Assembly (NCBI GenBank): GCA_963664875.1
Contig: OY761611.1
Span: 1,216,001 to 1,280,000 of the forward strand
Source: Candidatus Kapaibacterium sp.
Lineage (GTDB): Bacteria; Bacteroidota; Ignavibacteria; Kapaibacteriales; UBA2268
Direction: 5' to 3'
DNA: 64,000 bases
Part shown: piece after piece, positions 1 through 64,000 of the stretch
Numbering within the stretch: the stretch's first letter is position 1
Layout of the letters: each line of letters begins with the position of its first letter
Program-made: the position numbers and the translations under genes
The notes under the pieces: model-generated
What the model was told of the DNA's origin: nothing
Database searches by the model: none
Seen by the model: the letters and a program-made list of their open reading frames with translations, nothing else

Positions 1-796
1 GGGCTTTAATATGAAGATAGCAGGATTTGCTAAAACGATTGGGCTTCAGGTCTTTTATTATATAGCTCCGCAGCTCTGGGCTTGGGGAAGCAACAGAGCC
101 GAAAAGCTTGCTGCTTCAGTAGATAAATTGATAGTTGTTTTTCCTTTTGAAGTTGAATTTTTTAAACAATATGGCATAGAAACATATTTTTGTGGACATC
201 CGCTTTTAGATGAACCGATTTTTCATGACAAGGGTATATCAAAAGAGAACATAGTTGCTCTTCTACCCGGTAGCAGGCAGCAGGAAATTGGCAGAAATCT
301 ACCTGTGATGATAGATTCAGCCCGTGAGTTCCAAAAGAAAAACAAAGACTTTAAGATAGCTGTAGCAAAAGCAGGCAATGTTAGCTTAGATAGATTTCTA
401 TCAAATGATATTGATATATATGCTAACTCAAGAGAATTGATGAAAAAAGCCAAAGTCGGAATAGTTAAAACCGGCACTTCTACTTTAGAAGCGGCACTTT
501 GCGATATGCCTTTCCTGATGATATATAAGACCTCTCCCCTGACTTATTACATGGGAAGAAGGCTTATAAATTTAGATTATATATCATTAGTAAACATTTT
601 GCTGAAACGGCATACAATCAAAGAGTTGTTCCAAGGTGAGGCAAATAAATACTCTATATCAAAAGAGTTGGATATACTCGCAAAAGACGAAGCAAAATAT
701 AGGCATTTGTTAGAAGAATTTGACTTAGTCCGTGAGACTTTAGGCGGGATAGGTGCATCAGAAAAAGCAGCTGAATTAATACTTGGGTTTGACTAA
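1..796 (+). CDS. lpxB: Lipid-A-disaccharide synthase (5' end outside window)
   Basis: YYIAPQLWAW, VFPFE, GHPL, LLPGSR and SLVNI motifs of LpxB. The reading frame is open to the window edge, so the gene is N-terminally truncated. Confidence 0.95.
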   Translation, partial: GFNMKIAGFAKTIGLQVFYYIAPQLWAWGSNRAEKLAASVDKLIVVFPFEVEFFKQYGIETYFCGHPLLDEPIFHDKGISKENIVALLPGSRQQEIGRNLPVMIDSAREFQKKNKDFKIAVAKAGNVSLDRFLSNDIDIYANSRELMKKAKVGIVKTGTSTLEAALCDMPFLMIYKTSPLTYYMGRRLINLDYISLVNILLKRHTIKELFQGEANKYSISKELDILAKDEAKYRHLLEEFDLVRETLGGIGASEKAAELILGFD

Positions 797-1392
797 TGAA
801 TCTTAAAGCAAGCGAGAAAATATTGATATGGTTGATGAACTCTGTAAGTAAGACATGGAGAATCAAATTTGAAGGTGATTTCCCCGAGTCGCCTGCAGTT
901 ATAGCATTTTGGCATGGAGAGATGCTCCCTTGCTGGAAAGTTTTCGGGAAATATTCTCCCAGAGCAGTCGTAAGTCAAAGTAAAGACGGAGAAATTCTTA
1001 CAGCATTATTGAATAAATGGGGATTTGAAGTGTTACGAGGCTCCTCCTCAAAAGGCGGCAGAGAAGTCCTCGAAATGATGACAGAAAATGCAAAAGATAG
1101 ATTTTTGCTTATAACTCCTGACGGTCCGAGAGGTCCCATATATAAATTTAAGGCAGGAGCAATTATTGCAGCCCAAAGAGCAGAAGTTCCCTTAGTACTC
1201 TGCAGAGCAAAAATAGGCGCTAAGTTCATTTTCAAAAAAAGCTGGGATAAATTTCAATTCCCATTACCATTTTCTTCAATAAAAATTTGCTTTTCACAAA
1301 AATTCTATATAAATAACAGCTTAGACAGAAAAGAAACGGAAGATTATATTTTAGGTATTGAATCAGAATTAAATTCGATGTTGAATGATTAG
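796..1392 (+). CDS. Lysophospholipid acyltransferase-family protein (DUF374)
   Basis: FWHG, SxSKDGE, RGSSSKGG and ITPDGPRGP motifs. Start overlaps the lpxB stop (TAATG). Confidence 0.88.
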   Translation: MNLKASEKILIWLMNSVSKTWRIKFEGDFPESPAVIAFWHGEMLPCWKVFGKYSPRAVVSQSKDGEILTALLNKWGFEVLRGSSSKGGREVLEMMTENAKDRFLLITPDGPRGPIYKFKAGAIIAAQRAEVPLVLCRAKIGAKFIFKKSWDKFQFPLPFSSIKICFSQKFYINNSLDRKETEDYILGIESELNSMLND

Positions 1393-1407
1393 TAATTTAG
1401 GTACAAA

Positions 1408-2433
1408 ATGATCAAAAAATTCGCTTCTAAAATTTTTGGCAAAGCGGTTGAAATAAGAAACAGCAGATACGACAACCAAAATAACGAAACAGTAAAAGCA
1501 AACTGCCCTGTTATCAGTGTAGGTAATCTATCTGTGGGCGGTACAGGAAAGACTCCTTTTGTTCAAATGCTTACGGGCACTCTTATCAAACTCGGAAGGA
1601 AACCAGCCATCATTGGCAGAGGTTATAACAGAGAATCAAAAGGCGAAATCGTGGTCTGCGATGGCAAAGACGTACTTGCAAACGCAGAGGAAGCCGGAGA
1701 CGAGATGCTCATGCTTGCAGAATCACTTCGTGTACCGGTTGTAGCACATGACAGCAAATCAGATGCAGCTAAGGATATCCATGAGAAGTTTGATATAGAT
1801 TCTATAATTGTAGATGACGGATTTCAGCACCGCCGACTTGAAAGGGATTTGGATATAGTTATCATTGACAAGGATACAGCCGAAAAGCCATATCTCATGC
1901 CTGAAGGCAGACTAAGAGAACCTTTGACTTCCCTACAAAGGGCTGATGTAATTTGCTACACCGGACTTATAGCAAATAAAGAAGATATCAAAAAGCATAT
2001 AAGAGAAGATGCTTTAGAAATATCAATTTGTCCTAAGCAGTCATTTCCATATCGACTAATCAATAACAAACCTGTAGTCGAACAGGAATTTCATGCGATA
2101 AGAGAAAAAAGCTTAATTTTTTCCGGCATTGCAAACCCGGATAGATTCAAAAATATGCTTGAATCTATGAAATACAGTGTAGTAGAGCATATAGCCTTTG
2201 AGGATCATCACAAATATACCGAATCTGATATAGAAAGGCTGATTGAAAAAGCCAAAGAATACGACATTAAGAATCTGCTTACAACTGAAAAAGATGCAGC
2301 TAAAATTAAAAAATATGCCGTAAAAATAGCTGAGTCAGGAATCATGTTTTATGTTATTCCTGTCAAAATCCAAATCACAGAAGGCAAAGAGCAATTTATT
2401 GAGCTATTAAAACAAGTTTTACTTATTGAGTAA
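1408..2433 (+). CDS. lpxK: Tetraacyldisaccharide 4'-kinase
   Basis: ISVGNLSVGGTGKTP, GDE, DDGFQH, PEGRLREP and TTEKDA motifs. Confidence 0.96.
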   Translation: MIKKFASKIFGKAVEIRNSRYDNQNNETVKANCPVISVGNLSVGGTGKTPFVQMLTGTLIKLGRKPAIIGRGYNRESKGEIVVCDGKDVLANAEEAGDEMLMLAESLRVPVVAHDSKSDAAKDIHEKFDIDSIIVDDGFQHRRLERDLDIVIIDKDTAEKPYLMPEGRLREPLTSLQRADVICYTGLIANKEDIKKHIREDALEISICPKQSFPYRLINNKPVVEQEFHAIREKSLIFSGIANPDRFKNMLESMKYSVVEHIAFEDHHKYTESDIERLIEKAKEYDIKNLLTTEKDAAKIKKYAVKIAESGIMFYVIPVKIQITEGKEQFIELLKQVLLIE

Positions 2434-2435
2434 TA

Positions 2436-3215
2436 ATGATGAAGAAGATATTTTTGCTGATGTTTATGAGTTTCTTGATTTTTGCCTGCAGCAAAGAAGA
2501 AAAACTCAAAATTGCAATTTCTAAGGCAAAAGGGAGCGAGCATTATGAAAATTACTCTAAGTGGCTATCTAAAGTTGAGCCAAACGCAGAGTATATAGAT
2601 TTATATTTTATTGATAGAGATGAAGCGTTAAAGATTCTAAAAGAATGTGACGGATTGCTACTTTCCGGAGGGCCGGATTTGCATCCCGTTTATTTTGGCA
2701 AAGAATCCGACAGTGCAAGATGTGAAATTGATTTAGTGAGAGATACTCTCGAATTGTCACTTATCAAAGAAGCTATGGCCATGAACCTGCCTATATTGGG
2801 CATTTGCAGAGGTGAGCAAATTTTGAATGTTGCTCTGGGTGGGTCTCTTATTATAGATATTCCCTGCGACTACCCTGATGCAATCATTCATCAGACACCA
2901 AATCCTGACAGTTGCTATCATGGTATAAATCTTGTCCAAGGAACTTATTTACAAAGTATAAGCGGAGCGATGCAGGGAGAAGTAAACTCGAACCACCACC
3001 AAGCTGTAGATAGATTGGCTGATGGACTTGTGGCGAGTGCCTACAGTGCCGATGGCATAATTGAAGCATTTGAATGGCACGACAACAATACAAAACCTTT
3101 TATGTTGGCTGTGCAGTGGCATCCTGAGCGATTAGAGTTATCAAATCCGCTTTCCAAACCAATTGCCGAGGCATTCCTAAAAGCAAGCAAAGAATATGAT
3201 ATGAAACAAAAATGA
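2436..3215 (+). CDS. Peptidase C26 / gamma-glutamyl hydrolase (PuuD-like), predicted lipoprotein
   Basis: GLLLSGGPD, GICRG (nucleophile Cys), VNSNHHQAV and VQWHPE motifs. N-terminal lipobox IFA-C followed by SKEEK. Confidence 0.88.
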   Translation: MMKKIFLLMFMSFLIFACSKEEKLKIAISKAKGSEHYENYSKWLSKVEPNAEYIDLYFIDRDEALKILKECDGLLLSGGPDLHPVYFGKESDSARCEIDLVRDTLELSLIKEAMAMNLPILGICRGEQILNVALGGSLIIDIPCDYPDAIIHQTPNPDSCYHGINLVQGTYLQSISGAMQGEVNSNHHQAVDRLADGLVASAYSADGIIEAFEWHDNNTKPFMLAVQWHPERLELSNPLSKPIAEAFLKASKEYDMKQK

Positions 3216-3225
3216 TACAGAAAAC

Positions 3226-3254
3226 AAAAGGCGTCTTAGGATAGCCTTTTTTTT
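3226..3254 (+). terminator. Intrinsic terminator
   Basis: AAAAGGC...GCCTTTT stem followed by a T-run, directly after the C26 gene. Confidence 0.55.
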
Positions 3255-3317
3255 ATTTGACAATAGGATTATCTTTATTAAGTTGTTTTCTTTAATAACA
3301 GTAATTACGGAGACAAG

Positions 3318-4481
3318 ATGCAAGTTCCTTTACTCGACCTAAGAGCTCAATATCAAACATTAAAATCTGAAATTGAACCGGTACTCCTCAAAATTGCAGA
3401 ATCTCAAATGCTCATTTTGGGCGAAGAAGTAAATAAATTAGAAGCAACATTAGCAGAATATTGTGACTGCAAGTATGCGATAGGTGTTTCAAGCGGCACA
3501 GATGCCTTGCTTTGTGCTTTGATGGCAATAGATATTCAACCCGGAGACGAAGTTATATTACCTACATATTCATTTTTTGCTACTGCGGGAGTAGTCTCAA
3601 GAATGAATGCAACACCTGTATTTGTAGATGTTGATCCGGTTACAAATAATATAGACCCTAAGCTAATCAAAGCTGCAATTACAGCTAAAACTAAAGCAAT
3701 TATACCTGTTCATCTCTATGGTCAGTCAGCTGACATGGATGAGATATTAGAAATAGCCTGCAGCAATAATCTTGTAGTTATAGAAGATTGCGCTCAGGCG
3801 ATAGGTGCACAGTACCAAAATGGTAAAAAAGTTGGCTCTATGGGTTTGATAGGCTGCTATTCATTCTATCCTACGAAGAATCTTGGTGGTTTTGGCGATG
3901 GTGGATTAGTAGTAACAAACGATGAAGAAATGGCTATAAAACTACGCCAAATGCGAAATCATGGTATGGAACCAAAATACCACCACAAATTTGTTGGTGG
4001 TAATTTCCGATTAGATGCTTTGCAGGCTGCAGTTCTAAATGTTAAGTACCCTCATTTAGAATCATGGCATCAGGCGAGAAGAAACAATGCCAACTTATAC
4101 ACAAAACTATTTGTCGAAGCCGGCATCGCACAAGGCGAAGGCTTCCTGCAATATGATGAAGAAAACAAAGTACTACTACCTAAAGCTGTCTATAAGTCTT
4201 CCGGTCACACTAATTATCACATATATAATCAATATTGTATAAGAGTGCAAAATCGTGACGCAGTAAGAGCATTTTTAGGAGAAAACCAAATAGGTTCAGA
4301 AATTTACTATCCGGTACCTTTCCACAGACAGGAATGTTTTGCAAACTTGGGTTGCATCGATGCAGATTATCCGGTTTCTAATCAGATAAGCGAAGAGACA
4401 ATAGCACTTCCTATTTATCCGGAACTTGCTGCTGAGCAAATAGCTTTCGTGGTTGAAAAAATAGCAGAATTTTTGAAATAA
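3318..4481 (+). CDS. DegT/DnrJ/EryC1/StrS PLP-dependent sugar aminotransferase (WbpE/GnnB-like)
   Basis: SSGTDAL, PVHLYGQ, EDCAQA, SFYPTKNLGGFGDGG and NFRLDALQAA motifs. Confidence 0.93.
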   Translation: MQVPLLDLRAQYQTLKSEIEPVLLKIAESQMLILGEEVNKLEATLAEYCDCKYAIGVSSGTDALLCALMAIDIQPGDEVILPTYSFFATAGVVSRMNATPVFVDVDPVTNNIDPKLIKAAITAKTKAIIPVHLYGQSADMDEILEIACSNNLVVIEDCAQAIGAQYQNGKKVGSMGLIGCYSFYPTKNLGGFGDGGLVVTNDEEMAIKLRQMRNHGMEPKYHHKFVGGNFRLDALQAAVLNVKYPHLESWHQARRNNANLYTKLFVEAGIAQGEGFLQYDEENKVLLPKAVYKSSGHTNYHIYNQYCIRVQNRDAVRAFLGENQIGSEIYYPVPFHRQECFANLGCIDADYPVSNQISEETIALPIYPELAAEQIAFVVEKIAEFLK

Positions 4482-4499
4482 TAATGACTAAGTTAATAC

Positions 4500-4533
4500 A
4501 AAAAACCCGAAGTTTTATGCTTCGGGTTTTTTT
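4500..4533. terminator. Bidirectional intrinsic terminator
   Basis: AAAAAACCCGAAG-loop-CTTCGGGTTTTTT between convergent genes. Confidence 0.85.
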
Positions 4534-4538
4534 AAATT

Positions 4539-6323
4539 TTATGTTTTTGGAATAGAAAATTTGAAGTCGGAACCTTTACCATAATCACTTTCAACCCAAA
4601 TTCTTCCGCCGTGTTTTTCGACAAATTCTTTACAAATAATGAGACCTAAGCCTGTACCTTTTTCTTTAGAAGTACCAATAGTAGTATGATGGACATCTAT
4701 ACGGAAAAGTTTTTCTAAATCTTCCTCTCTTATGCCTACGCCTGTGTCACTGATGGCAAAGACATATTGGTCATGTTCTTCTTTGTATGTAAAAGAGACA
4801 GATCCGCCTGAATCAGTAAATTTAAGGGCATTAAATGAAAGATTTCTTACGATAGTAGATATCATATTTCTATCTACACGAAGGAATATATCCGGATTTA
4901 TCTTGTTTTTCAATGTAATAGACTTTTTGGCAGCACTTACTTCACACAAATCTTCGATTTCAGCAAATATTTCATATATATTTATGGATTCAGGTCTGAA
5001 TTCGATGCCACCGGATTGAGTTCTTGCCCAAGTAAGCAAATTATCTAATAAATCACGTAATGAAACAATCGTTTGATTGAGAGAAACCAAATATTTTTCC
5101 ATCTTTTCTTTATCATCTCGCTTCATATACAGCGATAGTAAATCAGAAGAAAAGAGCAACAGTTGCAGAGGATTTTTCAAATCATGTGCAATGATATTGA
5201 AGAATTTATCTTTGGCTGCATTGGCTTCTTTCAGTTTATACTCTGATTCGAGGAGCAATTCATTTAAACTTTGGAGCTTTGCAGATTCATTAGCAATTTG
5301 TGCATTCAGTTTCTGAAGCTCGTCATTCGACTCTTTAAGCTCTTCTTGTACTCTTCTTCTTTCTTCATTTTCGTATTTTAATTCTTCCATGGCGTCTTGC
5401 AACTGAGCCGTCCTCTCTACAACTCTCTCTTCGAGCTCTTCATTTAGCAATTTGATTTTTTCTTCGTTTCTTTTACGCTCAGTAATATCGACCACGATGC
5501 CTCGAAATCCTTCATGTATATTATCTTTAATAATTGGCATTGTGTAAATAATTACCGGAACTTTTTCACCGTTTTTGGTTATAAGAGTATATTCATTAAA
5601 ATGATGCGTACCGTTATTCTGCACAAGATTTTTCAATTCAATTTTAGCTTTTTCTCTTTCTTCATCTGAGAAAAGATCAAATACGTTTAAACCTTTTTTA
5701 ATATCGTATTGGTCATAGCCGGAAAGAGCAAACCCTTGTTTATTGGAGTAAGTGAAATTAGCTTGCGCATCAGTTTCAAAAACAGTCTGAGGGAGTAAGT
5801 CTGCTAAATCTCTAAATTTCTGCTCGCTTTTACGCAAATCCTCTTCAGTTTTTTTCCTAACGGTAATTTCTTTTTGTAGCTCTCTGGTTCTGATATATAC
5901 AAGCTCTTCGAGGTGAAGTTTATATTGCTCTAATTCAGTTTCAGCATTTTTTCTTTTAAGTGCATTTTCCACTGTAATTGGAAGAGTCTGCAGATGCTTG
6001 CCGTTTGTATCTTTGATAAGATAATCATAGGCTCCCTGTTTCATAGCTTTGACAGCGACTTCCTGATCGCCAAGTCCCGTAACAACAATAAACGGAATAC
6101 CTCCCATATATTCAAAAAGATCAAAGGCGGTTCCGTCGCCGAGGTTAAAATCAGTAACTACAACGTCAAACTCTTTGCTGTTAAGAATAGAAATTGCGTT
6201 ATCTACAGAGTCAGCAGTTTCATATTCATAAGGCAAATTATTTGCTTTTACAAATCGCTTAAAAGCCATTCTGTCAATAGTATCATCATCGACAAAAAGG
6301 AGTCTTATGTTATCTTTGTTCAT
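4539..6323 (-). CDS. Hybrid kinase: N-terminal receiver, PAS, coiled coil, HisKA/HATPase
   Basis: LLFVDDD...VVTDFNL receiver, PAS, IIAHDLKNP H-box, NALKF, DTGVG and GTGLGL boxes. Confidence 0.92.
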   Translation of the reverse strand: MNKDNIRLLFVDDDTIDRMAFKRFVKANNLPYEYETADSVDNAISILNSKEFDVVVTDFNLGDGTAFDLFEYMGGIPFIVVTGLGDQEVAVKAMKQGAYDYLIKDTNGKHLQTLPITVENALKRKNAETELEQYKLHLEELVYIRTRELQKEITVRKKTEEDLRKSEQKFRDLADLLPQTVFETDAQANFTYSNKQGFALSGYDQYDIKKGLNVFDLFSDEEREKAKIELKNLVQNNGTHHFNEYTLITKNGEKVPVIIYTMPIIKDNIHEGFRGIVVDITERKRNEEKIKLLNEELEERVVERTAQLQDAMEELKYENEERRRVQEELKESNDELQKLNAQIANESAKLQSLNELLLESEYKLKEANAAKDKFFNIIAHDLKNPLQLLLFSSDLLSLYMKRDDKEKMEKYLVSLNQTIVSLRDLLDNLLTWARTQSGGIEFRPESINIYEIFAEIEDLCEVSAAKKSITLKNKINPDIFLRVDRNMISTIVRNLSFNALKFTDSGGSVSFTYKEEHDQYVFAISDTGVGIREEDLEKLFRIDVHHTTIGTSKEKGTGLGLIICKEFVEKHGGRIWVESDYGKGSDFKFSIPKT

Positions 6324-6329
6324 ATAGTT

Positions 6330-6743
6330 TTACTCTGGAAGTTCGCTTAAAGTCCAATAAATATTAATTGTTTTTATAACATCAACAAACTGCTGATAAT
6401 CCACCGGTTTTGTCATATATCCGGCAACACCATTGTTGAAGCTATTCATCCTGTCTCTTTCCTCTGAAGAAGTAGTAAGTACGACAATAGGAATCTTCCT
6501 AAGTCTCTCTGTTTCTTTTGCTACTTTCATAAATTCGAGACCATTCATTTTAGGCATATTTAAGTCTAAAAGAATGATGCAAGGAATTTCGTTGTCAGTA
6601 TTAGTAAGGTATTCCAATGCTTCTTCTCCATTGGAAGCAACGACGACATTATTGGTTACTTTGATTTCTTTCAATGCTCTTTTTACTGTCATAGCATCTA
6701 CTTTATCATCTTCAACCAATAAAATGGGCTTTTTACTTTTCAT
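6330..6743 (-). CDS. Single-domain response regulator (Rcp1-like)
   Basis: ILLVEDD, ILLDLNMPKMNG, VVLTTS and YMTKP motifs. Start set at MKSKKP. Confidence 0.92.
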   Translation of the reverse strand: MKSKKPILLVEDDKVDAMTVKRALKEIKVTNNVVVASNGEEALEYLTNTDNEIPCIILLDLNMPKMNGLEFMKVAKETERLRKIPIVVLTTSSEERDRMNSFNNGVAGYMTKPVDYQQFVDVIKTINIYWTLSELPE

Positions 6744-6765
6744 ATAAAAACTCGCAAGGTATATA

Positions 6766-8619
6766 TCATTCATAAGCTACTTTTGATTTTGACAATGTGA
6801 AGTAAAATATTGTGTATTCATCTATAGATGATTCGATCCAAACTGAACCTCCATAGAGCTCTATAATTTTTTTGACAATTGATAATCCAATGCCGGTATT
6901 ATCATTGTCCTCTTTCTGTTCTAACGTTTGAAAGATACCAAATATTTTTTCATGATACTTTTTATCTATACCGACTCCATTATCTTTTACAGCAAACTGA
7001 TAGACTTCATCTAAATCCTCAAACAAAATCTCTACCTGTGCATTTTGCTTATCGCAATATTTAATTGAATTACTTACTAAATTTTGAAATACTTGTTCAA
7101 TTCTTATCCTATCTGCAATAATTACAGGTAAATATTCAGGCAAAGAGAATGAAAAATGTTTAGGCGGATTGAGTATATCAATAATATCTTCAAGCAACTC
7201 TTTAAGTTCAATTCTTTCTTCTTTATTAACAATCCGACCTACTCTGGAATACTCCAAAATTCCATTAATCAATTTATTTAGTCTATCAACTCTTTTTATC
7301 AATAATTCTGCCAGTTCTTGGCCATCTTTATCGAGTTCGTCTTTGTAATCTTGGAGGAACCACTGAGACAACTGACTTATGCCTCGCAACGGTGCTTTCA
7401 AGTCATGAGAAACCACATACGCAAAATCTTTTAATTCGTTGTTTGCAGATTGCAATTCTGCAGTTCTTCTTCTTACTCTATCTTCAAGCTCTGCATTTAG
7501 CTGTTTGACTTCTTCTTCAATCCTTTTTCTGTCAGTGATATCTGTAGCAATTGCTTCTAATGCTATAGGAGCACCATTAGCATCTTTCACTATTACAGAT
7601 TTTTGATAAAACCATCTTACATCACCGTTTTTATGAGTTATCTGATATTCGTAAGCCGGCAAAACATTTCCATGTACAATATCGCTCCAAATATTTTCGA
7701 ACCAGGCATGGAATGAAGGATGCATAATTTTCTTCATAAAAAGAGGTTCTTTATAGAAATCATTTGGCGTGTAGCCTGACATTTCGACAATAGCAGGGCT
7801 CATATATTCATAAAAACCATCAGGAATAGAGATTCTATATATAGCATCTTTAGCATTTTCAGTTAGCCTTCGATATCTCATTTCGCTATCACGGAGACTC
7901 TCTTCAGCAAAATCTCTTTCTTTTTCACGGTTCTGAATCACCTCTAGCATCTGATTAAACTCATTAAACAAAAGACCTATCTCATCATAGTATAAATTTT
8001 TAAGTCTTATGGAATAATCCCCTTTTTCGGTAATTTCATTTGTAATATTTGTCAATTCTATAATAGGATCTGAGATAATTTTTTGCAATCTGGAAGCCAA
8101 AAGATAGGTTATTATAAAAAGCAGTATGATTAGCATCAACACTATGTAGATAGAGTCAAGTATTTTTTTACTTAATTCTGTATTTGCCCTTATATAAAGA
8201 AATCCGAGCTTTTCACCCATGTAGGTGATTGGTTCAAAAATATGGAGAATATCCCCCTCAAAATGAGTAACATGCGAATCAAACGATTTTGATTTTATAT
8301 GAGTAGAAGGATGACCGGGGCGTGCATAAGAAACTATTTTGGTAGCACTTGTATCGTAAATCTGTGCATGAGTTATATTTGGTATATATTCGAGCTGTTT
8401 AAGAATATCAGCTGTCTTTTCTGTCATATTGTACAAAATACCTGGTGCTACGGATTCGCTATAAAGCTTAGCATTGACTTGCATCTGAGTGCTAATTTCA
8501 TTTTTAAGAGTAATAATATTGTTAATAGTAAGTAAAGCCATACCCAAAACAATCACCAAGCTGGTAATCATAAGAATAATCGAGATGATTTTGTTTTTTA
8601 TTGAAAGCTTTTTAAACAT
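6766..8619 (-). CDS. Membrane sensor histidine kinase (YfiN-like periplasmic sensor, HAMP, PAS, HisKA/HATPase)
   Basis: Two TM segments around a periplasmic domain, HAMP (DEIGLL), PAS, FAYVVSHDLKAPLRG and DNGVG/GIGL boxes. Confidence 0.9.
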   Translation of the reverse strand: MFKKLSIKNKIISIILMITSLVIVLGMALLTINNIITLKNEISTQMQVNAKLYSESVAPGILYNMTEKTADILKQLEYIPNITHAQIYDTSATKIVSYARPGHPSTHIKSKSFDSHVTHFEGDILHIFEPITYMGEKLGFLYIRANTELSKKILDSIYIVLMLIILLFIITYLLASRLQKIISDPIIELTNITNEITEKGDYSIRLKNLYYDEIGLLFNEFNQMLEVIQNREKERDFAEESLRDSEMRYRRLTENAKDAIYRISIPDGFYEYMSPAIVEMSGYTPNDFYKEPLFMKKIMHPSFHAWFENIWSDIVHGNVLPAYEYQITHKNGDVRWFYQKSVIVKDANGAPIALEAIATDITDRKRIEEEVKQLNAELEDRVRRRTAELQSANNELKDFAYVVSHDLKAPLRGISQLSQWFLQDYKDELDKDGQELAELLIKRVDRLNKLINGILEYSRVGRIVNKEERIELKELLEDIIDILNPPKHFSFSLPEYLPVIIADRIRIEQVFQNLVSNSIKYCDKQNAQVEILFEDLDEVYQFAVKDNGVGIDKKYHEKIFGIFQTLEQKEDNDNTGIGLSIVKKIIELYGGSVWIESSIDEYTIFYFTLSKSKVAYE

Positions 8620-9162
8620 TTACTCTCCAACAACTACTCCAATATTGAGTATGTATAAATCAAATTCCAACTTAGCTCTTCTTATCGCACGCGGATTTAT
8701 CTCGAAGCTCAATTTACCGTCATCGGTAACAAAAAAGTTTATCATTATACCCTTTCTACCCATGCCGTCGCTTTCTGCCATAGTTAGAATAGATTTTTTT
8801 TCGCAAAACTGAATTATTTTATCTATATCCGAGTCAAATTTTCTTGAGATAAATAAGATTTGGCATTGTTTGCATTGAGAAATTGAATTATAGTTTTCAA
8901 TCACTACTTCTTTATTATTGATTTTAGTATTTTTATACATATTCTTAGCAACTTCTGTAATTCGGCTATCTCCCAAAACACCAATTATAAACTTATCAGG
9001 GTCAGAATAATTAAAGCCTGAAATTGATTTTGAGAAATGTTGGAAAAAACTTGATTTTACTCTGTACTCAATATCCAAATTGAATACAGAAAGTGGTAAT
9101 AAAAAGAATAGTAAACAAGATACTATTATATATATTATTTTATTTGTCTTGTTTTTCAACAC
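8620..9162 (-). CDS. YfiR family periplasmic protein (DUF4154)
   Basis: Signal peptide, EYRVKSSF, FIIGVLGD, CQILFIS, ILT..E...GIMINF and FEIN motifs typical of YfiR. Confidence 0.82.
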   Translation of the reverse strand: MLKNKTNKIIYIIVSCLLFFLLPLSVFNLDIEYRVKSSFFQHFSKSISGFNYSDPDKFIIGVLGDSRITEVAKNMYKNTKINNKEVVIENYNSISQCKQCQILFISRKFDSDIDKIIQFCEKKSILTMAESDGMGRKGIMINFFVTDDGKLSFEINPRAIRRAKLEFDLYILNIGVVVGE

Positions 9163-9182
9163 AACACCGTATAGTCTTGACT

Positions 9183-12100
9183 TTATAGTTTCACTTTACT
9201 TTTACTTATAGAGAAGCTAAATTTACTTCCTTTTGAAATTTCTGATTCTAATGAGATAGAACCACCATAGAATTCAACTATCTTTTTAGCAATGCTAAGG
9301 CCAATCCCTGAAGATTCCTCATTATTGCCGTCAATAGTTTGGAAAATATTGAATATCTTTTTAAAATATTTCTCATCAATACCTATACCATTATCTTCTA
9401 TAGAAAAATAATGATAGTTAGAATCCTCTGAATATCCTAAATTTAGGAGAACTTCTTTTTTATCATTGTACTTAAAGGCATTAGAAATCAGATTTTGGTA
9501 TATCTGTGAAATACGTGTTTTATCTGCTTTTATTACAGGTAAAACATGGTTTATTTTAATTTCTGAATTTCTTTCGTCTTTTACAAGGTCAAAAATTTCT
9601 TGTATTAGTTTATTCAAGTCAATTTCTTCGGCTTGTTCTTCGATTCTTCCGACTCTTGAATAATCGAGTACACCATCTATGAGAGTGTACATCTTTTTAA
9701 TTCTTGACTGTAGCAAATCAAACATTTCAATATTTTCTGATTCCAATTTTTCTTCAATATCTGTTCTTATCCATTCTGAAAGTTGGCTAATGCCTCGTAG
9801 CGGAGCTTTCAAGTCATGAGAAACAATATATGCAAAATCTTTTAGTTCTGTATTAATATTTTGCAATTCAGAAGTTCTGTCCTGAATTCTTTTTTCCAAA
9901 GTTTTATTTAAAGAAATCAGTTCATTTTGATAGTTAGCTCTTTCTATCTCTGCAGCTATTCTCCCTGCAAAGATTTGTAATATTTCTTTTGATAACAAAT
10001 CATCTTCTATCGGACGCTGAAACAGTGCTAAAAGGACACCTATCACTTCATTATCAGAACCAATTAGAGGAGTACCAACATAACCTTCGATGGATAAATC
10101 CTTAAGAATATTATCTTGCGGAAATATTCCTGCTACATCTTCATGATAAACACTCATGCCATACTCTAATACATTTTTGCTAGGCGTACCTTCAATTTCC
10201 GTAATCAGATTGCCAATTATCTTGTCCTTATTAGCTAAAGAGATGGATTTGACTGTTTTTTCATCTTGTTTTACACCAATAAAAGCGAAATCGCTTTTTA
10301 AGATTTTATTCAGATTAAGTGCAATGGAATTGAAAAATTCTTGTCCGGTGTAGGCTGCTACAGCTTCCACAACTGACTGAATTGCGTCATAAGCACGCTT
10401 CCTGTCTGAAACGTCTCTGAAAAATGCCAAAACAAGCTTGTCGTTATCGTTATTTATTTTTGTAATTGCTATTTCTGCATCAAACAATAAGCCATCCTCT
10501 TTTTGATGAAGGAAAGTAAATTTTGCAGAATTACCGGCAATTACTGCACTCGTAATCTCTTTGGCTTTTTGTATTGAGTTTTCACCTTTATATTGAGTTT
10601 CAGGCATAAAATTGTATATGGATTTTCCTTTCATTTTTTCAGGAGTGCTAGAAAACAATCTGAAGAATTCCGGATTTGCTTCTTTGATTATATCATTTTC
10701 CATAATGAGAATACCGTCGATTGCATTATCAAAAAGTGATCTATACCAATGCTCACTTTGCTCAAGTGCTTGAGATATTTTCATCCTTTGTGTTTGATCT
10801 TCATATAAAATAACTATCTCAGTTACAAGGTTGTTTTCAGTTAGAGGATAAACAAAACTATAAAGCCATTTCATTTCTTCTTTATCATCTAAATTGCCAA
10901 GCTGTTGGAATAAAAACGGACCTATTGCAGATGAAATCCCCTGTTTAGCTTTGTCGAAATATTCTTTGTATCCGAATTTAGAATGCTGCAAATCATTATA
11001 AACATTGAAGCCTAACTGTTCTTTTGTTGTGCTCGTCCAGAGCTGCTCCCATGCTTCATTTGAATACATCAAATCGCCATTCAAATCAAATATTAACGTT
11101 GCCATAGGAGATTGATTAAGAACTTTAGCAAGTCTTTCCTGTGATTTCTTTAAATCGGATTCTACTTTTTTACTCTCGCTAATGTCCCTTCCTTCGGCTA
11201 TTACTTCAAAAAACTCACCTTTCCCATCATAAATTGGCTTTAGAGAAAAATCGACTATAATTTTTTTGCCATTTATATTTTGATGTGTTGCCTCAAATCG
11301 AATAAATTTACCATTTTGTACTTCTCTAAACGCAGATATAAGATTTAGTTTCGCTTCTATATCTAATTCCCAGAATTCTGTTTCCCAAAACAATTTCCCA
11401 ATCAAAGCCTGTTTGTCTTTAGAAATAAAATCCGATGCAGACTTATTTATTTCTTTTATATAGCCATACTTATCAAGAACGGCGATAAACTGGAATGTAG
11501 AATCAAAAAAGATTCTGAATTTATTTTCTGTAGCGAAAAGCTCTTTATATGCCAATTCCTTATTCGAATTTAGTCGTCTGGTATTTCTGATAATGTAAAC
11601 AGACAAACCAAACATTATAAAAGCTATAATTGTAAAAGTGGTATTAATGTTAGAATTCAGCTCTGCTACTTTTACCTTGATATCATCGATATATGCACCT
11701 GTTCCTATGATATACCCCCAAGGTTTGAATAGTTTTATATAAGCTACTTTATCACGATAAACATTTGTCTGTTTAACAGAAGTCCATTTATAAAAGACAA
11801 ATCCTTCGGAACTGTCTCTACCAAGTTTATTCATGTTTAATAAGACTTCCTTTTCGGGAGTATTTTCCAATTCATAGAGCTTTTTACCCAAAATATTTAA
11901 TGAGTAAGGATGACTTACCAGCATAGCCTGATCATTAATAACCCAGAAGTAGCCGTTGTTACCATCATACTTCATTGAATTCAATCTCTTAAGCAAACGG
12001 CTTTTTGCTTCAAATTCGGTAAGTTCACCTGATTCATATCTCTTGTAGTAATCAAACACAAGCCCTTCTGCAGAACTTACCATATCATGAAGGAGTTTCT

Positions 12101-12254
12101 TTCTTGAATTGTAATAAGATTCTTCCAAAGCAGGAAGTAAATATAAGTATAAACTACCTACAGACAGTACTAGAGATATGATTACAAGAGTCAATATTTG
12201 GAGAGATTGATTAGACAGATACTGCCTAAGACCCTTATTCTTTTTATTTAGCAT
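9183..12254 (-). CDS. Sensor histidine kinase (sCache_2, 3x PAS, GAF, HisKA/HATPase)
   Basis: Cache motifs GYFWV/HP and FKPWGYIIGTGAY, three PAS repeats, GAF (YVGTPL...RIAAEIER) and FAYIVSHDLKAPLRG. Confidence 0.92.
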   Translation of the reverse strand: MLNKKNKGLRQYLSNQSLQILTLVIISLVLSVGSLYLYLLPALEESYYNSRKKLLHDMVSSAEGLVFDYYKRYESGELTEFEAKSRLLKRLNSMKYDGNNGYFWVINDQAMLVSHPYSLNILGKKLYELENTPEKEVLLNMNKLGRDSSEGFVFYKWTSVKQTNVYRDKVAYIKLFKPWGYIIGTGAYIDDIKVKVAELNSNINTTFTIIAFIMFGLSVYIIRNTRRLNSNKELAYKELFATENKFRIFFDSTFQFIAVLDKYGYIKEINKSASDFISKDKQALIGKLFWETEFWELDIEAKLNLISAFREVQNGKFIRFEATHQNINGKKIIVDFSLKPIYDGKGEFFEVIAEGRDISESKKVESDLKKSQERLAKVLNQSPMATLIFDLNGDLMYSNEAWEQLWTSTTKEQLGFNVYNDLQHSKFGYKEYFDKAKQGISSAIGPFLFQQLGNLDDKEEMKWLYSFVYPLTENNLVTEIVILYEDQTQRMKISQALEQSEHWYRSLFDNAIDGILIMENDIIKEANPEFFRLFSSTPEKMKGKSIYNFMPETQYKGENSIQKAKEITSAVIAGNSAKFTFLHQKEDGLLFDAEIAITKINNDNDKLVLAFFRDVSDRKRAYDAIQSVVEAVAAYTGQEFFNSIALNLNKILKSDFAFIGVKQDEKTVKSISLANKDKIIGNLITEIEGTPSKNVLEYGMSVYHEDVAGIFPQDNILKDLSIEGYVGTPLIGSDNEVIGVLLALFQRPIEDDLLSKEILQIFAGRIAAEIERANYQNELISLNKTLEKRIQDRTSELQNINTELKDFAYIVSHDLKAPLRGISQLSEWIRTDIEEKLESENIEMFDLLQSRIKKMYTLIDGVLDYSRVGRIEEQAEEIDLNKLIQEIFDLVKDERNSEIKINHVLPVIKADKTRISQIYQNLISNAFKYNDKKEVLLNLGYSEDSNYHYFSIEDNGIGIDEKYFKKIFNIFQTIDGNNEESSGIGLSIAKKIVEFYGGSISLESEISKGSKFSFSISKSKVKL

Positions 12255-12530
12255 ATATATAACCTAAACATAGAAGCGAAAAGAAAATCAATATTCAAAA
12301 CAACTATTATCGATTTTGCACAATATATTAAACATTTTCGTTATTTTTCAAAACGAAATATCTATTCTAAAAACTATATTTTATAATAGATAAATGCAAA
12401 GTCCATTGAATTTCAAAATAAGGTATTCCATGTTATATAGACTAATTTGCATTTTTATTATTATTTAATTTTTTTGTACTTTACTATGCTACTTCTTATA
12501 TATACCTTGCATGACTGGCAATAATACTTT

Positions 12531-15236
12531 TTGAGGATAACGTTGCAAGATAAAGTATCTAAAATTGAAGCTAATCACAACAGTAGTGAAGATTTATCAT
12601 TTATAAATGCTTTTTGCGACCCTGTACTACTTATCAGCAAGTCTGACGAGACCTACACTGTCAATGATGCCTTTTTAACTTACTTCAACTTATCCAAAAA
12701 AGATAATATTGATGTAAATAGTTACATAGCAACTTATTCTTCAAAAAACAGCACAATTCAAATCGCCCAAAACGATTACGACTTATTTGTCTTCGAGAGC
12801 GAACTCAGATACTTCGGCAAATTCTATAGTTCAGTGTTCAATAATTCGAAAAATGCAATTTTCTTCCTGAAGGACAATCAGTTTTATCATTGTAATAATC
12901 ATTGTTTAGAGTTATTTGAGTGCAAGCGGGAAGACATAATCGGCAAAACCCCTTATGATTTCTCCCCTATGATTCAGCCCGGAGGTGTTTCAGCCAGACA
13001 CTCAGAGTACCTTATTGCTCAAGCTCGTTTGGGTAATCATCAGCGCTTCAAATGGCAACATCTGAGTAAAAAAGGGAGGCTCTTTTGGTTGGAAGTGGAT
13101 TTGATGCCGGTAGATATCGAAGGAGAGGTATTTGTACAGGCGCTGACAACTGATATTACGGATCTGATAGATAAAAAAGATATGCTCAAAGAGCATATAC
13201 AGTTCTCTGAGACTGTTTTAAATTCTATGGGTGAAGCACTCATCACCACCGACAACTTCGGAAAAATTGTTTCAATGAATCCTGTCGCTGAAAAGTTAAC
13301 AGGATGGAAATTCGAGCTTGCAAAATCCCAGCATATCAATTCTGTTTCCATCATTTCAGATTTGGTTAGCATGAAGCAGGCAAGCTTCAAAGTAGAAGAA
13401 GTTATACAGAAAGGAAGAACTGTTGCACCTAATGCGACTTACCTCTTGAGTGCTAAAAACGGGAGGAAATATTCTATCCAATACAACGCAAGCCCTCTAA
13501 TTGATGCAAAAGGTAAAATATGGGGTGCTATTGTTGTTTTTGCAAACAAAGAGATAGATAAAGAAGTACAAAAAGCACTAAAATCAGAACATAAAAAATT
13601 TAATAATCTTTACAAAAGTTTACCCGAATCTATCGCTATATATGAAATTATCAGAGGTGCAGATAATAGAATTGAAGATTATCTAATCAAAGATGCAAAC
13701 GATGCTTACTTTGAATCTCTCAAACTAAGAGTAGGTCTAAATCCAAAAGATTTGATAGGTAAAAGAATATCTCAGCTTTACCCAGACCATAAGAAAGCTT
13801 ATGAACCACATGTAATTAAAGCACTCCAATCAGGCGAACCGGTAATGCTATCTGATGCAATTACTCTTACCGGAAAAACCAAGTATGTAAATCTTCGATT
13901 TATTCCATTGAGCGAAAATACTATTTGTGTAGTTGTTGAAGACGTATCAGAACTGAAAAAATACAGCACTATGCTCAAGCATCAGGAAAATAAAATCAAT
14001 ACTATTTATAATACTGCTCATAATATAGCTTTTGTCATAAACGAGATCCGTCATCCTTACAAGATATTGGAAATTTCTCCAGGCGGCTTGGAAATGCTTA
14101 GACTCAATCAGATGGAATACAATGTTTCTATCTTTGATTTCCATTTGCCTGAAAACAAATATAGAGTTATTGAGGCTACTGATGAATTAATACTTAAAAA
14201 AGTGGTTTCAAATATCGAAACTCAATTAGTACGTAAAGACGGAGAAGTTTTCGATGCACTCATTAGCTTGCAAACTATTACTTTGGACTCCGGTGAAGAA
14301 GTAGCTTTAGGAGTCGTTACCGATATTACAGAACAAAAAAAAGCTCAAAGAACCCTTGAAGAACTCAATCAAAATTTGGAAAATATTATTAACGAAAGAA
14401 CTATGGAGCTAAAGGCTACATTAGAGGAATTGGAATCTTCAAATATTGAGCTAACAGAATTAAATACTTCAATAGCTTTGGAAACTCAAAAACTAATAAA
14501 GCTCAATGATAAGCTATCTGTTTCAGAGCAGGAATTGCAATACGCAAATGCCACAAAAAACAGATTTTTTTCTATTATTGGTCATGATTTAAAAAATCCG
14601 GTTCATGCACTAATTCTTTCGATTGATATACTCCAAATGCTTCATAAACAAAACGACCGTTCCAAAACAGATCAATATTTGGAACACATGAAAGAAAACA
14701 CTCTCCGACTCAGGCTTACTTTGGAAAATCTTTTAAGTTGGGCTCAGTCACAAGACGGCAAACTAATTGCCAAAAAAGAAGAATTCTTGTTTAGCTCAAT
14801 AATAAATGATTCAATCAAAATCGCATCTGAGCATGTCCGTAGAAAAAATATCAGACTTACTCAGGAATTAGCCTGCAATGTTACAGTCTCTGCAGATAAA
14901 AACATGATTGAGACAGTTGTCCGCAATTTGCTGACAAATGCAATCAAATTCACAAACGAATACGGACAAATCACGATTCGGACTTATGCGGAATCTGATT
15001 TATTAAAATGCGAGATAAGCGATACAGGAATTGGTATGAGCAAGGAAGAACTTTCTATGCTTTTCAGATTGGATTCGCATAATATCAAGAAAGGAACAAA
15101 CAAAGAAACCGGCTCAGGCTTGGGATTGATTTTATGCAAAGAGTTTATAGAAAAAAATGGAGGTACAATCTCCGTTAGCTCTGAATTAGGTAAAGGTTCG
15201 ACTTTTTCTATATCCCTGCCCATTGCCGGAGTATAG
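12531..15236 (+). CDS. Cytoplasmic multi-PAS histidine kinase
   Basis: Several PAS domains, coiled coil, IIGHDLKNP, NAIKF, DTGIG and GSGLGL. The TTG start is uncertain. Confidence 0.9.
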   Translation: MRITLQDKVSKIEANHNSSEDLSFINAFCDPVLLISKSDETYTVNDAFLTYFNLSKKDNIDVNSYIATYSSKNSTIQIAQNDYDLFVFESELRYFGKFYSSVFNNSKNAIFFLKDNQFYHCNNHCLELFECKREDIIGKTPYDFSPMIQPGGVSARHSEYLIAQARLGNHQRFKWQHLSKKGRLFWLEVDLMPVDIEGEVFVQALTTDITDLIDKKDMLKEHIQFSETVLNSMGEALITTDNFGKIVSMNPVAEKLTGWKFELAKSQHINSVSIISDLVSMKQASFKVEEVIQKGRTVAPNATYLLSAKNGRKYSIQYNASPLIDAKGKIWGAIVVFANKEIDKEVQKALKSEHKKFNNLYKSLPESIAIYEIIRGADNRIEDYLIKDANDAYFESLKLRVGLNPKDLIGKRISQLYPDHKKAYEPHVIKALQSGEPVMLSDAITLTGKTKYVNLRFIPLSENTICVVVEDVSELKKYSTMLKHQENKINTIYNTAHNIAFVINEIRHPYKILEISPGGLEMLRLNQMEYNVSIFDFHLPENKYRVIEATDELILKKVVSNIETQLVRKDGEVFDALISLQTITLDSGEEVALGVVTDITEQKKAQRTLEELNQNLENIINERTMELKATLEELESSNIELTELNTSIALETQKLIKLNDKLSVSEQELQYANATKNRFFSIIGHDLKNPVHALILSIDILQMLHKQNDRSKTDQYLEHMKENTLRLRLTLENLLSWAQSQDGKLIAKKEEFLFSSIINDSIKIASEHVRRKNIRLTQELACNVTVSADKNMIETVVRNLLTNAIKFTNEYGQITIRTYAESDLLKCEISDTGIGMSKEELSMLFRLDSHNIKKGTNKETGSGLGLILCKEFIEKNGGTISVSSELGKGSTFSISLPIAGV

Positions 15237-15776
15237 TTAAAGCACTTTGTCAGGATTGTTTTTTACATAATCGCTCCAGCCTGATACTTTCTGCTTAGGT
15301 TGCCCGAATTTCAAACCGTGACAAACAGCAACCGCCAAAGCATCAGTAGCATCAAAGAACTCAGGAGTTTCCGGTATATTCAGTATTTTTCTAACCATAA
15401 AAGACACTTGCTCCTTGGAGGCAGCTCCCCTACCAGTTACACTTTTTTTTACTTCTTTAGGACTGTATTCAGAGATTTCTTTATTGTTCATAGTAGAAGC
15501 CAAAATTGCTGCAGCTCTTGCATGAGATAATTTCATTAGAGATTGTACGTTTTTTGAATAAAACATGGACTCTACAGATACATAGTCCGGTTGAGTTCTT
15601 TTTATTATAGCATCAGTTTTATTATAAATCTCTTTTAATCTAAGGAAGAAATCAGGAGTTGACTTTTTGGCATGTATCACCCCGTATTCAATCAAAGTAA
15701 ACTTATTATTTCCCTGCATATTGATTACACCATATCCGCAAAGCACAGAGCCCGGATCAATTCCTAAAATTATCAT
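15237..15776 (-). CDS. ruvC: Holliday junction resolvase RuvC
   Basis: MIILGIDPG start, VE..F, EYSPKEVKKSVTG.G.ASKEQV and DATDALAVAVCH motifs. Confidence 0.96.
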   Translation of the reverse strand: MIILGIDPGSVLCGYGVINMQGNNKFTLIEYGVIHAKKSTPDFFLRLKEIYNKTDAIIKRTQPDYVSVESMFYSKNVQSLMKLSHARAAAILASTMNNKEISEYSPKEVKKSVTGRGAASKEQVSFMVRKILNIPETPEFFDATDALAVAVCHGLKFGQPKQKVSGWSDYVKNNPDKVL

Positions 15777-15951
15777 TCCGACGATTCCCCCAAACCTTTG
15801 TCCTAAACTGCGCAAGTAAACTAAGAATAACTGCAATAGAAACAAACTACTATTTTAAAAAACTGCTCGTTTGTATGTTAGATATGGTGTATAGCTGATA
15901 TAAGCTAAGGAGAGGTTAAACAAAATTGTACTCAAAAACTTTAAAATTTGC

Positions 15952-15959
15952 TAACTTTG
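15952..15959 (+). promoter_or_regulatory. Candidate Bacteroidota-type -7 promoter element for smc
   Basis: TAACTTTG matches TAnnTTTG, ~70 bp upstream of the smc start, with a TTG ~25 bp further upstream. Confidence 0.45.
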
Positions 15960-16027
15960 TAGTCTAACTTGGGTGTGGTTTCTATTAACTGCAGTCTTGT
16001 CTGTTTAATAATATACCCGGAAGATAG

Positions 16028-19000
16028 ATGTATTTATCTAAGGTAGATTTAGTAGGATTCAAATCCTTCGCGCATAAAACTGAAATTAAATTTGCACCGG
16101 GGGTTTCGGCATTAGTCGGGCCTAATGGTTGTGGCAAATCAAATATAGTAGATGCTGTCAGGTGGGTACTCGGAGAGCAGAAAACAAGTGTGCTCCGCTC
16201 GGACGTAATGGAAAACGTTATATTCAATGGTACTAAAACCCGAAAACCTCTCGGCATGGCAGAAGTTACACTTACTATCAAGAACGACAAAGGAGTGCTG
16301 CCATCTGAATATACAGAACTTACAATCACTCGTCGCTTGTTTAGAAGTGGCGAAAGCCAATATCTTTTAAATAAAACAAAATGCCGCCTGAGAGATATAC
16401 TAGATCTCTTTATGGACACGGGCATGGGGCCGGATTCTTATTCTGTTATTGAATTAAAGCAAGTAGAAGCAATTCTTTCAGGCAGAGTAGATGACAGAAG
16501 AGCTATGATAGAAGAAGCTGCAGGTATCAAAAAATATAAACTCAGAAGAAAAGAAGCTCTTAGAAAACTCGAAAGTGTCCAAGGCGATTTAGATAGGGTT
16601 CGAGACATCGTTTCAGAAGTACAAAAAAATGTAAATTCTCTTTCGCGTCAGGCTTCTAAAACTAAAAAATACAACACTTTATTAAGTGAGCTTAAAGAGA
16701 AAGAATCTTCCCTCCTACTGCATGAGTACGAGCATTACAAGAGTGAATATTCGACGCTTGAAGAAGAACTCAAAGGATTTAACTCCGAGAAAATCAAATT
16801 AGACTTTCAGATTTCTGATATGGAAAAAACTATCAGCTCTCTGAAAGAAAAGCTTAATGCAATAGATAACAATTTCAAACAAGCCCGCTCTGCCGAAGGG
16901 AAACTTCATGCTTCGCTGGCAAACATGAAACAATCGCTTGCCGTAACTGAGCAAAAAGCCATTTCAATTGATCAGGACAGAAAACGACTTGCCGATGAAA
17001 TAAAAGAAGCAACTCAAAACGCTGAACAATCGAAAGTATTTTTGGAAGAAACCCGATTGCGTCTTGGCAATTTGAGCAGCGAAAAAGAGAGCATAAAATC
17101 TGTCATGAGTTCTGCTATTTCCGAAAAGCTCGAAGCAGAAAAAATGGTTGCTGAGCTACGCAGAAAAGCAGGTGACGACAACGCTGAGGTTATGAAGTTT
17201 CAAAATCAAATTCACAACATAGATCAGCAGGCAAAAAGAAACGATTCGAAAAAGAACAATCTTAAACAAAAAATATATCAATCCTCTGAAGAAAGAAACA
17301 GCTTGCAATCGCAGCTTGGTGAGCTTGAAGATGATTTGCAAAATGCAATCGATGAAAAAGCAGAATTACACGATTTGCTTGTGGAAGCAGAACTTACTTT
17401 GCAATCTGAAACAGAAAGAAGGGCTTCTCTCCAAGTCGAGATAGACGAATTGAGAAATAAAGTCAACGATGTCAAAAACCAGATAAGCTCAAAAAAAGCT
17501 TCTCTTGAGTTTCTTGCCGGGCTTATGGATACTACTGATATTTCAAAATTCCTAATTAGTTCGCAGGATTGGAAGCCGAGCAACGAAAAGACTTTGCTGG
17601 TCGAAGCAGTAGGCACTGATGAGAAATTTAGAATAGCAGTTGAATCTGCACTTGGTGAAGCAGCACACTTTTTTGTTGTTGACACAAAAGAAGACGCAGC
17701 CTCTGCATTCTCTACTTTAAAAAACAAGCAAAAAGGCAAAGCTACTTTTATATGTAGGGACTTGATAAACGCTCTGCCTAAACCTGCTGATATAGCTGTG
17801 GATGACAAAATATACGGCAGACTAAGCGAAATTGTCAGAGTCGATGAATCACTGCGAAACGCCCTACGTGGCATTGTCGGCAATATGGTTATCGTAGATA
17901 CCATAGAAACAGCAGAAAATATAGTCAATTCAGGCACTGCATCCTCTGCTGTAACTCTCAATGGTGAAATCTTTGGTGCTAAAGGAATTATCAAAGGCGG
18001 TAGTACATCCCAAAAAGAGGGTCTCATTGTAGGTAAAAAGGAACGAATAGAACAATTAAAAGCTGAGATAGACGCTCTGACCATCAAATCCAACGAGTTA
18101 GATTTGGAACTAAGCAACTCAAGAGCAGAGTTCAATCTAATTGATATTCAAAACCTCACAAATGAAGTCCGTAAAGCAGAAAAAGATAAAAAAGATAATG
18201 AAAACAAGATAGCACAGCTCAAACTCAAAAAAGAAGCTATTGATAACAAAATTGAACTTGCCGAAACTAACGTAACACAATACACCGAAGAGCTTGGTGA
18301 AATAGAATCGGAAGAGTCTGACTATAAAGAGCAAATAGCTTCTATTAAAGTTAAACTGGAAGAAAAAGAAGCCTCTTACAAGTTGGCAATGAAAGACCTA
18401 AGCTATGCCGAATCAGAATTGCGTGAAAAACAGGAAAAGCACAGAGAAACAGAAAAAGAAGAAGTTCAGCTTCTCGCAGAGATTCGTCGTTTGGAATCTG
18501 ATATGGAAAGATTGGAAAAACAGATAGATGATTTTGAGCAAAAATCTGAAAAGAAACAGGAAGAACTCGAAGGCAAAGACGACGAAGAAGAAAGCCTCAA
18601 AAATCAAATCTACGACCTTAAAAAAAATATAGAACAGTCAGAATCAGAACTGAATGAAGTAAAGAGTAAAAGAGAATTCCTCGGCGACGAAAAAGATAAA
18701 ATACAGGAACAAATCGAGCAAAGCGATACTTCGTTCAACCAACTTAGAAAAATGTATGACGCAACTAAGGAAAAGATTCACAACAAAGAAATCAAGGCAA
18801 CCGATATCAATGTACACATAGAAAATGTTAAAGACAGATATCACGAGCAATTCGGCGAGGATATGACTTTAAAAGAATTTGAAGCTGTGCCGGGTTTTGA
18901 TTTTGTATCCAACCGTGAAGAAGTCGCAGAACTTAAAGAAAAGCTACAAGCCTTAGGCAATGTAAACTTTATGGCTTTGGAAGAATTTGAAACACAAAGC

Positions 19001-19582
19001 GAACGTCTTACATTCTATAACCAACAGGTTAGCGATTTGACTGAAGCCGAAAAAATACTTGAACAGACAATCTGGGAAATAAACAGAACTGCAGAAGAAA
19101 ACTTTAAAGCTACATTCGAGCAGATAAAGAAAAATTTCCAAATGCTTTTCAAAACTTTATTTAATGAAGAAGGTGAAGCAGATATCAGATTAAAAGAGGG
19201 CAACCCATTAGAAGCAGATATTGAGATAATGGCAAAGCCTCCTAATAAAAAGCCAAACTCTATCGAGCAACTTTCGGGCGGCGAAAAAACCCTGACTGCT
19301 ATTTCTCTGTTATTTGCCATCTATTTGGTTAAACCAAGTCCGTTTTGCATACTCGACGAGGTTGACGCACCTTTAGATGATGCCAATATCGGAAGATTTA
19401 TTGATATGATTAGAAGATTCAGCACAGAAACTCAGTTTTTGATTGTTACTCATAACAAAAAAACAATGGAAGCTGCAGAAACACTTTACGGTGTAACTCA
19501 GCAGGAACCGGGAGTTTCTAAATCTGTGGCAGTTAAGCTAAACAGGCAGGAAATCACTCCTATCGAAGATGTCAAATTGTAG
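16028..19582 (+). CDS. smc: Chromosome segregation protein SMC
   Basis: GFKSF, GPNGCGKSN Walker A, long coiled coils around a hinge, LSGGEK signature and ILDEVDAPLD. Confidence 0.98.
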   Translation: MYLSKVDLVGFKSFAHKTEIKFAPGVSALVGPNGCGKSNIVDAVRWVLGEQKTSVLRSDVMENVIFNGTKTRKPLGMAEVTLTIKNDKGVLPSEYTELTITRRLFRSGESQYLLNKTKCRLRDILDLFMDTGMGPDSYSVIELKQVEAILSGRVDDRRAMIEEAAGIKKYKLRRKEALRKLESVQGDLDRVRDIVSEVQKNVNSLSRQASKTKKYNTLLSELKEKESSLLLHEYEHYKSEYSTLEEELKGFNSEKIKLDFQISDMEKTISSLKEKLNAIDNNFKQARSAEGKLHASLANMKQSLAVTEQKAISIDQDRKRLADEIKEATQNAEQSKVFLEETRLRLGNLSSEKESIKSVMSSAISEKLEAEKMVAELRRKAGDDNAEVMKFQNQIHNIDQQAKRNDSKKNNLKQKIYQSSEERNSLQSQLGELEDDLQNAIDEKAELHDLLVEAELTLQSETERRASLQVEIDELRNKVNDVKNQISSKKASLEFLAGLMDTTDISKFLISSQDWKPSNEKTLLVEAVGTDEKFRIAVESALGEAAHFFVVDTKEDAASAFSTLKNKQKGKATFICRDLINALPKPADIAVDDKIYGRLSEIVRVDESLRNALRGIVGNMVIVDTIETAENIVNSGTASSAVTLNGEIFGAKGIIKGGSTSQKEGLIVGKKERIEQLKAEIDALTIKSNELDLELSNSRAEFNLIDIQNLTNEVRKAEKDKKDNENKIAQLKLKKEAIDNKIELAETNVTQYTEELGEIESEESDYKEQIASIKVKLEEKEASYKLAMKDLSYAESELREKQEKHRETEKEEVQLLAEIRRLESDMERLEKQIDDFEQKSEKKQEELEGKDDEEESLKNQIYDLKKNIEQSESELNEVKSKREFLGDEKDKIQEQIEQSDTSFNQLRKMYDATKEKIHNKEIKATDINVHIENVKDRYHEQFGEDMTLKEFEAVPGFDFVSNREEVAELKEKLQALGNVNFMALEEFETQSERLTFYNQQVSDLTEAEKILEQTIWEINRTAEENFKATFEQIKKNFQMLFKTLFNEEGEADIRLKEGNPLEADIEIMAKPPNKKPNSIEQLSGGEKTLTAISLLFAIYLVKPSPFCILDEVDAPLDDANIGRFIDMIRRFSTETQFLIVTHNKKTMEAAETLYGVTQQEPGVSKSVAVKLNRQEITPIEDVKL

Positions 19583-19673
19583 GTAATTCGGCTGATTTCG
19601 CTAAGAAGATATTTTGCCAAAAAGAGGATATCTCTTAAGTCAAAATTTGCATCATATTTTTGATGTTTGCAAG

Positions 19674-19747
19674 TTTTACCGACAGCTGAAGCAGTCGGTT
19701 GCACTTCTGTAACTCATTACAACCGCATGCTTTAGCTTGCGGTAGAA
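19674..19747. repeat. Inverted pair of REP-like palindromes (REPIN/BIME-like)
   Basis: 19674-19701 TTTTACCGACAGCTGAAGCAGTCGGTTG versus reverse complement of 19720-19747 TTCTACCGCAAGCTAAAGCATGCGGTTG: 22/28 identical. Each copy is itself a hairpin with a GCT(G/A)AAGC loop. Confidence 0.6.
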
Positions 19748-19842
19748 GAAAATATAACGTTTGTTTTCCCTCTACATATACTAAGAGCATGACAAAACTC
19801 AGACTTCTGAGACAGCCTTTAAAATTTCATAGCAAGAGTTCA

Positions 19843-21147
19843 CTACTCTTTCTTTCTTGCGACTCCAATCCCGACAGACAGTTTTCTTGAATAGTCAGGC
19901 CGTTCACTTTTCATTACATTACAGTTATTGATAAGCATTATGCTTGAGCCACCACCATCTAAATTCATGGCTTCGTAGCAGCCCAGCTTTTTCATGATGC
20001 GAGCAAGCTCAGTGAGATTTGCACCGTTTGTTTTATTTTTTCGATTGCCCTGCTCGACTGTAACTATAAATACTTTAGACTTGTCTTTAGAAAAGCCAAT
20101 AGCAGTACGAGGCAATCTATGTCTGATAAATCTTCGCCCTTTTGAGCCTTCCGCTATTGCTTCATGCCTGTCTTTTCCTTTTCTGACAAGCCGCGGAGTG
20201 CCGGATACAGAATTGAAAAACACAGTTTTTTTCATGATGTTTGTTTGATATAAAATCTGTATAGTGTCGTTAAGGATTGGTATCTTATAAGCAGGTATAT
20301 CAGCTCCAAATGAAATTATGCAGCCATTTTCCGGCATATTGACAGTACCTTCGGTTTCTTGCCTTACTACACATTTGACAGGGCTATTTACTGTCGGTTT
20401 TTCCAAATACTCAACAACAATTTTTTTCATAGCAAACTCAGTCATTGAAGCCTGTTTTTCGGAGATGAGATTATCTCTAAACTCATCATAATCCAAGCCT
20501 TCTTCGGTAGAATCAGCTATACTTTCGTCAAACTCATTTTCTTTAACAGCCTGTTCGAAAGCATCAGAAATAACAGATGATTTGATATATGGAATAGTTT
20601 CTCCACCATATTTGTTATAAACCACTATCCCCGTAGAATCTTTTCTTCTGTTGGTAAAATCTATTTGCATAGAATCTTTGCCATAAATTATCTTCCCTGA
20701 AATATCAAAAGTATCAATTACAGGAGAGTTTAACTTATCAAAAAAAATACTACTCCACTGCTTATGCCTGTGCATCTGAAGCACTTCTCCATCAATAACA
20801 GTAGGTCCTATCGGAAAATTGGAATACGCTCTCCAAAAGTTAGCGTTTACTGCCCCGAGTATTTCATAGTTATCATTGTCGTAAGAACTTACTATGTCAT
20901 GGAGTTTCTCTAATTCTGAGTTATTGTTTTTGGCTTTTAAAACTTTTATGAAGTTCTGAGGTATCATTCTGCTGACTTCTATAATATGAACCGAATGTTT
21001 ACGGCTTCCGGTAGAAGTCATTATTTTATTAGTATAGATAGCTCCAAGCCCAAGAATAGAGTCTTTGACAATTATATCTTTTGCAGGTAATAAGTCGGAA
21101 CCAATCACTGTGAAGAGGAATAACAAAATTATGTATTTGATTTTCAT
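19843..21147 (-). CDS. Secreted phosphodiester glycosidase (NAGPA) family protein
   Basis: Signal peptide, AVNANF, PRTAIG and AMNLDGGGSS motifs. Confidence 0.85.
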   Translation of the reverse strand: MKIKYIILLFLFTVIGSDLLPAKDIIVKDSILGLGAIYTNKIMTSTGSRKHSVHIIEVSRMIPQNFIKVLKAKNNNSELEKLHDIVSSYDNDNYEILGAVNANFWRAYSNFPIGPTVIDGEVLQMHRHKQWSSIFFDKLNSPVIDTFDISGKIIYGKDSMQIDFTNRRKDSTGIVVYNKYGGETIPYIKSSVISDAFEQAVKENEFDESIADSTEEGLDYDEFRDNLISEKQASMTEFAMKKIVVEYLEKPTVNSPVKCVVRQETEGTVNMPENGCIISFGADIPAYKIPILNDTIQILYQTNIMKKTVFFNSVSGTPRLVRKGKDRHEAIAEGSKGRRFIRHRLPRTAIGFSKDKSKVFIVTVEQGNRKNKTNGANLTELARIMKKLGCYEAMNLDGGGSSIMLINNCNVMKSERPDYSRKLSVGIGVARKKE

Positions 21148-21242
21148 ATATAATATTAAGTGTATTTAATAGTCGTGATATGATATATTGCTCGTGCAAA
21201 ATATCAATAAGAAACACAATAACAAAATAAAAAGGAGATAAT

Positions 21243-22025
21243 ATGCCTTACGAAAACATTAAGCTAAACATAGAAAACAATATCGCCATCATAACACTGA
21301 ACAGACCTCAGAAACTAAACGCTCTTAATTTCCAATTATTAAAAGAGTTAGAATCTGCTTTAAAAGAGATCTATACCAATACTCTTATCAAAGCCCTGAT
21401 AATAACAGGCGATGGAGAAAAAGCATTTGCAGCAGGTGCTGATATAGCAGAATTGCACGAAAACGATAAAGCACATGGCACTATGTTCTCTGAGTATGGT
21501 TCTTACGTTTTTCGAATGATCGAGCAATTAGAAATCCCATCTATTGCTGCAATCAACGGTTTCGCTTTAGGAGGCGGTTGCGAATTGGCACTTTCATGCG
21601 ACATTCGTTTTGCTTCGGAAAATGCAAAACTCGGACAGCCGGAAGTAAATCTTGGTATTATACCGGGATACGGAGGTACTCAGCGTTTGACTCACTTGGT
21701 AGGCTCAGCAAAATCCATGGAACTTATTCTAAGCGGAGATGTAATTGATGCCTCAGAAGCTGAAAAAATTGGTCTAGTAAATAAAGTATATTCGCCGGAT
21801 AATCTATTACAAGAATCTATTGACTTTGCAAACAAAATAGCATCAAAAAGCAAACCCGTGATAGCAGCAGCCAGAAAAGCAATCATTGCAGCTTCGAACC
21901 TCAGCAAATTAGAAGGTCTGCGTTATGAATCTGAATTGTTCGGAGAGCTATGTATCACTGACGATTTCAAAGAAGGTACAAAAGCATTTTTAGAAAAAAG
22001 AAAACCGGATTTTAAGGACAAGTAG
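21243..22025 (+). CDS. Enoyl-CoA hydratase (crotonase)
   Basis: AFAAGADI, GFALGGGCEL and GQPEVNLGIIPGYGGTQRL motifs. AAGGAG RBS. Confidence 0.95.
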   Translation: MPYENIKLNIENNIAIITLNRPQKLNALNFQLLKELESALKEIYTNTLIKALIITGDGEKAFAAGADIAELHENDKAHGTMFSEYGSYVFRMIEQLEIPSIAAINGFALGGGCELALSCDIRFASENAKLGQPEVNLGIIPGYGGTQRLTHLVGSAKSMELILSGDVIDASEAEKIGLVNKVYSPDNLLQESIDFANKIASKSKPVIAAARKAIIAASNLSKLEGLRYESELFGELCITDDFKEGTKAFLEKRKPDFKDK

Positions 22026-22054
22026 AACATTGTCAGTCTAGAAGAATCAAATGG

Positions 22055-22094
22055 AAACGCAGGGAAACAAGCATATATTCTCTGCGTTTTTTTT
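22055..22094 (+). terminator. Intrinsic terminator
   Basis: AAACGCAG(G)GAA...TTCTCTGCGTTT followed by a T-run. Confidence 0.7.
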
Positions 22095-22259
22095 GCAATA
22101 CCAAATATCGAAATAAGTTACTAACATTATGAAAATCAATAAAATAGGTACTTCAGATTAGAAAGGTATTGCCGATATTAGAAGTATATGATTGGAACAA
22201 AATTAGATCGGTGAGATTTATTAGACAAAAAGTTTTGACTTAAGAGAAAGGATTCTCCA

Positions 22260-25200
22260 ATGAAGGAAATTTACGGATATAGAAAGTTTCTTATAGCCCT
22301 GATATTGCTGTTTGCGGTATCGGGTATTGATGTATATGCTCAAACGAATTGGACTGGTGGTGGTTTAGATGATAATTGGAGCAATGCTGCTAATTGGGAC
22401 AATGGGATACCAGATCAATTTGCTGATGTTACAATACCAAATAATGTAAACATAATAATAAACACAGCTGCCTCTTGTAAAAGCCTCACATTCAACGACG
22501 TTGGCGTAGGTAATTCTACTATCACAGCAAGTGGATCTCGGACTCTAACAATGTACGGCGATTTGGATCTAACCGGAACTGACGATATACTTACTATCTC
22601 GCAAGGTGTCGGCACTCTTAATCTTACCTTCATGGGAGCCGGAAATATTACTACAGGCTCTGACGGAGATATTACTGTAAATAATTTAGTAGTAAATGCC
22701 GGTGCAGGTATAGTAAACTTAATAGGTGGCACTGATGATGATGACATTATTGTAAAAGGGAATATTACTGTTGGAAATTTAAGTTCACTCTTAGATGGTG
22801 GCACTGATGTACGTTTAGTAATGAATGGTGGTATAACACAAAGCATTACTATCTATTCATTAGGTATTTTTTCCATTTCAGATTTGTTTATTGATGGTGC
22901 GGGAACAGATGTACGAACTAACTCCAATATTCAAATTGGAGAATTAGATATCAATAACGGCTCATTTACACAAACAGCAGGAATAACAAAGATATCTGAA
23001 AGTTCAAATTATACAGCAGGTTCAGCTACCTTTGTTAATTTAGACATTACAGCCGGCGGAGCTATCACATGGAATATACCTTGCACTATCAATGGTACAT
23101 TCAATAAATCCGGTGCAGGAACACTAGATATAACAGATGAAATTACTTTTGATAATAGTGCATCAAGAAGTCTCACTTGCGCAGGTGGTACCGTAACTTT
23201 CGAAAATATAACTGTTACAGCAGGTTCTGATGTTACAACATCAAGCTCGTTTACAATTGGTGATGGAACACTCGGCTCAACTTTTACTGTGAATAACGGT
23301 GCAACTTTTATCGCCTCAGGTGGCACACAAACCCTGAACGGAACTACTACAGCTGTTGATATAGTCAATAACAGCGGTACTATTACTTTTAATGACTTAG
23401 TCTGCTCGGCAGGTTTTACAACATTAAATGGCTCGGCAGATTGTGCATCTCTTGCAGTAGGTATAACAGGAAGATTCAATGCCAAAGACGGCACAAATGA
23501 CCAACTGACACTATCCGGCAATCTTACAATGACAGCCGGTGGCCGATTTGGGAATGGAATAGCACCGGATGTGATTTTTGATGCACCCGCTGCTATAAAT
23601 ACAGGAGCGGATGCAGACATTACATTCAATGATCTAACGATTTCAAGTGCAGCTGTAACATTAACAGGTAGTGCAGATGACGATGATTTGTTAATACAGG
23701 GAGATGTAAATCTCACCGGAACTGCCAGCTTGCAAGATGGTGGCGGTAATGATGTAAGACTTGTTTTTAATACGGTTGGAGTGCACAATATTGATGTTGC
23801 AAGTGGAGCAAGTTTTAATATTACTGATTTGTTTATAGATATTGCAGGCACTGACGTCAGAACTTCTTCAAATCTTACAATAGAAGAATTTGACATCAAC
23901 AACGGATCATTTACGCAAAGTGCAGGAACAACCTATATAACTGAAGATCCTTTTTATACAGGTGGTACTGTGCAATTTTACAATCTGAATGTAAATACGA
24001 CTTCAGGGAATATGGCTTGGGCTATGCCTATGACCATTCGAGGGAACTTCACACAAACAGGTGCTTTTACGCTTACTTCAAGTGCAACTACCACCATAAA
24101 TAATACTGCAACAAGAACCTTCTCTTTTGTTTCAGATAAGGTTACTCTTGATGTTTTAGATATACAGGCAAATTCTGATATAACTACTACAAGTACTTTT
24201 GCTTTTGCCGGTGGTGCTTCGCTAACTGTTGGTGTAGGTGGCTCGTTCACTGCAAATAGCACAAGCATTGTAAGCATCGACCCAACAGGTGGATTTACAA
24301 TTACAAATAACGGTGGAAATGACTCAGATATAAGCTTTTATGATTTAACTTTACTCAATAACGCCGGAACTGTAACAACCGGAACTGATATGGTCATAAC
24401 AGGTGATTTCACAGTACCTACTAACGCTATTTTTGATGCAACTGCAGGTACTGTTAAGTTTGACAATACTGCTTCAAGGAATATCGCAGTTGATGGCACT
24501 CTTACATTCTGTACTTTAGAATTAGATGCGAACTCGACTGTTGTCTCTGACAAAGGCTTTTATATTTCCAACAACAATTTTGCTCAATCAGCAGGTATTA
24601 CCATTGGGACTTCATCTTCTTTAACATTCTCAGATCCTACAGCAAATGTAATATTTGGACAAACTGCTGAAAACGGGCAAAATAAGAGCATAGTCAATAA
24701 TGGAACACTTGTTTTCAATAACCTCAGTGCGTCGGATTTAGCAAATAATAATGTAATTACTTCTGATGATTTTACTATAGCAGGTACTACTTTTGATATG
24801 GGTTCTGCTAACGGTGCTACATTCACCGCAAGTGGTGGCGAAATCACTTTCACAGGAAACTGCTTAATAGGCGGACATCCCGTGCTTCAGGTTACGCTTT
24901 GGGATATTCTGACAAGCGGAACAGCTCAGGTTACTTTTAACGATGGTGACTTATTCTCAGTAAAAGGTGATATTACCTGTAACGCTACTTCTACTTTCAA
25001 AGCTGCCGGCAATGCTGCAAGTCTAACTTTGGATGGAACAAGTTTACAGACTCTTGGGGGTAATAGTTCAGCTTCTTATCCATTTTCTTTTGGAATTTTG
25101 ATAGTTAATAAAACTCAAAACTCCTCCCCTGCTGATTATGTCAATTTAGAATTAGATACAGAGATTCAGTCAGGCGGAGCTTTAACATTAACTGATGGTA

Positions 25201-27632
25201 TATTAGACCTTGGAACAATTGATTTCAAAGTTGCAAATGCCACAGTAGGTTCAACAAACGGACATATAAATGGGAACGCAGGTACGTATATTGTAGCTGC
25301 AACTCATACAGGAATTACTCTTTCTGATGCACTATTTACGCCTGATATTCCAAGTGGAACAGGTGCATCTCTATATAATCTGCAGTTAGGCGACGATGCT
25401 TCGGGTGGCGATAATGAAACATTAGACGGAGATTTGACTATAAATAATGATTTGATACTTCTTGGTGGTGATTTAGATATTGATTCACATACTTTAACAG
25501 TATCGGGAGATATTACTCATACAACATTAGCAGAGAAAATCACTTTTTCTACAGGTAAAATCATATTAGATGGCTCAGGTACAGTAAGTAATTTGTCAAA
25601 CACACTATTTACAGGTACTACTTCTGCTCCTTTTATCGAATTCCAGAGACAAGAAACACTGACTGGTGATTTGACTTTTAACAATACTGATTTGACTTTA
25701 AACTCAACTACAGGCAATTTGCTTTTAGAAACTTATACATTAGAGTTCCAAGGCACAGGGCAGCCAATTATTCTATCCGGTTCACTTGATGCCAATCTGG
25801 CTGAAGTAATTCTTACAGCATCTACAACTGAAATACCTGCTTCTATGTTTGTAGATGATAAAGTAGATAAAATTACTGTAGCTACTATGGTAACTCTTTT
25901 CTGTAACTTGGAAGTTATTACTTCAATTACAGGGAACTACGACTTGAATACAGGCGAATACTATCTTGATTTATCATCAGGTGCTACTCATGAGTTCGAC
26001 CAAAATGACAACGTTATCGGTCGCCTCAGAAAAACTGTTTCAGGTAGCAGCGCAACTTTGTTTGAACTCGGTTGTGGAAACAGTAACGGCTACACTCCTT
26101 TAGAAATTAAATTCTACAATTCAAATACCTCTCAGGTAGTAGAAGTATCAGCCGAACAAACAAGTCCTGTTTACGGAAGACCGGGAGATCAAAAAAGAGC
26201 GTTTAATATTGAATGGTATGTAGAGCCTATCGGAACAGTTAATAATGCAAATGACTCAGTTCAAATCAATTTTGGCTGGGGTGCAGGGTTAAATAACGAT
26301 GGCCTTTCAGCTGTAAATAATGAAACTTTTTCTGCGAGATGGACAGGTACAGAATGGATAGACTACCGCAATTCTCATAAGACGGGCAAAAGAAATATAG
26401 GTAATTCTGACGATGGTATGTCTATGGGCTCGTATATCTCATACCCTATTAAGGCTGATGATTTTGGTGGTTATTATGCTGTTTTTGATGCAGAATCATC
26501 TTCAGATGAAGCCAAAGATGCAGCACTTGCCTTGCCTCTATACAAATTGGAATGTATCTCTCAACCAACTATTGTAGATGCAGGAAGCCCGTTTGATGTA
26601 GTATTCCAATTACAAAATCAATGGGGATACCCGGATACAACTGCAACTCCATTGACTATTACAATCACAGTTTTGGAAACTTGTGTTACTCTGACAAATT
26701 CTCCAATAACAGTTATCATGCCGGCTAACTCAGATAGAGTAACAGTGCCCGGCTTGATGTTGCATCCGGATAATTCAATCAATGCTGAAATAAAAGCTGT
26801 TACAACATACAAAGGATATTCTACATACGGTGTTTCCGGTCCAATAGATATTCTGCAGGTACAGCCACAACTACCTTGTACAAATCTGACTTTATCTGCT
26901 ATAACTGCAACGTCAATGACTGTTTCATTCACAGGCACAGGGACAGCGCACGATAAAGCTATAATCGTAGCAAGAATTGACAGTTTGCTTGTTAACTCTG
27001 AATTCCCACAAGATGGTCAGACATACAGTGGCAATACAGTTTTTGGTGCCGGCTCTCAAATAGGTAACGGGTTGGTTATCTACAACGGAGATGGAGAGTA
27101 TAATCACTCATTTACTCTTTCAGGTTTAGTCCCCGGCAGAAGATATTCTTTCAGAGTATTCTCATTCCAAGGTGCCAACGGTACTGAAAACTACAATCAC
27201 ACCCCGGGTAGCTTATCTACCAGAAATGCTACTACTCTGACAGGAACTGATGATGATGTTGTTTTTGGGTCAAATGATACCGAAGGAGATGCCAAATTAG
27301 TAGGAACAAACCAAGATTTTCAGGGAATCGTGGATTCAGATACAGATGAGGATTGGTTCCGCTTCCTGGTTACAAGTGCTTCGACAAATGTTAGAGTTAA
27401 GCTGACAAATGTTCCTGCCAATTATAACTTAGAGCTGTATAATTCTACCGGTAGAAGAATACGCAGAGCGTTTTTATTAGGTAGAGAAAATGAGTACCTT
27501 GTAGTTAATAATTTGACCACAGGCAGCTATAAAATTCGTATCTACGGACAGAACGGTGCTTATGACGATACAAATCCATATACTATAGAAGTTGAAACAG
27601 ACAACGACGAAATCTTCAGCGTTTCTGAGTAG
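22260..27632 (+). CDS. Large secreted beta-solenoid/adhesin-like protein with internal duplication, FN3-like and C-terminal PPC-like domain
   Basis: Sec signal (VYA-Q), WTG...NWSNAANW N-terminus, T/G/N-rich beta-strand repeats, SGLVPGRRYSFRVF FN3-like segment and DEDWFRF...YNLELY...GSYKIRI PPC-like end. Confidence 0.8.
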   Translation: MKEIYGYRKFLIALILLFAVSGIDVYAQTNWTGGGLDDNWSNAANWDNGIPDQFADVTIPNNVNIIINTAASCKSLTFNDVGVGNSTITASGSRTLTMYGDLDLTGTDDILTISQGVGTLNLTFMGAGNITTGSDGDITVNNLVVNAGAGIVNLIGGTDDDDIIVKGNITVGNLSSLLDGGTDVRLVMNGGITQSITIYSLGIFSISDLFIDGAGTDVRTNSNIQIGELDINNGSFTQTAGITKISESSNYTAGSATFVNLDITAGGAITWNIPCTINGTFNKSGAGTLDITDEITFDNSASRSLTCAGGTVTFENITVTAGSDVTTSSSFTIGDGTLGSTFTVNNGATFIASGGTQTLNGTTTAVDIVNNSGTITFNDLVCSAGFTTLNGSADCASLAVGITGRFNAKDGTNDQLTLSGNLTMTAGGRFGNGIAPDVIFDAPAAINTGADADITFNDLTISSAAVTLTGSADDDDLLIQGDVNLTGTASLQDGGGNDVRLVFNTVGVHNIDVASGASFNITDLFIDIAGTDVRTSSNLTIEEFDINNGSFTQSAGTTYITEDPFYTGGTVQFYNLNVNTTSGNMAWAMPMTIRGNFTQTGAFTLTSSATTTINNTATRTFSFVSDKVTLDVLDIQANSDITTTSTFAFAGGASLTVGVGGSFTANSTSIVSIDPTGGFTITNNGGNDSDISFYDLTLLNNAGTVTTGTDMVITGDFTVPTNAIFDATAGTVKFDNTASRNIAVDGTLTFCTLELDANSTVVSDKGFYISNNNFAQSAGITIGTSSSLTFSDPTANVIFGQTAENGQNKSIVNNGTLVFNNLSASDLANNNVITSDDFTIAGTTFDMGSANGATFTASGGEITFTGNCLIGGHPVLQVTLWDILTSGTAQVTFNDGDLFSVKGDITCNATSTFKAAGNAASLTLDGTSLQTLGGNSSASYPFSFGILIVNKTQNSSPADYVNLELDTEIQSGGALTLTDGILDLGTIDFKVANATVGSTNGHINGNAGTYIVAATHTGITLSDALFTPDIPSGTGASLYNLQLGDDASGGDNETLDGDLTINNDLILLGGDLDIDSHTLTVSGDITHTTLAEKITFSTGKIILDGSGTVSNLSNTLFTGTTSAPFIEFQRQETLTGDLTFNNTDLTLNSTTGNLLLETYTLEFQGTGQPIILSGSLDANLAEVILTASTTEIPASMFVDDKVDKITVATMVTLFCNLEVITSITGNYDLNTGEYYLDLSSGATHEFDQNDNVIGRLRKTVSGSSATLFELGCGNSNGYTPLEIKFYNSNTSQVVEVSAEQTSPVYGRPGDQKRAFNIEWYVEPIGTVNNANDSVQINFGWGAGLNNDGLSAVNNETFSARWTGTEWIDYRNSHKTGKRNIGNSDDGMSMGSYISYPIKADDFGGYYAVFDAESSSDEAKDAALALPLYKLECISQPTIVDAGSPFDVVFQLQNQWGYPDTTATPLTITITVLETCVTLTNSPITVIMPANSDRVTVPGLMLHPDNSINAEIKAVTTYKGYSTYGVSGPIDILQVQPQLPCTNLTLSAITATSMTVSFTGTGTAHDKAIIVARIDSLLVNSEFPQDGQTYSGNTVFGAGSQIGNGLVIYNGDGEYNHSFTLSGLVPGRRYSFRVFSFQGANGTENYNHTPGSLSTRNATTLTGTDDDVVFGSNDTEGDAKLVGTNQDFQGIVDSDTDEDWFRFLVTSASTNVRVKLTNVPANYNLELYNSTGRRIRRAFLLGRENEYLVVNNLTTGSYKIRIYGQNGAYDDTNPYTIEVETDNDEIFSVSE

Positions 27633-27653
27633 ATTGATAGATTTTTTTGAATG

Positions 27654-27688
27654 ACTGCAACAACAATTATCTTCACTAATGTTGCAGT
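27654..27688. terminator. Inverted repeat between convergent genes (probable terminator)
   Basis: ACTGCAACA...TGTTGCAGT. Confidence 0.5.
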
Positions 27689-30600
27689 TATTCAAAATTA
27701 GACTTAATTCCTTCAATAATAGATACAGTCTTATCTATATCGTATTCATTTATAGCCTCAACTAATATTTTAGCTACTTTTTCCCAATATATCAGTTTGT
27801 GCTTTATGGCAAATTGCGAAAAAGCGTCAGCGAATAGCATCATCTCGTCATCAATGAACATCTCCAATAGTTCATCAATTTTTGCCCCAAAAATTTGCCG
27901 GAACTCTGATGATACCGATTTAGGGATAATCTGAAACATTGTATCATCAGTTTCAATCGCATCTTCATTGCTTTTTATATTTATTTTGATTTGATACTTC
28001 AAAAATTTCATTAGCTGGCTAATAATTTGATTTTTTTGAACAGGCTTCCTCAAATAAGCATCAAACAGATCTTCTCTGTAATCATCTGATTCCCAGTCCG
28101 CAGCAGCAGTAATTGCAATTACTTTTGGAATTTTTTGAGTTCTTTCATTTTTGATAATCTGAGTTGCCTGAATGCCACTCATGACCGGCATCTTCAAATC
28201 CATCAGAACAATATCAGGTTGGAATTTTTCTACCATTTCAACGGCTTCTCTACCATTAGTAGCTTCTATAAAATCAAAATTATAATTCATCAGGAAAGAC
28301 TTAAGCAAAAATCGATTGTCGTAAATGTCATCTACCAATAAAATTTTGGCAGCTTCAAAAACGATTTCTCCATCTTCCCAAGAAAAAATATCATCAGGAT
28401 TAGAATCAAGCGGAGACACCTCTATATTAGATAGAGTAACTATAAACTCAGACCCTTCATTTTCTTTGCTTTTGAGCTGTATGTCGCCTCCCATCGCAGT
28501 ACAAAGTCGCTTAGTGATAGCCAATCCCAAACCTGTACCTGCATATTTTTTCGAATCCTGGCCGGACTGCTGACTAAATGCATCAAATATAATTTCCTGA
28601 AAACTATCACTAATACCAATCCCTGTATCTAAGACTCTTATAGAAATATCATATCTGCCTTCTTGATTCTCGAAAGCTCCGAAATGTACTTTAACATATC
28701 CATATTCTGTAAATTTGAGTGCATTACCTATTAGATTTAATAGTATCTGTCTAAGCCTAATTTCGTCAGATATGATATAGAGTGGAACTTCAGAATCTAT
28801 CTCATAAATCAAGTCAACAGCTTTATCTTTTGCACTTTTTGAAAACATAGAGATTAGCTCTTTTATCATTCTCGTGATAGAAACCGGTTCGTGTGTAATG
28901 TCAAATTTTCCTGATTCAATTTTTGATAAATCAAGAATATCATTTATCAAATGCAGTAAAGTTTCTCCGCTTTTGAGTACAGTTCTCAAATATTCGTGGT
29001 GCTGTGCGTTTTCAGTTGTATTCAGCATGAGTTCAGTAAACCCAAGAATTGAATTCATTGGAGTTCTAATCTCATGACTCATATTTGCAATGAATTCAGA
29101 TTTTGCTTTATTTGCATTCTCAGCGTTCTGCTTTGCTATTAGCAATTCAGACTCTGCTTTTTTTTGTGCAGTAATATCTGTCATTACTGTTAGAAAATAT
29201 TTTGACCTTTGGTCTTCAATAATTTCCCCAGCAAATAGCCCTGTAAGTATTTTACCTGATTTAGTTTTAATATCGAGTTCAACCCCGCTGATTTTGCCAT
29301 GTTTTTCTAAGACTGATGCGATAAGCTGCTGCTGATCGGCACTTACAAACAAATCAATGTCAGAAGCTGATTTACCTATGATTTCTGCTTTCGAATAGCC
29401 TAAAGTGTCGAGGAAAGCTGAATTTACCTCTGCAAATGTTCTGGAAGGCAACTCGCTTACTGCCATAAGTGCCGGATTGTTTTCGAAAAGTTTGTTAAAC
29501 TTTTCGAGAGCCTCCTGCTGAAAAGTCAAATCTTTGGAAATGCCAAAAATAACATCTTCCTTGTTCCAAGTTCCGAACCAAATTTTAGTTTCAACAGGAA
29601 TATAATGCCCTGATTTGGCTTGTAAAGGAAGCGGACATGAGTCTCTAAGTCCATTTATCATATCACCGAAAATGACAGTCGCTTCGTCCCTTTTTTCAGG
29701 CGGATGCACTCCAAGTATTCCGAGATTAGTTAATTCTTCTAAGTTATAACCAAGTTTCTTTTCTACTGCATTATTTGTATAAATAATTTCACCATTCGGT
29801 CTGCCTATGAAAATTAGATCGTCCATCGAATCAAAAAATAACCTAAAGTTCTGCTCACTTGAAATAAGCATATCTTCCATTTCTTTTCGTTTAGTTATAT
29901 CACTTATCGATCCACCTATGCTAAAATGCTGTTGTTCCTCGTTTTTAAAAATTTCTCCTTTAGAAAGAACCCAAATAACTCTCCCGTCTGTATGCTTCAT
30001 ACGGAATTGGATTTCAATCTTGCTTTTGCCTTTTTTTAATAAAGCTTCGATATCTTGCTGCAAAATTGGTTTATCTTCTTCATAAACCAAATCCAAAAAG
30101 TCACTATGTTTATTTATTTCAGTATCTTGAGTTATTCCCAATATCTCTTTCCATCTTTCGGAAACTTCCAAAGAATTATTCTCAAGATTCCAAAGCCACA
30201 ATCCATCATTTGTACCTTTGGCAGCTAATTCCAAAGCGATTTTTGTTTTTTGATTTTCTATTTCCTCTTCTTTTCTCGCAGTTATATCTATATGTGTACC
30301 AAACATCCAAAGCGGTTCACCGTTAGAACTTCGAGACAGGAGCTTACCCCTATCCGAAATCCAAACCCAGTGACCATCTTTGTGCTTCATTCTTGCTTCA
30401 AGTTCGTAAAACTCAATTTCGCCGTCAAAATGTTTTTTTATGAGTTCAGTGCTTCTCATCAAGTCTTCCGGGTGAGTCAGATTCATCCATGTTTCTATGC
30501 TTATGGGGCTAAGCTCTTCGAGAGTATATCCTACAATTTCTGACCATCTGTCATTAAAAATCACTTCTCCCGTTTGCACATTCCACTCCCAAGTGCCCGA

Positions 30601-31764
30601 ATTTGTACCTTCTAAGATGAAGCCTAATCTTTCGTTCTGATCTTTTATTTTAGATATTGCTTCTACCAAATTTGTTTGATTTATAAGATAACCTCTGATT
30701 TCTTTAATGGAATTATCTACATCCCTTATGATTCTGGTATAGTCAAAAATCCAGATATATTCTCCATTGCCGTTTTTAATGCGATAGCTTTGTTCGTAGG
30801 TATTTATATCAGCTGTTATATTAAGTCTGACTTCTTCTGATACAAACTCTATATCTTCCGGATGTATAATCTCCGAGTATTTAAAATTGGGGTTGGTGAA
30901 GTCCTGCCTTGTGTATTTGAGTACTTCTTTTATGTTAGAAGAAACATATTTCACAGGCCAATTTTCACGAGACTCCCAAATAATAGTAACTACAGGCCCG
31001 GCAGAAAACAAGTCTCTTTCTGCCTGCAACTCATTCGTAATTTGTATTCTCTCAGTAATATCATGTATATACCCGTGCCACAACACAGAGCCATCAGGCA
31101 TTTTTTGAGGATTAGCAGTTCCTCTAAGCCACCTTTCGCCCTTTGATGGAAGCACTACCCGATACTCGTATTCCCATAAAGTAAGATTCTCGAAAGATAG
31201 AGCAATGCTTTTGCTGACAGCTTCGATATCATCAGGATGCAATCGCGAAAATACAATGCTCGCATCGTGTTCTACTTCTTCAGGAGTTACTTCATAGATG
31301 TCAAAAATGCCTCTGCTTGCATAAGGAAATCTTGACTTCCCATCAGGATAGTATTGGTACTGATAAATAGTACCCGGCACTTGCTTACTTAATTCATCTA
31401 ACATTAGTTCACGTGATGCTTTAGCATCTGTTCTTTTAAGAATCAGAAGCAGCTTGTCTTCAAATTTTTCAAATACAGGCTCAATATAGGATTTCAATAG
31501 TTTAGAATAGTTAATTTCTGCTTTGTAAGTGGCAAAATCATCTTGTTTGATTTTTTGAGACAGCTCTTTGTTGATATCAAATTTTAACAAAGCAGATTTC
31601 AGATCATAAAGCACTATATGTTTGATTCTGAATAGTTCGTATAAATCAGTACTTTTGTCTGCAATTACATACTCCCCGGAATCCCTGTCTTTGGAAAACA
31701 GCAAAAAAGAAGTATCTAGGTTTTTAAGCACAATATTTAGAATTAAATCAGGATTCATTAGCAT
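27688..31764 (-). CDS. Hybrid multi-PAS histidine kinase with C-terminal receiver
   Basis: Multiple PAS/PAC repeats, KSEFIANMSHEIRTPMN, GNALKF, GTGLGL and ILLVDD...VLMDLKMP receiver. Confidence 0.93.
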   Translation of the reverse strand: MLMNPDLILNIVLKNLDTSFLLFSKDRDSGEYVIADKSTDLYELFRIKHIVLYDLKSALLKFDINKELSQKIKQDDFATYKAEINYSKLLKSYIEPVFEKFEDKLLLILKRTDAKASRELMLDELSKQVPGTIYQYQYYPDGKSRFPYASRGIFDIYEVTPEEVEHDASIVFSRLHPDDIEAVSKSIALSFENLTLWEYEYRVVLPSKGERWLRGTANPQKMPDGSVLWHGYIHDITERIQITNELQAERDLFSAGPVVTIIWESRENWPVKYVSSNIKEVLKYTRQDFTNPNFKYSEIIHPEDIEFVSEEVRLNITADINTYEQSYRIKNGNGEYIWIFDYTRIIRDVDNSIKEIRGYLINQTNLVEAISKIKDQNERLGFILEGTNSGTWEWNVQTGEVIFNDRWSEIVGYTLEELSPISIETWMNLTHPEDLMRSTELIKKHFDGEIEFYELEARMKHKDGHWVWISDRGKLLSRSSNGEPLWMFGTHIDITARKEEEIENQKTKIALELAAKGTNDGLWLWNLENNSLEVSERWKEILGITQDTEINKHSDFLDLVYEEDKPILQQDIEALLKKGKSKIEIQFRMKHTDGRVIWVLSKGEIFKNEEQQHFSIGGSISDITKRKEMEDMLISSEQNFRLFFDSMDDLIFIGRPNGEIIYTNNAVEKKLGYNLEELTNLGILGVHPPEKRDEATVIFGDMINGLRDSCPLPLQAKSGHYIPVETKIWFGTWNKEDVIFGISKDLTFQQEALEKFNKLFENNPALMAVSELPSRTFAEVNSAFLDTLGYSKAEIIGKSASDIDLFVSADQQQLIASVLEKHGKISGVELDIKTKSGKILTGLFAGEIIEDQRSKYFLTVMTDITAQKKAESELLIAKQNAENANKAKSEFIANMSHEIRTPMNSILGFTELMLNTTENAQHHEYLRTVLKSGETLLHLINDILDLSKIESGKFDITHEPVSITRMIKELISMFSKSAKDKAVDLIYEIDSEVPLYIISDEIRLRQILLNLIGNALKFTEYGYVKVHFGAFENQEGRYDISIRVLDTGIGISDSFQEIIFDAFSQQSGQDSKKYAGTGLGLAITKRLCTAMGGDIQLKSKENEGSEFIVTLSNIEVSPLDSNPDDIFSWEDGEIVFEAAKILLVDDIYDNRFLLKSFLMNYNFDFIEATNGREAVEMVEKFQPDIVLMDLKMPVMSGIQATQIIKNERTQKIPKVIAITAAADWESDDYREDLFDAYLRKPVQKNQIISQLMKFLKYQIKINIKSNEDAIETDDTMFQIIPKSVSSEFRQIFGAKIDELLEMFIDDEMMLFADAFSQFAIKHKLIYWEKVAKILVEAINEYDIDKTVSIIEGIKSNFE

Positions 31765-31962
31765 CTCGTCAGAAAGAGAATTGTTTAATTAGATAATACC
31801 TCAATATAGACTAACAAGTAATTAAACTATTGAAAAGTAGAATGGTAGTTTTGGTAGTTACTTGAGAAAAGCAAATTTGAATAAATCAGTCATTTTGTAA
31901 ATAAATCTAATACGGTATTTCGAGTTACATCTTGGATATGAAACACTCCCTATCCCTCATCT

Positions 31963-32008
31963 ACTAAATAAAAAAGCTGACTTTTGTAGGTCAGCTTTTT
32001 TATTTAGT
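31963..32008 (-). terminator. Intrinsic terminator of nuoC
   Basis: Perfect 19-bp inverted repeat ACTAAATAAAAAAGCTGAC/GTCAGCTTTTTTATTTAGT just downstream of the nuoC stop. Confidence 0.85.
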
Positions 32009-32016
32009 CTCAATAT

Positions 32017-32547
32017 TTACTGTAATTCGCCGTATTTTTCCGGGAATGGCGGCAACGGAAGCGAATCCGGTACTCCCATTAACGGAAAATCTTTTCTTAA
32101 TGGATGCAATGGTTCTCCGGTTTCAGGATCATTAAAATCTTCAGGCATATAAAAACGCCTCAAACCCGGATGTCCCTCAAATTTTATCCCATACATATCG
32201 AATGTTTCTCTTTCGTACCAATTGGCACTTTCCCAAACGTCAGTAAGAGTGTGTACCACAGGATCCTTTTCCTGAAGTACTACTTTCAGCCTCAATCTTT
32301 CAGCATGCTTAATTGAATAGAGAATATACACAACATTAAACCTATCCTTTTTCTCATACCAGTCTATCCCTGTTACGTCTAAAAGCTGTTCAAATGAAGT
32401 CAGCGGATTGTCGCGCAGCTCTTTTGCTACTTCTACTAACTTTTCTTTTGGTAAAATTAGTGTTAGCTGGTCTCTATGTTCGTAAGTTTCAAGTTCAGGA
32501 CATACGGACTTCGCAACTTCAATCATTGTCTCTCTTTCGATAGCCAT
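32017..32547 (-). CDS. nuoC: NADH-quinone oxidoreductase subunit C
   Basis: LLDVTGID, RF.VVY.LYS, ANWYERETFDMYGI.F.GHP and HPLRKDFPL motifs. Confidence 0.95.
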   Translation of the reverse strand: MAIERETMIEVAKSVCPELETYEHRDQLTLILPKEKLVEVAKELRDNPLTSFEQLLDVTGIDWYEKKDRFNVVYILYSIKHAERLRLKVVLQEKDPVVHTLTDVWESANWYERETFDMYGIKFEGHPGLRRFYMPEDFNDPETGEPLHPLRKDFPLMGVPDSLPLPPFPEKYGELQ

Positions 32548-32677
32548 TTGAAATCCCTGTTGGTAATAAAATAATACATGAGCTTGCTGAACTGACAGCA
32601 ATATAAAAAAAAAATTTATTCTAAAAAGAAGTTTTGCTATGTTTGGTAATTATTATTTGTTCAATTATCCAAGTCGC

Positions 32678-34306
32678 ATGATGATAAAAGTACAAAAAGC
32701 CATTTTATTGTTGATTTTACTTACTATCTCTTCTTATTTTTCGTACTCAAAAGACGAAAAAGCCAAGGTTTCATTATCTACGCCACACAATACCGTAAAA
32801 ACTCATTTGATTTTTTTGCAGGAAAACAACTGGTTCCCCGATTTAGCTGCAAAATCTCTCTACGGACTTAATCCTAAAAAAGAAGATTCTCAGCAGCTGG
32901 CAATTAAGCTCAAAGAAATAATGGATGCAAGACAGCTTTATGTTATAATGAACAATGTCCCTGATGATGCTAACTATAAGGATTCCATTTCCGGACAATC
33001 AAAATATATTCTTTTCAAAAGTGTACCCAATATTTATGTTGAGAAAATTTCAGGTAAGTGGTTTTACTCTAAAGAAACTGTTGCTTCTATCGAAGATTTA
33101 TATGCAGAGACATTCCCATTTGCTACTCCGGATATGATAGAAAACTTACCCCCATTTTTCAGAGAAAAATTATTCAATATAGAAGTTTGGCAAATTATTG
33201 GAATTGCTCTGTTTTTCATTGTATCTGTCGTCATATTCAAGCTCTTGACTTGGATTTTCGGATTTTTACTTGCAAAAATCTTTGCAAAATTTGCCAAAGA
33301 AGAATTATTCTCGCGTTATATCAATCCGGTGGCTGAACCTATAAGCCTTGTAGCTATCATAATATTTTGGATAGTTTTTCTTCCTATGCTAATGCTTCCG
33401 ATAAAAGTCGGCTACTATATCTCGATGTTCTTCAATGCTTCATATCCGCTGATCATTACTGTTATAGCATTCAGACTCTCTGACCTTGTGGCAGATATTT
33501 TTGAGCGCTTTGCAAGTAAAACAGCTACCACAGTAGATGACAACATGGTACCTTTGGTAAGAAAGACATTGAAAATAATTGTTGGAGTGCTTGGTATTAT
33601 CTATTTCTTTGAGAACATAGGTATATCCATAACTCCTTTGCTTGCTGGTGTTTCTATAGGTGGATTAGCTTTTGCTCTTGCGGCACAGGATACAGTTAAA
33701 AATTTGTTTGGTTCTTTGACTATCTTTACCGACCAACCGTTTGAGGTAGGCGATTGGATAGTATTTTCAGGAACTGAAGGGACTGTGGAGCAGGTTGGTA
33801 TTCGCTCCACACGAGTGCGAACATTCTATAACTCTCTGATTTCCATCCCTAACGGCAAACTTGCTGACAGTTTGATCGATAACATGGGGAAACGTGAATT
33901 CAGACGATATAACACAAAACTTACAATCACCTATGATACTCCGCCGGAGCTAATTGATGTCTTTGTCGAAGGTTTGAAAACAATAGTCCTCAATCACCCA
34001 AAAACAAGAAAAGATTACTTTCAGATACATCTGAATGGCTTTGGGGCATCATCTTTGGAAATATTATTCTATATTTTCTTTGAGGTAGCAGATTGGACAG
34101 AAGAATTAGAAGCCAGACATCAAATTATTAGCGAAATATTGCGACTCGCAGCTGAACTAAATGTTAGATTTGCTTTCCCAACTGAGACTCATTTTATTGA
34201 AGAATTCCCAGGCAATGGAAGTCTTACGCCGAAATACAGCAATAATAAAAACGAGTTCGAAGCGAAGATGAGAAATTACTTCGACAGACGCAATCCTCAG
34301 AAGTAA
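32678..34306 (+). CDS. mscS: Small-conductance mechanosensitive channel with periplasmic N-terminal domain
   Basis: GGLAFALAAQDTVKNLFG, PFEVGDWI, GTVEQVGIRSTRVRT, IPNG and FAFPT motifs. Confidence 0.92.
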   Translation: MMIKVQKAILLLILLTISSYFSYSKDEKAKVSLSTPHNTVKTHLIFLQENNWFPDLAAKSLYGLNPKKEDSQQLAIKLKEIMDARQLYVIMNNVPDDANYKDSISGQSKYILFKSVPNIYVEKISGKWFYSKETVASIEDLYAETFPFATPDMIENLPPFFREKLFNIEVWQIIGIALFFIVSVVIFKLLTWIFGFLLAKIFAKFAKEELFSRYINPVAEPISLVAIIIFWIVFLPMLMLPIKVGYYISMFFNASYPLIITVIAFRLSDLVADIFERFASKTATTVDDNMVPLVRKTLKIIVGVLGIIYFFENIGISITPLLAGVSIGGLAFALAAQDTVKNLFGSLTIFTDQPFEVGDWIVFSGTEGTVEQVGIRSTRVRTFYNSLISIPNGKLADSLIDNMGKREFRRYNTKLTITYDTPPELIDVFVEGLKTIVLNHPKTRKDYFQIHLNGFGASSLEILFYIFFEVADWTEELEARHQIISEILRLAAELNVRFAFPTETHFIEEFPGNGSLTPKYSNNKNEFEAKMRNYFDRRNPQK

Positions 34307-34333
34307 AAAACTAAAAAAGATAGAAATTAAACA

Positions 34334-34376
34334 CAAAACCCATTTTCACCTTCAAAAAAGAAGAAAATGGGTTTTG
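34334..34376. terminator. Bidirectional terminator
   Basis: CAAAACCCATTTTC...GAAAATGGGTTTTG between convergent mscS and glgP. Confidence 0.75.
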
Positions 34377-34400
34377 CTTGATTTCTCTTGGAGAATATAT

Positions 34401-36956
34401 TTATGCCCAATGGCATAGATATAATTCTGCAGGATCTTCCATTAGGCCATGAGCAGGCAGGATTCTAATTGTATAGCCCTGCATACCGGTTTCACTGCAA
34501 ACATAGGCACCTTCGTAGAGGTGATAATTATTTTCAGAACGAACCAAACTTAAATGAGAAACTTTGGTCTCTACCAAATCCCCATGATGATTGACTCCAC
34601 CATGATAAATCTGCACAACCACATCTTTTGGCTCTAAATTACCTAAGGAAACAGTTGCTGTTACTCCGATTTCTTTCCCCACATTCGCCTGCATAGTTTG
34701 ATCTTTCATTGCAGTATCTATTACTTCCACATCTTTCCAAGAAGCCCGCACCTTTTCTTTCCATACTTTTAACTGTTTAGCATTTACAGCATCATTTTCG
34801 GTCAGCTGCTGGTAGCGGTCTAAAGCAGGAATATAAAAATGAGTAGCATAGTCTTTTACCATTCTGTGAGTAGAAAATCTACCGGCTATAGTTTTGATAG
34901 CATTTTTCATTAGTTCAGCCCATTTATCGGGTACTCTGCTGAGACTTCTGTCATAAAACAGAGGTTTTATTGTATTTTCGAGAAGATTATAAATAATATC
35001 AGATTCTATCAGAGCAGTTTCTTCGTTATTTTCTCTTTCTTCTCTGTCGCCAATAGCAAATCCGTTTTTGCTGTTATATGCCTCGTCCCACCAGCCATCA
35101 AGAATAGATAGATTGAGAGTACCATTGAGTGCAGCTTTCATTCCGCTGGTACCGCTTGCTTCCATCGGCCTGATAGGATTATTAAGCCAAACATCTGCAC
35201 CTTTGACCAAAAGACGGGCAATTACCATATCATAATCTTCTAAAAAGACAACGTGTTTTTCTAATTTATAGTCACGAATTTTCTGAATTATAGATTGGAT
35301 TACCTCTTTTCCGGCAGTATCATGAGGGTGAGCTTTACCAGCCAAGATAATCTGCACAGGTCTTTCAGGATCTTTCAAAATTGCCGAAAGACGCTTCATA
35401 TCACGGAATAGAAGTGCTGCTCTTTTGTATGTAGCAAATCTTCTCGCAAAGCCAATTGTCAGAGCATCAGGATTTAAAAATTCGTTGATTTTATTTATCT
35501 GATTAGGCAACAAAAATGCTCTTTGTTTTGTTTTGAGATACTCTCTTGTAAACAATACCAATCTGACGCGTCTTCTTTGTTTTTCTCGCCAGATTTCTTC
35601 TCCGGGAATATTATCAACCTGATCCCAAATTGCCTGATTGTCCGTATCAGAGCGCCAGCTGAAAGGTAAATATCTATCATACAACTCTTCAAATTCACGC
35701 GCTATCCATGTTAAAGTATGGATACCGTTTGTGATACCTCGAATAGGTACTTCATCTACCGGGAAGCATTTCCATATTTTGTGCCACATTTCTCTGGAAA
35801 CTCTACCGTGTAACTCACTAACACCATTGTGATATGAGGTCATTTTTAGCCCAAGAACAGTCATAGAGAAACTTTCGTTAGGATTATATCCCTGCATTTG
35901 CCCAAGACCTATAAACTCCTCCCACGTAAGTCCTATGGTTTCTGCATAATGCTTTAGGTAATTGCCCATTCTGTCAAGATGGAATGCTTCATTACCTGCA
36001 GGAACAGGTGTGTGAGTAGTAAATACAGAACTGCCTTTTGTTATTTGCTTAGCAGTTTGGAAATCGACATTATATTTCTTCATAAACATATATGTACGTT
36101 CGAGTAAAGCAAATGCGGCATGACCTTCGTTTATATGAATTACATCCGGATTGATACCTATAGCAGCAAGAGCCCTCATACCACCAACACCAAGAAGTAT
36201 TTCCTGCTGTATCCTTGTGTCTCTGGTGCCGCCATAAAGCTGGTTTGTAATTTCGCGATACTCTTCGATACCATTCAATTCAATATTAGTATCTAACATA
36301 AACAGTGTAACATTACCTGCGTCTAAGCACCATATTTGAGCAAATGCTTTGCCATAAGGCATATTAACATCAATAATGATTGGTTCGCCATTGTCATGCT
36401 TCATCAGTACAAGAGGCAAAGAGTAAAAATCATTGTAATTATACAATTCATTTTGCCATCCATTTTGAGTAAGATGTTGGCGAAAATATCCCTGCTGATA
36501 GAGCAGCCCAACACCCACAAGCGGCAAACCAAGATCTGAGGCAGATTTTAAGTGGTCACCTGCAAGTACGCCAAGACCACCTGAATAGTTAGGAAAACTC
36601 TCATTGATTCCATATTCAGGACTAAAATACGCAATCTTGCCTTTCCTGTAGTTTTCGTTTTTGTGGAACCATTTTTTACCGGAGATATAATTTTGAAACT
36701 CAACGTAAACGCTATCAAGGAATCTTACAAAATCGTCCTGTTCTGAAAGAGTTTTCAATTTTTCCTGCGATAAGCGATTGATAAGCATGACAGGGTTATG
36801 ATGAACATCTTTCCATATTTGTCTATCCATTCTTTGGAATAGCTCTCTTGCATCAGAATTCCAACACCACCAATAATTATAAGCTAACTCTCGCAGCTTA
36901 GATATTTTCTCTGGCAGTTTGGCAGTAACGACAAAACTATGTACGGGTTTCATCAA
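34401..36956 (-). CDS. glgP: Alpha-glucan (glycogen/starch) phosphorylase
   Basis: YSGGLGVLAGD, HINEGH, FARRFATYKR and EASGTSGMKA (PLP lysine) motifs. Confidence 0.96.
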   Translation of the reverse strand: MMKPVHSFVVTAKLPEKISKLRELAYNYWWCWNSDARELFQRMDRQIWKDVHHNPVMLINRLSQEKLKTLSEQDDFVRFLDSVYVEFQNYISGKKWFHKNENYRKGKIAYFSPEYGINESFPNYSGGLGVLAGDHLKSASDLGLPLVGVGLLYQQGYFRQHLTQNGWQNELYNYNDFYSLPLVLMKHDNGEPIIIDVNMPYGKAFAQIWCLDAGNVTLFMLDTNIELNGIEEYREITNQLYGGTRDTRIQQEILLGVGGMRALAAIGINPDVIHINEGHAAFALLERTYMFMKKYNVDFQTAKQITKGSSVFTTHTPVPAGNEAFHLDRMGNYLKHYAETIGLTWEEFIGLGQMQGYNPNESFSMTVLGLKMTSYHNGVSELHGRVSREMWHKIWKCFPVDEVPIRGITNGIHTLTWIAREFEELYDRYLPFSWRSDTDNQAIWDQVDNIPGEEIWREKQRRRVRLVLFTREYLKTKQRAFLLPNQINKINEFLNPDALTIGFARRFATYKRAALLFRDMKRLSAILKDPERPVQIILAGKAHPHDTAGKEVIQSIIQKIRDYKLEKHVVFLEDYDMVIARLLVKGADVWLNNPIRPMEASGTSGMKAALNGTLNLSILDGWWDEAYNSKNGFAIGDREERENNEETALIESDIIYNLLENTIKPLFYDRSLSRVPDKWAELMKNAIKTIAGRFSTHRMVKDYATHFYIPALDRYQQLTENDAVNAKQLKVWKEKVRASWKDVEVIDTAMKDQTMQANVGKEIGVTATVSLGNLEPKDVVVQIYHGGVNHHGDLVETKVSHLSLVRSENNYHLYEGAYVCSETGMQGYTIRILPAHGLMEDPAELYLCHWA

Positions 36957-37020
36957 TTTTCTCCGGAATTTATTTGAACATTTTTAGTATCTTTACTTAA
37001 AAAACTCATTAGGAAAAGCA

Positions 37021-37659
37021 ATGGTAACTAAGGTCTATAACTCCAAAACAAACAAAAATGAAGCCATATCGCAAGCAATTTTGGCTCTAAAAAGCAATGA
37101 AGCTATAGTCTTCCCCACCGAAACCGTCTATGGCATCGGAGCATGTATTTTTGACGTGGCAGCTGTAGAAAAAGTGTTTCAGATTAAAAACCGACCATTG
37201 GATAAGCCAATGGCAGCTCATGTTTCGTCATTGGAACAGGTCAAACTGTTATCGGATAATATTCCTGATTTATTTTACCTCCTTGCAGAAAGTTTTTTAC
37301 CCGGTCCATTGTCTTTAATAATTCCGAAAAATGAAAATATTTCCGATGTGGTTACTGCCGGATTTAAGACAATCGGCATCAGATTCCCATCTAACGAAGT
37401 TTGCAGAGAAATAATTGATTTGTATGGTGCACCGCTTGCAGCCACCTCTGCAAATATTTCAGGAGGAAGCTCTCCGCAGACGGCGATTGATGCTTTATCG
37501 GATTTGGACGGATTAGTCTCATGTGTCATAGATGACGGTGAAACGACATACCGCAAAGATTCCACTGTTTTGGATATTTCCGGTTCGAGTCCAAGATTAT
37601 TAAGAGAAGGCGTAATCTCCAAAATTGAACTTGAAGATTTTTTAGGGTGTAATATTTAG
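37021..37659 (+). CDS. tsaC: L-threonylcarbamoyladenylate synthase (TsaC/Sua5, YrdC domain)
   Basis: FPTETVYG, K.RP..KP, PGPLS, ATSANISG and STVLD motifs. Confidence 0.93.
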   Translation: MVTKVYNSKTNKNEAISQAILALKSNEAIVFPTETVYGIGACIFDVAAVEKVFQIKNRPLDKPMAAHVSSLEQVKLLSDNIPDLFYLLAESFLPGPLSLIIPKNENISDVVTAGFKTIGIRFPSNEVCREIIDLYGAPLAATSANISGGSSPQTAIDALSDLDGLVSCVIDDGETTYRKDSTVLDISGSSPRLLREGVISKIELEDFLGCNI

Positions 37660-37755
37660 GTACAAGTTGCTTAAGTGTATTATATATTTAAGTAGGATTT
37701 TTCGATTTTTTATCATATTTTAAATGACTTTTGATAATATTATGACTCCCCGGGA

Positions 37756-38022
37756 ATGAAAGAAGTAGAAATTACAGTTTTAAACAGAGCCGGTTTGCAC
37801 ACTCGACCGGCAGCGACTTTAGTTAAACTTTCTGCTAAATTCAAATGTGATTTGCAACTTATCAGAGACGGTTTTCCTATCAATGCAAAAAGTATCATCG
37901 GAGTAATGACTTTGGCTGCTGAGCAGGGGTGCAAGCTAATGCTGAGAGCTGACGGCAGCGACGAAGAAGACGCAGTTGCGGAAATATCAAAATTATTTGA
38001 GAGTGGATTTGGTGAAATTTAA
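37756..38022 (+). CDS. ptsH: Phosphocarrier protein HPr
   Basis: GLHTRPA (His15) and NAKSIIGVMTL (Ser46) motifs. Confidence 0.96.
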   Translation: MKEVEITVLNRAGLHTRPAATLVKLSAKFKCDLQLIRDGFPINAKSIIGVMTLAAEQGCKLMLRADGSDEEDAVAEISKLFESGFGEI

Positions 38023-38035
38023 GTAGGTAAGCAAA

Positions 38036-39805
38036 GTGGTTGAAGATTTTAACCTAAAAGTTCCATCTGTTCAGCGTTATTCTATTAAAACTTCTGAACA
38101 GAAAATTTATAAAGGTATCCCCTCCTCATCGGGCATAATGATAGGAAGGGCTGTGGTTATTCAACCTGAAAGTATTATTATACCCGAACACACTTTGCAG
38201 GCAGAACAGATTGACGACGAAATTAAACGCTTTAACTCGGCTCTAGATGCTTATAAAAATGACTTGAACAGAGTAATTGCAAATGTAAAAAATGATGAAG
38301 CTAATCTTTCTGCGATAATCGAATCTAATGTACTGATGCTGGAAGATCCTTCTCTGACAATGCCTATAGAAAACAATATCAAGTCAGGATATACAGCTGA
38401 AAGTTCCATTGTTTCTGCTATTGATAAGCTAAAATCATTCTTCAAAACCACTAAAGATGCAATTCTGCAGGAAAGAATCTTTGAATTGGATAATATTAAA
38501 AAAGGGCTTCTTGCTACCCTCCGCAACCAATGTTTTTATTATGCAGTTGCCAAAGACGCAATAGTCATTGCTAAATCACTTACCCCCACTGACGTAATCA
38601 ATTTTAGAGATGCCGGGGTAAAGGCATTTGTTACAGAAATCGGCGGCATTGCCTCTCACTCATCTATTCTGGCTCGAAGTTTTGAACTGCCTGAAGTAAT
38701 CGGTGTTCTTAACTCGACTGACAATATTAAAGACGGAGACTATGTGATAGTAGATGGCTATACCGGTCAGGTTATAGTCAACCCAACATCAAGAATACTT
38801 GAATCATTCCAACGAAAAAAATCTGCAGAAGAGGAACATAAAAGAGAACTCGGCGAAATCATAAACTTAAATACTGAGACTTTAGACGGTAAAAGATGCC
38901 ATCTGTATGCTAATGTAGATTTGCCGGAAGAAGCTCGTGCTGCTTTCCTATGGGGAGCCGAAGGTATAGGACTTTTCCGCTCAGAGTCATTGATAGTAAG
39001 TCTTGGATATTTCCCAAGTGAGCGAGAACAGTTTGATTTCTACAAACAACTTTCGGACACTGCATACCCCAAAGAATTGACAATCAGAGCTTTCGACGTC
39101 GGATCTGACAAATGGGCTGAAGGTTTACCAACCAGAGAAGACAACCCTGCATTAGGTTTTAGGGGGATAAGATTTTTACTCACAAGAAAAGATCTTTTCA
39201 AGATTCAAATACGAGCTATCCTCAGAGCTTCCATAAACAAAAATATACGTTTTATGTTGCCGATGATTTCTTCGGTACAGGAATTGCAGACAGCACACAG
39301 CATCATAGCTGATGTAAAAAATGAACTTGACTTAGCTGATATTGCATACGATACCCAAATGCCAATAGGCATAATGATAGAAACTCCTGCGGCTGTCCTT
39401 CTTGCTGAAGATTTGGCAAAGTATGCTGACTTTTTCAGCATTGGTACTAATGATTTAACTCAATATACTGTCGCTGCTGATAGAACAAATGACCTTGTTT
39501 CCAATGTTTTTGATACTTTCAATCCGGCAGTTATCAGACTCATCAAAATGGCTATAGACGCAGCTAAAGCAAATAATATACCTATCGGAATTTGTGGTGA
39601 ATTTGCAGGACACGCTGCCTCCACAGCAATACTTATTGGTTTAGGTATAGATGAACTTTCGGTAGCCCCTCCTATTTTACTTGAAACTAAAAACAGAATT
39701 CGAAGTTTAAATTATGCTGAAGCAAACGAAATAGCAAATCAGACACTTGCTTGCTCCACCAGCTCTGAAATTAGTAATATTTTGGACAAAATAATCACAG
39801 AATAA
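38036..39805 (+). CDS. ptsI: PEP-protein phosphotransferase (PTS enzyme I)
   Basis: GGIASHSSILARS phospho-His, GIGLFRSE, ENPALGFRGIR-like, MIETPAA, SIGTNDLTQY and ICGE motifs. Confidence 0.96.
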   Translation: MVEDFNLKVPSVQRYSIKTSEQKIYKGIPSSSGIMIGRAVVIQPESIIIPEHTLQAEQIDDEIKRFNSALDAYKNDLNRVIANVKNDEANLSAIIESNVLMLEDPSLTMPIENNIKSGYTAESSIVSAIDKLKSFFKTTKDAILQERIFELDNIKKGLLATLRNQCFYYAVAKDAIVIAKSLTPTDVINFRDAGVKAFVTEIGGIASHSSILARSFELPEVIGVLNSTDNIKDGDYVIVDGYTGQVIVNPTSRILESFQRKKSAEEEHKRELGEIINLNTETLDGKRCHLYANVDLPEEARAAFLWGAEGIGLFRSESLIVSLGYFPSEREQFDFYKQLSDTAYPKELTIRAFDVGSDKWAEGLPTREDNPALGFRGIRFLLTRKDLFKIQIRAILRASINKNIRFMLPMISSVQELQTAHSIIADVKNELDLADIAYDTQMPIGIMIETPAAVLLAEDLAKYADFFSIGTNDLTQYTVAADRTNDLVSNVFDTFNPAVIRLIKMAIDAAKANNIPIGICGEFAGHAASTAILIGLGIDELSVAPPILLETKNRIRSLNYAEANEIANQTLACSTSSEISNILDKIITE

Positions 39806-39840
39806 CATTTTTACTTTCAACCTTCGACTGCACAAAAACC

Positions 39841-39872
39841 AAAAAAAAGCTGCCCGAAAAAATCCGAGCAGC
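39841..39872 (-). terminator. Intrinsic terminator ending the leftward cytochrome-rhodanese operon
   Basis: On the minus strand GCTGCTCG-loop-CGGGCAGC followed by T8. Confidence 0.75.
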
Positions 39873-39904
39873 CTATAAAAACTTAATATCATAAAGTAAT
39901 GAGC

Positions 39905-40918
39905 TTATTCAGTTACTTTGGGATATTCATAAGATTCTTTAGATTCATCCCAAACAGTAAGTTTACCTGCAACCATTTTGTCGTAAATCATTGCATTTGC
40001 ACCATAAAGAAGTGATTTTGCATTATAACCTAATACCTGAAGGTATGCTGCTATATAAGCACTTGTTTGGCCAGTGTAGCAATAAACAACAACTTCTTTA
40101 TCTGTAGGTAATGTTTTCAAATCGTTGGAGAACATCAAGCTTTCGCCCGGTGTATATTGAATAGCACCTGCAACGTGTCCCGGATCAGTATAATGTGCCA
40201 ATGACCAATAATTTACGATATAGTATTTTGACAAATCAAGGTATAGATTAGCATTCGTAATTTTGGCAACATCGAAGCCTGCAGCTAAAGCAGCTTCTAC
40301 TCTTGCTCTAAGAATTTCAGGACCGGTTTTTTTGCCTGTATTCAAAGTAGGAAGTTTGCCTGCAGCAGCTTTTGGAGTTTCTGTGCTTGTGAAATCTTCG
40401 GCTCTTGAGTTTCCGATGTTTTTGTTCCAAACGTTAACTGCATTTTCTTTATTCCAAGAAGACATACCCCATTTCAAAGAAGAAACTTTTGTGTGTCCCA
40501 TCATTCTCAATAAGGATGCACCATAAGCAGCAGTTTGACCTGAGTAACATACAATTACGATATCAGTATATTGTGATTCGTCTAAGCCTTCAACATGTGT
40601 AAGAAGATTTGCCAACGTTACATTATGTGCACCTTCAATGTGACCGCTTTTGAAGTCAGCTTCATTTCTGATGTCAATTAAATATTGTTTGCCGGGATTT
40701 GTTGACATATCTGTATAAAGAGCTGAAGCACCTTTTACTACCGGGAACTTCAAATTGAGAGTTTCGAGATACTCTGCCAATACCTGTGACTCATTGATAG
40801 TAACAGGATTAGTAGGTGTATCTTCGTCATCATCACTACAAGCTGTGAATGACAAACCTAATGCTAATAACATTAGCATAAATAGGTAATTAGAACGTTT
40901 TAGCATTTCTTTAAACAT
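39905..40918 (-). CDS. Tandem rhodanese-domain (sulfurtransferase) lipoprotein
   Basis: Lipobox FTA-C-SDDDED. Two rhodanese domains (IDIR...GHIEGA and GHVAGA), each with an active-site loop (CYSGQT, CYTGQT). GGAGG RBS. Confidence 0.9.
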   Translation of the reverse strand: MFKEMLKRSNYLFMLMLLALGLSFTACSDDDEDTPTNPVTINESQVLAEYLETLNLKFPVVKGASALYTDMSTNPGKQYLIDIRNEADFKSGHIEGAHNVTLANLLTHVEGLDESQYTDIVIVCYSGQTAAYGASLLRMMGHTKVSSLKWGMSSWNKENAVNVWNKNIGNSRAEDFTSTETPKAAAGKLPTLNTGKKTGPEILRARVEAALAAGFDVAKITNANLYLDLSKYYIVNYWSLAHYTDPGHVAGAIQYTPGESLMFSNDLKTLPTDKEVVVYCYTGQTSAYIAAYLQVLGYNAKSLLYGANAMIYDKMVAGKLTVWDESKESYEYPKVTE

Positions 40919-40960
40919 AGGACCTCCTAAAAGAAAATATATAAAAATATTTGAAAATTA

Positions 40961-42316
40961 CTATTTAACACCCCACGAAGCAGGCAATTTATCATCAACG
41001 GCAACGTGTTCGGTTGATTTCAATTCCCAATCTTCTTTCAAATCAGATTTGAACAAATACAAATCTTTGTTTCTGAGGCTGTCGCCTTCTTTTATAATAT
41101 GGCACGCATCATAACATGGTTTACCATCAGCAGGTGAACACTGTGCTGTTACTGTTCTGATATTATGAGGCGATGTATAATTATAAATTGGGAAAGCATC
41201 AAAATTAGCAAGTTTAGATTCACCATATTCTTTCCAGCTGTCAGGAGCCATAAGACTTCTTCTTACTAGAACCATTTTGCCCGGTCTGACATCTTGAATC
41301 GGATTGACACCTATTTTGTAGTCAAGATATGAAGGAACTCTTGCACCTTCACCATGAATGTGGCAGCTTCCGCAATTGTTATATGGTTGCGAGTGGCAAA
41401 CATAACAATTCAAATCATTGATATGCATCGAATGGTATTTATTTGCCTTTTCGAGACTACCATGGCAATCTGTACACTGAGGCAAATTAGGATCGTTGTA
41501 ACGGGTTTCATATTTGTTGCCGTCGCCGTGCATTTCTTGAGTGCCATGACATGCAAGACAATCAAATTTCATTTTTTCGAAGTGGATATCAACTTTTGTT
41601 CCCGGTGCCATTCCAAGATATGCGTGACCGCCTCGGCTTGAGTGACAAGCAACACAAGTATTAGTCATATCCGGTTTTCTGACGAAATTGTGTCCGTCTA
41701 TCAAACCGCCACCACCGGCAGGTGGTCTATTTATGTGACATTCGCCGCAGGTACCGTGGCATCTGGCACAGTTGAAATCATAACCGTGTTTCAGGTCATC
41801 AGGAAGCTGGTCAAACTCATGAGAGCCTGCAAGCCCGTATCTTGTTGTTACTTTTCTTTTTTGTCCCCACCCATTAACATGGATGCTGGTTAGAGCATTG
41901 TGCGATTTTGTAGGGTGGCACTCAGCACACTTATCCATAGCAACGTGTGAAGGAGCGCTAATAAAGTCACCAGAGTGAGCTTTAACCTTGTCATTTGTGC
42001 CTTCAACACCATTATGGCAATAAGTACAACCAAGTTTGTAGTGCTTAGATTGTTTGAATTTTTGATAACCCGAACCTCCAAGATAAACTCTGTCATAAGG
42101 TTCGATATGAACAACATCGCCGCTACAACCTCCTGCAACCTCTCCGGTATCAGGTGAATACACTGCTTTTAGCAATTCATAGTCTGCGTGGCAGCTTTCG
42201 CAGGTGCTGAGCACTTCAGTTTTGTCGATTGGTGTAGTATCTTCGTCATCGCTACAAGCTGAAATGACAGAAAGAGATACACTAATCAGTAATAAGAATA
42301 ATAGCCTTTTTTTCAT
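40961..42316 (-). CDS. Multiheme c-type cytochrome lipoprotein (10 CxxCH + 1 CxxxCH)
   Basis: Lipobox ISA-C-SDDED. Motifs CESCH, CTYCH, CAECH, CARCH, CGECH, CVACH, CLACH, CTDCH, CYVCH, CGSCH and CYDACH. Confidence 0.93.
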   Translation of the reverse strand: MKKRLLFLLLISVSLSVISACSDDEDTTPIDKTEVLSTCESCHADYELLKAVYSPDTGEVAGGCSGDVVHIEPYDRVYLGGSGYQKFKQSKHYKLGCTYCHNGVEGTNDKVKAHSGDFISAPSHVAMDKCAECHPTKSHNALTSIHVNGWGQKRKVTTRYGLAGSHEFDQLPDDLKHGYDFNCARCHGTCGECHINRPPAGGGGLIDGHNFVRKPDMTNTCVACHSSRGGHAYLGMAPGTKVDIHFEKMKFDCLACHGTQEMHGDGNKYETRYNDPNLPQCTDCHGSLEKANKYHSMHINDLNCYVCHSQPYNNCGSCHIHGEGARVPSYLDYKIGVNPIQDVRPGKMVLVRRSLMAPDSWKEYGESKLANFDAFPIYNYTSPHNIRTVTAQCSPADGKPCYDACHIIKEGDSLRNKDLYLFKSDLKEDWELKSTEHVAVDDKLPASWGVK

Positions 42317-42347
42317 GGCGTACTCCAATATATATTACCCATGTGAA

Positions 42348-44456
42348 TTATTTCGGGTTATGACAATCTGAGCAATATTGATTCAAAATATCTTTATCCA
42401 AACCGCCAGGGTGAATAAATGTGTTTGCATTTAAACTATCCGCCAAAGGTTTTCCGGCAACAAGTTTGGTAGTAATAGTATGGCATAAATTGCAATCATT
42501 GCTCAAAACCTCTCCTGCTTTATTCACGTGATTACCGTCATGGCATCTGAAACACCCTTTGCTGTATAGGTGCGATTCGTGATTAGCATAAACTTTCCAA
42601 TTTGCATTCATCTCAGGGAAATAGTTTTTGAGGTAAATTGCATTCAATTCAATTATAGCCAGATTTAATTCATCTCGCATATCTATAGGAACGTTTGGAT
42701 AATTCTCTTTATAATATTTAGTCAAAGCATTTTTGATTTCCTCAATCGAATTTTCTCTTGATTTCAAAGATTCTAATACTCTAACGCCAATTTTTTTGAT
42801 ATTCGGCAATTTTGAATTTATTTTGTCATAAGCCATATAGGCATTTATTGTCTGATATGGGTCGTTATAAACATGCGACGGCCTATTGTGGCAGTCTATA
42901 CAGTCAAATTTCTTAAATTGAGCAGTTGGTGATATTTGCTTGCCTGTCAATCTATAGACTGTTTCTTTTCCGTCAGTTTTTGATATAGCTTTTACTAAAG
43001 GAATCGCATCATCCGGGTTATCTGGTTCGATATAAAGAATATCTTTGCTTATTCCCATGTGATAGTGAATGCCGGAACTGATACCGATTTCTCTGTTACC
43101 ACCACCTACTTTCATAGTTAGTGTGATACTATAGTGAGTATTTTCTTCGTCAGAGAGGAAATAATCACGCTTGAAAGATTTTTGTTCGTAATATTTTTCT
43201 TCCCAGTGGCATTTTTTACATGCTTCGGGAGACGGTCTCAAATATGTTGTAGGAGCTCCTAATGGCTTTTCATAACTGTCAGTAATGGTCATATATACCT
43301 GTGGCAAGCCGCTAAGTCTGTTTTGATCCCAAAACGAACTTTTTTCAGTGAAGTGGCAATCCACACATGCAATCTTAGAGTGCGGAGAAGATGCGTAAGT
43401 AACACTCACGGGTTCCATAACTTCGTGGCAGGCTTCCATACAAAAGCTGTTAGATTCTGTATATTCGTAGGCTTTCCTGCTACCGTAAATAGTAGTAATA
43501 ACAATAGTAAATGACACAACAGAAATGAGAAAGAAAAATAGCTGATGTTTTGCTCTGTTAAAGTCTAACAGAGGCAATCTGCGTTCTATATTTTTTTGTT
43601 TGTTTCTGTTTTCGTTTAGCCAACCAATCAGGATTACTATCAATCCCAAGAATAGAACCGAAGGAATGATAATGTAAGTAATCAGCCTTGTATAAGGATT
43701 GTTTGTCCCTACTAAAAACTCAAAAATTAAGAGTAGAACTATAAACACTAAGCTGAGCATAGTAATAAATGCACCGGATAGGGAGATTGGATTAGTAAGT
43801 AAGCTTGGTAATTTATCTTCATGTTCTTCTTCGTGATGATCTTCGTGTACTACGTGATAACCTGTAAACATAGCTATAAAGTGTTCGGAAGGAGTATTAC
43901 CTGTCGTTGCAAGATAGATATGAACAAACATAAATATCGTTAGGAAAAATCCCATTACAGTGTGTAGCATTGCCATAGGCCATACACCACCCATTCCGAA
44001 TATCTCATCAGGAGCCAGCTCCGGAAACATTAGAAACCAACCGGAAGCAATAATTACAGGAAATCCTATAAATACTATAAAGAAATAAGCCATCTGCTGC
44101 ATAGGATTAAACTTTTCTTTTTCACTAGCATGATAAGGATGCGGTTCGCCGAGGAAAATACCAAAAGTGTAAAACCTTGCCTGCTTTATAGAGCGAGTAA
44201 TAAAATTTCTCAAAGATGGCAAATAGTGCTTTATATTGCCGGAACTTATGTTTAAGATAAAATAAAAAAGATATAGAAAAGATAAGGCTATACCAGAAGT
44301 ATTGTGAGCAATCATAGCCACTTCGAAAGAAAAAAGAAAATCTCCGCTGCCGGCATAGTGCAAACTCATACCTGAAACGATAAGCACTACAAAGATTAGT
44401 GCGTTTAGCCAATGCCAAAGTCTGAGCCAAATCGGATATAAATATAACTTTTTCAT
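42348..44456 (-). CDS. Fusion protein: di-heme cytochrome b (CbcB/PhsC-like) + ImcH-like NapC/NirT heptaheme cytochrome
   Basis: N-terminal RLWHWLNA...SLHY, AHN, FNPMQQ, LHT and HIYLATTG cytochrome b motifs. His/Glu linker, three TM helices, then YTESNSFCMEACHEVM, CVDCH, CKKCHW, GIHYH, CIDCHNRPSH, GCFRCHDG, CNLCH and CSDCH. Confidence 0.88.
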   Translation of the reverse strand: MKKLYLYPIWLRLWHWLNALIFVVLIVSGMSLHYAGSGDFLFSFEVAMIAHNTSGIALSFLYLFYFILNISSGNIKHYLPSLRNFITRSIKQARFYTFGIFLGEPHPYHASEKEKFNPMQQMAYFFIVFIGFPVIIASGWFLMFPELAPDEIFGMGGVWPMAMLHTVMGFFLTIFMFVHIYLATTGNTPSEHFIAMFTGYHVVHEDHHEEEHEDKLPSLLTNPISLSGAFITMLSLVFIVLLLIFEFLVGTNNPYTRLITYIIIPSVLFLGLIVILIGWLNENRNKQKNIERRLPLLDFNRAKHQLFFFLISVVSFTIVITTIYGSRKAYEYTESNSFCMEACHEVMEPVSVTYASSPHSKIACVDCHFTEKSSFWDQNRLSGLPQVYMTITDSYEKPLGAPTTYLRPSPEACKKCHWEEKYYEQKSFKRDYFLSDEENTHYSITLTMKVGGGNREIGISSGIHYHMGISKDILYIEPDNPDDAIPLVKAISKTDGKETVYRLTGKQISPTAQFKKFDCIDCHNRPSHVYNDPYQTINAYMAYDKINSKLPNIKKIGVRVLESLKSRENSIEEIKNALTKYYKENYPNVPIDMRDELNLAIIELNAIYLKNYFPEMNANWKVYANHESHLYSKGCFRCHDGNHVNKAGEVLSNDCNLCHTITTKLVAGKPLADSLNANTFIHPGGLDKDILNQYCSDCHNPK

Positions 44457-44457
44457 C

Positions 44458-45909
44458 TTATTTTCTTCCTGAACGTTTGAAATACCATCTTAAAAAGCTG
44501 TGAAGAACCAAAAATACAGCAGTAATGCTTAGAAGCATAATAAAGCCGGTATCTAAGATTGCATTCCTTGTGGTCCCTACAACATAAGCGTCGCTTAAAA
44601 TTGTACCGTTTATAAAACCAAATTTTTCTCTTGATTTTTCTTTTTCGTGTTTATATAGCTTTGTCATCAATATTGAATTTTTTGAGTGACACTCTTCGCA
44701 CTTTTGTACAGTTTTTTCAGGGGGTAAAATGTCGTGAGACATGTGCGGTTGCGAAAAAGATGAGTGACAGTCTGTGCATCTGACAGTCTCCCAGTGTATG
44801 GACATTTTAGGGAGCCATTCGTGAGCTTCCTGCACTGTACTTACATCATATTTATCCATCATTGCTTTGTCAACGTGGCAGACCACACAATACACCATCT
44901 GATTTTCGATAAATGTTGTTTTATTTATATGATTAGCAGTGAAAACAGATGCCTTGATGTCCGGAATTTTTGCTATATCATGTTCACCATGGCAAAATGT
45001 ACAAGCCGGCGAATCCGGATTGCCTTTAGCGAGTGCTTTGCCGTGTATGCTCATTTCATATTCGTGAGCAACTGAGATATGGCATTTACCACATACTTTA
45101 GATATTTTTGACTTATGAACTGTCGAATTTGGAGAAGAAGATTTTTGCAAATCATGAGTACCGTGGCAATCAATACATGTAGCTGCATTTTGATTGCCTG
45201 ACATCAACTGGCTACCATGCACACTTTTTTCGTAATTCACTAAGGATTTTGAGTGTGATGTCTGATTTTCTGACTTGATATGGCAGCTGATGCAAAGCTT
45301 TTCCTGATTGATTTTCAGCTGCAAAGCATTTTTTTCACTTGCAGGCGTAATAGCACTTCTGTGGCACGAAATACATGTCGGAGACCTATGACTGTTTTCA
45401 ACAAATTTGTGCTCACTGGTATTATGCAATTTTACCACATCTTCATGGCAAGCACCACAGTAAGCTACAGATTTGGAAGCATGCATTGGTGATTCTTCAG
45501 ATTTTGGACTAACAACCTGATGAGTCCCGTGACAAGCCTTGCAATCATTTAGCTTAGCATAATCTTTGTGATTTTTATTTTGCATAGCCGCATGAAAAAG
45601 ATGTTTTTTAGCAGCATCTGTATGGCATGATGCACAATCGATTGGCTTTATATTTTCAGCATGCGGGACATCCTCTGCATTGAAGCCTTTGTGGCAATCA
45701 ACACATTTTAACTTACTATGCGGAGAATTAGCCAAATCAGCAGCTTTCACATAAAGCGAAATCTCTTTGCCATTTTTCTCCATAGAAATGTCTTTATCCG
45801 AGTGACATTCCATACATAGTTCTTCAGCAGAAGCAGATAGTCCCAAGCCGACAACTAAAATCAGGGCTGTAAACATCAGGAGAAAATAATTTTTCATGAC
45901 ATCATCCAT
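44458..45909 (-). CDS. 13-heme periplasmic cytochrome c with C-terminal membrane anchor (CbcA-like)
   Basis: Signal peptide, 13 CxxCH motifs and C-terminal YVVGTTRNAILD-TM-LHSFLR. Stop lies 1 nt before the cytochrome b fusion start. Start may be 45897. Confidence 0.9.
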   Translation of the reverse strand: MDDVMKNYFLLMFTALILVVGLGLSASAEELCMECHSDKDISMEKNGKEISLYVKAADLANSPHSKLKCVDCHKGFNAEDVPHAENIKPIDCASCHTDAAKKHLFHAAMQNKNHKDYAKLNDCKACHGTHQVVSPKSEESPMHASKSVAYCGACHEDVVKLHNTSEHKFVENSHRSPTCISCHRSAITPASEKNALQLKINQEKLCISCHIKSENQTSHSKSLVNYEKSVHGSQLMSGNQNAATCIDCHGTHDLQKSSSPNSTVHKSKISKVCGKCHISVAHEYEMSIHGKALAKGNPDSPACTFCHGEHDIAKIPDIKASVFTANHINKTTFIENQMVYCVVCHVDKAMMDKYDVSTVQEAHEWLPKMSIHWETVRCTDCHSSFSQPHMSHDILPPEKTVQKCEECHSKNSILMTKLYKHEKEKSREKFGFINGTILSDAYVVGTTRNAILDTGFIMLLSITAVFLVLHSFLRWYFKRSGRK

Positions 45910-46031
45910 CGGATATAATTAAATATGAAGATAAGATATACAACTTGTAAAAATCCTACAATTATATCTTTGTAATTTTGATAAAATAAGCCCCCTTAAA
46001 TATATTTTTAGTTTTACCTAATAGAAATAAA

Positions 46032-46045
46032 TTGCTACATATCAA
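46032..46045. promoter_or_regulatory. Candidate FNR/Crp-family binding site
   Basis: TTGCT-ACAT-ATCAA, a 9/10 match to TTGAT-N4-ATCAA, in the divergent promoter region of the cytochrome island. Confidence 0.4.
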
Positions 46046-46364
46046 TATATTGAAATATAAGACTCTTTAAGTCCGATATAAAGGGCTTTAAAGAATTATT
46101 TTATTGGTATATAGTTGCCTCATACACTTTTAGTCTTGCCTAATAATTATCCGAAATATAACATGAGAAATTTTCAATTGCAGATAAAATTTTCTCAAAA
46201 TTTCTTATTTATATTTCGTATATTAAAATAGGATAGATTATATTGTGTTATGCTCTTACTGCTAATAGGCCATCAACGTCCTTATTATTTATAGAGCTTA
46301 ATAGAGGAATCTTTCCAAGATACAAATTGGTAATACAATTTTTATAATAACACAGGAGGTATTT

Positions 46365-46958
46365 ATGAAATTGAAAAAAGTGATTTTCGGATTTATCGCT
46401 GTTGCCACCATGGCAGGTGTTGTTTCTACAATATCGCTAACTTCGGTAACAAGCAAAGAAAGCCCTAAGTACATCGGTGCAGACAAATGTAAAATGTGCC
46501 ACAAAGGCGAAAAAAAAGGTGACCAGTTTAAAATATGGTCAGAAGGTGCACACGCAAAAGCTTATGCTACTTTGGCAAGTGCAGAATCTAAAGCTATCGC
46601 TGCAAAAATGGGAATAGCTGACCCTCAAAAAGCTCCTGAGTGTTTGAAATGCCACGTAACAGCCTACAATGTAGATGCTTCTCTCAAAGAAAAAACATTG
46701 AAATTAGAAGAAGGTGTTTCGTGCGAATCTTGCCACGGTCCCGGTTCTGAGTATAAAAATATGACTGTGATGAAAGACATTAGTTTAGGTAAAATCGATG
46801 GTGCTGACTTAGGCTTCAAACAGCAAACTGCAGAACTTTGCAAGCAGTGCCACAACGAAGAATCACCTACATACAAAGAATTCAAATTTGAAGAAAGAGT
46901 TAAAGAAATTGCACATCCGATGCCGGATGCTTATAAAAAGGAAAAAGGATATAAATAA
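46365..46958 (+). CDS. Tetraheme cytochrome c (cytochrome c554-like family)
   Basis: Signal peptide. YIGADKCKMCH, W..GAHAKAY.TL, CLKCH, EGVSCESCHGPGS.Y and CKQCHNEESP motifs. AGGAGG RBS. Confidence 0.9.
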   Translation: MKLKKVIFGFIAVATMAGVVSTISLTSVTSKESPKYIGADKCKMCHKGEKKGDQFKIWSEGAHAKAYATLASAESKAIAAKMGIADPQKAPECLKCHVTAYNVDASLKEKTLKLEEGVSCESCHGPGSEYKNMTVMKDISLGKIDGADLGFKQQTAELCKQCHNEESPTYKEFKFEERVKEIAHPMPDAYKKEKGYK

Positions 46959-47016
46959 GATATTGATTGTATGAAGCAATCATACTTTTTTTCCATAACT
47001 ATTTTTGGAGGTCATA

Positions 47017-48033
47017 GTGAAAAAAACTATCCAAATGCTTTCGATGCTACTTGTGCTGGTAGTATTGGGAGGAATGTTCTCAGCTTGCGAAGGTCCGGAA
47101 GGTCCGGAAGGTCCGGCTGGGAAAACAGGACAAAATGCTCTTGCAACATGTGACAATTGTCACGACGTTAGTACTGATTTGAAAGCAAGAATGCTTCAGT
47201 ACGCAAAATCTACTCACGCGTTAGGTGGTAACTTCGAAAGAAGTACTGCTGATTGTGCTCCATGTCACACTCACGAAGGTTTCGTAAATGTATTAGCAAC
47301 CGGCGAAACTGGTGATATTAGTAATCCAACTCCTCCGGGTTGCCGTACTTGTCATAATATTCATACTACTTATACAGTAGATGATTATGCATTGACTGCT
47401 ACAGCTCCTGTAGAATTAGCGGTGGGTAGCAAAACATTCGACAAAGGTAAAAGTAATTTGTGTGCAAATTGCCACCAATCACGTCCTTTCACTTTGCCTG
47501 AATTCAATGATTCAGAATTTTCTATCACAAGTTCTAGATTTGGTCCTCACCATGGTCCTCAATCTAATTTAATTATGGCTGCCGGTTTAGTTGAAATCCC
47601 TGGCAACGCATCATATCCATCTACAAACCCACATGCGGGTACTGGTGATGGTTGCGTTGATTGCCACATGGCAAATGCTTACGGCACTCAGGCAGGTGGA
47701 CATACAATGTCTGTTGCTTATGATTACCATGGAACAATTGAACCAAATACTGCTGGCTGTATTTCTTGTCACACTGACGAAACAGAACTTATTACTAAAC
47801 TTGAAGACTACAAAACAGAAATGGATGGTTTAATGACTCAAATTTCTGAAATATTAGTAGAAAAAGGTCTTTTGACTGCTACAGGAAGTGCAGTAGCAGG
47901 CAAAACAACAGGTAAATTAGCTTCTGCTCTTCTTAACTATAGAACTATAGCAATAGAAGATAGATCTTATGGTGTTCACAATCCGAAATATGTAAGAGCT
48001 CTACTCAAAAACACATTAGAGTCTCTACAGTAA
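47017..48033 (+). CDS. Hexaheme c-type cytochrome lipoprotein with short collagen-like tether
   Basis: GGAGG RBS with GTG start, lipobox FSA-C, then EGPEGPEGPAGKTG. Motifs CDNCH, CAPCH, CRTCH, CANCH, CVDCH, CISCH and a C-terminal GVHNPKY. Confidence 0.9.
   Translation: MKKTIQMLSMLLVLVVLGGMFSACEGPEGPEGPAGKTGQNALATCDNCHDVSTDLKARMLQYAKSTHALGGNFERSTADCAPCHTHEGFVNVLATGETGDISNPTPPGCRTCHNIHTTYTVDDYALTATAPVELAVGSKTFDKGKSNLCANCHQSRPFTLPEFNDSEFSITSSRFGPHHGPQSNLIMAAGLVEIPGNASYPSTNPHAGTGDGCVDCHMANAYGTQAGGHTMSVAYDYHGTIEPNTAGCISCHTDETELITKLEDYKTEMDGLMTQISEILVEKGLLTATGSAVAGKTTGKLASALLNYRTIAIEDRSYGVHNPKYVRALLKNTLESLQ
47089..47115 (+). repeat. Perfect 9-bp tandem repeat (GAAGGTCCG)x3
   Basis: Direct reading of the sequence. 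Encodes (EGP)3 immediately after the lipidated Cys. Confidence 0.9.
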
Positions 48034-48038
48034 CATAA

Positions 48039-48112
48039 ATGGTCTGCCCTCCGCTGCTAAGCCTAAAGGAGCACTTAGGCTTAGCACCCGGGGCAGTACC
48101 ATATTTTTTTTT
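48039..48112 (+). terminator. Long intra-operon stem-loop (terminator or mRNA stabiliser)
   Basis: ATGGT-CTGCCC...TGCTAAGCCTAA-loop-TTAGGCTTAGCA...GGGCAG-TACCAT followed by T9. Confidence 0.7.
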
Positions 48113-48130
48113 ATTCAGGAGCAAGCTATT

Positions 48131-49345
48131 ATGAGGAAATACTTATTACTCTTATGTTTTTTTACGGTAGCATATTTTGCTCAGGCAGATTTAACTTACA
48201 AAGCAAAAGTTACTTCCGGGCTTTTCTCAGGAGCTCAATTTTACAATAGAGAAAACCTCGAAGACAGATTGCTTAATCCTAACGAAGATGCTTACAGATG
48301 GTACAACCGTATAGCACTACAAAGCACTTATGACAGATTTTCTGTTAACTTTAATGCTATTCGTAGTGATTATCTTGACTTTGACGGAGTCAAACCTTAC
48401 TTCCCTCGAAATGAAATTAACGAAACTAAAATGTATCAGGCTTATGCTCAGTATAAGTTCGATGACGGTAATATCAAATTAGGTAGAGTAATGCCGTTTT
48501 CAAGATGGTATTTTAGCTCTGTCGATGGCGGTTCTTTTGATTATCAGGTCAATTCCAATTTTTCTGTAAGTGCTTTTGCAGGTAGTGATGTAGATTACGG
48601 TCTTTTTGTTGATGATGACAACAGAAAAGCCGTTGGCTACACAGAAATTGCCTATCGCGAGCAAAATTATGGCGGTAAAGTAAAATACTTGTACGCTAAC
48701 GAAGAATCTAAACTTGGAACTGATTTGTTTTTTAGAACAGATAAGCATCGTGTAGCTGCAAACATTGGTTATGATGCGACTAACTCTCGCCTATTTGATG
48801 CAGGTTTAGGATATTTTGCTTACTTAACACCTGAGCTTAATGTTTCTGCTAATTACTTACGTACAATTCCTATCAGCTGGAGCTATAAATTCTATTCCGA
48901 ATATATAGACAGAGTTCAGATTGGAATCAGCTATGATTTAGGTAAAAACTATACAGTATCTTTAAAACAGATGCTTGGTCTTGCTGATGGTAATTCAAAC
49001 TATTTGACTTATCTCTATCTCACTCATAAATACTTTTATGTAGGTTTAAATTATTTATCAGGCGATATGGAAGCAGAACGCTTAGCTATCACTTGTGGCG
49101 GACAGTATTCCCCTATGGATAACTTAATGCTTCAAGCCGGTATAGCTTCTGTAGATCATATGTTTGATAATTTTTACTATAAAGACGAACAAACATATTC
49201 TTCGTACTTCAAAGTAAGATACAAAGCACTGGACTATTTAAACCTTGCTGCCTACGCAAACTACTACCACCAAAATTCTATGTTTGATAACAAATGGCGT
49301 GGCGGTCTGACTGCCCAACTTATACTCGCAGGAGGTGGGAAATGA
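48131..49345 (+). CDS. Putative outer-membrane beta-barrel (porin of a porin-cytochrome complex)
   Basis: Signal peptide (AQA-D), Tyr/Phe/Gly-rich alternating beta-strands, no heme motifs, lies between two multiheme genes and overlaps the next gene (ATGA). Confidence 0.75.
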   Translation: MRKYLLLLCFFTVAYFAQADLTYKAKVTSGLFSGAQFYNRENLEDRLLNPNEDAYRWYNRIALQSTYDRFSVNFNAIRSDYLDFDGVKPYFPRNEINETKMYQAYAQYKFDDGNIKLGRVMPFSRWYFSSVDGGSFDYQVNSNFSVSAFAGSDVDYGLFVDDDNRKAVGYTEIAYREQNYGGKVKYLYANEESKLGTDLFFRTDKHRVAANIGYDATNSRLFDAGLGYFAYLTPELNVSANYLRTIPISWSYKFYSEYIDRVQIGISYDLGKNYTVSLKQMLGLADGNSNYLTYLYLTHKYFYVGLNYLSGDMEAERLAITCGGQYSPMDNLMLQAGIASVDHMFDNFYYKDEQTYSSYFKVRYKALDYLNLAAYANYYHQNSMFDNKWRGGLTAQLILAGGGK

Positions 49346-50241
49346 AAATTTTTCAGATAATCATTAGCTCAGTCGCTCTGCTATCTGTGGTACTTATGGG
49401 CATATATAGCTCAAACATGACTGCTGACGATACAGTAAAAAGCTGGGAGTCGGATTTGATTTTTTCTCATGCAAAACATGTGATTGAAAACGAACTCGCC
49501 TGCGAAACTTGCCATGCTGATGCTGCAAATTCGGAAACAGGTAATGACGATTTGCTTCCTAAGGAAGAAACTTGTATCACTTGCCATGAGAAAACTGAAG
49601 AATCTTGTGTGATGTGTCATACTAATCCGAAAAATCCAAAAATCATGCCTCGGATTACTGACTATTCTCAAAAGTTTAGCCATAAACAACACATAGACAA
49701 AGGTGCTGACTGTAACTCATGCCATACTGATATTGCTAAAAAAGACAAGGTTGCTAAACCTAACTTACCTGATATGCACAAATGTATGACTTGCCACGAA
49801 ACTCCGGAAGAAACTAAAGAATGTTATATCTGTCATGATCAGGATTATAATCTAATTCCAAAAGATCATACTGAAATGTGGCTCGATAATCACTCTAATT
49901 TTGTGGAAGCGGAAGGCAACAAATGCCAAACTTGCCATCAGGAACAGTATTGTATGGATTGCCATAGAGGCGAAAACCTCTTTAACAATTCTCACCCTCC
50001 TCATTTTATGGCTACTCACTCTATGAGCTATCTAATGAGAGAGTCTAACTGCCAATCATGCCACGAAGGTCTGGAATCTTGTAGAGAATGCCACATGGAA
50101 ATAAACTATGTCATTCCTCCTGATCATATGCCATCTACCTGGATCGGCGAACATATGTTCTCCGGAAAAATCAATGCTGATAAGTGCGTTGTTTGTCACA
50201 GGAAAGATGAGCCTCGTTGTATGGATTGTCATACTAAATAA
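49342..50241 (+). CDS. Dodecaheme cytochrome c (c3/c7-type repeats)
   Basis: GGAGGT RBS, N-terminal hydrophobic segment, FSH..H c7-type motifs and 12 CxxCH in 299 aa. Confidence 0.92.
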   Translation: MKIFQIIISSVALLSVVLMGIYSSNMTADDTVKSWESDLIFSHAKHVIENELACETCHADAANSETGNDDLLPKEETCITCHEKTEESCVMCHTNPKNPKIMPRITDYSQKFSHKQHIDKGADCNSCHTDIAKKDKVAKPNLPDMHKCMTCHETPEETKECYICHDQDYNLIPKDHTEMWLDNHSNFVEAEGNKCQTCHQEQYCMDCHRGENLFNNSHPPHFMATHSMSYLMRESNCQSCHEGLESCRECHMEINYVIPPDHMPSTWIGEHMFSGKINADKCVVCHRKDEPRCMDCHTK

Positions 50242-50242
50242 T

Positions 50243-50281
50243 AAAAAAATAGGCAGCTTCGATTAGTTGCCTATTTTTTTT
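50243..50281. terminator. Bidirectional terminator
   Basis: AAAAAAATAGGCAGC-loop-GTTGCCTATTTTTTTT. Confidence 0.85.
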
Positions 50282-50367
50282 ACTGAAAGAGTAAGAAAAA
50301 GTTTGCAGTCAAAAAAACTGCGTACCAAGTTGCTATTATAATAAGTATGTAAAAATTATCAGATACT

Positions 50368-50769
50368 CTATCCCTTGATATGAATTAGTGCTTTTCTTAG
50401 CGTATCAGGGAGATTTACTGCCCGCCGATCAGTATTACTTAAACAGATATGATTGGTACGTGCGATTACTGCAATAGAGTCTTTGCTGTAAACCTGATAT
50501 TCAAGTTTATATTTGAAATCACTGATTTCAATGCAGAAAATGCGTATAATGATATCATCTCCTGCGTAAAGCGGGGCTTTGTAAGATGCTTCCGTATGCA
50601 AAATCGGTAAGATAACCCCTGAGCTATCCAAAATAGATGTAATAGGAAAATCAGCAGTTTCTAAAAAATACTCATAAGCCCTATGGATTATGTTAAAAAT
50701 CTTTGCATAAAACATGACACCGGCGGCATCAGTATCTTCGAAGAAAATCTTAGTTCTGTGTTCAAACAT
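50368..50769 (-). CDS. Hot-dog acyl-CoA thioesterase (4HBT type)
   Basis: FEDTDAAGVMFY...HRAYE and Y.APL..GD motifs. Confidence 0.85.
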   Translation of the reverse strand: MFEHRTKIFFEDTDAAGVMFYAKIFNIIHRAYEYFLETADFPITSILDSSGVILPILHTEASYKAPLYAGDDIIIRIFCIEISDFKYKLEYQVYSKDSIAVIARTNHICLSNTDRRAVNLPDTLRKALIHIKG

Positions 50770-52436
50770 TATATCACCTTTACTCCAATTAGTGTTATAT
50801 CGTCAAATTGTTGTGTTCCAATTGCAAATTGCTGGACATCCTCGACAATAATTTTGAGCATTTCTTCAACAGGGAATTTCCGAATATCCCGAACCAATTC
50901 CTGAAGCCTTTCATCTCCATATTCAAGATTAGAAGTATTGAGTGCTTCGGTAATTCCGTCTGTAAACATGCAAATCACAGAATCTTGTTCTAATTTGACT
51001 ACCGCCTGCTCATATTCGAAAGGGTCGTCCATAAAGCCCAAAATCAAACCACCTGCGGTTAGATGCTCTATATGCAAATCTGAATGTAGAATGAACGGCG
51101 GATTGTGTCCGGCGTTGATGTACTCAAAAGTTTTGTGCTCAGAATCTAATATACCCATGAAAAAGGTAACAAATTTATCTGAGGAAGTATTCAAATAAAC
51201 GATTTTGTTGAGACGTTGTACTATTTCTCTAAGAGGAAGCCCCAAAGGAGCAATAACTCTAAGTGCAGCCTGAACATTAGCCATCAGCAATGCGGCAGGC
51301 ATACCTTTTCCGGAAACGTCAGCAATGGCAACAATAGTTCGATTCTCATCCAGCTTAATAAAATCGTAATAGTCGCCACCTACATGTCTTGACGGCAAAC
51401 TTATGCCATGTATTTCAAAATATTTTACATTTGGTACATTTTTAGGTAATAAATTTTTCTGAATATCGAGAGCCAGATTAAGTTCGTTCTCTAATTTTTT
51501 CTTTTCTATTTCCTCTTTAAATAACCTCTCAGACTCTAAAGTGGAAATTGCTGTATTGCCAAGGGCTTCTATAAATTGTAGGTTTTCGTCAGTGAACTCA
51601 CTACCATTCATTTTTTTTCCAATAACAAGCAGTGCTTTGGGATTTCCCTGAATGAACATAGGAGCTATGACATTGATATTATATTTTTTGCAATATTCAG
51701 TGAAATTTTCTCCGAAATTGGAATTATTGCAGACAACCGGCTCCTTTATTCTTGTCATTCTATTCAAAAATGAAATATCTTCCAGCTCTTCAAATCTATT
51801 GATATAAGCATCTTCAATCTTATTGTTTTCGATTTGGAAAATGGCAAATCTATTTACCATTAGTTGTCCCATCAGATGAAAAGACAGCATTTTTATTATT
51901 TCTTTTTTCGACAAAAGGTTGCTAAAATCGCGGGACATTTCAAACAGCGTAGTCAAAAGCTGATTTCTTTGTTCGATTGTAATCTTCTCTTGAATAAGAG
52001 ATTGCTGATGTTCCGCATTTTGAAGTGCATTGGCAGATATAGTGCAGACAAGTCTTGCATATTTTTCTTCTTCCCCGGATAGTTCGGTACCTAAAAGTCT
52101 ATCGCCCAAGCATATAAAAGCAAAGATTTTTTCACGATATTCCACAGGAAAAACAAATCGGATATTATACTGCTCTAAAGTAGTACGAAGGGTGGAATAA
52201 TCCCCCATACATTTTTCAATGTCAAACTCTAAGTAATCTGGAGTAAATTTCCCTTTGCTCAGGTATAATTTTAGTCCTTTGTTGTTTGGCACAAGCACCC
52301 CTGCCCTCAGCACTTTGAGTTTTCCCATAAGCGAGAGCAAAGTAGAATTTAAGATAAATTCTTTGCTGTGGGTTTCGTTGAGCCTGGCACTCAGTTCGAG
52401 TAAAGATTCAAGATTTATAATTACATTATGTTGCAT
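50769..52436 (-). CDS. GAF-domain PP2C/SpoIIE (RsbU-like) phosphatase
   Basis: IQKNLLP, VGGDYYD, IADVSGKG, INAGHNPP, FTDGITEA and DDIT motifs, preceded by two GAF-like regions. Confidence 0.92.
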   Translation of the reverse strand: MQHNVIINLESLLELSARLNETHSKEFILNSTLLSLMGKLKVLRAGVLVPNNKGLKLYLSKGKFTPDYLEFDIEKCMGDYSTLRTTLEQYNIRFVFPVEYREKIFAFICLGDRLLGTELSGEEEKYARLVCTISANALQNAEHQQSLIQEKITIEQRNQLLTTLFEMSRDFSNLLSKKEIIKMLSFHLMGQLMVNRFAIFQIENNKIEDAYINRFEELEDISFLNRMTRIKEPVVCNNSNFGENFTEYCKKYNINVIAPMFIQGNPKALLVIGKKMNGSEFTDENLQFIEALGNTAISTLESERLFKEEIEKKKLENELNLALDIQKNLLPKNVPNVKYFEIHGISLPSRHVGGDYYDFIKLDENRTIVAIADVSGKGMPAALLMANVQAALRVIAPLGLPLREIVQRLNKIVYLNTSSDKFVTFFMGILDSEHKTFEYINAGHNPPFILHSDLHIEHLTAGGLILGFMDDPFEYEQAVVKLEQDSVICMFTDGITEALNTSNLEYGDERLQELVRDIRKFPVEEMLKIIVEDVQQFAIGTQQFDDITLIGVKVI

Positions 52437-52450
52437 ATAGGTACGTACAT

Positions 52451-53479
52451 CTAATCATTAAGTGGGTAAATATAGTCAATATTACGGTCAAATTCTAAAA
52501 CAGTTGCTATCTTCTGTGTTTTTAAATCTAATAAATGGATGGTTCTGTTTTGCCCGTTTTCCAAAGGCAAAATCCCTTCGCCTTTATAGGTATCCCAAAG
52601 CATAGATTTATAATCCAATGCACTGATAATAGCAATGCTATTGGAAAACTTCAAATTGTAGCGAAAAATACCATCGTTAGTAGAAATGATAGCAAAAGAC
52701 AAATCCGTAATCAATAAACCGTTCGGAATTTGCTTATCGGCAGTAAGTTGATTGCGTTCGATATTTATAGTTTCTACATTTGAGAACTTTTCTCTTTCGT
52801 AAATACTTAATTTCGCAGCACCGACAGATGCTTTATCAAATTTGCCGCTACCGGCACAAGCAACAATTAAGTAATCTTTATCATCGAAATATTCAATGCA
52901 TACAGGTGCATTTTCTGTCTTTTTCTCGCCAATCTTAACATCTGTTCTTGTATCATAGATATCGATTCTGTTTGCTATAGTGTTGCAGACATACAAATTG
53001 GTACCGTAGTAGTTCATATCAAAAGCAGACTCGCTTTCTTCTATAGTTTTTACGAACTTATTATTTGCAATGTCAAATACAGCAATCTTGCCTGACAGAC
53101 CTGAAGAAATATAAGCAGAACTTGCATTAGGGAAAACAATATCCGAATGTCTGTCAAACGTGCTTTCAAGATTAGCATCTGCAACTATTTGCTTAGTTTC
53201 GTTGTTTAAGACAAGTAATCTGCCTGATTGGGTCACAACATAAGACTTATCGAAAAAAGAGCGGACACAGACGACAGAATCTCCGGAAGTAAGCATTTCT
53301 GAGTCATTGTAGTCTATCGTGAGCCAATTTTTTTTATTTGCATCGTATATTGACAAATTGCTGCTACCAGCTTCATATACTAAATAATTCCTTTCGCGTT
53401 GTGGCGCCGGAATAACATTATCATCTACAGTGCAGGAGTATATCATAAAAGCCGAAATTACAAGCAAGATATATTTCAT
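52451..53479 (-). CDS. YncE-like beta-propeller lipoprotein
   Basis: Lipobox IYS-C-TVDD. Repeated blade motifs (AYIS..SGKIAVFD, LYVCN...NRIDIYD). Confidence 0.65.
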   Translation of the reverse strand: MKYILLVISAFMIYSCTVDDNVIPAPQRERNYLVYEAGSSNLSIYDANKKNWLTIDYNDSEMLTSGDSVVCVRSFFDKSYVVTQSGRLLVLNNETKQIVADANLESTFDRHSDIVFPNASSAYISSGLSGKIAVFDIANNKFVKTIEESESAFDMNYYGTNLYVCNTIANRIDIYDTRTDVKIGEKKTENAPVCIEYFDDKDYLIVACAGSGKFDKASVGAAKLSIYEREKFSNVETINIERNQLTADKQIPNGLLITDLSFAIISTNDGIFRYNLKFSNSIAIISALDYKSMLWDTYKGEGILPLENGQNRTIHLLDLKTQKIATVLEFDRNIDYIYPLND

Positions 53480-53716
53480 ATCAAATCCAAATTTTGTGTG
53501 TCAAAAAAGTTTATACCTATATATAATAATAAAACAGGAAAAAGTTACACAATTATTTTCAAAAGATAAGAAAAAACGAAAAAAAGTTATTTGTTTGCTT
53601 TCTCGTCTTTAGTTTCAGGGCACTAAACGAACATTTTTGTGATTTGAGTGTATTGTCTTTTAGTTTAGGTGCTAATTCTGTAATTTTGTCAAATCGAAAA
53701 ACACAGCGGTATTCAA

Positions 53717-54712
53717 ATGAAAGAAAAAATAACTATACATCCTTACGAAGAGAAATACAGACAGGAATGGGAAGATTTTGTAGAGTCTTCGAATAATGGC
53801 ACAATGTTCCATCTGCAACAGTTTTTAGATTACCACACTCCGGGTAGGTTCGAGTTTTTTAATCTTATGTTCCGCAAAGGCGACAAACTAATAGCAGTTC
53901 TCCCAGGAGGATTGAAACAAGATGGTACCGTTTACTGGTCACCCGTTGGAGCGAGCTATGGTTCGATAGTAACTCAGGACATTTCATTCGAATTGTCTTT
54001 GGAAATCGTAGATGCCTTTATGGATTATTGCCGCACCAACGGAATCAAAGAAGCATATTTGATACCGCCTCCGATAGTTTATACAAAAAACTACTCCCAG
54101 CATTTAGAATATGCAATGCTCTATCGCAAATTTGATTTCGAATTACACTATATTTCGCATGCAATAGATTTGAAACATGGCGATAATTTTTTGGAACACT
54201 TTGACAAAACTGCGAGAAAGACCTGCAGGAAAATATTACGAGAAGGCAAGATTAGAATCGAAGAAAGTGAAGATTATGAAACATTTAACGATATTTTGCT
54301 TTCAAACAAGGCAAGGCATGATGTGAAACCTACACATTCTCTTGAGGATATGCTTGTCATAAAAAATACTATGCCTGACAAAGTTCGCTTGAATATTGTT
54401 TATTATGAAGACAAGCCAATAGCAGGTTCATGGCTCTTCTTAGCAAACAGCAAAGTCGTGCTATGCTTCTATAATATGCTTTATTACGAATACGAACATC
54501 TTAAACCTGTTTATCTGATTATGTATGAAACTGTTCGTTGGGCTATAGAGAATGGGTATGAATGGGTTGATATCGGGGTTTCTCAAGATACAAAAGCATT
54601 AGATCCTATGACTCCTTCGATTAACCTGATAAACTTCAAAGAGAGATTCGACGCAAGGGGTATTCTAAGAAGCACTTACCACTATGATTTTACAAAAGAA
54701 AATAATCAGTAA
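53717..54712 (+). CDS. GNAT/FemAB-like acyltransferase
   Basis: WEDFV..SNNGTMFH...FLDYH, ASYG, WAIENGYEWVDIG and FKERFDA motifs. Confidence 0.8.
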   Translation: MKEKITIHPYEEKYRQEWEDFVESSNNGTMFHLQQFLDYHTPGRFEFFNLMFRKGDKLIAVLPGGLKQDGTVYWSPVGASYGSIVTQDISFELSLEIVDAFMDYCRTNGIKEAYLIPPPIVYTKNYSQHLEYAMLYRKFDFELHYISHAIDLKHGDNFLEHFDKTARKTCRKILREGKIRIEESEDYETFNDILLSNKARHDVKPTHSLEDMLVIKNTMPDKVRLNIVYYEDKPIAGSWLFLANSKVVLCFYNMLYYEYEHLKPVYLIMYETVRWAIENGYEWVDIGVSQDTKALDPMTPSINLINFKERFDARGILRSTYHYDFTKENNQ

Positions 54713-54739
54713 AAAGCTGATATTTGCAATAATTGCAAA

Positions 54740-54775
54740 AAAGCCGGATAGATCTGAAACAATCTATCCGGCTTT
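54740..54775. terminator. Bidirectional terminator
   Basis: AAAGCCGGATAGAT/ATCTATCCGGCTTT 14-bp stem between convergent genes. Confidence 0.8.
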
Positions 54776-54782
54776 GTTATTT

Positions 54783-55877
54783 TTACTCATATTTTACTAT
54801 TCTCAAAGAAACTGTCTTGTCTGATGAGTATTTTTCACGATTAGCAGAGCGACACTCTTTTGGATTAGAGTTGAATGCTCCTCCTCTTATTACCCTGTCA
54901 TTACCCGTTTCCGGACCAGAAGGGTTTACAAGGTCATTTTCGTCGTAAGGGGCATAGTAGTCCCAACATAATTCCCAAGCATTGCCAAGCATATCATAAA
55001 TGCCGTAATTATTGGGCTTTTTCCTTGCAAATGGTTTTGTGTACTCCCATTTATCAAGATATAAAGAGTTGGAATTGCCACAGTACCAAGCCAAGTCGTT
55101 TAAAGTTGCATCCAATTCTTCGCAAGTTTCGTTTGTAATATTTCCTGCATAAGTATCCTGATTATAGCTTTCAGCTCTGCAAGCCATCTCCCATTCTGCT
55201 TCCGTTGGCAGCCTGTAACCTTTAGCCGATTTATTCCAAACAACCTGATCCCCGGTTATTTCATAAACAGGGGTCAAATTTTCTTTTTCTGACATTTTGT
55301 TGCAAAAGCGGCATGCCTCTACAAAAGAGATATTTTCTACAGGCAAACTGTCATGCTTGAAGTTAGAATTATTATATCTCATAAAGTATCTCCAAAGTGC
55401 CTGATTTACTTCGGTGACACTAACGGAAATAGCTTTCTGCATAGCTATTTTGCGAACAGGCTGTTCGTCGGCTTCAGCATACTTTGTAGTATCCCCCATA
55501 TATAGAGTATCGAGGAAAATTGGTTTCATAGTAATAGATGTCGGCATTGATGTAAACATCTGACCATTGCTTGTGTATTCATATACTTTTACTTTAACCT
55601 CAGAAGAGACAACTCCTTCAGGCACAACGATTTTGATTATATTGTTTGACCATGACAGGTACTCTTTTACTATAATGTCTTTTATTCTAACAACATTAGT
55701 ATCCTGATAATCACCAAATCTAATGCCTTCGATGGTCATAGTGTCGCCGGGCACACCAATATTGGGATATATAGAAGAAATAATCGGCAATTCGTCCTCT
55801 CTCAGAGGATTTTCCGAATCAAAGCATGAACTTAGAGCAAAAACACAAAAAAGTGCTATACCGAGTAGTCTTATCAT
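54783..55877 (-). CDS. Lipoprotein with IPT/TIG domain and FGE-sulfatase (SUMF1-like) domain
   Basis: Lipobox LSS-C. P.ISSIYP...GDTMTIEG..FG...WS...I...VP (IPT). TEV, LPVENIS, YRLPTEAEWE, NNYGIYDMLGNAWE and RVIRGG motifs. Confidence 0.88.
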   Translation of the reverse strand: MIRLLGIALFCVFALSSCFDSENPLREDELPIISSIYPNIGVPGDTMTIEGIRFGDYQDTNVVRIKDIIVKEYLSWSNNIIKIVVPEGVVSSEVKVKVYEYTSNGQMFTSMPTSITMKPIFLDTLYMGDTTKYAEADEQPVRKIAMQKAISVSVTEVNQALWRYFMRYNNSNFKHDSLPVENISFVEACRFCNKMSEKENLTPVYEITGDQVVWNKSAKGYRLPTEAEWEMACRAESYNQDTYAGNITNETCEELDATLNDLAWYCGNSNSLYLDKWEYTKPFARKKPNNYGIYDMLGNAWELCWDYYAPYDENDLVNPSGPETGNDRVIRGGAFNSNPKECRSANREKYSSDKTVSLRIVKYE

Positions 55878-56001
55878 TTATCTTCCTTTAATCATTTCTC
55901 TAACTGACAAAGATATGCAATCCGATATAAACTTATATCAAATTTATACTTTGTTACTACAATTTTGCTAATTAGGAGTTCAAATATACTGATTTTTTTT
56001 A

Positions 56002-58704
56002 CTATGTTAAGTTCTGTTGTATATGTAGAATGCAAGCTTCGGGCATTTCGCACCAATCAGAATATGTTATGGGAATTACTTTTAGTCCTGCTCTGTTGAA
56101 CATTTTATATCTCTCGATAGGATATGCATCGGCAAAGTCGCCGGGGAAACCTATTAAGTCTATTCCGAGTGCTTTATCGCCGTTAGTTACAACTAAATCC
56201 ATCGTGTGCCCTGCTATTGGCACAGCAGAAAGCACTCTTAGATTCATGTTATTTAATCTGTCGATGATTGCAGCAGCAAAATGGTCATAATTCTCATTCG
56301 AATCGGTAAAATTATTCTTTACTCCACCCGAATAAAAATCAAAGAACTTATGCAGCAAGCTACCTGATTTGAGTGATTCTTTTCTGATAGAATGTACGAT
56401 GTATTGCTTTGATTTTGCTCTTGTTATAGCTACATTAAAGACATTAGGAATTTCCATAAATCTATATGCAGCACTATGGCTGTCAGTATCGAGAGACAAA
56501 GAAATAAACATAATATCCCGCTCTTCTCCCTGAAATGAATGAGCTGTACCTACTAAGATGTTATGTTTGTCTATAGTCTGAAGAGGAAAATGCTTCATTA
56601 TTTCAGAGGATATATAGTCAACCTGCTTTCTAAAAGGCGACAATACTCCTATGCTTGGTGTTTCCATAATATCAGATTCAACAATTTCTTTTATTTTTTT
56701 GATTATCCACTCCGTCTCCGATTTATTGTATCCTGCTTCTTCTCTTTTCCCATCTTCACAGAAATTAAAAACAACCGGATGATGTCCATAATTTATAGGC
56801 TTTTCAGTCATGATTTTCAATCTCCGGTCGTAAAACTCTTTATTACTGAAGCTGATAATTTCAGGCAATGAGCGGTAATGTTCATTCAAAAAGACAACAC
56901 TCTGCTGGCTTGCAATTTTTTCGGAAAAAAGGTCTAAAACAGAGGTGTTTCTATAGTCATATTCCATAGTTTCTGCCATATCATACTTAGCCAGAAATTC
57001 CGACTGTTTTGCTTTGGACAGAAACGATATATGCCTAAGCTGGTTAGGATCACCGGCAATCACTGCTTTTTTTGCCCTTTGCAGAGATGGAAGGCAAGAA
57101 GCAATGTCACATTGTGTTGCTTCATCAATAATAACAACATCAAATAGCTCCTTTTGGAGAGGAAGTACTTTGTGGATGTCGCTCAAATTGACCAGCCACA
57201 CAGGAAATATCTGCAATAAGACCGAAAAATCTATAGAGTTAAACAGATCTTCCTGTTTACCTCCGGTTCTGCTACTAATCGCCTGCAAAAAGGTATTCAG
57301 CACGGTTCGATGTTGTTTTAAAGATTGATTGATTCTTAAGGTATTATTTTCACTTGTATATCTGCTTATCCGGTTTATTTTTTGATTTAGTAAGGCGTCA
57401 TAGTCTTCAAAAATTTGCCACAACTGCTTTTTGCTACCAAATTTTAACAGCCACTTTTGCAGAGCAACAAAGATTGAACTCTCCTTTTTTGCATAAAGGT
57501 TACCAATTTTGATTTCTTTACGGCTTTTCTTTTTCAGCTGCTGTTCAGTTTTTTTGATGACTGAATCTATATTTAATATTTCTTTTTTTAGTGTCGCTAA
57601 AGTCTTTTTGTCGATAGATTCGTCTTTATACATACTATTTAGCAGTCTTTTCAGAAAGTCTTTTAGTTCTTTAAGATAGCTCTGTTTGCCACCTCGAACT
57701 ATACAACCTGATATATTAAGTTGTTTGTTGATTTTATCAGCGATAACATCAACAGCTTGATTCATTTTCGAAGCTATCAGAACACTTTTACCCCGGCTGA
57801 GTTGCTCCATAGCCAGCGACGCTATAGTATAAGATTTGCCAGTGCCGGGCGGCCCTATAATTAAAGTGTGAACGCTACTATTTACAGAATGCATTACTGC
57901 TTCCTGGGCTCTACTCAATATGGCGGGAACAAAACATGTATTGCTCTCAGGTGAAGTTGCTACTTTATTTTCCAGAATAAATAATTGAGTAAGAGCTTGA
58001 GAATAATCATTGATTTCTATCAATCTGTTCAGTTCTTCTACTACTCCCCTTGCTTCGTTTGGCTTGTTTGCAAGTGCGATGAAAGAACAGGGAATTAGCT
58101 CGAAATAGTCTTCCTTTTTCGCTTTTACAGATTTTATTATTTCTTTTAGTCGCTTTTCGGAAGTTAATTCAGGAAACTGTGTAAATTCTAAAGTTTTTAT
58201 GGCAGGTACTCTTTCTTCTAATAGTCTTGTGATTGTGGCTATTGAGTTGTTAGAAAGTACTGCTTCGCCTGTTAGTAAATCTTGAAAGTCTGCAATACTG
58301 TGAGTATCTTCTTCTGTAATAGTTTCTATCAACATATCATTGAAAGACAGAGTGCCCGACTGCAACTCAACAGAATAATCATCCTCGTTTTGAAGAATGT
58401 TTGCATTTTGAGTAAGCAAAGGCGAACAAAAAAAGTCAGATATCTGCTCTTGCCATTTTATACCAACTATCAAACCTGTGCAATATATGATTTCTTTCTC
58501 TTTACGATAGATATAAGCTTTTTTACTGAGATTTTCTGCATAGTCAGACTCCAGTGAGATAAACGGAAAAAAACCGTTTATAAGCTCTTCCTTTCCGCTT
58601 ACGAAACTGAGCAGTTCAATATCTTTTGCAAAAATATCTTTGATATACTTCCTGTTTTTGTCTGCAAAATAGCAATCAGCAAAGTATGATATTGTGTTTT
58701 TCAT
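56002..58704 (-). CDS. Superfamily 1 (UPF1/DNA2-like) helicase with C-terminal Vsr/MTES_1575-like nuclease-fold domain
   Basis: GPPGTGKS, IIDEATQ, GDPNQL, HYRS, SPFRKQ, TAHSFQGEERD and NVAITRAK motifs. C-terminal AG..MDLVV...LGID..G...GLKVIPI...W. Confidence 0.85.
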   Translation of the reverse strand: MKNTISYFADCYFADKNRKYIKDIFAKDIELLSFVSGKEELINGFFPFISLESDYAENLSKKAYIYRKEKEIIYCTGLIVGIKWQEQISDFFCSPLLTQNANILQNEDDYSVELQSGTLSFNDMLIETITEEDTHSIADFQDLLTGEAVLSNNSIATITRLLEERVPAIKTLEFTQFPELTSEKRLKEIIKSVKAKKEDYFELIPCSFIALANKPNEARGVVEELNRLIEINDYSQALTQLFILENKVATSPESNTCFVPAILSRAQEAVMHSVNSSVHTLIIGPPGTGKSYTIASLAMEQLSRGKSVLIASKMNQAVDVIADKINKQLNISGCIVRGGKQSYLKELKDFLKRLLNSMYKDESIDKKTLATLKKEILNIDSVIKKTEQQLKKKSRKEIKIGNLYAKKESSIFVALQKWLLKFGSKKQLWQIFEDYDALLNQKINRISRYTSENNTLRINQSLKQHRTVLNTFLQAISSRTGGKQEDLFNSIDFSVLLQIFPVWLVNLSDIHKVLPLQKELFDVVIIDEATQCDIASCLPSLQRAKKAVIAGDPNQLRHISFLSKAKQSEFLAKYDMAETMEYDYRNTSVLDLFSEKIASQQSVVFLNEHYRSLPEIISFSNKEFYDRRLKIMTEKPINYGHHPVVFNFCEDGKREEAGYNKSETEWIIKKIKEIVESDIMETPSIGVLSPFRKQVDYISSEIMKHFPLQTIDKHNILVGTAHSFQGEERDIMFISLSLDTDSHSAAYRFMEIPNVFNVAITRAKSKQYIVHSIRKESLKSGSLLHKFFDFYSGGVKNNFTDSNENYDHFAAAIIDRLNNMNLRVLSAVPIAGHTMDLVVTNGDKALGIDLIGFPGDFADAYPIERYKMFNRAGLKVIPITYSDWCEMPEACILHIQQNLT

Positions 58705-58895
58705 AAACCAAACTCATAGAATTGTATGCACAGTTTTTGAGAAAATACTTAGAAATGCTACAATCTGCAATTTTTTTATTTGTCCAAAGCTAATCCCAAC
58801 TGAGATTTTAGTTAGTATTGATATGAGAAGCTGATTGAAAAAATTGAGGGTGGTTGTGAGTTTAAACTTTAGAGGTCTTCCTTTTAAAACTGGAA

Positions 58896-58943
58896 TAGCT
58901 TCTGTCTTTCGGACATATATTATTCTTTGAGAGACAGAAGCTA
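58896..58943 (-). terminator. Inverted repeat downstream of the WG-repeat gene
   Basis: TAGCTTCTGTCT...AGACAGAAGCTA 12-bp stem with a long loop. Confidence 0.5.
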
Positions 58944-58984
58944 ATTCGTTTAATATTTTGTATTTCCTATTGCGGAGTAGATAT

Positions 58985-60139
58985 CTATTGATTTCTATAT
59001 AAATCCTGGAGAACTGAATTGTGTTCCGATTTGTCTAAAATTGTCCAGATTCTGTTTCCTTTTGTGTCAATATAAAATAGCTCTCCATCTGCCCAAACCT
59101 TAGCTAAGCCTGAATCAAAATCTTCTACAAAATCATATTCGGGGTAGATAACTACTTTGTTGTTTCTATCTATAAAACCGTATTTACCATCTTTTTCGAA
59201 AGCTATCAGACCGTTGTAGGAATTACTTAAGTAGTAATATTGAGGTTGAATAAGCCACTTGCCATCTTTATCAAGTAAACCCCACTTTTCTCCTACCATA
59301 ACAGGAACTACTCCCTCACGCAGCAATCCGGTTTTGACATACTTTGGCTCAATAATGTAGTTCCCTTTTTTATCAATAAAACCAAAATATTTGTCTGACA
59401 TCACCTTGGCAAAGCCTTCGTTAAACGGAGTAGCAAAATCAAACTGAGGTCGAATTTCTATATCATAGTCATGATTCATATATCCCCATTTACCCTTAAT
59501 TTTAACTCCAGCTAAGCCTTCTGAAAATATATCAGCTTCTTCAAATGTTTTAGTGCTTAGCCACAAATCATTTGAAAGATAAGTATAAGGCTCATCTTTA
59601 GCATCAGCTAAAAGCACTATGGCTTTGCCCTCGTAAAAATCAGAGATATAGAAAAATCTATCATAATAGACAGTAACCCGTCCGGTATCAGTTTTCATTC
59701 TCTGCATAGCAGAAACGCGTTGACCGTATTTGTCAATTAAGCCATATTGAGAAGGTGTAGTTTGTAGTACAAATTTCGCATAAGAATTAGAAAAAGCTGA
59801 GTAACCGGGGCGGGTTACGCTCAGTACTTCTTCTCCGTACACATTGATATATTTATATTCGTTCCAGATACTGAAAAGCCCAAAAAGTCGATAAGGCTCT
59901 CTGACAAAAGCCAGACCATCAGAAAAGTAGGCAGATTTTTCAAATACTATATCGGCAAGTTCCTTTCCGTTTACATTCATTTTTGCTTTATTAAAATAGG
60001 GATAAAACTCACCTGATATTATAATAGCTCCGGTAGAATCTATATAAGAAACATAGTCTCCGTCTAAAACAGGAAATAGTTTGGCTTCGAGTCGTATAGT
60101 GGAAATTAAACAAAAAACAAAGAGAATTAAATATTTCAT
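58985..60139 (-). CDS. Secreted WG (KWG) repeat protein
   Basis: Signal peptide. Repeated FSEGLAGV..GKWGYM, FNEGFAKV..YFGFID and EGVVPV..KWGLLD units. Confidence 0.9.
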   Translation of the reverse strand: MKYLILFVFCLISTIRLEAKLFPVLDGDYVSYIDSTGAIIISGEFYPYFNKAKMNVNGKELADIVFEKSAYFSDGLAFVREPYRLFGLFSIWNEYKYINVYGEEVLSVTRPGYSAFSNSYAKFVLQTTPSQYGLIDKYGQRVSAMQRMKTDTGRVTVYYDRFFYISDFYEGKAIVLLADAKDEPYTYLSNDLWLSTKTFEEADIFSEGLAGVKIKGKWGYMNHDYDIEIRPQFDFATPFNEGFAKVMSDKYFGFIDKKGNYIIEPKYVKTGLLREGVVPVMVGEKWGLLDKDGKWLIQPQYYYLSNSYNGLIAFEKDGKYGFIDRNNKVVIYPEYDFVEDFDSGLAKVWADGELFYIDTKGNRIWTILDKSEHNSVLQDLYRNQ

Positions 60140-60178
60140 GATTTAATAAAAGTAGTGAACAAAAACAATAGTCATAAT

Positions 60179-60649
60179 TTACAAATTGAATTTCAAATCG
60201 AGAACTTTTTTTCTATGTTCAAAGATTTCTTTTACTTTGGTATCAACAATTTTTTGGGTCATTAATCTGCCAAGCAATCCCATTGGTACTGCGTAGTGTA
60301 TTATATCCTTCATTTCTGTTTTATCGCCGATTTTGCGAAAGAAATGCTGATGGTGCCAGAATTTATATGGGCCAAACCTCTGCTCATCTACAAAGTACTC
60401 CATTTCTCTTACATGTGTAATCTCAGTTACCCAATTAATTGGAATGCCGAGCAAAGGTGTAACTTTGTATTTGATTATCATTCCCTGATACATTTTAGGC
60501 GGTAAATCAGTTAATATTTTAAATCTAAGATATTCAGGGGTTATTTCTTCAAGATTTTTAGGGGATGAAAAATATTCCCATGCCTGCTCTATCGTCATAT
60601 TTAGGACTTGATTTGCTTCATATTTTTTTACCATATCTATAGCCTCCAA
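60179..60649 (-). CDS. SRPBCC family protein
   Basis: AWEYFSSPKNLEEITP, WVTEITHV and FVDEQRFGPYKFWHHQHFF motifs. Confidence 0.9.
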   Translation of the reverse strand: MEAIDMVKKYEANQVLNMTIEQAWEYFSSPKNLEEITPEYLRFKILTDLPPKMYQGMIIKYKVTPLLGIPINWVTEITHVREMEYFVDEQRFGPYKFWHHQHFFRKIGDKTEMKDIIHYAVPMGLLGRLMTQKIVDTKVKEIFEHRKKVLDLKFNL

Positions 60650-60715
60650 TTGCGTTAAGAATCATAAAGGAATAGAATGCTTACCGTTCAAATAATTGCA
60701 AATCAGAGATCGAAA

Positions 60716-61498
60716 TTATACTGTGTGCGTATATCTGTCCATAAACTCGACAACCGTCGGATCTTGTGAAGCTCTCAGAGCTTGCACATCACCATAGAAT
60801 TGCACCTTGCCGTCGTGGAGCATTGTTACTTTATGTGCGACCCTATCGACGGAAAACATATCATGAGTAATTACAATAGAAGTAACTTTGAACTTTTGTG
60901 CAAGCTCGCTTATCAGCATATCTATTTGTTCGGAAGTAACGGGATCTAAACCTGTAGTTGGTTCATCGTAAAAAATATATTCGGGATCGCCAACCAAGCC
61001 TCTTGCAACGCCTACTCTTTTCCGCATACCTCCGGATAAATCAGATGGTTTTTTATTTTTTAGTATTTCCCATTCTTTGCTGAACGCCGCTGTTTCAATT
61101 TCACTAATATCAGGCAACAAGCCAACAGCTGACAAAACTTTCTGTGCTCTTGGTTCGAGCAGTTTTAAATCTCTTTCTCCATGTTCGTATAAGCCGATAA
61201 TTACATTTTCGAACACAGTATAAGAATCAAATAGTGCTGCTCCCTGAAACACAAAACCCATTTTTTTACGCAAATCAAATAAGTTTTTTTTGGCAAGAGC
61301 ACTTACTTCAAATCCATCTACTTTTACACTGCCCTCATCCGGTTCCAAAAGCCCGACAATATGCTTAAGCAAAACGCTTTTTCCGCAGCCTGACTTGCCA
61401 ATTATACACATAGTCTGACCTTTTGGTATTTCAAAGCTTACACCATTCAATATTTTTTTTGCACCAAAAGCTTTATGCAAATTTTTAATCTCTATCAA
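60716..61498 (-). CDS. ABC transporter ATP-binding protein, MlaF/Mkl family
   Basis: GKSGCGKS, FQGAALFDS, LSGGMRKRVG and YDEPTTGLDP motifs. TTG start at LIEIK after AAGGA. Confidence 0.9.
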   Translation of the reverse strand: MIEIKNLHKAFGAKKILNGVSFEIPKGQTMCIIGKSGCGKSVLLKHIVGLLEPDEGSVKVDGFEVSALAKKNLFDLRKKMGFVFQGAALFDSYTVFENVIIGLYEHGERDLKLLEPRAQKVLSAVGLLPDISEIETAAFSKEWEILKNKKPSDLSGGMRKRVGVARGLVGDPEYIFYDEPTTGLDPVTSEQIDMLISELAQKFKVTSIVITHDMFSVDRVAHKVTMLHDGKVQFYGDVQALRASQDPTVVEFMDRYTHTV

Positions 61499-61548
61499 TC
61501 CACTATTCCTTTTACATATCAGAATAAAAAACAAACGATTGGTAATAT

Positions 61549-64000
61549 TTAGCTGACTTTGACTACAACCACAGTCATATCGTCGTATTGGCTGTTTGAG
61601 CCTGCAAACTTTTCAACTTCGTTAATTATGCAATCCCTAATGCCTTTAGCATCCAAATCAGATTTATCTTTTAGTATTTCAAGCAGTTTATCGCCGTCAA
61701 ATTCTTCACCGGCATAGTTTCTTGCTTCTACTACTCCATCGGTAACAAAAAGAAAAATATCACCCTGATTATAATCTATTTCAATTTGCTCGAGATTTCT
61801 ATCAAAAAGATTCTCTTTACTAATACCAAGCACTATGCCTTTAGGGACTAATTTGTCCACAGATCTGTCTGCTGCTCTAAATAAATAAAGAGGTAAATGC
61901 CCTGCCCGTGCCAGAAGTATTCTTTTCTTCGTTATGTCAAATTTTGCACCAATTACCGAAATAAAAGAATTTTTCTCCATTGATTTATAAAGCAAAGTAT
62001 TTGTCTTAATAAATAACTCTTGTGGTGAAAAATCAAATTCGCTCAGAGTTCTCAAAATACCTTGTGCTTTTGACATATACAGTGCAGCACTTGTACCTTT
62101 GCCACTTACATCACCAACCACAATTGTTAACTTATCAGGCTGACCATTAAGGAAATCGTAAAAATCACCACCAACTTCGAGTGCAGGTACCGATTTGCCA
62201 GAAATATCTAAGTTGCTGAACTCTGGAATACTTGGCGGTAAAGATGCAAGTTGGATTTTTCTTGCAAGGTCTAATTCGTGCTTCATTCTTTCTCTTTTAG
62301 CCAAATCCTCGTAAAGGAATGCGTTTTCAGCAGCGATAGAGACCTGATTGCATATTATTGTGAATAATTCCATATCGTCAGCATGGTAGGCAGTTTCAGA
62401 TTGTTTTTCGCCTGTGATGATTATTCCAATCAAATTCCCTTTATTCAAAATTGGGAATACATACTTAAACCCGCAAGACTCGAAAACATTTTTCAGTTTT
62501 TCCGGAAGATATTCTACAGGCATTGCACCAGTGTAGTTTTCAACTGATTTAATTATCTGAGCACCAACTGCTATAAAGAACTCACTCAGCTCTTTTGTTT
62601 CGACTCCGTCGTAGCTTTGGGCAGAAATTTTATTCCCGTCTTTGAAAAACATAACACCACTGCTTTTCAAACCTATAAACAAACCAAGTTTCTGCACCAC
62701 TGCTTTGGACAAATCTTTCAGAGAATGATTGTCCTGAATCAACTCAGAAAACTTTTCAGAGAGTTTGCGAAAATCGAATTTGAATCTATAATATTTAGAA
62801 TCAATAAAAAGACTAAATCGTCTGTCGAAATATCTTAAAATGAAGAAAAATATCAAAGCAATCCCGGCAAGCAGTATCTTTTGGTAAATCATATCCAAAT
62901 CCGGTGCTAAAGGATGCTTAAGCACTTCGAGCGATGAACCGTTGAAATGCAGGTTAGGTAAGATAATGTGCTGTTTGGAAGCTATCCACAAAACAGAAAG
63001 AAAAATCACTATCAGACTTAAGCGCCAAAGTCCAATAATAAAAAAGTACTGGATGTTGCGTCGAATCCGAATATTAAGTCCCAATAGCTGGTATCTGCCT
63101 ATGGTATATAGATATGCTAACGGAATAAGAATAAAAAGCAGGGGTGCGTACTCTTTTGCATATTCGAATATTTGAGTAAATATACTATTAGAAGGCAAAA
63201 ACACTCTCAGATCTGTAACAAAAAACACAGAAATCAAAAGGACTATTGCTAAACTCGAATTCAGAGCCCAGCGTATGGCTTTCCCTCGCCTAACATCTTC
63301 TTTTGAAGTTTTGTCTCTGTTGAAAATTTTCACCAAAAACACGTACAATAAAATGAGCAGTATGTATCCCATCCCAAAGTAAATATACAGCAATCCTTCC
63401 TGAAGGACATAATACCAAATAACTGATGAAACCAGCCCAAGTATCCCGATGATATACATAGTCCATACAAACCATGGCTTTGAAGTGTAGGCTTTGTTTT
63501 CATCCGGAAAATGGAAAGTACTATGCAAGAAAACAGGAATGCCAATAAAGAAACTGATGTGGTAAATTGCCATCATCAATTCGGAAAAATGGTCAAAATT
63601 CTTGGGATAGATATCTATAGCAAAAGAAATTAGAAACCCAATCAAAACAAGCCCCATACTTGTTAAACGGGCTGAGCGAAGCTCCGGTCTCTTAAAACCA
63701 ATATAAAAGCCTAAGGCAATAGTAAGCATTCCGGAAATTAGGAACAGGAACTTATTAAAAGATATGCCATAACGAGCAAGATTTACAGTTATATCAAGCT
63801 TTTCTCCATTTCTTAAAATGGTATAAGTCAAAGGGTGTTCCTTTCCTTCAATTCTGGCAATTCTATCAGCCTCGAACATATCTTTGAAAGTTTTGCCGTC
63901 AATAGCTACAATCATATCCCATCTTTTCATGCCGGCTCGGTCGGAAGCTCCATCGGGTGCGACATTACTAACCATTACAATTGATTCTTGATACTCAAAA
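61549..64000 (-). CDS. Membrane sensor phosphatase: PDZ, multi-TM, GAF, PP2C/SpoIIE (5' end outside window)
   Basis: PDZ (V.PDGASDRAGMK..D.IVAIDG), many TM helices, GAF, then VGGDFYD, VGDVSGKG, RAGH, TDGVVEA and DDMT. Confidence 0.9.
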   Translation of the reverse strand, partial: FEYQESIVMVSNVAPDGASDRAGMKRWDMIVAIDGKTFKDMFEADRIARIEGKEHPLTYTILRNGEKLDITVNLARYGISFNKFLFLISGMLTIALGFYIGFKRPELRSARLTSMGLVLIGFLISFAIDIYPKNFDHFSELMMAIYHISFFIGIPVFLHSTFHFPDENKAYTSKPWFVWTMYIIGILGLVSSVIWYYVLQEGLLYIYFGMGYILLILLYVFLVKIFNRDKTSKEDVRRGKAIRWALNSSLAIVLLISVFFVTDLRVFLPSNSIFTQIFEYAKEYAPLLFILIPLAYLYTIGRYQLLGLNIRIRRNIQYFFIIGLWRLSLIVIFLSVLWIASKQHIILPNLHFNGSSLEVLKHPLAPDLDMIYQKILLAGIALIFFFILRYFDRRFSLFIDSKYYRFKFDFRKLSEKFSELIQDNHSLKDLSKAVVQKLGLFIGLKSSGVMFFKDGNKISAQSYDGVETKELSEFFIAVGAQIIKSVENYTGAMPVEYLPEKLKNVFESCGFKYVFPILNKGNLIGIIITGEKQSETAYHADDMELFTIICNQVSIAAENAFLYEDLAKRERMKHELDLARKIQLASLPPSIPEFSNLDISGKSVPALEVGGDFYDFLNGQPDKLTIVVGDVSGKGTSAALYMSKAQGILRTLSEFDFSPQELFIKTNTLLYKSMEKNSFISVIGAKFDITKKRILLARAGHLPLYLFRAADRSVDKLVPKGIVLGISKENLFDRNLEQIEIDYNQGDIFLFVTDGVVEARNYAGEEFDGDKLLEILKDKSDLDAKGIRDCIINEVEKFAGSNSQYDDMTVVVVKVS

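Follow-up and report, generated by a model that had tools for sequence, protein, structure and literature searches.

ImcH (GSU3259) is an inner-membrane quinol oxidase used with high-potential extracellular acceptors. Its hallmarks, according to two accounts (PMC4251993, PMC6295460), are three transmembrane (TM) helices, an atypical CX3CH motif beside the TM domain, six CX2CH motifs, NapC/NirT homology and a length of 495–519 aa. CbcL, which is used at low potentials, is a HydC/FdnI-type dihaem cytochrome b fused to a nine-haem c domain, with the c domain N-terminal in the same chain as the six TM helices. At the outer membrane, the Pcc (OmaB-OmbB-OmcB), ExtABCD and Ignavibacterium album pcc conduits place a barrel of ~400–450 aa beside a many-haem periplasmic cytochrome and small lipoprotein cytochromes. 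Porin-cytochrome clusters have been reported previously in Ignavibacteria, and the known components are covered in PMC4251993, PMC6295460, PMC4245776 and PMC7399161. In Geobacter sulfurreducens, genes for a porin and a lipoprotein of the rhodanese type stand together with those for cytochromes and for a paired cytochrome b and Rieske protein in the extHIJKLMNOPQS cluster (PMC5877670). MccSep (ExtKL), without which S0 is not respired, is described in PMC13510729, PMC6148476 and PMC5877670 as a multihaem enzyme that reduces polysulfide and has a haem ligated by Cys.

The locus described here lies in a 64,000-nt window from the genome of a Candidatus Kapaibacterium sp. and spans 39905–50241; its eight genes form two divergent operons, with a strong hairpin terminator at each outer end. 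Its features are the following.

39847–39874, minus strand: intrinsic terminator at the end of the minus arm (12-bp stem, then a T-run)
39905–40918, minus strand: tandem-rhodanese lipoprotein, 337 aa, predicted to be surface-exposed (PF00581, two stretches, E 4e-27)
40961–42328, minus strand: 11-haem lipoprotein cytochrome, 455 aa, candidate terminal enzyme (10 CXXCH and one CX3CH)
42348–44456, minus strand: fusion of cytochrome b (residues 1–205) and an ImcH-type module (residues ~213–702), 702 aa (PF01292, PF03264 and motifs)
44458–45909, minus strand: 13-haem cytochrome, 483 aa, with signal peptide and C-terminal membrane anchor (13 CXXCH)
45910–46364, no strand: divergent intergenic region, 455 bp, AT-rich
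46365–46958, plus strand: cytochrome c554-like tetrahaem protein, periplasmic, 197 aa (PF13435, E 1e-19)
47005–48033, plus strand: 6-haem lipoprotein cytochrome, 342 aa, candidate outer-face conduit component (6 CXXCH)
48131–49345, plus strand: outer-membrane 22-strand beta-barrel, 404 aa, conduit porin (AF2 model, pLDDT 73.9)
49342–50241, plus strand: 12-haem periplasmic cytochrome, 299 aa, candidate barrel insert (12 CXXCH)
~50243–50281, plus strand: intrinsic terminator at the end of the plus arm (hairpin, then T8)

The original prediction had placed here two divergent operons with terminators and 53 haem-c motifs, together with a cytochrome b domain, a beta-barrel and a rhodanese lipoprotein, and its coordinates, counts and hairpins were confirmed. 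An ORF check returned exactly the predicted boundaries of the four minus-strand genes (44458–45909, 42348–44456, 40961–42328 and 39905–40918) and of the four plus-strand genes (46365–46958, 47005–48033, 48131–49345 and 49294–50241). The motif count gives 51 CXXCH and two CX3CH, distributed over the six cytochromes as 10 CXXCH + 1 CX3CH, 6 + 1 CX3CH, 13, 4, 6 and 12. Pfam matches in the cluster include a cytochrome b domain (PF01292) and a rhodanese domain (PF00581), lipoboxes were found on the rhodanese, 11-haem and 6-haem proteins, and the product of 48131–49345 folds as a barrel in the AF2 model, as had been anticipated. The terminator of the minus arm has a folding energy of −18.1 kcal/mol (z −7.2) and that of the plus arm −19.4 kcal/mol (z −7.1), and in either case none of 200 shuffles equalled it. 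A promoter scan of the intergenic region (45910–46364) gave no sites above chance, and no sigma-54-like site was found there. Genome-wide, there are 15 stop-to-stop ORFs with at least three CXXCH motifs, six of which lie in the cluster and hold 51 of the 114 motifs. The haem-c maturation genes that such a system had been expected to have are present elsewhere in the genome, and the closest relatives are Candidatus Kapaibacterium or Chlorobiota, in agreement with the proposed FCB-type lineage.

The minus arm begins with the two proteins of a predicted inner-membrane module. The b domain of the 702-aa protein is of the FdnI/HydC/PhsC type (PF01292, 82.8 bits). In the following part, hydrophobic segments at 222–255, 255–282 and 302–326 (three TM helices) precede the haem domain, in which CMEACH (CX3CH) is located at 339 and CXXCH at 364, 413, 519, 635, 655 and 695. 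The NapC/NirT region (residues 305–396) matches PF03264 just above its cut-off (24.3 versus 24.1 bits), and the NrfH model TIGR03153 matches the protein at E 9e-11. Judged by sequence, residues 213–702 bear the full published ImcH signature, the likeness being one of architecture and not of alignment to GSU3259. Among 24 fused homologues, His15, His33, His51, His165 and His179 are invariant, as are all seven haem motifs. The fused form occurs in ~65 protein clusters of 713–761 aa from Kapaibacteriales-type MAGs, and a stand-alone homologue of ~500 aa, 31–40% identical to the ImcH-type part, occurs in 133 of 301 genomes of the host's class by a hand count of search rows. The nearest Atlas clusters are NapC/NirT proteins of ~450–515 aa from Acidobacteriota, Verrucomicrobiota and Thermodesulfobacteriota.

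Compared with ImcH, the order of TM helices, CX3CH, six CXXCH, NapC/NirT homology and a length of ~490 aa are common to both. However, ImcH is a stand-alone, monocistronic protein, whereas the module here follows a cytochrome b domain of four TM helices in one chain, encoded in an operon with three other genes; a stand-alone ImcH of 495–519 aa is ruled out by this fusion and by the total of 702 aa. The cluster resembles CbcL (and MtoC/MtrH) in its FdnI/HydC-family b domain, its invariant His residues and its large periplasmic multihaem c-type partner. Different from CbcL, the 13-haem partner is the product of a separate gene and has its own C-terminal anchor (hydrophobic segment at 449–475), the b domain is N-terminal, and the c-type portion fused to it is ImcH-like, so that the CbcL/MtoC/MtrH architecture is also ruled out. 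The best curated match of the b domain is the PhsC model NF011582 (171.3 bits, E 2.7e-50), PhsC being a subunit of the Salmonella thiosulfate reductase PhsABC. The identity as PhsC was rejected, as the score falls below the cut-off of 204 and a PhsAB partner is missing: no PhsA/PhsB-type molybdoenzyme is encoded near the cluster. Since the only molybdopterin-type ORF found in the genome is 640 kb away, the b domain, though PhsC-like, lacks a partner of the Phs/Psr kind. Quinol oxidation of the PhsC type is said to let the pmf drive the reduction of low-potential sulfur acceptors.

The 13-haem gene adjoins the b/ImcH genes in the five same-family genomes carrying them, and in two purple sulfur bacteria a 27%-identical homologue immediately precedes the gene of a 200-aa cytochrome b. 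We infer that the 13-haem cytochrome is the partner of the cytochrome b module. The homologues in purple sulfur bacteria also speak for an inward flow of electrons, in which an extracellular donor (reduced sulfur, Fe(II) or a cathode-like donor) would be oxidised and its electrons passed to the quinone pool or to oxidases. The genome encodes two haem-copper oxidases and a bd oxidase for oxygen respiration, and CbcL/MtoC-type b–c cytochromes are noted also in Fe(II) oxidisers in a survey (PMC6295460). In that survey, however, all ImcH homologues came from Fe(III) reducers; the cluster shows no genes for oxidation, whether Sox-type or other, and most such donors could reduce menaquinone only in an energetically uphill reaction. 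We regard inward flow as very unlikely.

The plus arm appears to be a porin-cytochrome conduit. The c554-like protein has a signal peptide without a lipobox, and its orthologues (38–50% identity) are encoded immediately 5′ of the porin gene in six of nine mapped clusters. The lipobox of the 6-haem protein (FSAC) is followed by EGPEGPEG; the protein weakly resembles the C-terminal part of NrfA, and its orthologues (31–41% identity) are found in the conduit clusters of other genomes. No family in Pfam or NCBIfam was matched by the barrel (E up to 10 or 0.01), and the best Foldseek matches of its AF2 model are usher, OprD-type and TonB-receptor barrels (TMq ~0.5, E ~1e-9). The barrel's own family is rare, with 19 representatives at E ≤0.001 among 1.84 billion, and its distant family is matched in 100 of 301 genomes of the class. 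At all 19 porin loci fetched a multihaem ORF stands beside the barrel, and at 16 of them on both sides. The order c554-like, porin, 12/14-haem, lipoprotein cytochrome, 11-haem, rhodanese on one strand was seen at six of the nine mapped loci.

The 12-haem cytochrome has no lipobox, and its gene most likely starts at 49342 (M17, with an ATGA that overlaps the barrel stop), not at 49294; the start at 49342 is used by two of four close orthologues. Homologues with 12–14 haems (24–28% identity) sit 3′ of the porin gene in relatives. In complex prediction, the barrel with the 12-haem cytochrome scored 0.58 against 0.01 for the best of three controls, a result labelled weak, with the runs agreeing in at least 58% of contacts and a partner pLDDT of at least 73. 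The mark was reached in the benchmark by 116 of 157 solved complexes and two of 215 mismatched pairs, and at ≤0.60 by only 18 of the 157 solved complexes plus both passing mismatches, counts that hold only roughly here because the alignments used were custom. The pass may also reflect memory, since a like complex (MtrAB) has already been solved. Like the Pcc, ExtABCD and I. album systems, this putative conduit has a barrel of similar size beside a many-haem periplasmic cytochrome and a lipoprotein cytochrome, and ExtA/ExtG have 12 haems as well. In contrast, the barrel has 22 predicted strands against 18–21 stated for ExtB/E, the gene order is different, and the conduit is regularly accompanied by a c554-like tetrahaem gene and by the 11-haem/rhodanese pair.

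The 11-haem cytochrome and the tandem rhodanese, a pair that is widespread and uncharacterised, are tightly linked. In all 14 genome loci the 11-haem gene is followed directly by the rhodanese orthologue. Of the 71 metagenome loci that extend far enough downstream, 69 have the rhodanese start within 300 nt, and in the other two it lies ~1.2–1.3 kb downstream. Of the two rhodanese active-site Cys residues (C-x-x-G-Q-T), C124 (CYSGQT) is kept in 97% and C280 (CYTGQT) in 100% of 75 unique orthologues. Among 18 orthologues of the 11-haem protein, conservation reaches 94% or more in 165 of 455 columns. The mean column identity of this protein is 67%. Among 85 unique orthologues with 11 haem motifs, C68, K114, K338 and exactly ten non-motif His residues are invariant, which leaves ten invariant distal His for eleven haems, and one invariant free Cys. 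This Cys could have a structural role. No relative of the 11-haem protein was found at E <0.001 among solved chains by sequence and profile searches, the best profile matches being MtrF (E 0.0018) and octahaem tetrathionate reductase 1sp3 (E 0.026).

Both lipoproteins carry Bacteroides-type export signals, C-SDDDED after the lipobox FTAC of the rhodanese and C-SDDEDT after ISAC of the 11-haem protein; the Bacteroides fragilis consensus is SDDDD (PMC5080379), and such consensuses come from Bacteroidia/Flavobacteriia and may not be those of the host lineage. In sequence, both fit the LES pattern of Bacteroidetes surface lipoproteins (a polar residue, then at least two acidic residues, directly after the lipidated Cys). 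In distant orthologues, at least two acidic residues at +2 to +6 were seen in only 46 of 69 cytochromes and 49 of 67 rhodaneses. It is conceivable that the pair instead faces the periplasm, with chemistry as proposed for ExtI/MccSep, in which the barrel would be a channel for polysulfide or selenite and the inner-face lipoproteins would reduce the imported substrate. MccSep is periplasmic and ExtI was first proposed as a channel and not a conduit, and the surface exposure of the lipoproteins here is read from the sequence signal only. However, S-(D/E)3 is rare in the genome (five of 159 crudely predicted lipoproteins), and two of these five are the rhodanese and the 11-haem protein; besides, the 12–14-haem gene is always 3′ of the barrel gene, as in conduits, and the barrel/12-haem prediction passed its controls, if weakly. 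We consider the periplasmic arrangement improbable.

The reading that we prefer, to which we give an even chance, is that of a complete menaquinol-to-surface conduit for anaerobic respiration, with a terminal pair that uses sulfane sulfur (S0/polysulfide), or else a related chalcogen, as its substrate. From its domain families and topology, the 702-aa chain would join two quinol-oxidising modules in the inner membrane, a dihaem cytochrome b and an ImcH-type seven-haem module. The 13-haem cytochrome would work with it, its C-terminal helix anchoring it beside the b domain, in a manner similar to FdnH and hydrogenase small subunits, which dock on b subunits. In the periplasm, gene order and the weak complex prediction suggest that electrons may pass via the c554-like protein to the 12-haem cytochrome, which would sit inside the 22-strand barrel and contact the 6-haem lipoprotein. 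At the surface, the export signals and conservation point to a terminal module made up of the 11-haem lipoprotein and the tandem rhodanese, both of which would be translocated to the outer face. The two catalytic Cys residues of the rhodanese may bind the sulfane sulfur of S0/polysulfide (possibly of thiosulfate or selenite) in persulfide form, and the 11-haem cytochrome may reduce this persulfide at the haem without a His partner, beside the invariant Cys68, by a chemistry possibly analogous to that of the His/Cys-haem of MccSep, TsdA and SoxAX. Against this reading as a whole stand the two haem-copper oxidases and the bd oxidase, with which the organism may also respire oxygen. The sulfur or chalcogen substrate is suggested by the rhodanese partner and the conserved residues only, and it counts against it that metals and electrodes, not sulfur, are the acceptors for which ImcH and porin-cytochrome systems are known.

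This last point leads to the question whether the cluster simply passes electrons to extracellular Fe(III)/Mn(IV) minerals, humics or electrodes in the manner of Geobacter. The surface cytochromes would then reduce metals directly, and the rhodanese would be an accessory, e.g. in protection, maturation or iron sulfide handling. The ImcH architecture and the porin-cytochrome organisation are hallmarks of metal and electrode respiration, and Ignavibacteria with such clusters are reported in PMC7399161 to be enriched on anodes and to include Fe(III) reducers. The extracellular lipoprotein cytochrome is also swapped non-orthologously among relatives, as described for Geobacter conduits. However, metal reduction leaves unexplained the near-absolute linkage of the 11-haem and tandem-rhodanese genes with both catalytic Cys kept, the degree of conservation of the 11-haem protein, which resembles that of an enzyme and is not usual in a cytochrome that shuttles electrons, and the invariant free Cys and missing distal His of this protein. 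We take metal reduction to be a serious if somewhat unlikely explanation.

For the sulfur reading, a close described counterpart is the ext cluster of S0/polysulfide and selenite respiration, which shares a rhodanese-like lipoprotein, a porin-like barrel, multihaem cytochromes and an inner-membrane cytochrome b, with the sulfur chemistry performed by a multihaem enzyme with Cys at the active haem, as proposed for the 11-haem protein. By the same accounts, MccSep has five haems and selenocysteine, whereas the candidate enzyme here has 11 haems, a plain Cys, a lipid anchor and a surface-export-type signal; membership of the MccSep family (five haems, Sec/Cys site, periplasmic) is ruled out by the 11 motifs and the lipoprotein signal. 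ExtH is stated to be 49 kDa, against 337 aa for the rhodanese here, and the b subunit of the ext cluster pairs with a Rieske protein, while here b is fused to the ImcH-type module. Among the Ext protein models in NCBIfam only ExtS matched, with 18 bits against a cut-off of 100, and no Pfam or NCBIfam model for ImcH, CbcL, OmbB/ExtB/ExtI, ExtH or MccSep matched.

An undescribed system had been proposed at this locus, and the proposal stands in part. The components are of described kinds (ImcH architecture, FdnI/HydC-type b as in CbcL, porin-cytochrome clusters), but in the literature we found no description of the b-ImcH fusion, of the cluster's porin family or of the conserved 11-haem/rhodanese surface pair. 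Most of the cluster's parts appear to belong to known kinds, and the chain appears to end in an uncharacterised pair of 11-haem cytochrome and sulfur carrier. The claim that every layer is encoded here agrees with the anatomy (inner-membrane quinol module, periplasmic cytochromes, outer-membrane barrel and lipoproteins). The co-location is not unique, as the Geobacter extHIJKLMNOPQS genes are likewise co-located (PMC5877670), and other families of the host's class have ImcH-like and porin genes within one cluster; in other families, the 11-haem/rhodanese pair shares an operon with the porin. The predicted co-conservation of the two arms was borne out in close relatives, where they are syntenic in four of four. 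The arms are nevertheless separable, because in other genera of the same family the b-ImcH/13-haem pair occurs without the cluster's porin family (none of 11 genomes has the porin), and two such genomes, G232 and G298, are without the 11-haem gene.

The cluster spans 39905–50241, and an ORF scan returns the anatomy given by the original prediction, eight ORFs in two divergent operons; the motif count likewise reproduces its 53 haem-c motifs, as 51 CXXCH and two CX3CH.

Genes of the cluster (coordinates in the window, strand in brackets)
39905–40918 (-): tandem-rhodanese lipoprotein, 337 aa
40961–42328 (-): 11-haem lipoprotein, 455 aa
42348–44456 (-): membrane protein with cytochrome b and ImcH-type parts (b-ImcH fusion), 702 aa
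44458–45909 (-): 13-haem cytochrome, 483 aa; signal peptide, hydrophobic anchor at the C-terminus
46365–46958 (+): c554-like tetrahaem protein, 197 aa
47005–48033 (+): 6-haem lipoprotein, 342 aa
48131–49345 (+): barrel protein without haem motifs, 404 aa
49342–50241 (+): 12-haem cytochrome, its probable start at 49342 overlapping the stop codon of the preceding gene

Each arm is closed by a strong hairpin terminator. The host genome is complete (3.83 Mb, 36% GC; the window is its positions 1,216,001–1,280,000) and contains 15 ORFs with at least three CXXCH motifs, six of which lie in the cluster with 51 of the 114 motifs. A haem-c maturation gene of the CcsBA type, expected elsewhere in the genome, was found there. 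At the four closest loci among species-representative genomes, gene order is unchanged for all eight genes, with protein identities of 60–88%, and the two arms are thus co-conserved. These loci are titled Candidatus Kapaibacterium sp., Chlorobiota bacterium or uncultured bacterium, and in the NCBI taxonomy Kapaibacterium belongs to the phylum Bacteroidota within the FCB group, in line with the FCB-type lineage proposed. As a whole, the predicted cluster is confirmed.

Although it had been called an island, a mobile origin was rejected: the window has no tRNA and no mobility gene, the flanks are housekeeping genes and the GC content is unremarkable, so that "island" here means a gene cluster and not a mobile element. 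The flanking PTS enzyme I, thioesterase and SpoIIE-type phosphatase gave no match above 60 bits in the loci of four close relatives; such differing flanks show rearrangement and are not proof of mobility. A sigma-70 promoter scan found 41 sites against 39.6 expected, and a sigma-54 pattern 28 against 28.2, none of the latter within the divergent intergenic region. The SpoIIE/PP2C-type phosphatase gene adjoining the cluster (50769–52436 (-)) has a longer, 30%-identical homologue beside the conduit cluster of a relative, G094 (L066:13007–15493); this neighbour may be a regulator or a coincidence.

The 702-aa protein of the minus arm consists of two parts. Residues 1–205 are a cytochrome b of the FdnI/HydC type (82.8 bits to PF01292); among curated models, PhsC, the b subunit of thiosulfate reductase, comes closest, at 171 bits and below the cut-off of 204. 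Residues 213–702 present three hydrophobic helices followed by CMEACH and six CXXCH motifs, in a NapC/NirT/NrfH-like region. Twenty-four fused homologues share all seven haem motifs and five b-domain histidines without exception. FdnI has a cytoplasmic N-terminus; with seven helices and the same orientation, the haem-c domain of the 702-aa protein would be periplasmic. The linker between its two parts (residues ~186–221) is predicted to be cytoplasmic and contains many histidines and acidic residues (HEDHHEEEHED).

In the excerpts available, ImcH is described as the quinol oxidase that serves high-potential acceptors from the inner membrane of Geobacter, with a signature of three transmembrane helices, an atypical CX3CH beside them and six CX2CH in 495–519 aa (PMC4251993, PMC6295460). 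Residues 213–702 match this published signature, the two being likened by description. CbcL, the low-potential quinol oxidase of Geobacter, is described as an HydC/FdnI-type cytochrome b fused to a 9-haem domain. Since the b domain in the cluster has a separate 13-haem partner and is joined to an ImcH-type part, the minus arm can be regarded as a split CbcL-like pair plus ImcH, all within a single operon and in part within a single polypeptide. The 13-haem gene adjoins the b/ImcH genes in the five same-family genomes that have them; its product gave no significant PDB match in sequence and profile searches.

Among 301 genomes of the same GTDB class, a stand-alone protein of ~500 aa matching only the ImcH-type part, at 31–40% identity, occurs in 133 (hand count), and full-length matches to the 702-aa protein are confined to the window's family, namely G232, G298 and G253, the last having a single in-frame TAA. 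G211 has separate genes for the b and ImcH-like parts, on either side of the 13-haem gene. A wider protein search found the fused form in ~65 clusters of 713–761 aa, from Kapaibacteriales, Kapaibacteriota, Chloroherpetonaceae and Ignavibacteria MAGs, and named by their sources only "cytochrome b/b6 domain-containing protein" or similar. No description of the fusion was found in the available portions of the literature searched on ImcH, cytochrome b and Kapaibacteria cytochromes.

Several other contexts of these genes were observed. In G232 (L041:5166–7301, 11170–12069), of the same family, the 13-haem and fusion genes are preceded by genes for a 5-haem lipoprotein, a 393-aa ORF, a Rieske protein and a monohaem cytochrome c, and are followed by a tyrosine recombinase. 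Very large multihaem ORFs (19 CXXCH, 670–952 aa), absent from the window's cluster, accompany the 13-haem homologue in L043 (G253), L044 (G211) and L045–L047. In the purple sulfur bacteria Halochromatium salexigens (L007:8997–12983) and a Lamprobacter MAG (L008), the gene immediately ahead of that for a PhsC-like cytochrome b (200 aa, 44–46% identical to the window's b domain) encodes a multihaem cytochrome that matches the C-terminal 300 aa of the 13-haem protein at 27% identity; in L007, a 776-aa multihaem protein comes after the cytochrome b gene.

The 404-aa product of 48131–49345 had been predicted to be a barrel, and its AF2 model, built from six sequences, is indeed a 22-strand sheet (pLDDT 73.9, pTM 0.64), with FimD/PapC ushers, OprD/Occ porins and TonB receptors as the best Foldseek matches (TMq ~0.4–0.5). 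It matches no Pfam or NCBIfam family; PF19494, a precomputed tag on one homologue, was not reproduced at E up to 10. The family is small, with six close clusters among 5.8 billion proteins and, by profile, 19 representatives at E up to 0.001 among 1.84 billion. A profile of 17 members gave weak matches (E 1e-5 to 3e-19) in 100 of the 301 class genomes and none in the 11 genomes of the window's own family. The 393-aa ORF of G232, beside a 6-haem-like gene, was considered as a member and found unrelated (hhalign probability 0.3%).

The matched ORFs of ~350–470 aa have an adjacent multihaem ORF in 19 of 19 fetched loci, and on both sides in 16. A one-strand order recurs, running from the c554-like tetrahaem gene through the barrel, a 12–14-haem, a variable 5–28-haem and the 11-haem gene to the rhodanese; it is complete in six of nine regions. 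The other three show no barrel by local profile, and the class search places one just upstream in G044. The 12–14-haem cytochromes of these relatives are 24–28% identical to the window's 12-haem protein. In four genomes of other families (G152, G255, G206 and G069), an ImcH-like gene, a 13-haem homologue, c554, a porin region and a 12/14-haem gene stand in one cluster, joined in three of the four by a 6-haem lipoprotein homologue. The plus arm is therefore taken as a porin-cytochrome conduit of a type common in the class. It resembles Geobacter ExtABCD and ExtEFG, which, in the published excerpts available, likewise comprise a periplasmic dodecahaem cytochrome, a barrel and small lipoprotein cytochromes.

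The barrel and the 12-haem protein were also predicted as a complex, with a score of 0.58 against 0.01 for the best of three controls, at least 58% of contacts agreeing between runs and a partner pLDDT of at least 73. This pass is graded weak. In the calibration, 116 of 157 solved complexes passed and so did 2 of 215 mismatches, and scores of at most 0.60 comprise only 18 of the 157 complexes together with both passing mismatches; as the prediction here used our own alignments, these counts apply only roughly. A similar complex has already been solved, so the pass may reflect memorisation by the predictor. As for the remaining plus-arm proteins, the NCBIfam ExtS match of the c554-like protein was discarded at 18 bits against a cut-off of 100, and the 6-haem protein gave no significant PDB match in sequence and profile searches. 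The latter (47005–48033 (+)) carries a collagen-like C-EGPEGPEGPAGKTG stretch right after the lipidated cysteine, which may be a flexible acidic tether.

Excerpts of earlier work report porin-cytochrome clusters in Ignavibacterium album, Melioribacter roseus and anode-enriched Ignavibacteria (PMC4245776, PMC7399161). Reduction of metals or electrodes by the same conduit is a strong alternative to the sulfur-type chemistry favoured here for the last step, and is compatible with it; if only metals are reduced, the cluster would be a complete but unremarkable case of a known kind. The candidate terminal pair consists of the 11-haem lipoprotein and the tandem rhodanese.

The degree of conservation of the 11-haem protein is unusual. 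By hand count, 50 of the other 300 genomes of the class have a full-length orthologue (43–58% identity), and a metagenome scan gave 422 relatives. A rhodanese orthologue, 37–53% identical, lies directly downstream in 14 of 14 genome loci; among the 71 metagenome loci with at least 700 nt downstream of the 11-haem gene, it lies within 300 nt in 69 and ~1.2–1.3 kb further on in the other two. The barrel family also occurs in 26 of the 50 genomes carrying the 11-haem gene (hand tally), nine of which have the two on one contig, 3–6.5 kb apart. Some of these nine have a sigma-54-type activator gene in between. One relative, G112, encodes a 444-aa activator with PAS, sigma-54-interaction (AAA+) and HTH domains and a cysteine-rich N-terminal stretch (L067:4216–5550) between the conduit genes and the terminal pair, directly upstream of the latter; L066, L068, L070 and L072 have gaps of similar size, and the window has no such gene.

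Across 85 unique 11-haem orthologues, all 11 haem motifs are kept, and C68 (G-G-C-x-G) and exactly ten non-motif histidines are invariant, which leaves at least one haem without an invariant histidine partner. In the best 80 metagenome loci, the residue at C68 is cysteine in 76, glycine in four and a stop in none. The rhodanese catalytic cysteines, one per domain, are kept in 97% and 100% of 75 sequences. An AF2 model of the 11-haem protein from 17 orthologues had a mean pLDDT of 40.5 and no usable fold, and no significantly similar solved structure was found, the best profile hits being MtrF (E 0.0018) and octahaem tetrathionate reductase (E 0.026).

Both members of the pair are lipoproteins, with the mature N-termini C-SDDDED (rhodanese) and C-SDDEDT (11-haem protein). 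Experimentally established export signals, in the excerpts consulted, are SDDDD in Bacteroides fragilis and K-(D/E)2 in Capnocytophaga (PMC5080379). S-(D/E)3 occurs in five of the 159 crudely predicted lipoproteins of the genome, two of the five being the terminal pair. Distant orthologues often, not always, begin with KEEP, GEEP or SDDD-type sequences.

Domain families, topology and gene order together suggest an electron chain from menaquinol to the lipoprotein cytochromes. The b-ImcH protein and its anchored 13-haem partner would oxidise menaquinol; the c554-like and 12-haem cytochromes would carry the electrons across the periplasm; the electrons would then traverse the outer membrane within the barrel and be received by the lipoprotein cytochromes. 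For the last step we favour sulfur-type chemistry, because a tandem rhodanese with intact catalytic sites accompanies the 11-haem gene at every examined locus, and because the 11-haem protein shows enzyme-like conservation, lacks a distal histidine and has an invariant free cysteine. The b domain is PhsC-like, and the genome's only molybdopterin-type ORF lies elsewhere, which argues in the same direction. There is also a Geobacter precedent: in the excerpts available, the rhodanese lipoprotein ExtH, the porin ExtI and the multihaem polysulfide reductase MccSep (ExtKL) are encoded together, and S0 respiration cannot proceed without MccSep, whose active haem carries a cysteine (PMC13510729).

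A more specific joint reading, which we consider rather unlikely, combines a two-gear menaquinol dehydrogenase with an extracellular sulfur reductase free of Mo and Se. The b-ImcH protein and the 13-haem cytochrome would, on this doubtful extension, form one complex with the roles of both ImcH (high potential) and CbcL (low potential), and just as tentatively, proton motive force acting through the PhsC-like b domain would drive electrons to low-potential acceptors. Its last element, equally speculative, is an active haem of His/Cys type in the 11-haem protein, supplied with sulfane sulfur by the surface rhodanese. If this joint reading were true, insoluble S0 would be respired at the cell surface with no polysulfide import, by an enzyme pair that is widespread (the 422 metagenome relatives and the 50 of 300 other class genomes).

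How much of this is new? The original prediction set the cluster, as a candidate undescribed system with every layer in one place, against the separate loci of Geobacter. Its interpretation is supported in part. The contrast is only partly right, since extH–S is itself a multi-layer cluster. ImcH-type and b-type quinol oxidases with a porin-cytochrome conduit are a known kind, already reported in Ignavibacteria-type genomes. Three features appear undescribed in the literature searched: the fusion of b and ImcH-type parts, the family of the barrel, and the putative surface pair of 11-haem protein and rhodanese with its regular attachment to conduits. The available portions of the literature searched on Kapabacteria/Ignavibacteria multihaem cytochromes and rhodaneses held no description of the cluster itself. 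Respiration of insoluble S0 and membrane-to-outside wiring in non-proteobacterial lineages are each only partly understood, and the 2026 MccSep paper, in its available part, leaves open how extracellular sulfur gets to the periplasmic enzyme (PMC13510729). The widespread terminal pair is a candidate for sulfur (or selenium) chemistry at the cell surface. The b-ImcH protein is a candidate natural fusion of the two kinds of inner-membrane quinol oxidase with which Geobacter covers different redox potentials, and the barrel is a candidate for a new family of porins in the cytochrome conduits of Kapaibacteria/Ignavibacteria-type bacteria.

In a wastewater metatranscriptome (X20), short contigs, mostly 90–99% alike, cover parts of six of the eight genes and the housekeeping flanks; contigs of an RNA library are no proof of transcription or co-expression, and the uncovered parts are uninformative. 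DNA 90–99% like the cluster was found on contigs from wastewater, pond and groundwater runs, and further runs, mostly wastewater, share part of the cluster's sampled sequence words. The genome also encodes two haem-copper oxidases and a bd oxidase, so the organism is probably a facultative anaerobe.

Follow-up and report, generated by a model that had tools for sequence, protein, structure and literature searches.

A cytochrome b of the CbcB type joined to an ImcH-family heptahaem cytochrome in one polypeptide of Candidatus Kapaibacterium

Introduction

Can two kinds of quinol-oxidizing cytochrome that are usually kept apart be carried by a single polypeptide, and what would such a chain do? 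In Geobacter, ImcH, CbcL and CbcBA are regarded as parallel ways out of the menaquinone pool, each under its own regulation and each matched to its own range of acceptor potential, ImcH being required where the extracellular acceptor has a high potential. The question is raised by a gene in a 64,000-nucleotide stretch of Candidatus Kapaibacterium sp. (the window; contig OY761611.1, positions 1,216,001 to 1,280,000). The original prediction placed a cytochrome b domain and a heptahaem cytochrome in one frame there, and knew of no described fusion of this type. Here, we examine whether the fusion is intact, what its modules are, how widely it occurs and how it may work.

Results

An intact seven-helix protein

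The fusion gene starts with ATG and has no internal stop in the open reading frame listing of the window (Table 1), so that the predicted single frame stands as an intact 702-residue chain with neither stop nor frameshift in the linker. A four-helix di-haem cytochrome b is followed by a cytoplasmic linker, three further helices and a periplasmic domain with seven c haems. AlphaFold2 models the chain with a mean pLDDT of 88.7 and a pTM of 0.74, with the cytochrome b helices at residues 9-33, 44-72, 118-143 and 158-182 and the ImcH-type helices at 223-249, 254-287 and 302-333. A hydropathy scan recovers the same helices, with helix 2 weaker. Lysine and arginine together number 2, 7 and 7 in the segments predicted to be cytoplasmic, against zero in each of the three periplasmic loops; loop 250-253 has none and loop 280-303 has seven. 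The fusion is a seven-helix protein with its N-terminus inside and its haem c domain outside. A Foldseek search of the PDB is headed by FdnI (1kqf_C), with a TM-score on target of 0.69, and NrfH (2j7a_C), with 0.59.

Table 1. Features of the fusion locus, in window coordinates
Feature	Position	Strand	Basis
Whole fusion ORF, cytochrome b::ImcH, 702 aa	42348..44456	-	ORF list, Pfam, NCBIfam, motif scan, AlphaFold2
Four-helix cytochrome b domain, residues 1-205	43842..44456	-	PF01292, FdnI alignment, Foldseek
Cytoplasmic linker, residues ~201-222, His/Glu-rich	43791..43856	-	In-frame translation
Three ImcH-type transmembrane helices, residues 223-333	43458..43790	-	AlphaFold2 helices, GSU3259 helix match
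Periplasmic heptahaem domain, residues 334-702, first part NrfH-like	42351..43457	-	Motif scan, NrfH sequence and fold matches
Haem-1 motif CMEACHEVM, residues 339-347; presumed P-side quinol site with E334, R380, Q386, Y395	43416..43442	-	ImcH spacing, conservation
13-haem c-type cytochrome, 483 aa, signal peptide, one C-terminal anchor helix, CbcA-like	44458..45909	-	Motif and hydrophobicity scan
Lipoprotein-type multihaem cytochrome, 455 aa, 10 CXXCH and 1 CX3CH, operon gene 3	40961..42328	-	ORF list, Pfam, motif scan
Lipoprotein with two rhodanese domains (PF00581, two stretches), operon gene 4	39905..40918	-	Pfam
Terminator-like hairpin closing the four-gene operon, 12-pair stem then T run	39847..39874	-	Hairpin scan
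Divergent cluster: 4-haem c554-like, 6-haem lipoprotein-type, 404-aa haem-less porin-like and 12-haem cytochrome genes	46365..50241	+	Pfam, motif scan

The His/Glu sequence YHVVHEDHHEEEHEDK is read in frame at ~43811-43860, where it had been predicted. Across 57 fused proteins the linker measures 27-72 residues and is variable and of low complexity, acidic and then basic. Its His/Glu richness is confined to the window's clade (4 of the 57), and the idea of a conserved metal site in the linker was dropped on that count.

A single frame of this kind could be an artefact, with two adjoining genes merged by misassembly or by loss of a stop or frameshift through sequencing error. Genome G253 has one in-frame TAA just past the cytochrome b in the equivalent frame. 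The junction check proposed with the original prediction, run on contigs, gave a split outcome: contigs X1 and X2, from runs of two studies, cross the junction with no differences, although they may be source data for the assembly, and no contig from runs X6 and X7 bridges the linker. Run X6 leaves a 255-letter loose end at 43841 and another loose end at 43329. We take these gaps as contig breakage at the low-complexity linker. Against an artefact, the window's genome is a 3.83-Mb single contig, the topology of the fused chain is self-consistent, and independent assemblies supply 56 clusters with a full-length fusion. A related strain (X7), at about 95% identity, differs by 36 substitutions and no indels; 32 of the substitutions are third-position changes, and of the 35 altered codons 31 are synonymous, including across the junction. 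Purifying selection acts on the fusion family, which is conserved.

The cytochrome b domain

Pfam PF01292 (Ni_hydr_CYTB) matches residues 7-199 with 82.8 bits against a cut-off of 30.1. With four modelled helices and four histidine ligands, this bears out the prediction of a four-helix di-haem b domain in the first ~200 residues. FdnI of Escherichia coli formate dehydrogenase-N (1kqf) is the closest solved fold for this half, and both its haem ligands and its quinone-site residues align. In the profile alignment, FdnI His18, His57, His155 and His169 pair with the four histidines of the domain, and His15/His179 are assigned to the cytoplasmic-side haem and His51/His165 to the periplasmic-side haem. 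These ligands are retained in 55, 57, 57 and 57 of the 57 fused sequences. A KFNPxQQ segment, conserved at 90% or above, pairs with KYNAGQK of FdnI. The quinone site of FdnI lies on the cytoplasmic side, next to the inner b haem, and relatives of the FdnI/HyaC type are quinone reductases.

In NCBIfam, the N-terminal domain comes closest to PhsC, the thiosulfate reductase cytochrome b model (NF011582), at 171.3 bits, which falls short of the curated cut-off of 204. CbcB homologues are typically annotated in just this way, according to a preprint on CbcBA (10.1101/2021.04.15.440034). The predicted CbcB likeness is upheld by the PF01292 match, by this PhsC-like annotation and by the position of the domain directly behind an anchored multihaem cytochrome, as CbcB lies behind CbcA. 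In that preprint's description of GSU0593/GSU0594, the basis of the comparison here, CbcB is likewise a four-helix, di-haem, 'thiosulfate reductase-like' protein. The same text counts three b-haem histidines in CbcB, whereas the fusion b domain holds all four itself; it also differs from CbcB in running on into ImcH.

The ImcH-type half

The predicted three helices, NapC/NirT domain, CxxxCHxxM motif and six CxxCH motifs were all found. The NapC/NirT match (PF03264, Cytochrom_NNT, residues 305-396) is marginal at 24.3 bits against a cut-off of 24.1. The NrfH model TIGR03153 matches residues 311-418 (E 9e-11) with 42 bits against a cut-off of 134.2, which rules out an NrfH equivalog, although NrfH of Desulfovibrio vulgaris (2j7a) is the closest solved fold for the c half. 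The haem c motifs comprise one CX3CH at residue 339 (CMEACH, followed by EVM) and CXXCH at 364, 413, 519, 635, 655 and 695, and none of the seven varies across the 57 fused sequences.

With the first motif counted from 340, these positions less 208 become 132, 156, 205, 311, 427, 447 and 487, against 132, 156, 205, 311, 428, 448 and 486 in Geobacter ImcH (GSU3259). With the same offset, the three helices coincide with GSU3259 helices 13-35, 45-67 and 100-122. The comparison with GSU3259 is one of tabulated motif, helix and residue positions; sequence identities come from homologues in Ignavibacterium and Melioribacter. The ImcH half is 41% identical to a 498-residue Ignavibacterium album protein (P0155) over residues 5-494 of the latter, and 34% identical (E 6e-112) to an unfused Melioribacter sp. 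homologue.

In NrfH the quinone site is periplasmic, at c-haem 1. M347, R380 and Q386 of the fusion pair with the Met of the NrfH CXXCHxM motif, a Lys and an Asp in the profile alignment. A preprint on ImcH (10.1101/2023.05.03.539133) names E127, H137, K173, Q179 and Y188 around haem 1, and E334, H344, R380, Q386 and Y395 of the fusion stand at the same spacing (offsets -10, 0, +36, +42 and +51). Among the 57 fused sequences these surroundings comprise D/E in 57, K in 53 and R in 4, Q in 56, Y in 48 and F in 7, and M347 in 57. The quinol-site alignment suggested earlier thus finds the residues kept, with Arg380 in the window's protein where ImcH has K173.

Architecture, haem spacing, the named residues and sequence identity together place the C-terminal 495 residues (208-702) in the ImcH family, as predicted. 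Shared with GSU3259 are the three helices, the CX3CH plus six CXXCH motifs, a length of ~495 residues, NrfH-like first four haems and the haem-1 E/D, K/R, Q and Y. GSU3259 is a stand-alone, monocistronic protein of 507 residues. Here the same unit makes up the C-terminal portion of a longer chain, follows a 205-residue cytochrome b and shares its operon with the gene for a 13-haem cytochrome. The fusion also falls outside the length of the stand-alone family (495-519 residues).

Stand-alone relatives are widespread. A search with 16 unfused ImcH-like proteins confirmed 591 of 599 stretches, spread over many phyla, and most Ignavibacteria carry an unfused ImcH. Levar 2014 (PMC4251993) and Zhong and Shi 2018 (PMC6295460) list ImcH homologues in Melioribacter/Ignavibacteriae, and all three Ignavibacteriae homologues in Table S3 of the latter are unfused, at 488-498 residues. 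No further ImcH homologue was found in the window's genome, in which the fusion is the sole copy.

The earlier observation is therefore confirmed: a complete heptahaem cytochrome of the ImcH family follows a CbcB/FdnI-type cytochrome b on the same chain, with a cytoplasmic linker between them. Judged by alignment, both modules retain the cofactor ligands and quinone-site residues of their solved relatives.

The operon and its neighbours

One nucleotide separates the 13-haem gene from the fusion gene (TAA-G-ATG). This upstream gene was absent from the original prediction. Its product carries 13 CXXCH motifs, and its residues 9-27 and 451-469 are hydrophobic. The motifs, together with His470 and Arg474 of the anchor helix, are retained in 114 of 114 aligned homologues, except that motif 1 has its first Cys in 109 of 114. 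The gene lies directly upstream of a cytochrome b in all five related loci examined, and the C-terminal half of the protein (~200-475) aligns with fusions of six to seven haems to a cytochrome b. CbcA, as described in 10.1101/2021.04.15.440034, has the same upstream position, the same gene order of c then b and a C-terminal anchor helix bearing a histidine; it has seven haems, against 13 here. Among the neighbouring genes covered by the Pfam scan, none was recognized as a BccR-type sigma-54 regulator such as the one next to CbcBA.

The operon encodes no hydrogenase or formate dehydrogenase that could act as donor, nor did its genes show a molybdopterin or FeS subunit. FdnI and NrfH are separate subunits of different enzymes that work with catalytic partners, FdnGH and NrfA, and the locus has no gene for a catalytic subunit of either kind. 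Downstream genes vary among fused loci, so the acceptor may vary too: the two-rhodanese lipoprotein is not conserved at other fused loci, and the 455-residue cytochrome does not lie beside the fusion in genomes G232 and G298.

The divergent cluster is a putative porin-cytochrome-like outer-membrane conduit. The nearest Atlas clusters of its porin-like protein include 'Porin family protein' (0.98), which serves only as a lead. A pcc cluster has been reported in Ignavibacterium album.

Distribution and origin of the fusion

Full-length fusions are carried by 56 of the 89 clusters listed (90% identity), which makes this a family and not a one-off. The proposed search for PF01292 and PF03264 in one protein thus leads to a recurring architecture, but one that is rare among genomes: the intact fusion is present in 3 of 301 species genomes of the class and in none of 400 others of the phylum.

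The main cytochrome b::ImcH family appears to have arisen once, in a tree built with FastTree only, with long-branch warnings and with 46 unfused rows hand-picked from thousands of matches. Fragments P0057, P0058 and P0061 were excluded from alignments A2 and A3 and from the tree. P0262, in which the b part is only 20% identical to the window's, is an independent fusion of the same kind. Genome G253 was considered as the ancestral two-gene state and set aside, its lone TAA lying within an otherwise continuous 724-codon frame.

The modules recur in other arrangements. In genome G211 all three are separate genes of one operon. A cytochrome b is also fused behind 13 haems (P0473, P0474) or seven (P0077-P0089, P0351), and these c::b fusions share 37-51% identity with the b domain of the fusion in the window. 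The preprint 10.1101/2021.04.15.440034 notes cbcB-cbcA gene fusions in Chloroflexi. These and the c::b fusions found here have the same type of b domain, yet their CbcA-like partner is N-terminal and no ImcH follows at the C-terminus. No published description of a cytochrome b::ImcH fusion was found in the literature, in agreement with the original prediction. The locus combines known parts.

Discussion

Our preferred reading, to which we assign a probability of about 0.6, is a single menaquinol:cytochrome c oxidoreductase that combines CbcBA-like and ImcH functions, with quinone sites on the N side and the P side, and that feeds the adjacent porin-cytochrome-like cluster. The 702-residue and 13-haem products would form one inner-membrane complex with 2 b and 20 c haems. 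By analogy with FdnH on FdnI, and with the arrangement put forward for CbcA on CbcB, the 13-haem protein is proposed to dock onto the cytochrome b through its anchor helix. At the ImcH site, menaquinol would be oxidized with release of both protons and electrons to the periplasm, a route that is electroneutral and would be favoured at high acceptor potential. At the cytochrome b site, quinol would be taken from the cytoplasmic side and its electrons driven outward across the membrane; the membrane potential would assist this route and make it useful at low acceptor potential. Both quinol sites may feed a shared periplasmic haem network, from which electrons would move on to the downstream cytochrome and into the adjacent porin-cytochrome-like conduit. 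The fusion would fix 1:1 assembly of two routes that are separate enzymes in Geobacter. How the two quinone sites would cooperate is our inference, and the Q-loop, bifurcation-like and wide-potential-range roles put forward with the original prediction are hypotheses of the same standing. For the putative quinone site of CbcB-type proteins, the ImcH preprint (10.1101/2023.05.03.539133) goes no further than to call N-side oxidation 'more likely'.

Several features speak against the preferred reading: the CbcA-like partner has 13 haems where CbcA has seven, no sigma-54 regulator turned up among the scanned neighbours, the genes downstream vary among fused loci, and the long, variable, low-complexity linker would suit a loose tether no less than a tight complex. 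The two modules could then be tethered but independent, with the fusion merely co-expressing or co-localizing CbcBA-like and ImcH-like quinol oxidases that exchange no electrons. The variation in linker length and the separate genes of G211 are consistent with this, as is the prevalence of unfused ImcH in Ignavibacteria. However, even a 27-residue membrane tether would hold two helix bundles adjacent, and the AlphaFold2 model reaches a pTM of 0.74 over the whole chain. Two independent b::ImcH fusions, together with the 13-haem::cytochrome b fusions, suggest selection for physical assembly beyond co-expression. We consider independence unlikely, though it is the alternative that survives best.

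Electrons could also enter through the b module. An FdnHI-like 13-haem/b unit would reduce menaquinone on the cytoplasmic side from a periplasmic or extracellular donor, and the ImcH site would re-oxidize the quinol periplasmically; this would cover both energy conservation between two periplasmic partners and inward running during oxidation of Fe(II) or of an electrode. The b domain resembles the quinone reductases FdnI and HyaC in sequence and fold, the two quinone sites face opposite sides of the membrane, and Zhong and Shi argue that the b-type CbcL/MtrH/MtoC family is bidirectional. On the other side, ImcH homologues have so far been implicated only in quinol oxidation, and the operon includes neither a hydrogenase nor a formate dehydrogenase. 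We regard such uptake as distinctly doubtful. Doubtful as well is a self-contained redox loop, in which electrons from a low-potential outside donor would pass through the 13 haems and the b haems to menaquinone on the cytoplasmic side, and from there through the ImcH site to a higher-potential extracellular acceptor with protons released outside, or else a potential-gated switch between an energy-conserving and an energy-spending exit. If a redox loop operates, the fusion would be a compact proton-motive device between two partners outside the cytoplasm, with quinol travelling only a few nanometres.

The best NCBIfam match and the rhodanese lipoprotein that ends the operon may instead mark a chain reducing thiosulfate, polysulfide or tetrathionate, with the 455-residue cytochrome as terminal reductase. 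The PhsC score lies under its cut-off, however, and the operon shows no molybdopterin or FeS subunit. The fused loci in G232 and G298 have neither the rhodanese protein nor the 455-residue cytochrome, and 'thiosulfate reductase' is a routine mislabel of CbcB homologues (10.1101/2021.04.15.440034). Sulfur respiration is thus highly improbable here. To the artefact discussed above, in view of the recurrence and codon pattern, we give practically no credence.

Close single-chain parallels are CbcL (GSU0274), MtrH and MtoC, which likewise combine c haems with a PF01292-like b membrane domain for exchange with the quinol/quinone pool. In CbcL, the c domain of nine haems comes first and is followed by six helices, without a quinol site of the NapC/NirT type. 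In contrast, the fusion begins with the b domain, has four helices in it and a c domain of another kind, and adds a second quinol module with its own anchor.

Two kinds of membrane cytochrome that Geobacter keeps separate are encoded by one gene here, which suggests that in this lineage they operate as a single device that exports respiratory electrons from the cell membrane. The modules recur unfused, in c::b fusions and in b::ImcH fusions, and a second b::ImcH fusion has an independent origin; this pattern provides 'Rosetta stone' evidence that they can act together physically. The fusion is a natural complex of fixed stoichiometry in which quinol binding by CbcB-type proteins could be located. 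It also allows one to ask whether cytoplasmic-side and periplasmic-side routes swap electrons, and how energy yield is traded against acceptor potential. Relatives of the window's lineage occur in wastewater metagenomes, in small shares. For this group of Ignavibacteria, in which the fusion is the only copy of ImcH, it flags candidates for extracellular respiration.

Domain architecture of the fusion

The 702-aa protein is almost certainly a genuine cytochrome b::ImcH fusion (probability roughly 0.95). Its parts all come from known families, arranged here in a new variation. PF01292 (Ni_hydr_CYTB) matches residues 7-199 (Pfam, 82.8 bits against a cut-off of 30.1) and PF03264, the NapC/NirT N-terminal region, matches residues 305-396 (24.3 bits against 24.1). 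The top NCBIfam model for the N-terminal part is PhsC (171.3 bits, under the cut-off of 204), and residues 311-418 match the NrfH model (E 9e-11, far under its cut-off). Haem motifs comprise CMEACH at 339 and CXXCH at 364, 413, 519, 635, 655 and 695. The AlphaFold2 model, with 113 aligned sequences (mean pLDDT 88.7, pTM 0.74), places four helices, then three helices, then a mixed periplasmic domain. Foldseek comparison of the whole chain with the PDB put FdnI (1kqf_C) at the top, followed by NrfH (2j7a_C); none of the hits reached E 0.001, as expected when both domains are small. The original prediction, a cytochrome b domain joined through a linker to three helices and a seven-haem NapC/NirT domain, was therefore correct in its domains, haem motifs and coordinates, and the reading frame is continuous through the linker.

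Coordinates of the fusion gene, its surroundings and related loci
Feature	Position	Strand	Description
Fusion ORF	42348..44456	-	702 aa, ATG start, no internal stops
13-haem cytochrome	44458-45909	-	483 aa
Operon-closing hairpin	39874-39847	-	12-pair stem and T run
Divergent cluster	46365-50241	+	4-haem c554-like, 6-haem, 404-aa and 12-haem proteins
Downstream ORF pair	37756-39805	+	88 aa and 589 aa
G253 fusion frame	L098:8001-10172		Single in-frame TAA
G211 locus	L099:3891-10491		Four consecutive same-strand genes
G232 recombinase	L096:10224-11123		Directly 3' of fusion gene
G298 ORF	L097:3826-4722		Same place and size as G232 recombinase

Levar et al. (PMC4251993) define ImcH as a protein with at most three helices, a region resembling NapC/NirT, and seven haem motifs that begin with a CX3CH. 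GSU3259, the 507-aa ImcH of Geobacter sulfurreducens, is listed with motifs at 132, 156, 205, 311, 428, 448 and 486 and helices at 13-35, 45-67 and 100-122 (Zhong and Shi, PMC6295460). Subtracting 208 from the fusion positions yields motifs at 132, 156, 205, 311, 427, 447 and 487 and helices at about 15-41, 46-79 and 94-125, a comparison based on the published GSU3259 positions. This match therefore sets the ImcH-like part at residues 208-702 (495 aa). An ImcH preprint (10.1101/2023.05.03.539133) assigns His137 and Gln179 to haem 1 as its ligands, with E127, K173 and Y188 conserved close by; E334, H344, R380, Q386 and Y395 of the window's protein occur at identical offsets. Across 57 fused sequences these columns hold D/E in 57, H in 57, K in 53 and R in 4, Q in 56, and Y in 48 and F in 7. 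Profile alignment with solved NrfH pairs M347 with the Met of CXXCHxM, R380 with a Lys and Q386 with an Asp near haem 1. The ImcH half shares 41% identity with a 498-aa protein of Ignavibacterium album and 34% with a Melioribacter sp. homologue (E 6e-112). Haem spacing, helix positions, haem-1 residues and these identities to unfused homologues bear out its predicted homology to ImcH.

Profile comparison matches the fused family to HyaC (E 4.8e-10) and to FdnI (E 1.6e-4). His15, His51, His165 and His179 fall on FdnI His18, His57, His155 and His169, its haem ligands in the FdnGHI structure, and are kept in 55, 57, 57 and 57 of the 57 fused sequences, with His33 kept in 56. The loop segment KFNPxQQ is aligned with KYNAGQK of FdnI, which lines the cytoplasmic-side quinone site there. 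The fusion contains two complete modules, each with the cofactor ligands and quinone-site residues of its solved relative, and the two predicted quinone sites lie on opposite membrane faces. Lysines plus arginines number 2, 7 and 7 in the N-terminus and the two predicted cytoplasmic loops, and 0 in each of the three loops on the periplasmic side. The chain is therefore N-in, with seven helices and the haem c domain outside, and the fusion is topologically sound.

Integrity of the junction

Among 5.8 billion proteins, a word-indexed search listed 89 clusters. Full-length proteins of 701-761 aa with 96-100% query coverage make up 56 of these (P0001-P0056, among them the window's own); the sources that are named are Ignavibacteria, Kapabacteria, Chloroherpetonaceae or Bacteroidota. 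The window genome is a single contig of 3.83 Mb. Contigs from runs of two studies, possibly the source of the window DNA, cover 43300-44300 with no differences. The frame is open across the junction, and the linker shows no stop or frameshift of the kind that would have refuted the fusion. Weighing the other way, no contig bridges the linker in the wastewater run or in run X6, where contigs stop at 43329 and 43837-43841 and leave loose ends, 165 and 255 letters long, that do not resemble the window, the longer at 43841; one of these breaks falls inside the low-complexity linker.

The wastewater-run relative, about 95% identical, differs by 36 substitutions and no insertions or deletions. Third codon positions take 32 of the 36 substitutions, and 31 of 35 changed codons are synonymous, the remaining four being conservative. 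The fusion is under purifying selection. In the related genome G253, the fusion frame carries one in-frame TAA (conserved segment directly past the fourth helix), and this copy may be broken, truly split or mis-sequenced.

Distribution and origin

A full-text literature search turned up no account of a cytochrome b::ImcH fusion, in line with the original prediction; bioRxiv supplements, for example the ImcH alignment figure S2, could hold one. The Ignavibacteriae homologues in the table of Zhong and Shi (PMC6295460) are all unfused. Public annotation names the fusion proteins either 'cytochrome b/b6 domain-containing protein' or 'thiosulfate reductase cytochrome b subunit / nitrate-TMAO reductase-like tetraheme cytochrome c subunit'.

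An exhaustive HMMER search against 1.84 billion representatives (50% identity) yielded 3188 matches with E-values up to 0.001. Of the 150 that were listed, P0044 (734 aa) is the single one to match over 1-700. PF01292 and PF03264 also occur together in P0262 (771 aa), whose cytochrome b is 20% identical to the window's and whose ImcH part lies among unfused proteins in the tree. In the class sample, 169 of 301 genomes have a match and unfused ImcH (query 213-702) is widespread. The intact fusion occurs in three (G232, G298 and the window genome G000), G253 adding its stop-bearing copy; all four belong to one family. Only G000 itself passes E 1e-140 among 401 phylum-wide genomes, and it has no second ImcH homologue.

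The ImcH-part FastTree comprises 105 rows (57 fused, 46 hand-picked unfused, and G253 and G211). All 56 main-family fusions cluster together (support 91). Joining them in turn are G253 (98), the copy in the G211 operon and the unfused proteins of I. album type. The 'fused' label needs two changes on this tree, which carries long-branch warnings, and the simplest reading would be one fusion origin plus one independent fusion. Other arrangements include 6-7-haem::cytochrome b proteins (of 14 checked, 13 with seven CXXCH and one with six) and the 13-haem::cytochrome b proteins P0473 and P0474. P0314 (645 aa) has a Macro domain ahead of an ImcH-like protein, and P0216 and P0229 (939/940 aa) carry long C-terminal paired-CXXCH haem-repeat extensions after ImcH.

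The 13-haem partner and gene neighbourhood

The 13-haem cytochrome is the constant neighbour of the fusion. It precedes the fusion in G232 and G298 and the TAA-bearing frame in G253, and in the window the two genes join as TAA-G-ATG. It has 13 CXXCH motifs, all kept among 114 aligned homologues apart from the first Cys of motif 1 (109 of 114), and one C-terminal helix; where this anchor helix meets the cytoplasmic side, His470 and Arg474 are invariant in 114/114 and may be part of a b-haem or quinone site. The available portion of the CbcBA preprint (10.1101/2021.04.15.440034) describes a cytochrome b of four helices, frequently labelled 'thiosulfate reductase', together with a cytochrome c whose C-terminal helix serves as its anchor and may supply a His, with cbcA before cbcB. 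It reports homologous clusters in Bacteroidetes and Calditrichaeota and cbcB-cbcA fusions in Chloroflexi, and that portion makes no mention of ImcH fusions. The window shares with CbcBA, as described there, the logic of a four-helix cytochrome b preceded by a C-terminally anchored cytochrome c.

In G211 the order of genes is ImcH, 13-haem cytochrome, free-standing cytochrome b (55% identical) and a 935-aa CbcL-type protein with 19 haems; all three Geobacter-type quinol oxidase families are neighbours here. A second G253 locus (L100) has the 13-haem gene and cytochrome b only. The G232 gene 3' of the fusion encodes a tyrosine recombinase, assigned to the phage integrase family by a Pfam scan that covered this copy only.

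The window's operon runs from the 13-haem cytochrome through the fusion and a 455-aa lipoprotein-type cytochrome (10 CXXCH and one CX3CH) to a two-domain rhodanese lipoprotein. The ORF pair just downstream, on the opposite strand, looks by eye like phosphotransferase-system HPr and enzyme I. The divergent cluster resembles a porin-cytochrome outer-membrane conduit. Its 404-aa protein has no Pfam match, its nearest Atlas clusters include 'Porin family protein', and its final two ORFs share roughly 50 nt. Shi et al. (PMC4245776) report a porin-cytochrome cluster in I. album.

Proposed function

The fusion could be a tether without coupling, or could serve a redox loop or inward electron flow. 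Sulfur-compound respiration is a further alternative; the window's rhodanese and 455-aa cytochrome are absent beside the fusion in G232 and G298. We favour a two-site quinol oxidase for extracellular acceptors, which is probably its role, with both sites putative. A single complex would oxidise menaquinol either at the ImcH site on the periplasmic face or at the cytochrome b site on the cytoplasmic face. The ImcH preprint (10.1101/2023.05.03.539133) treats the periplasmic route as electroneutral and N-side oxidation as 'more likely' for CbcL and CbcBA. Membrane potential would assist the N-side route, and the periplasmic haems would receive electrons from both routes and pass them to an outer-membrane conduit.
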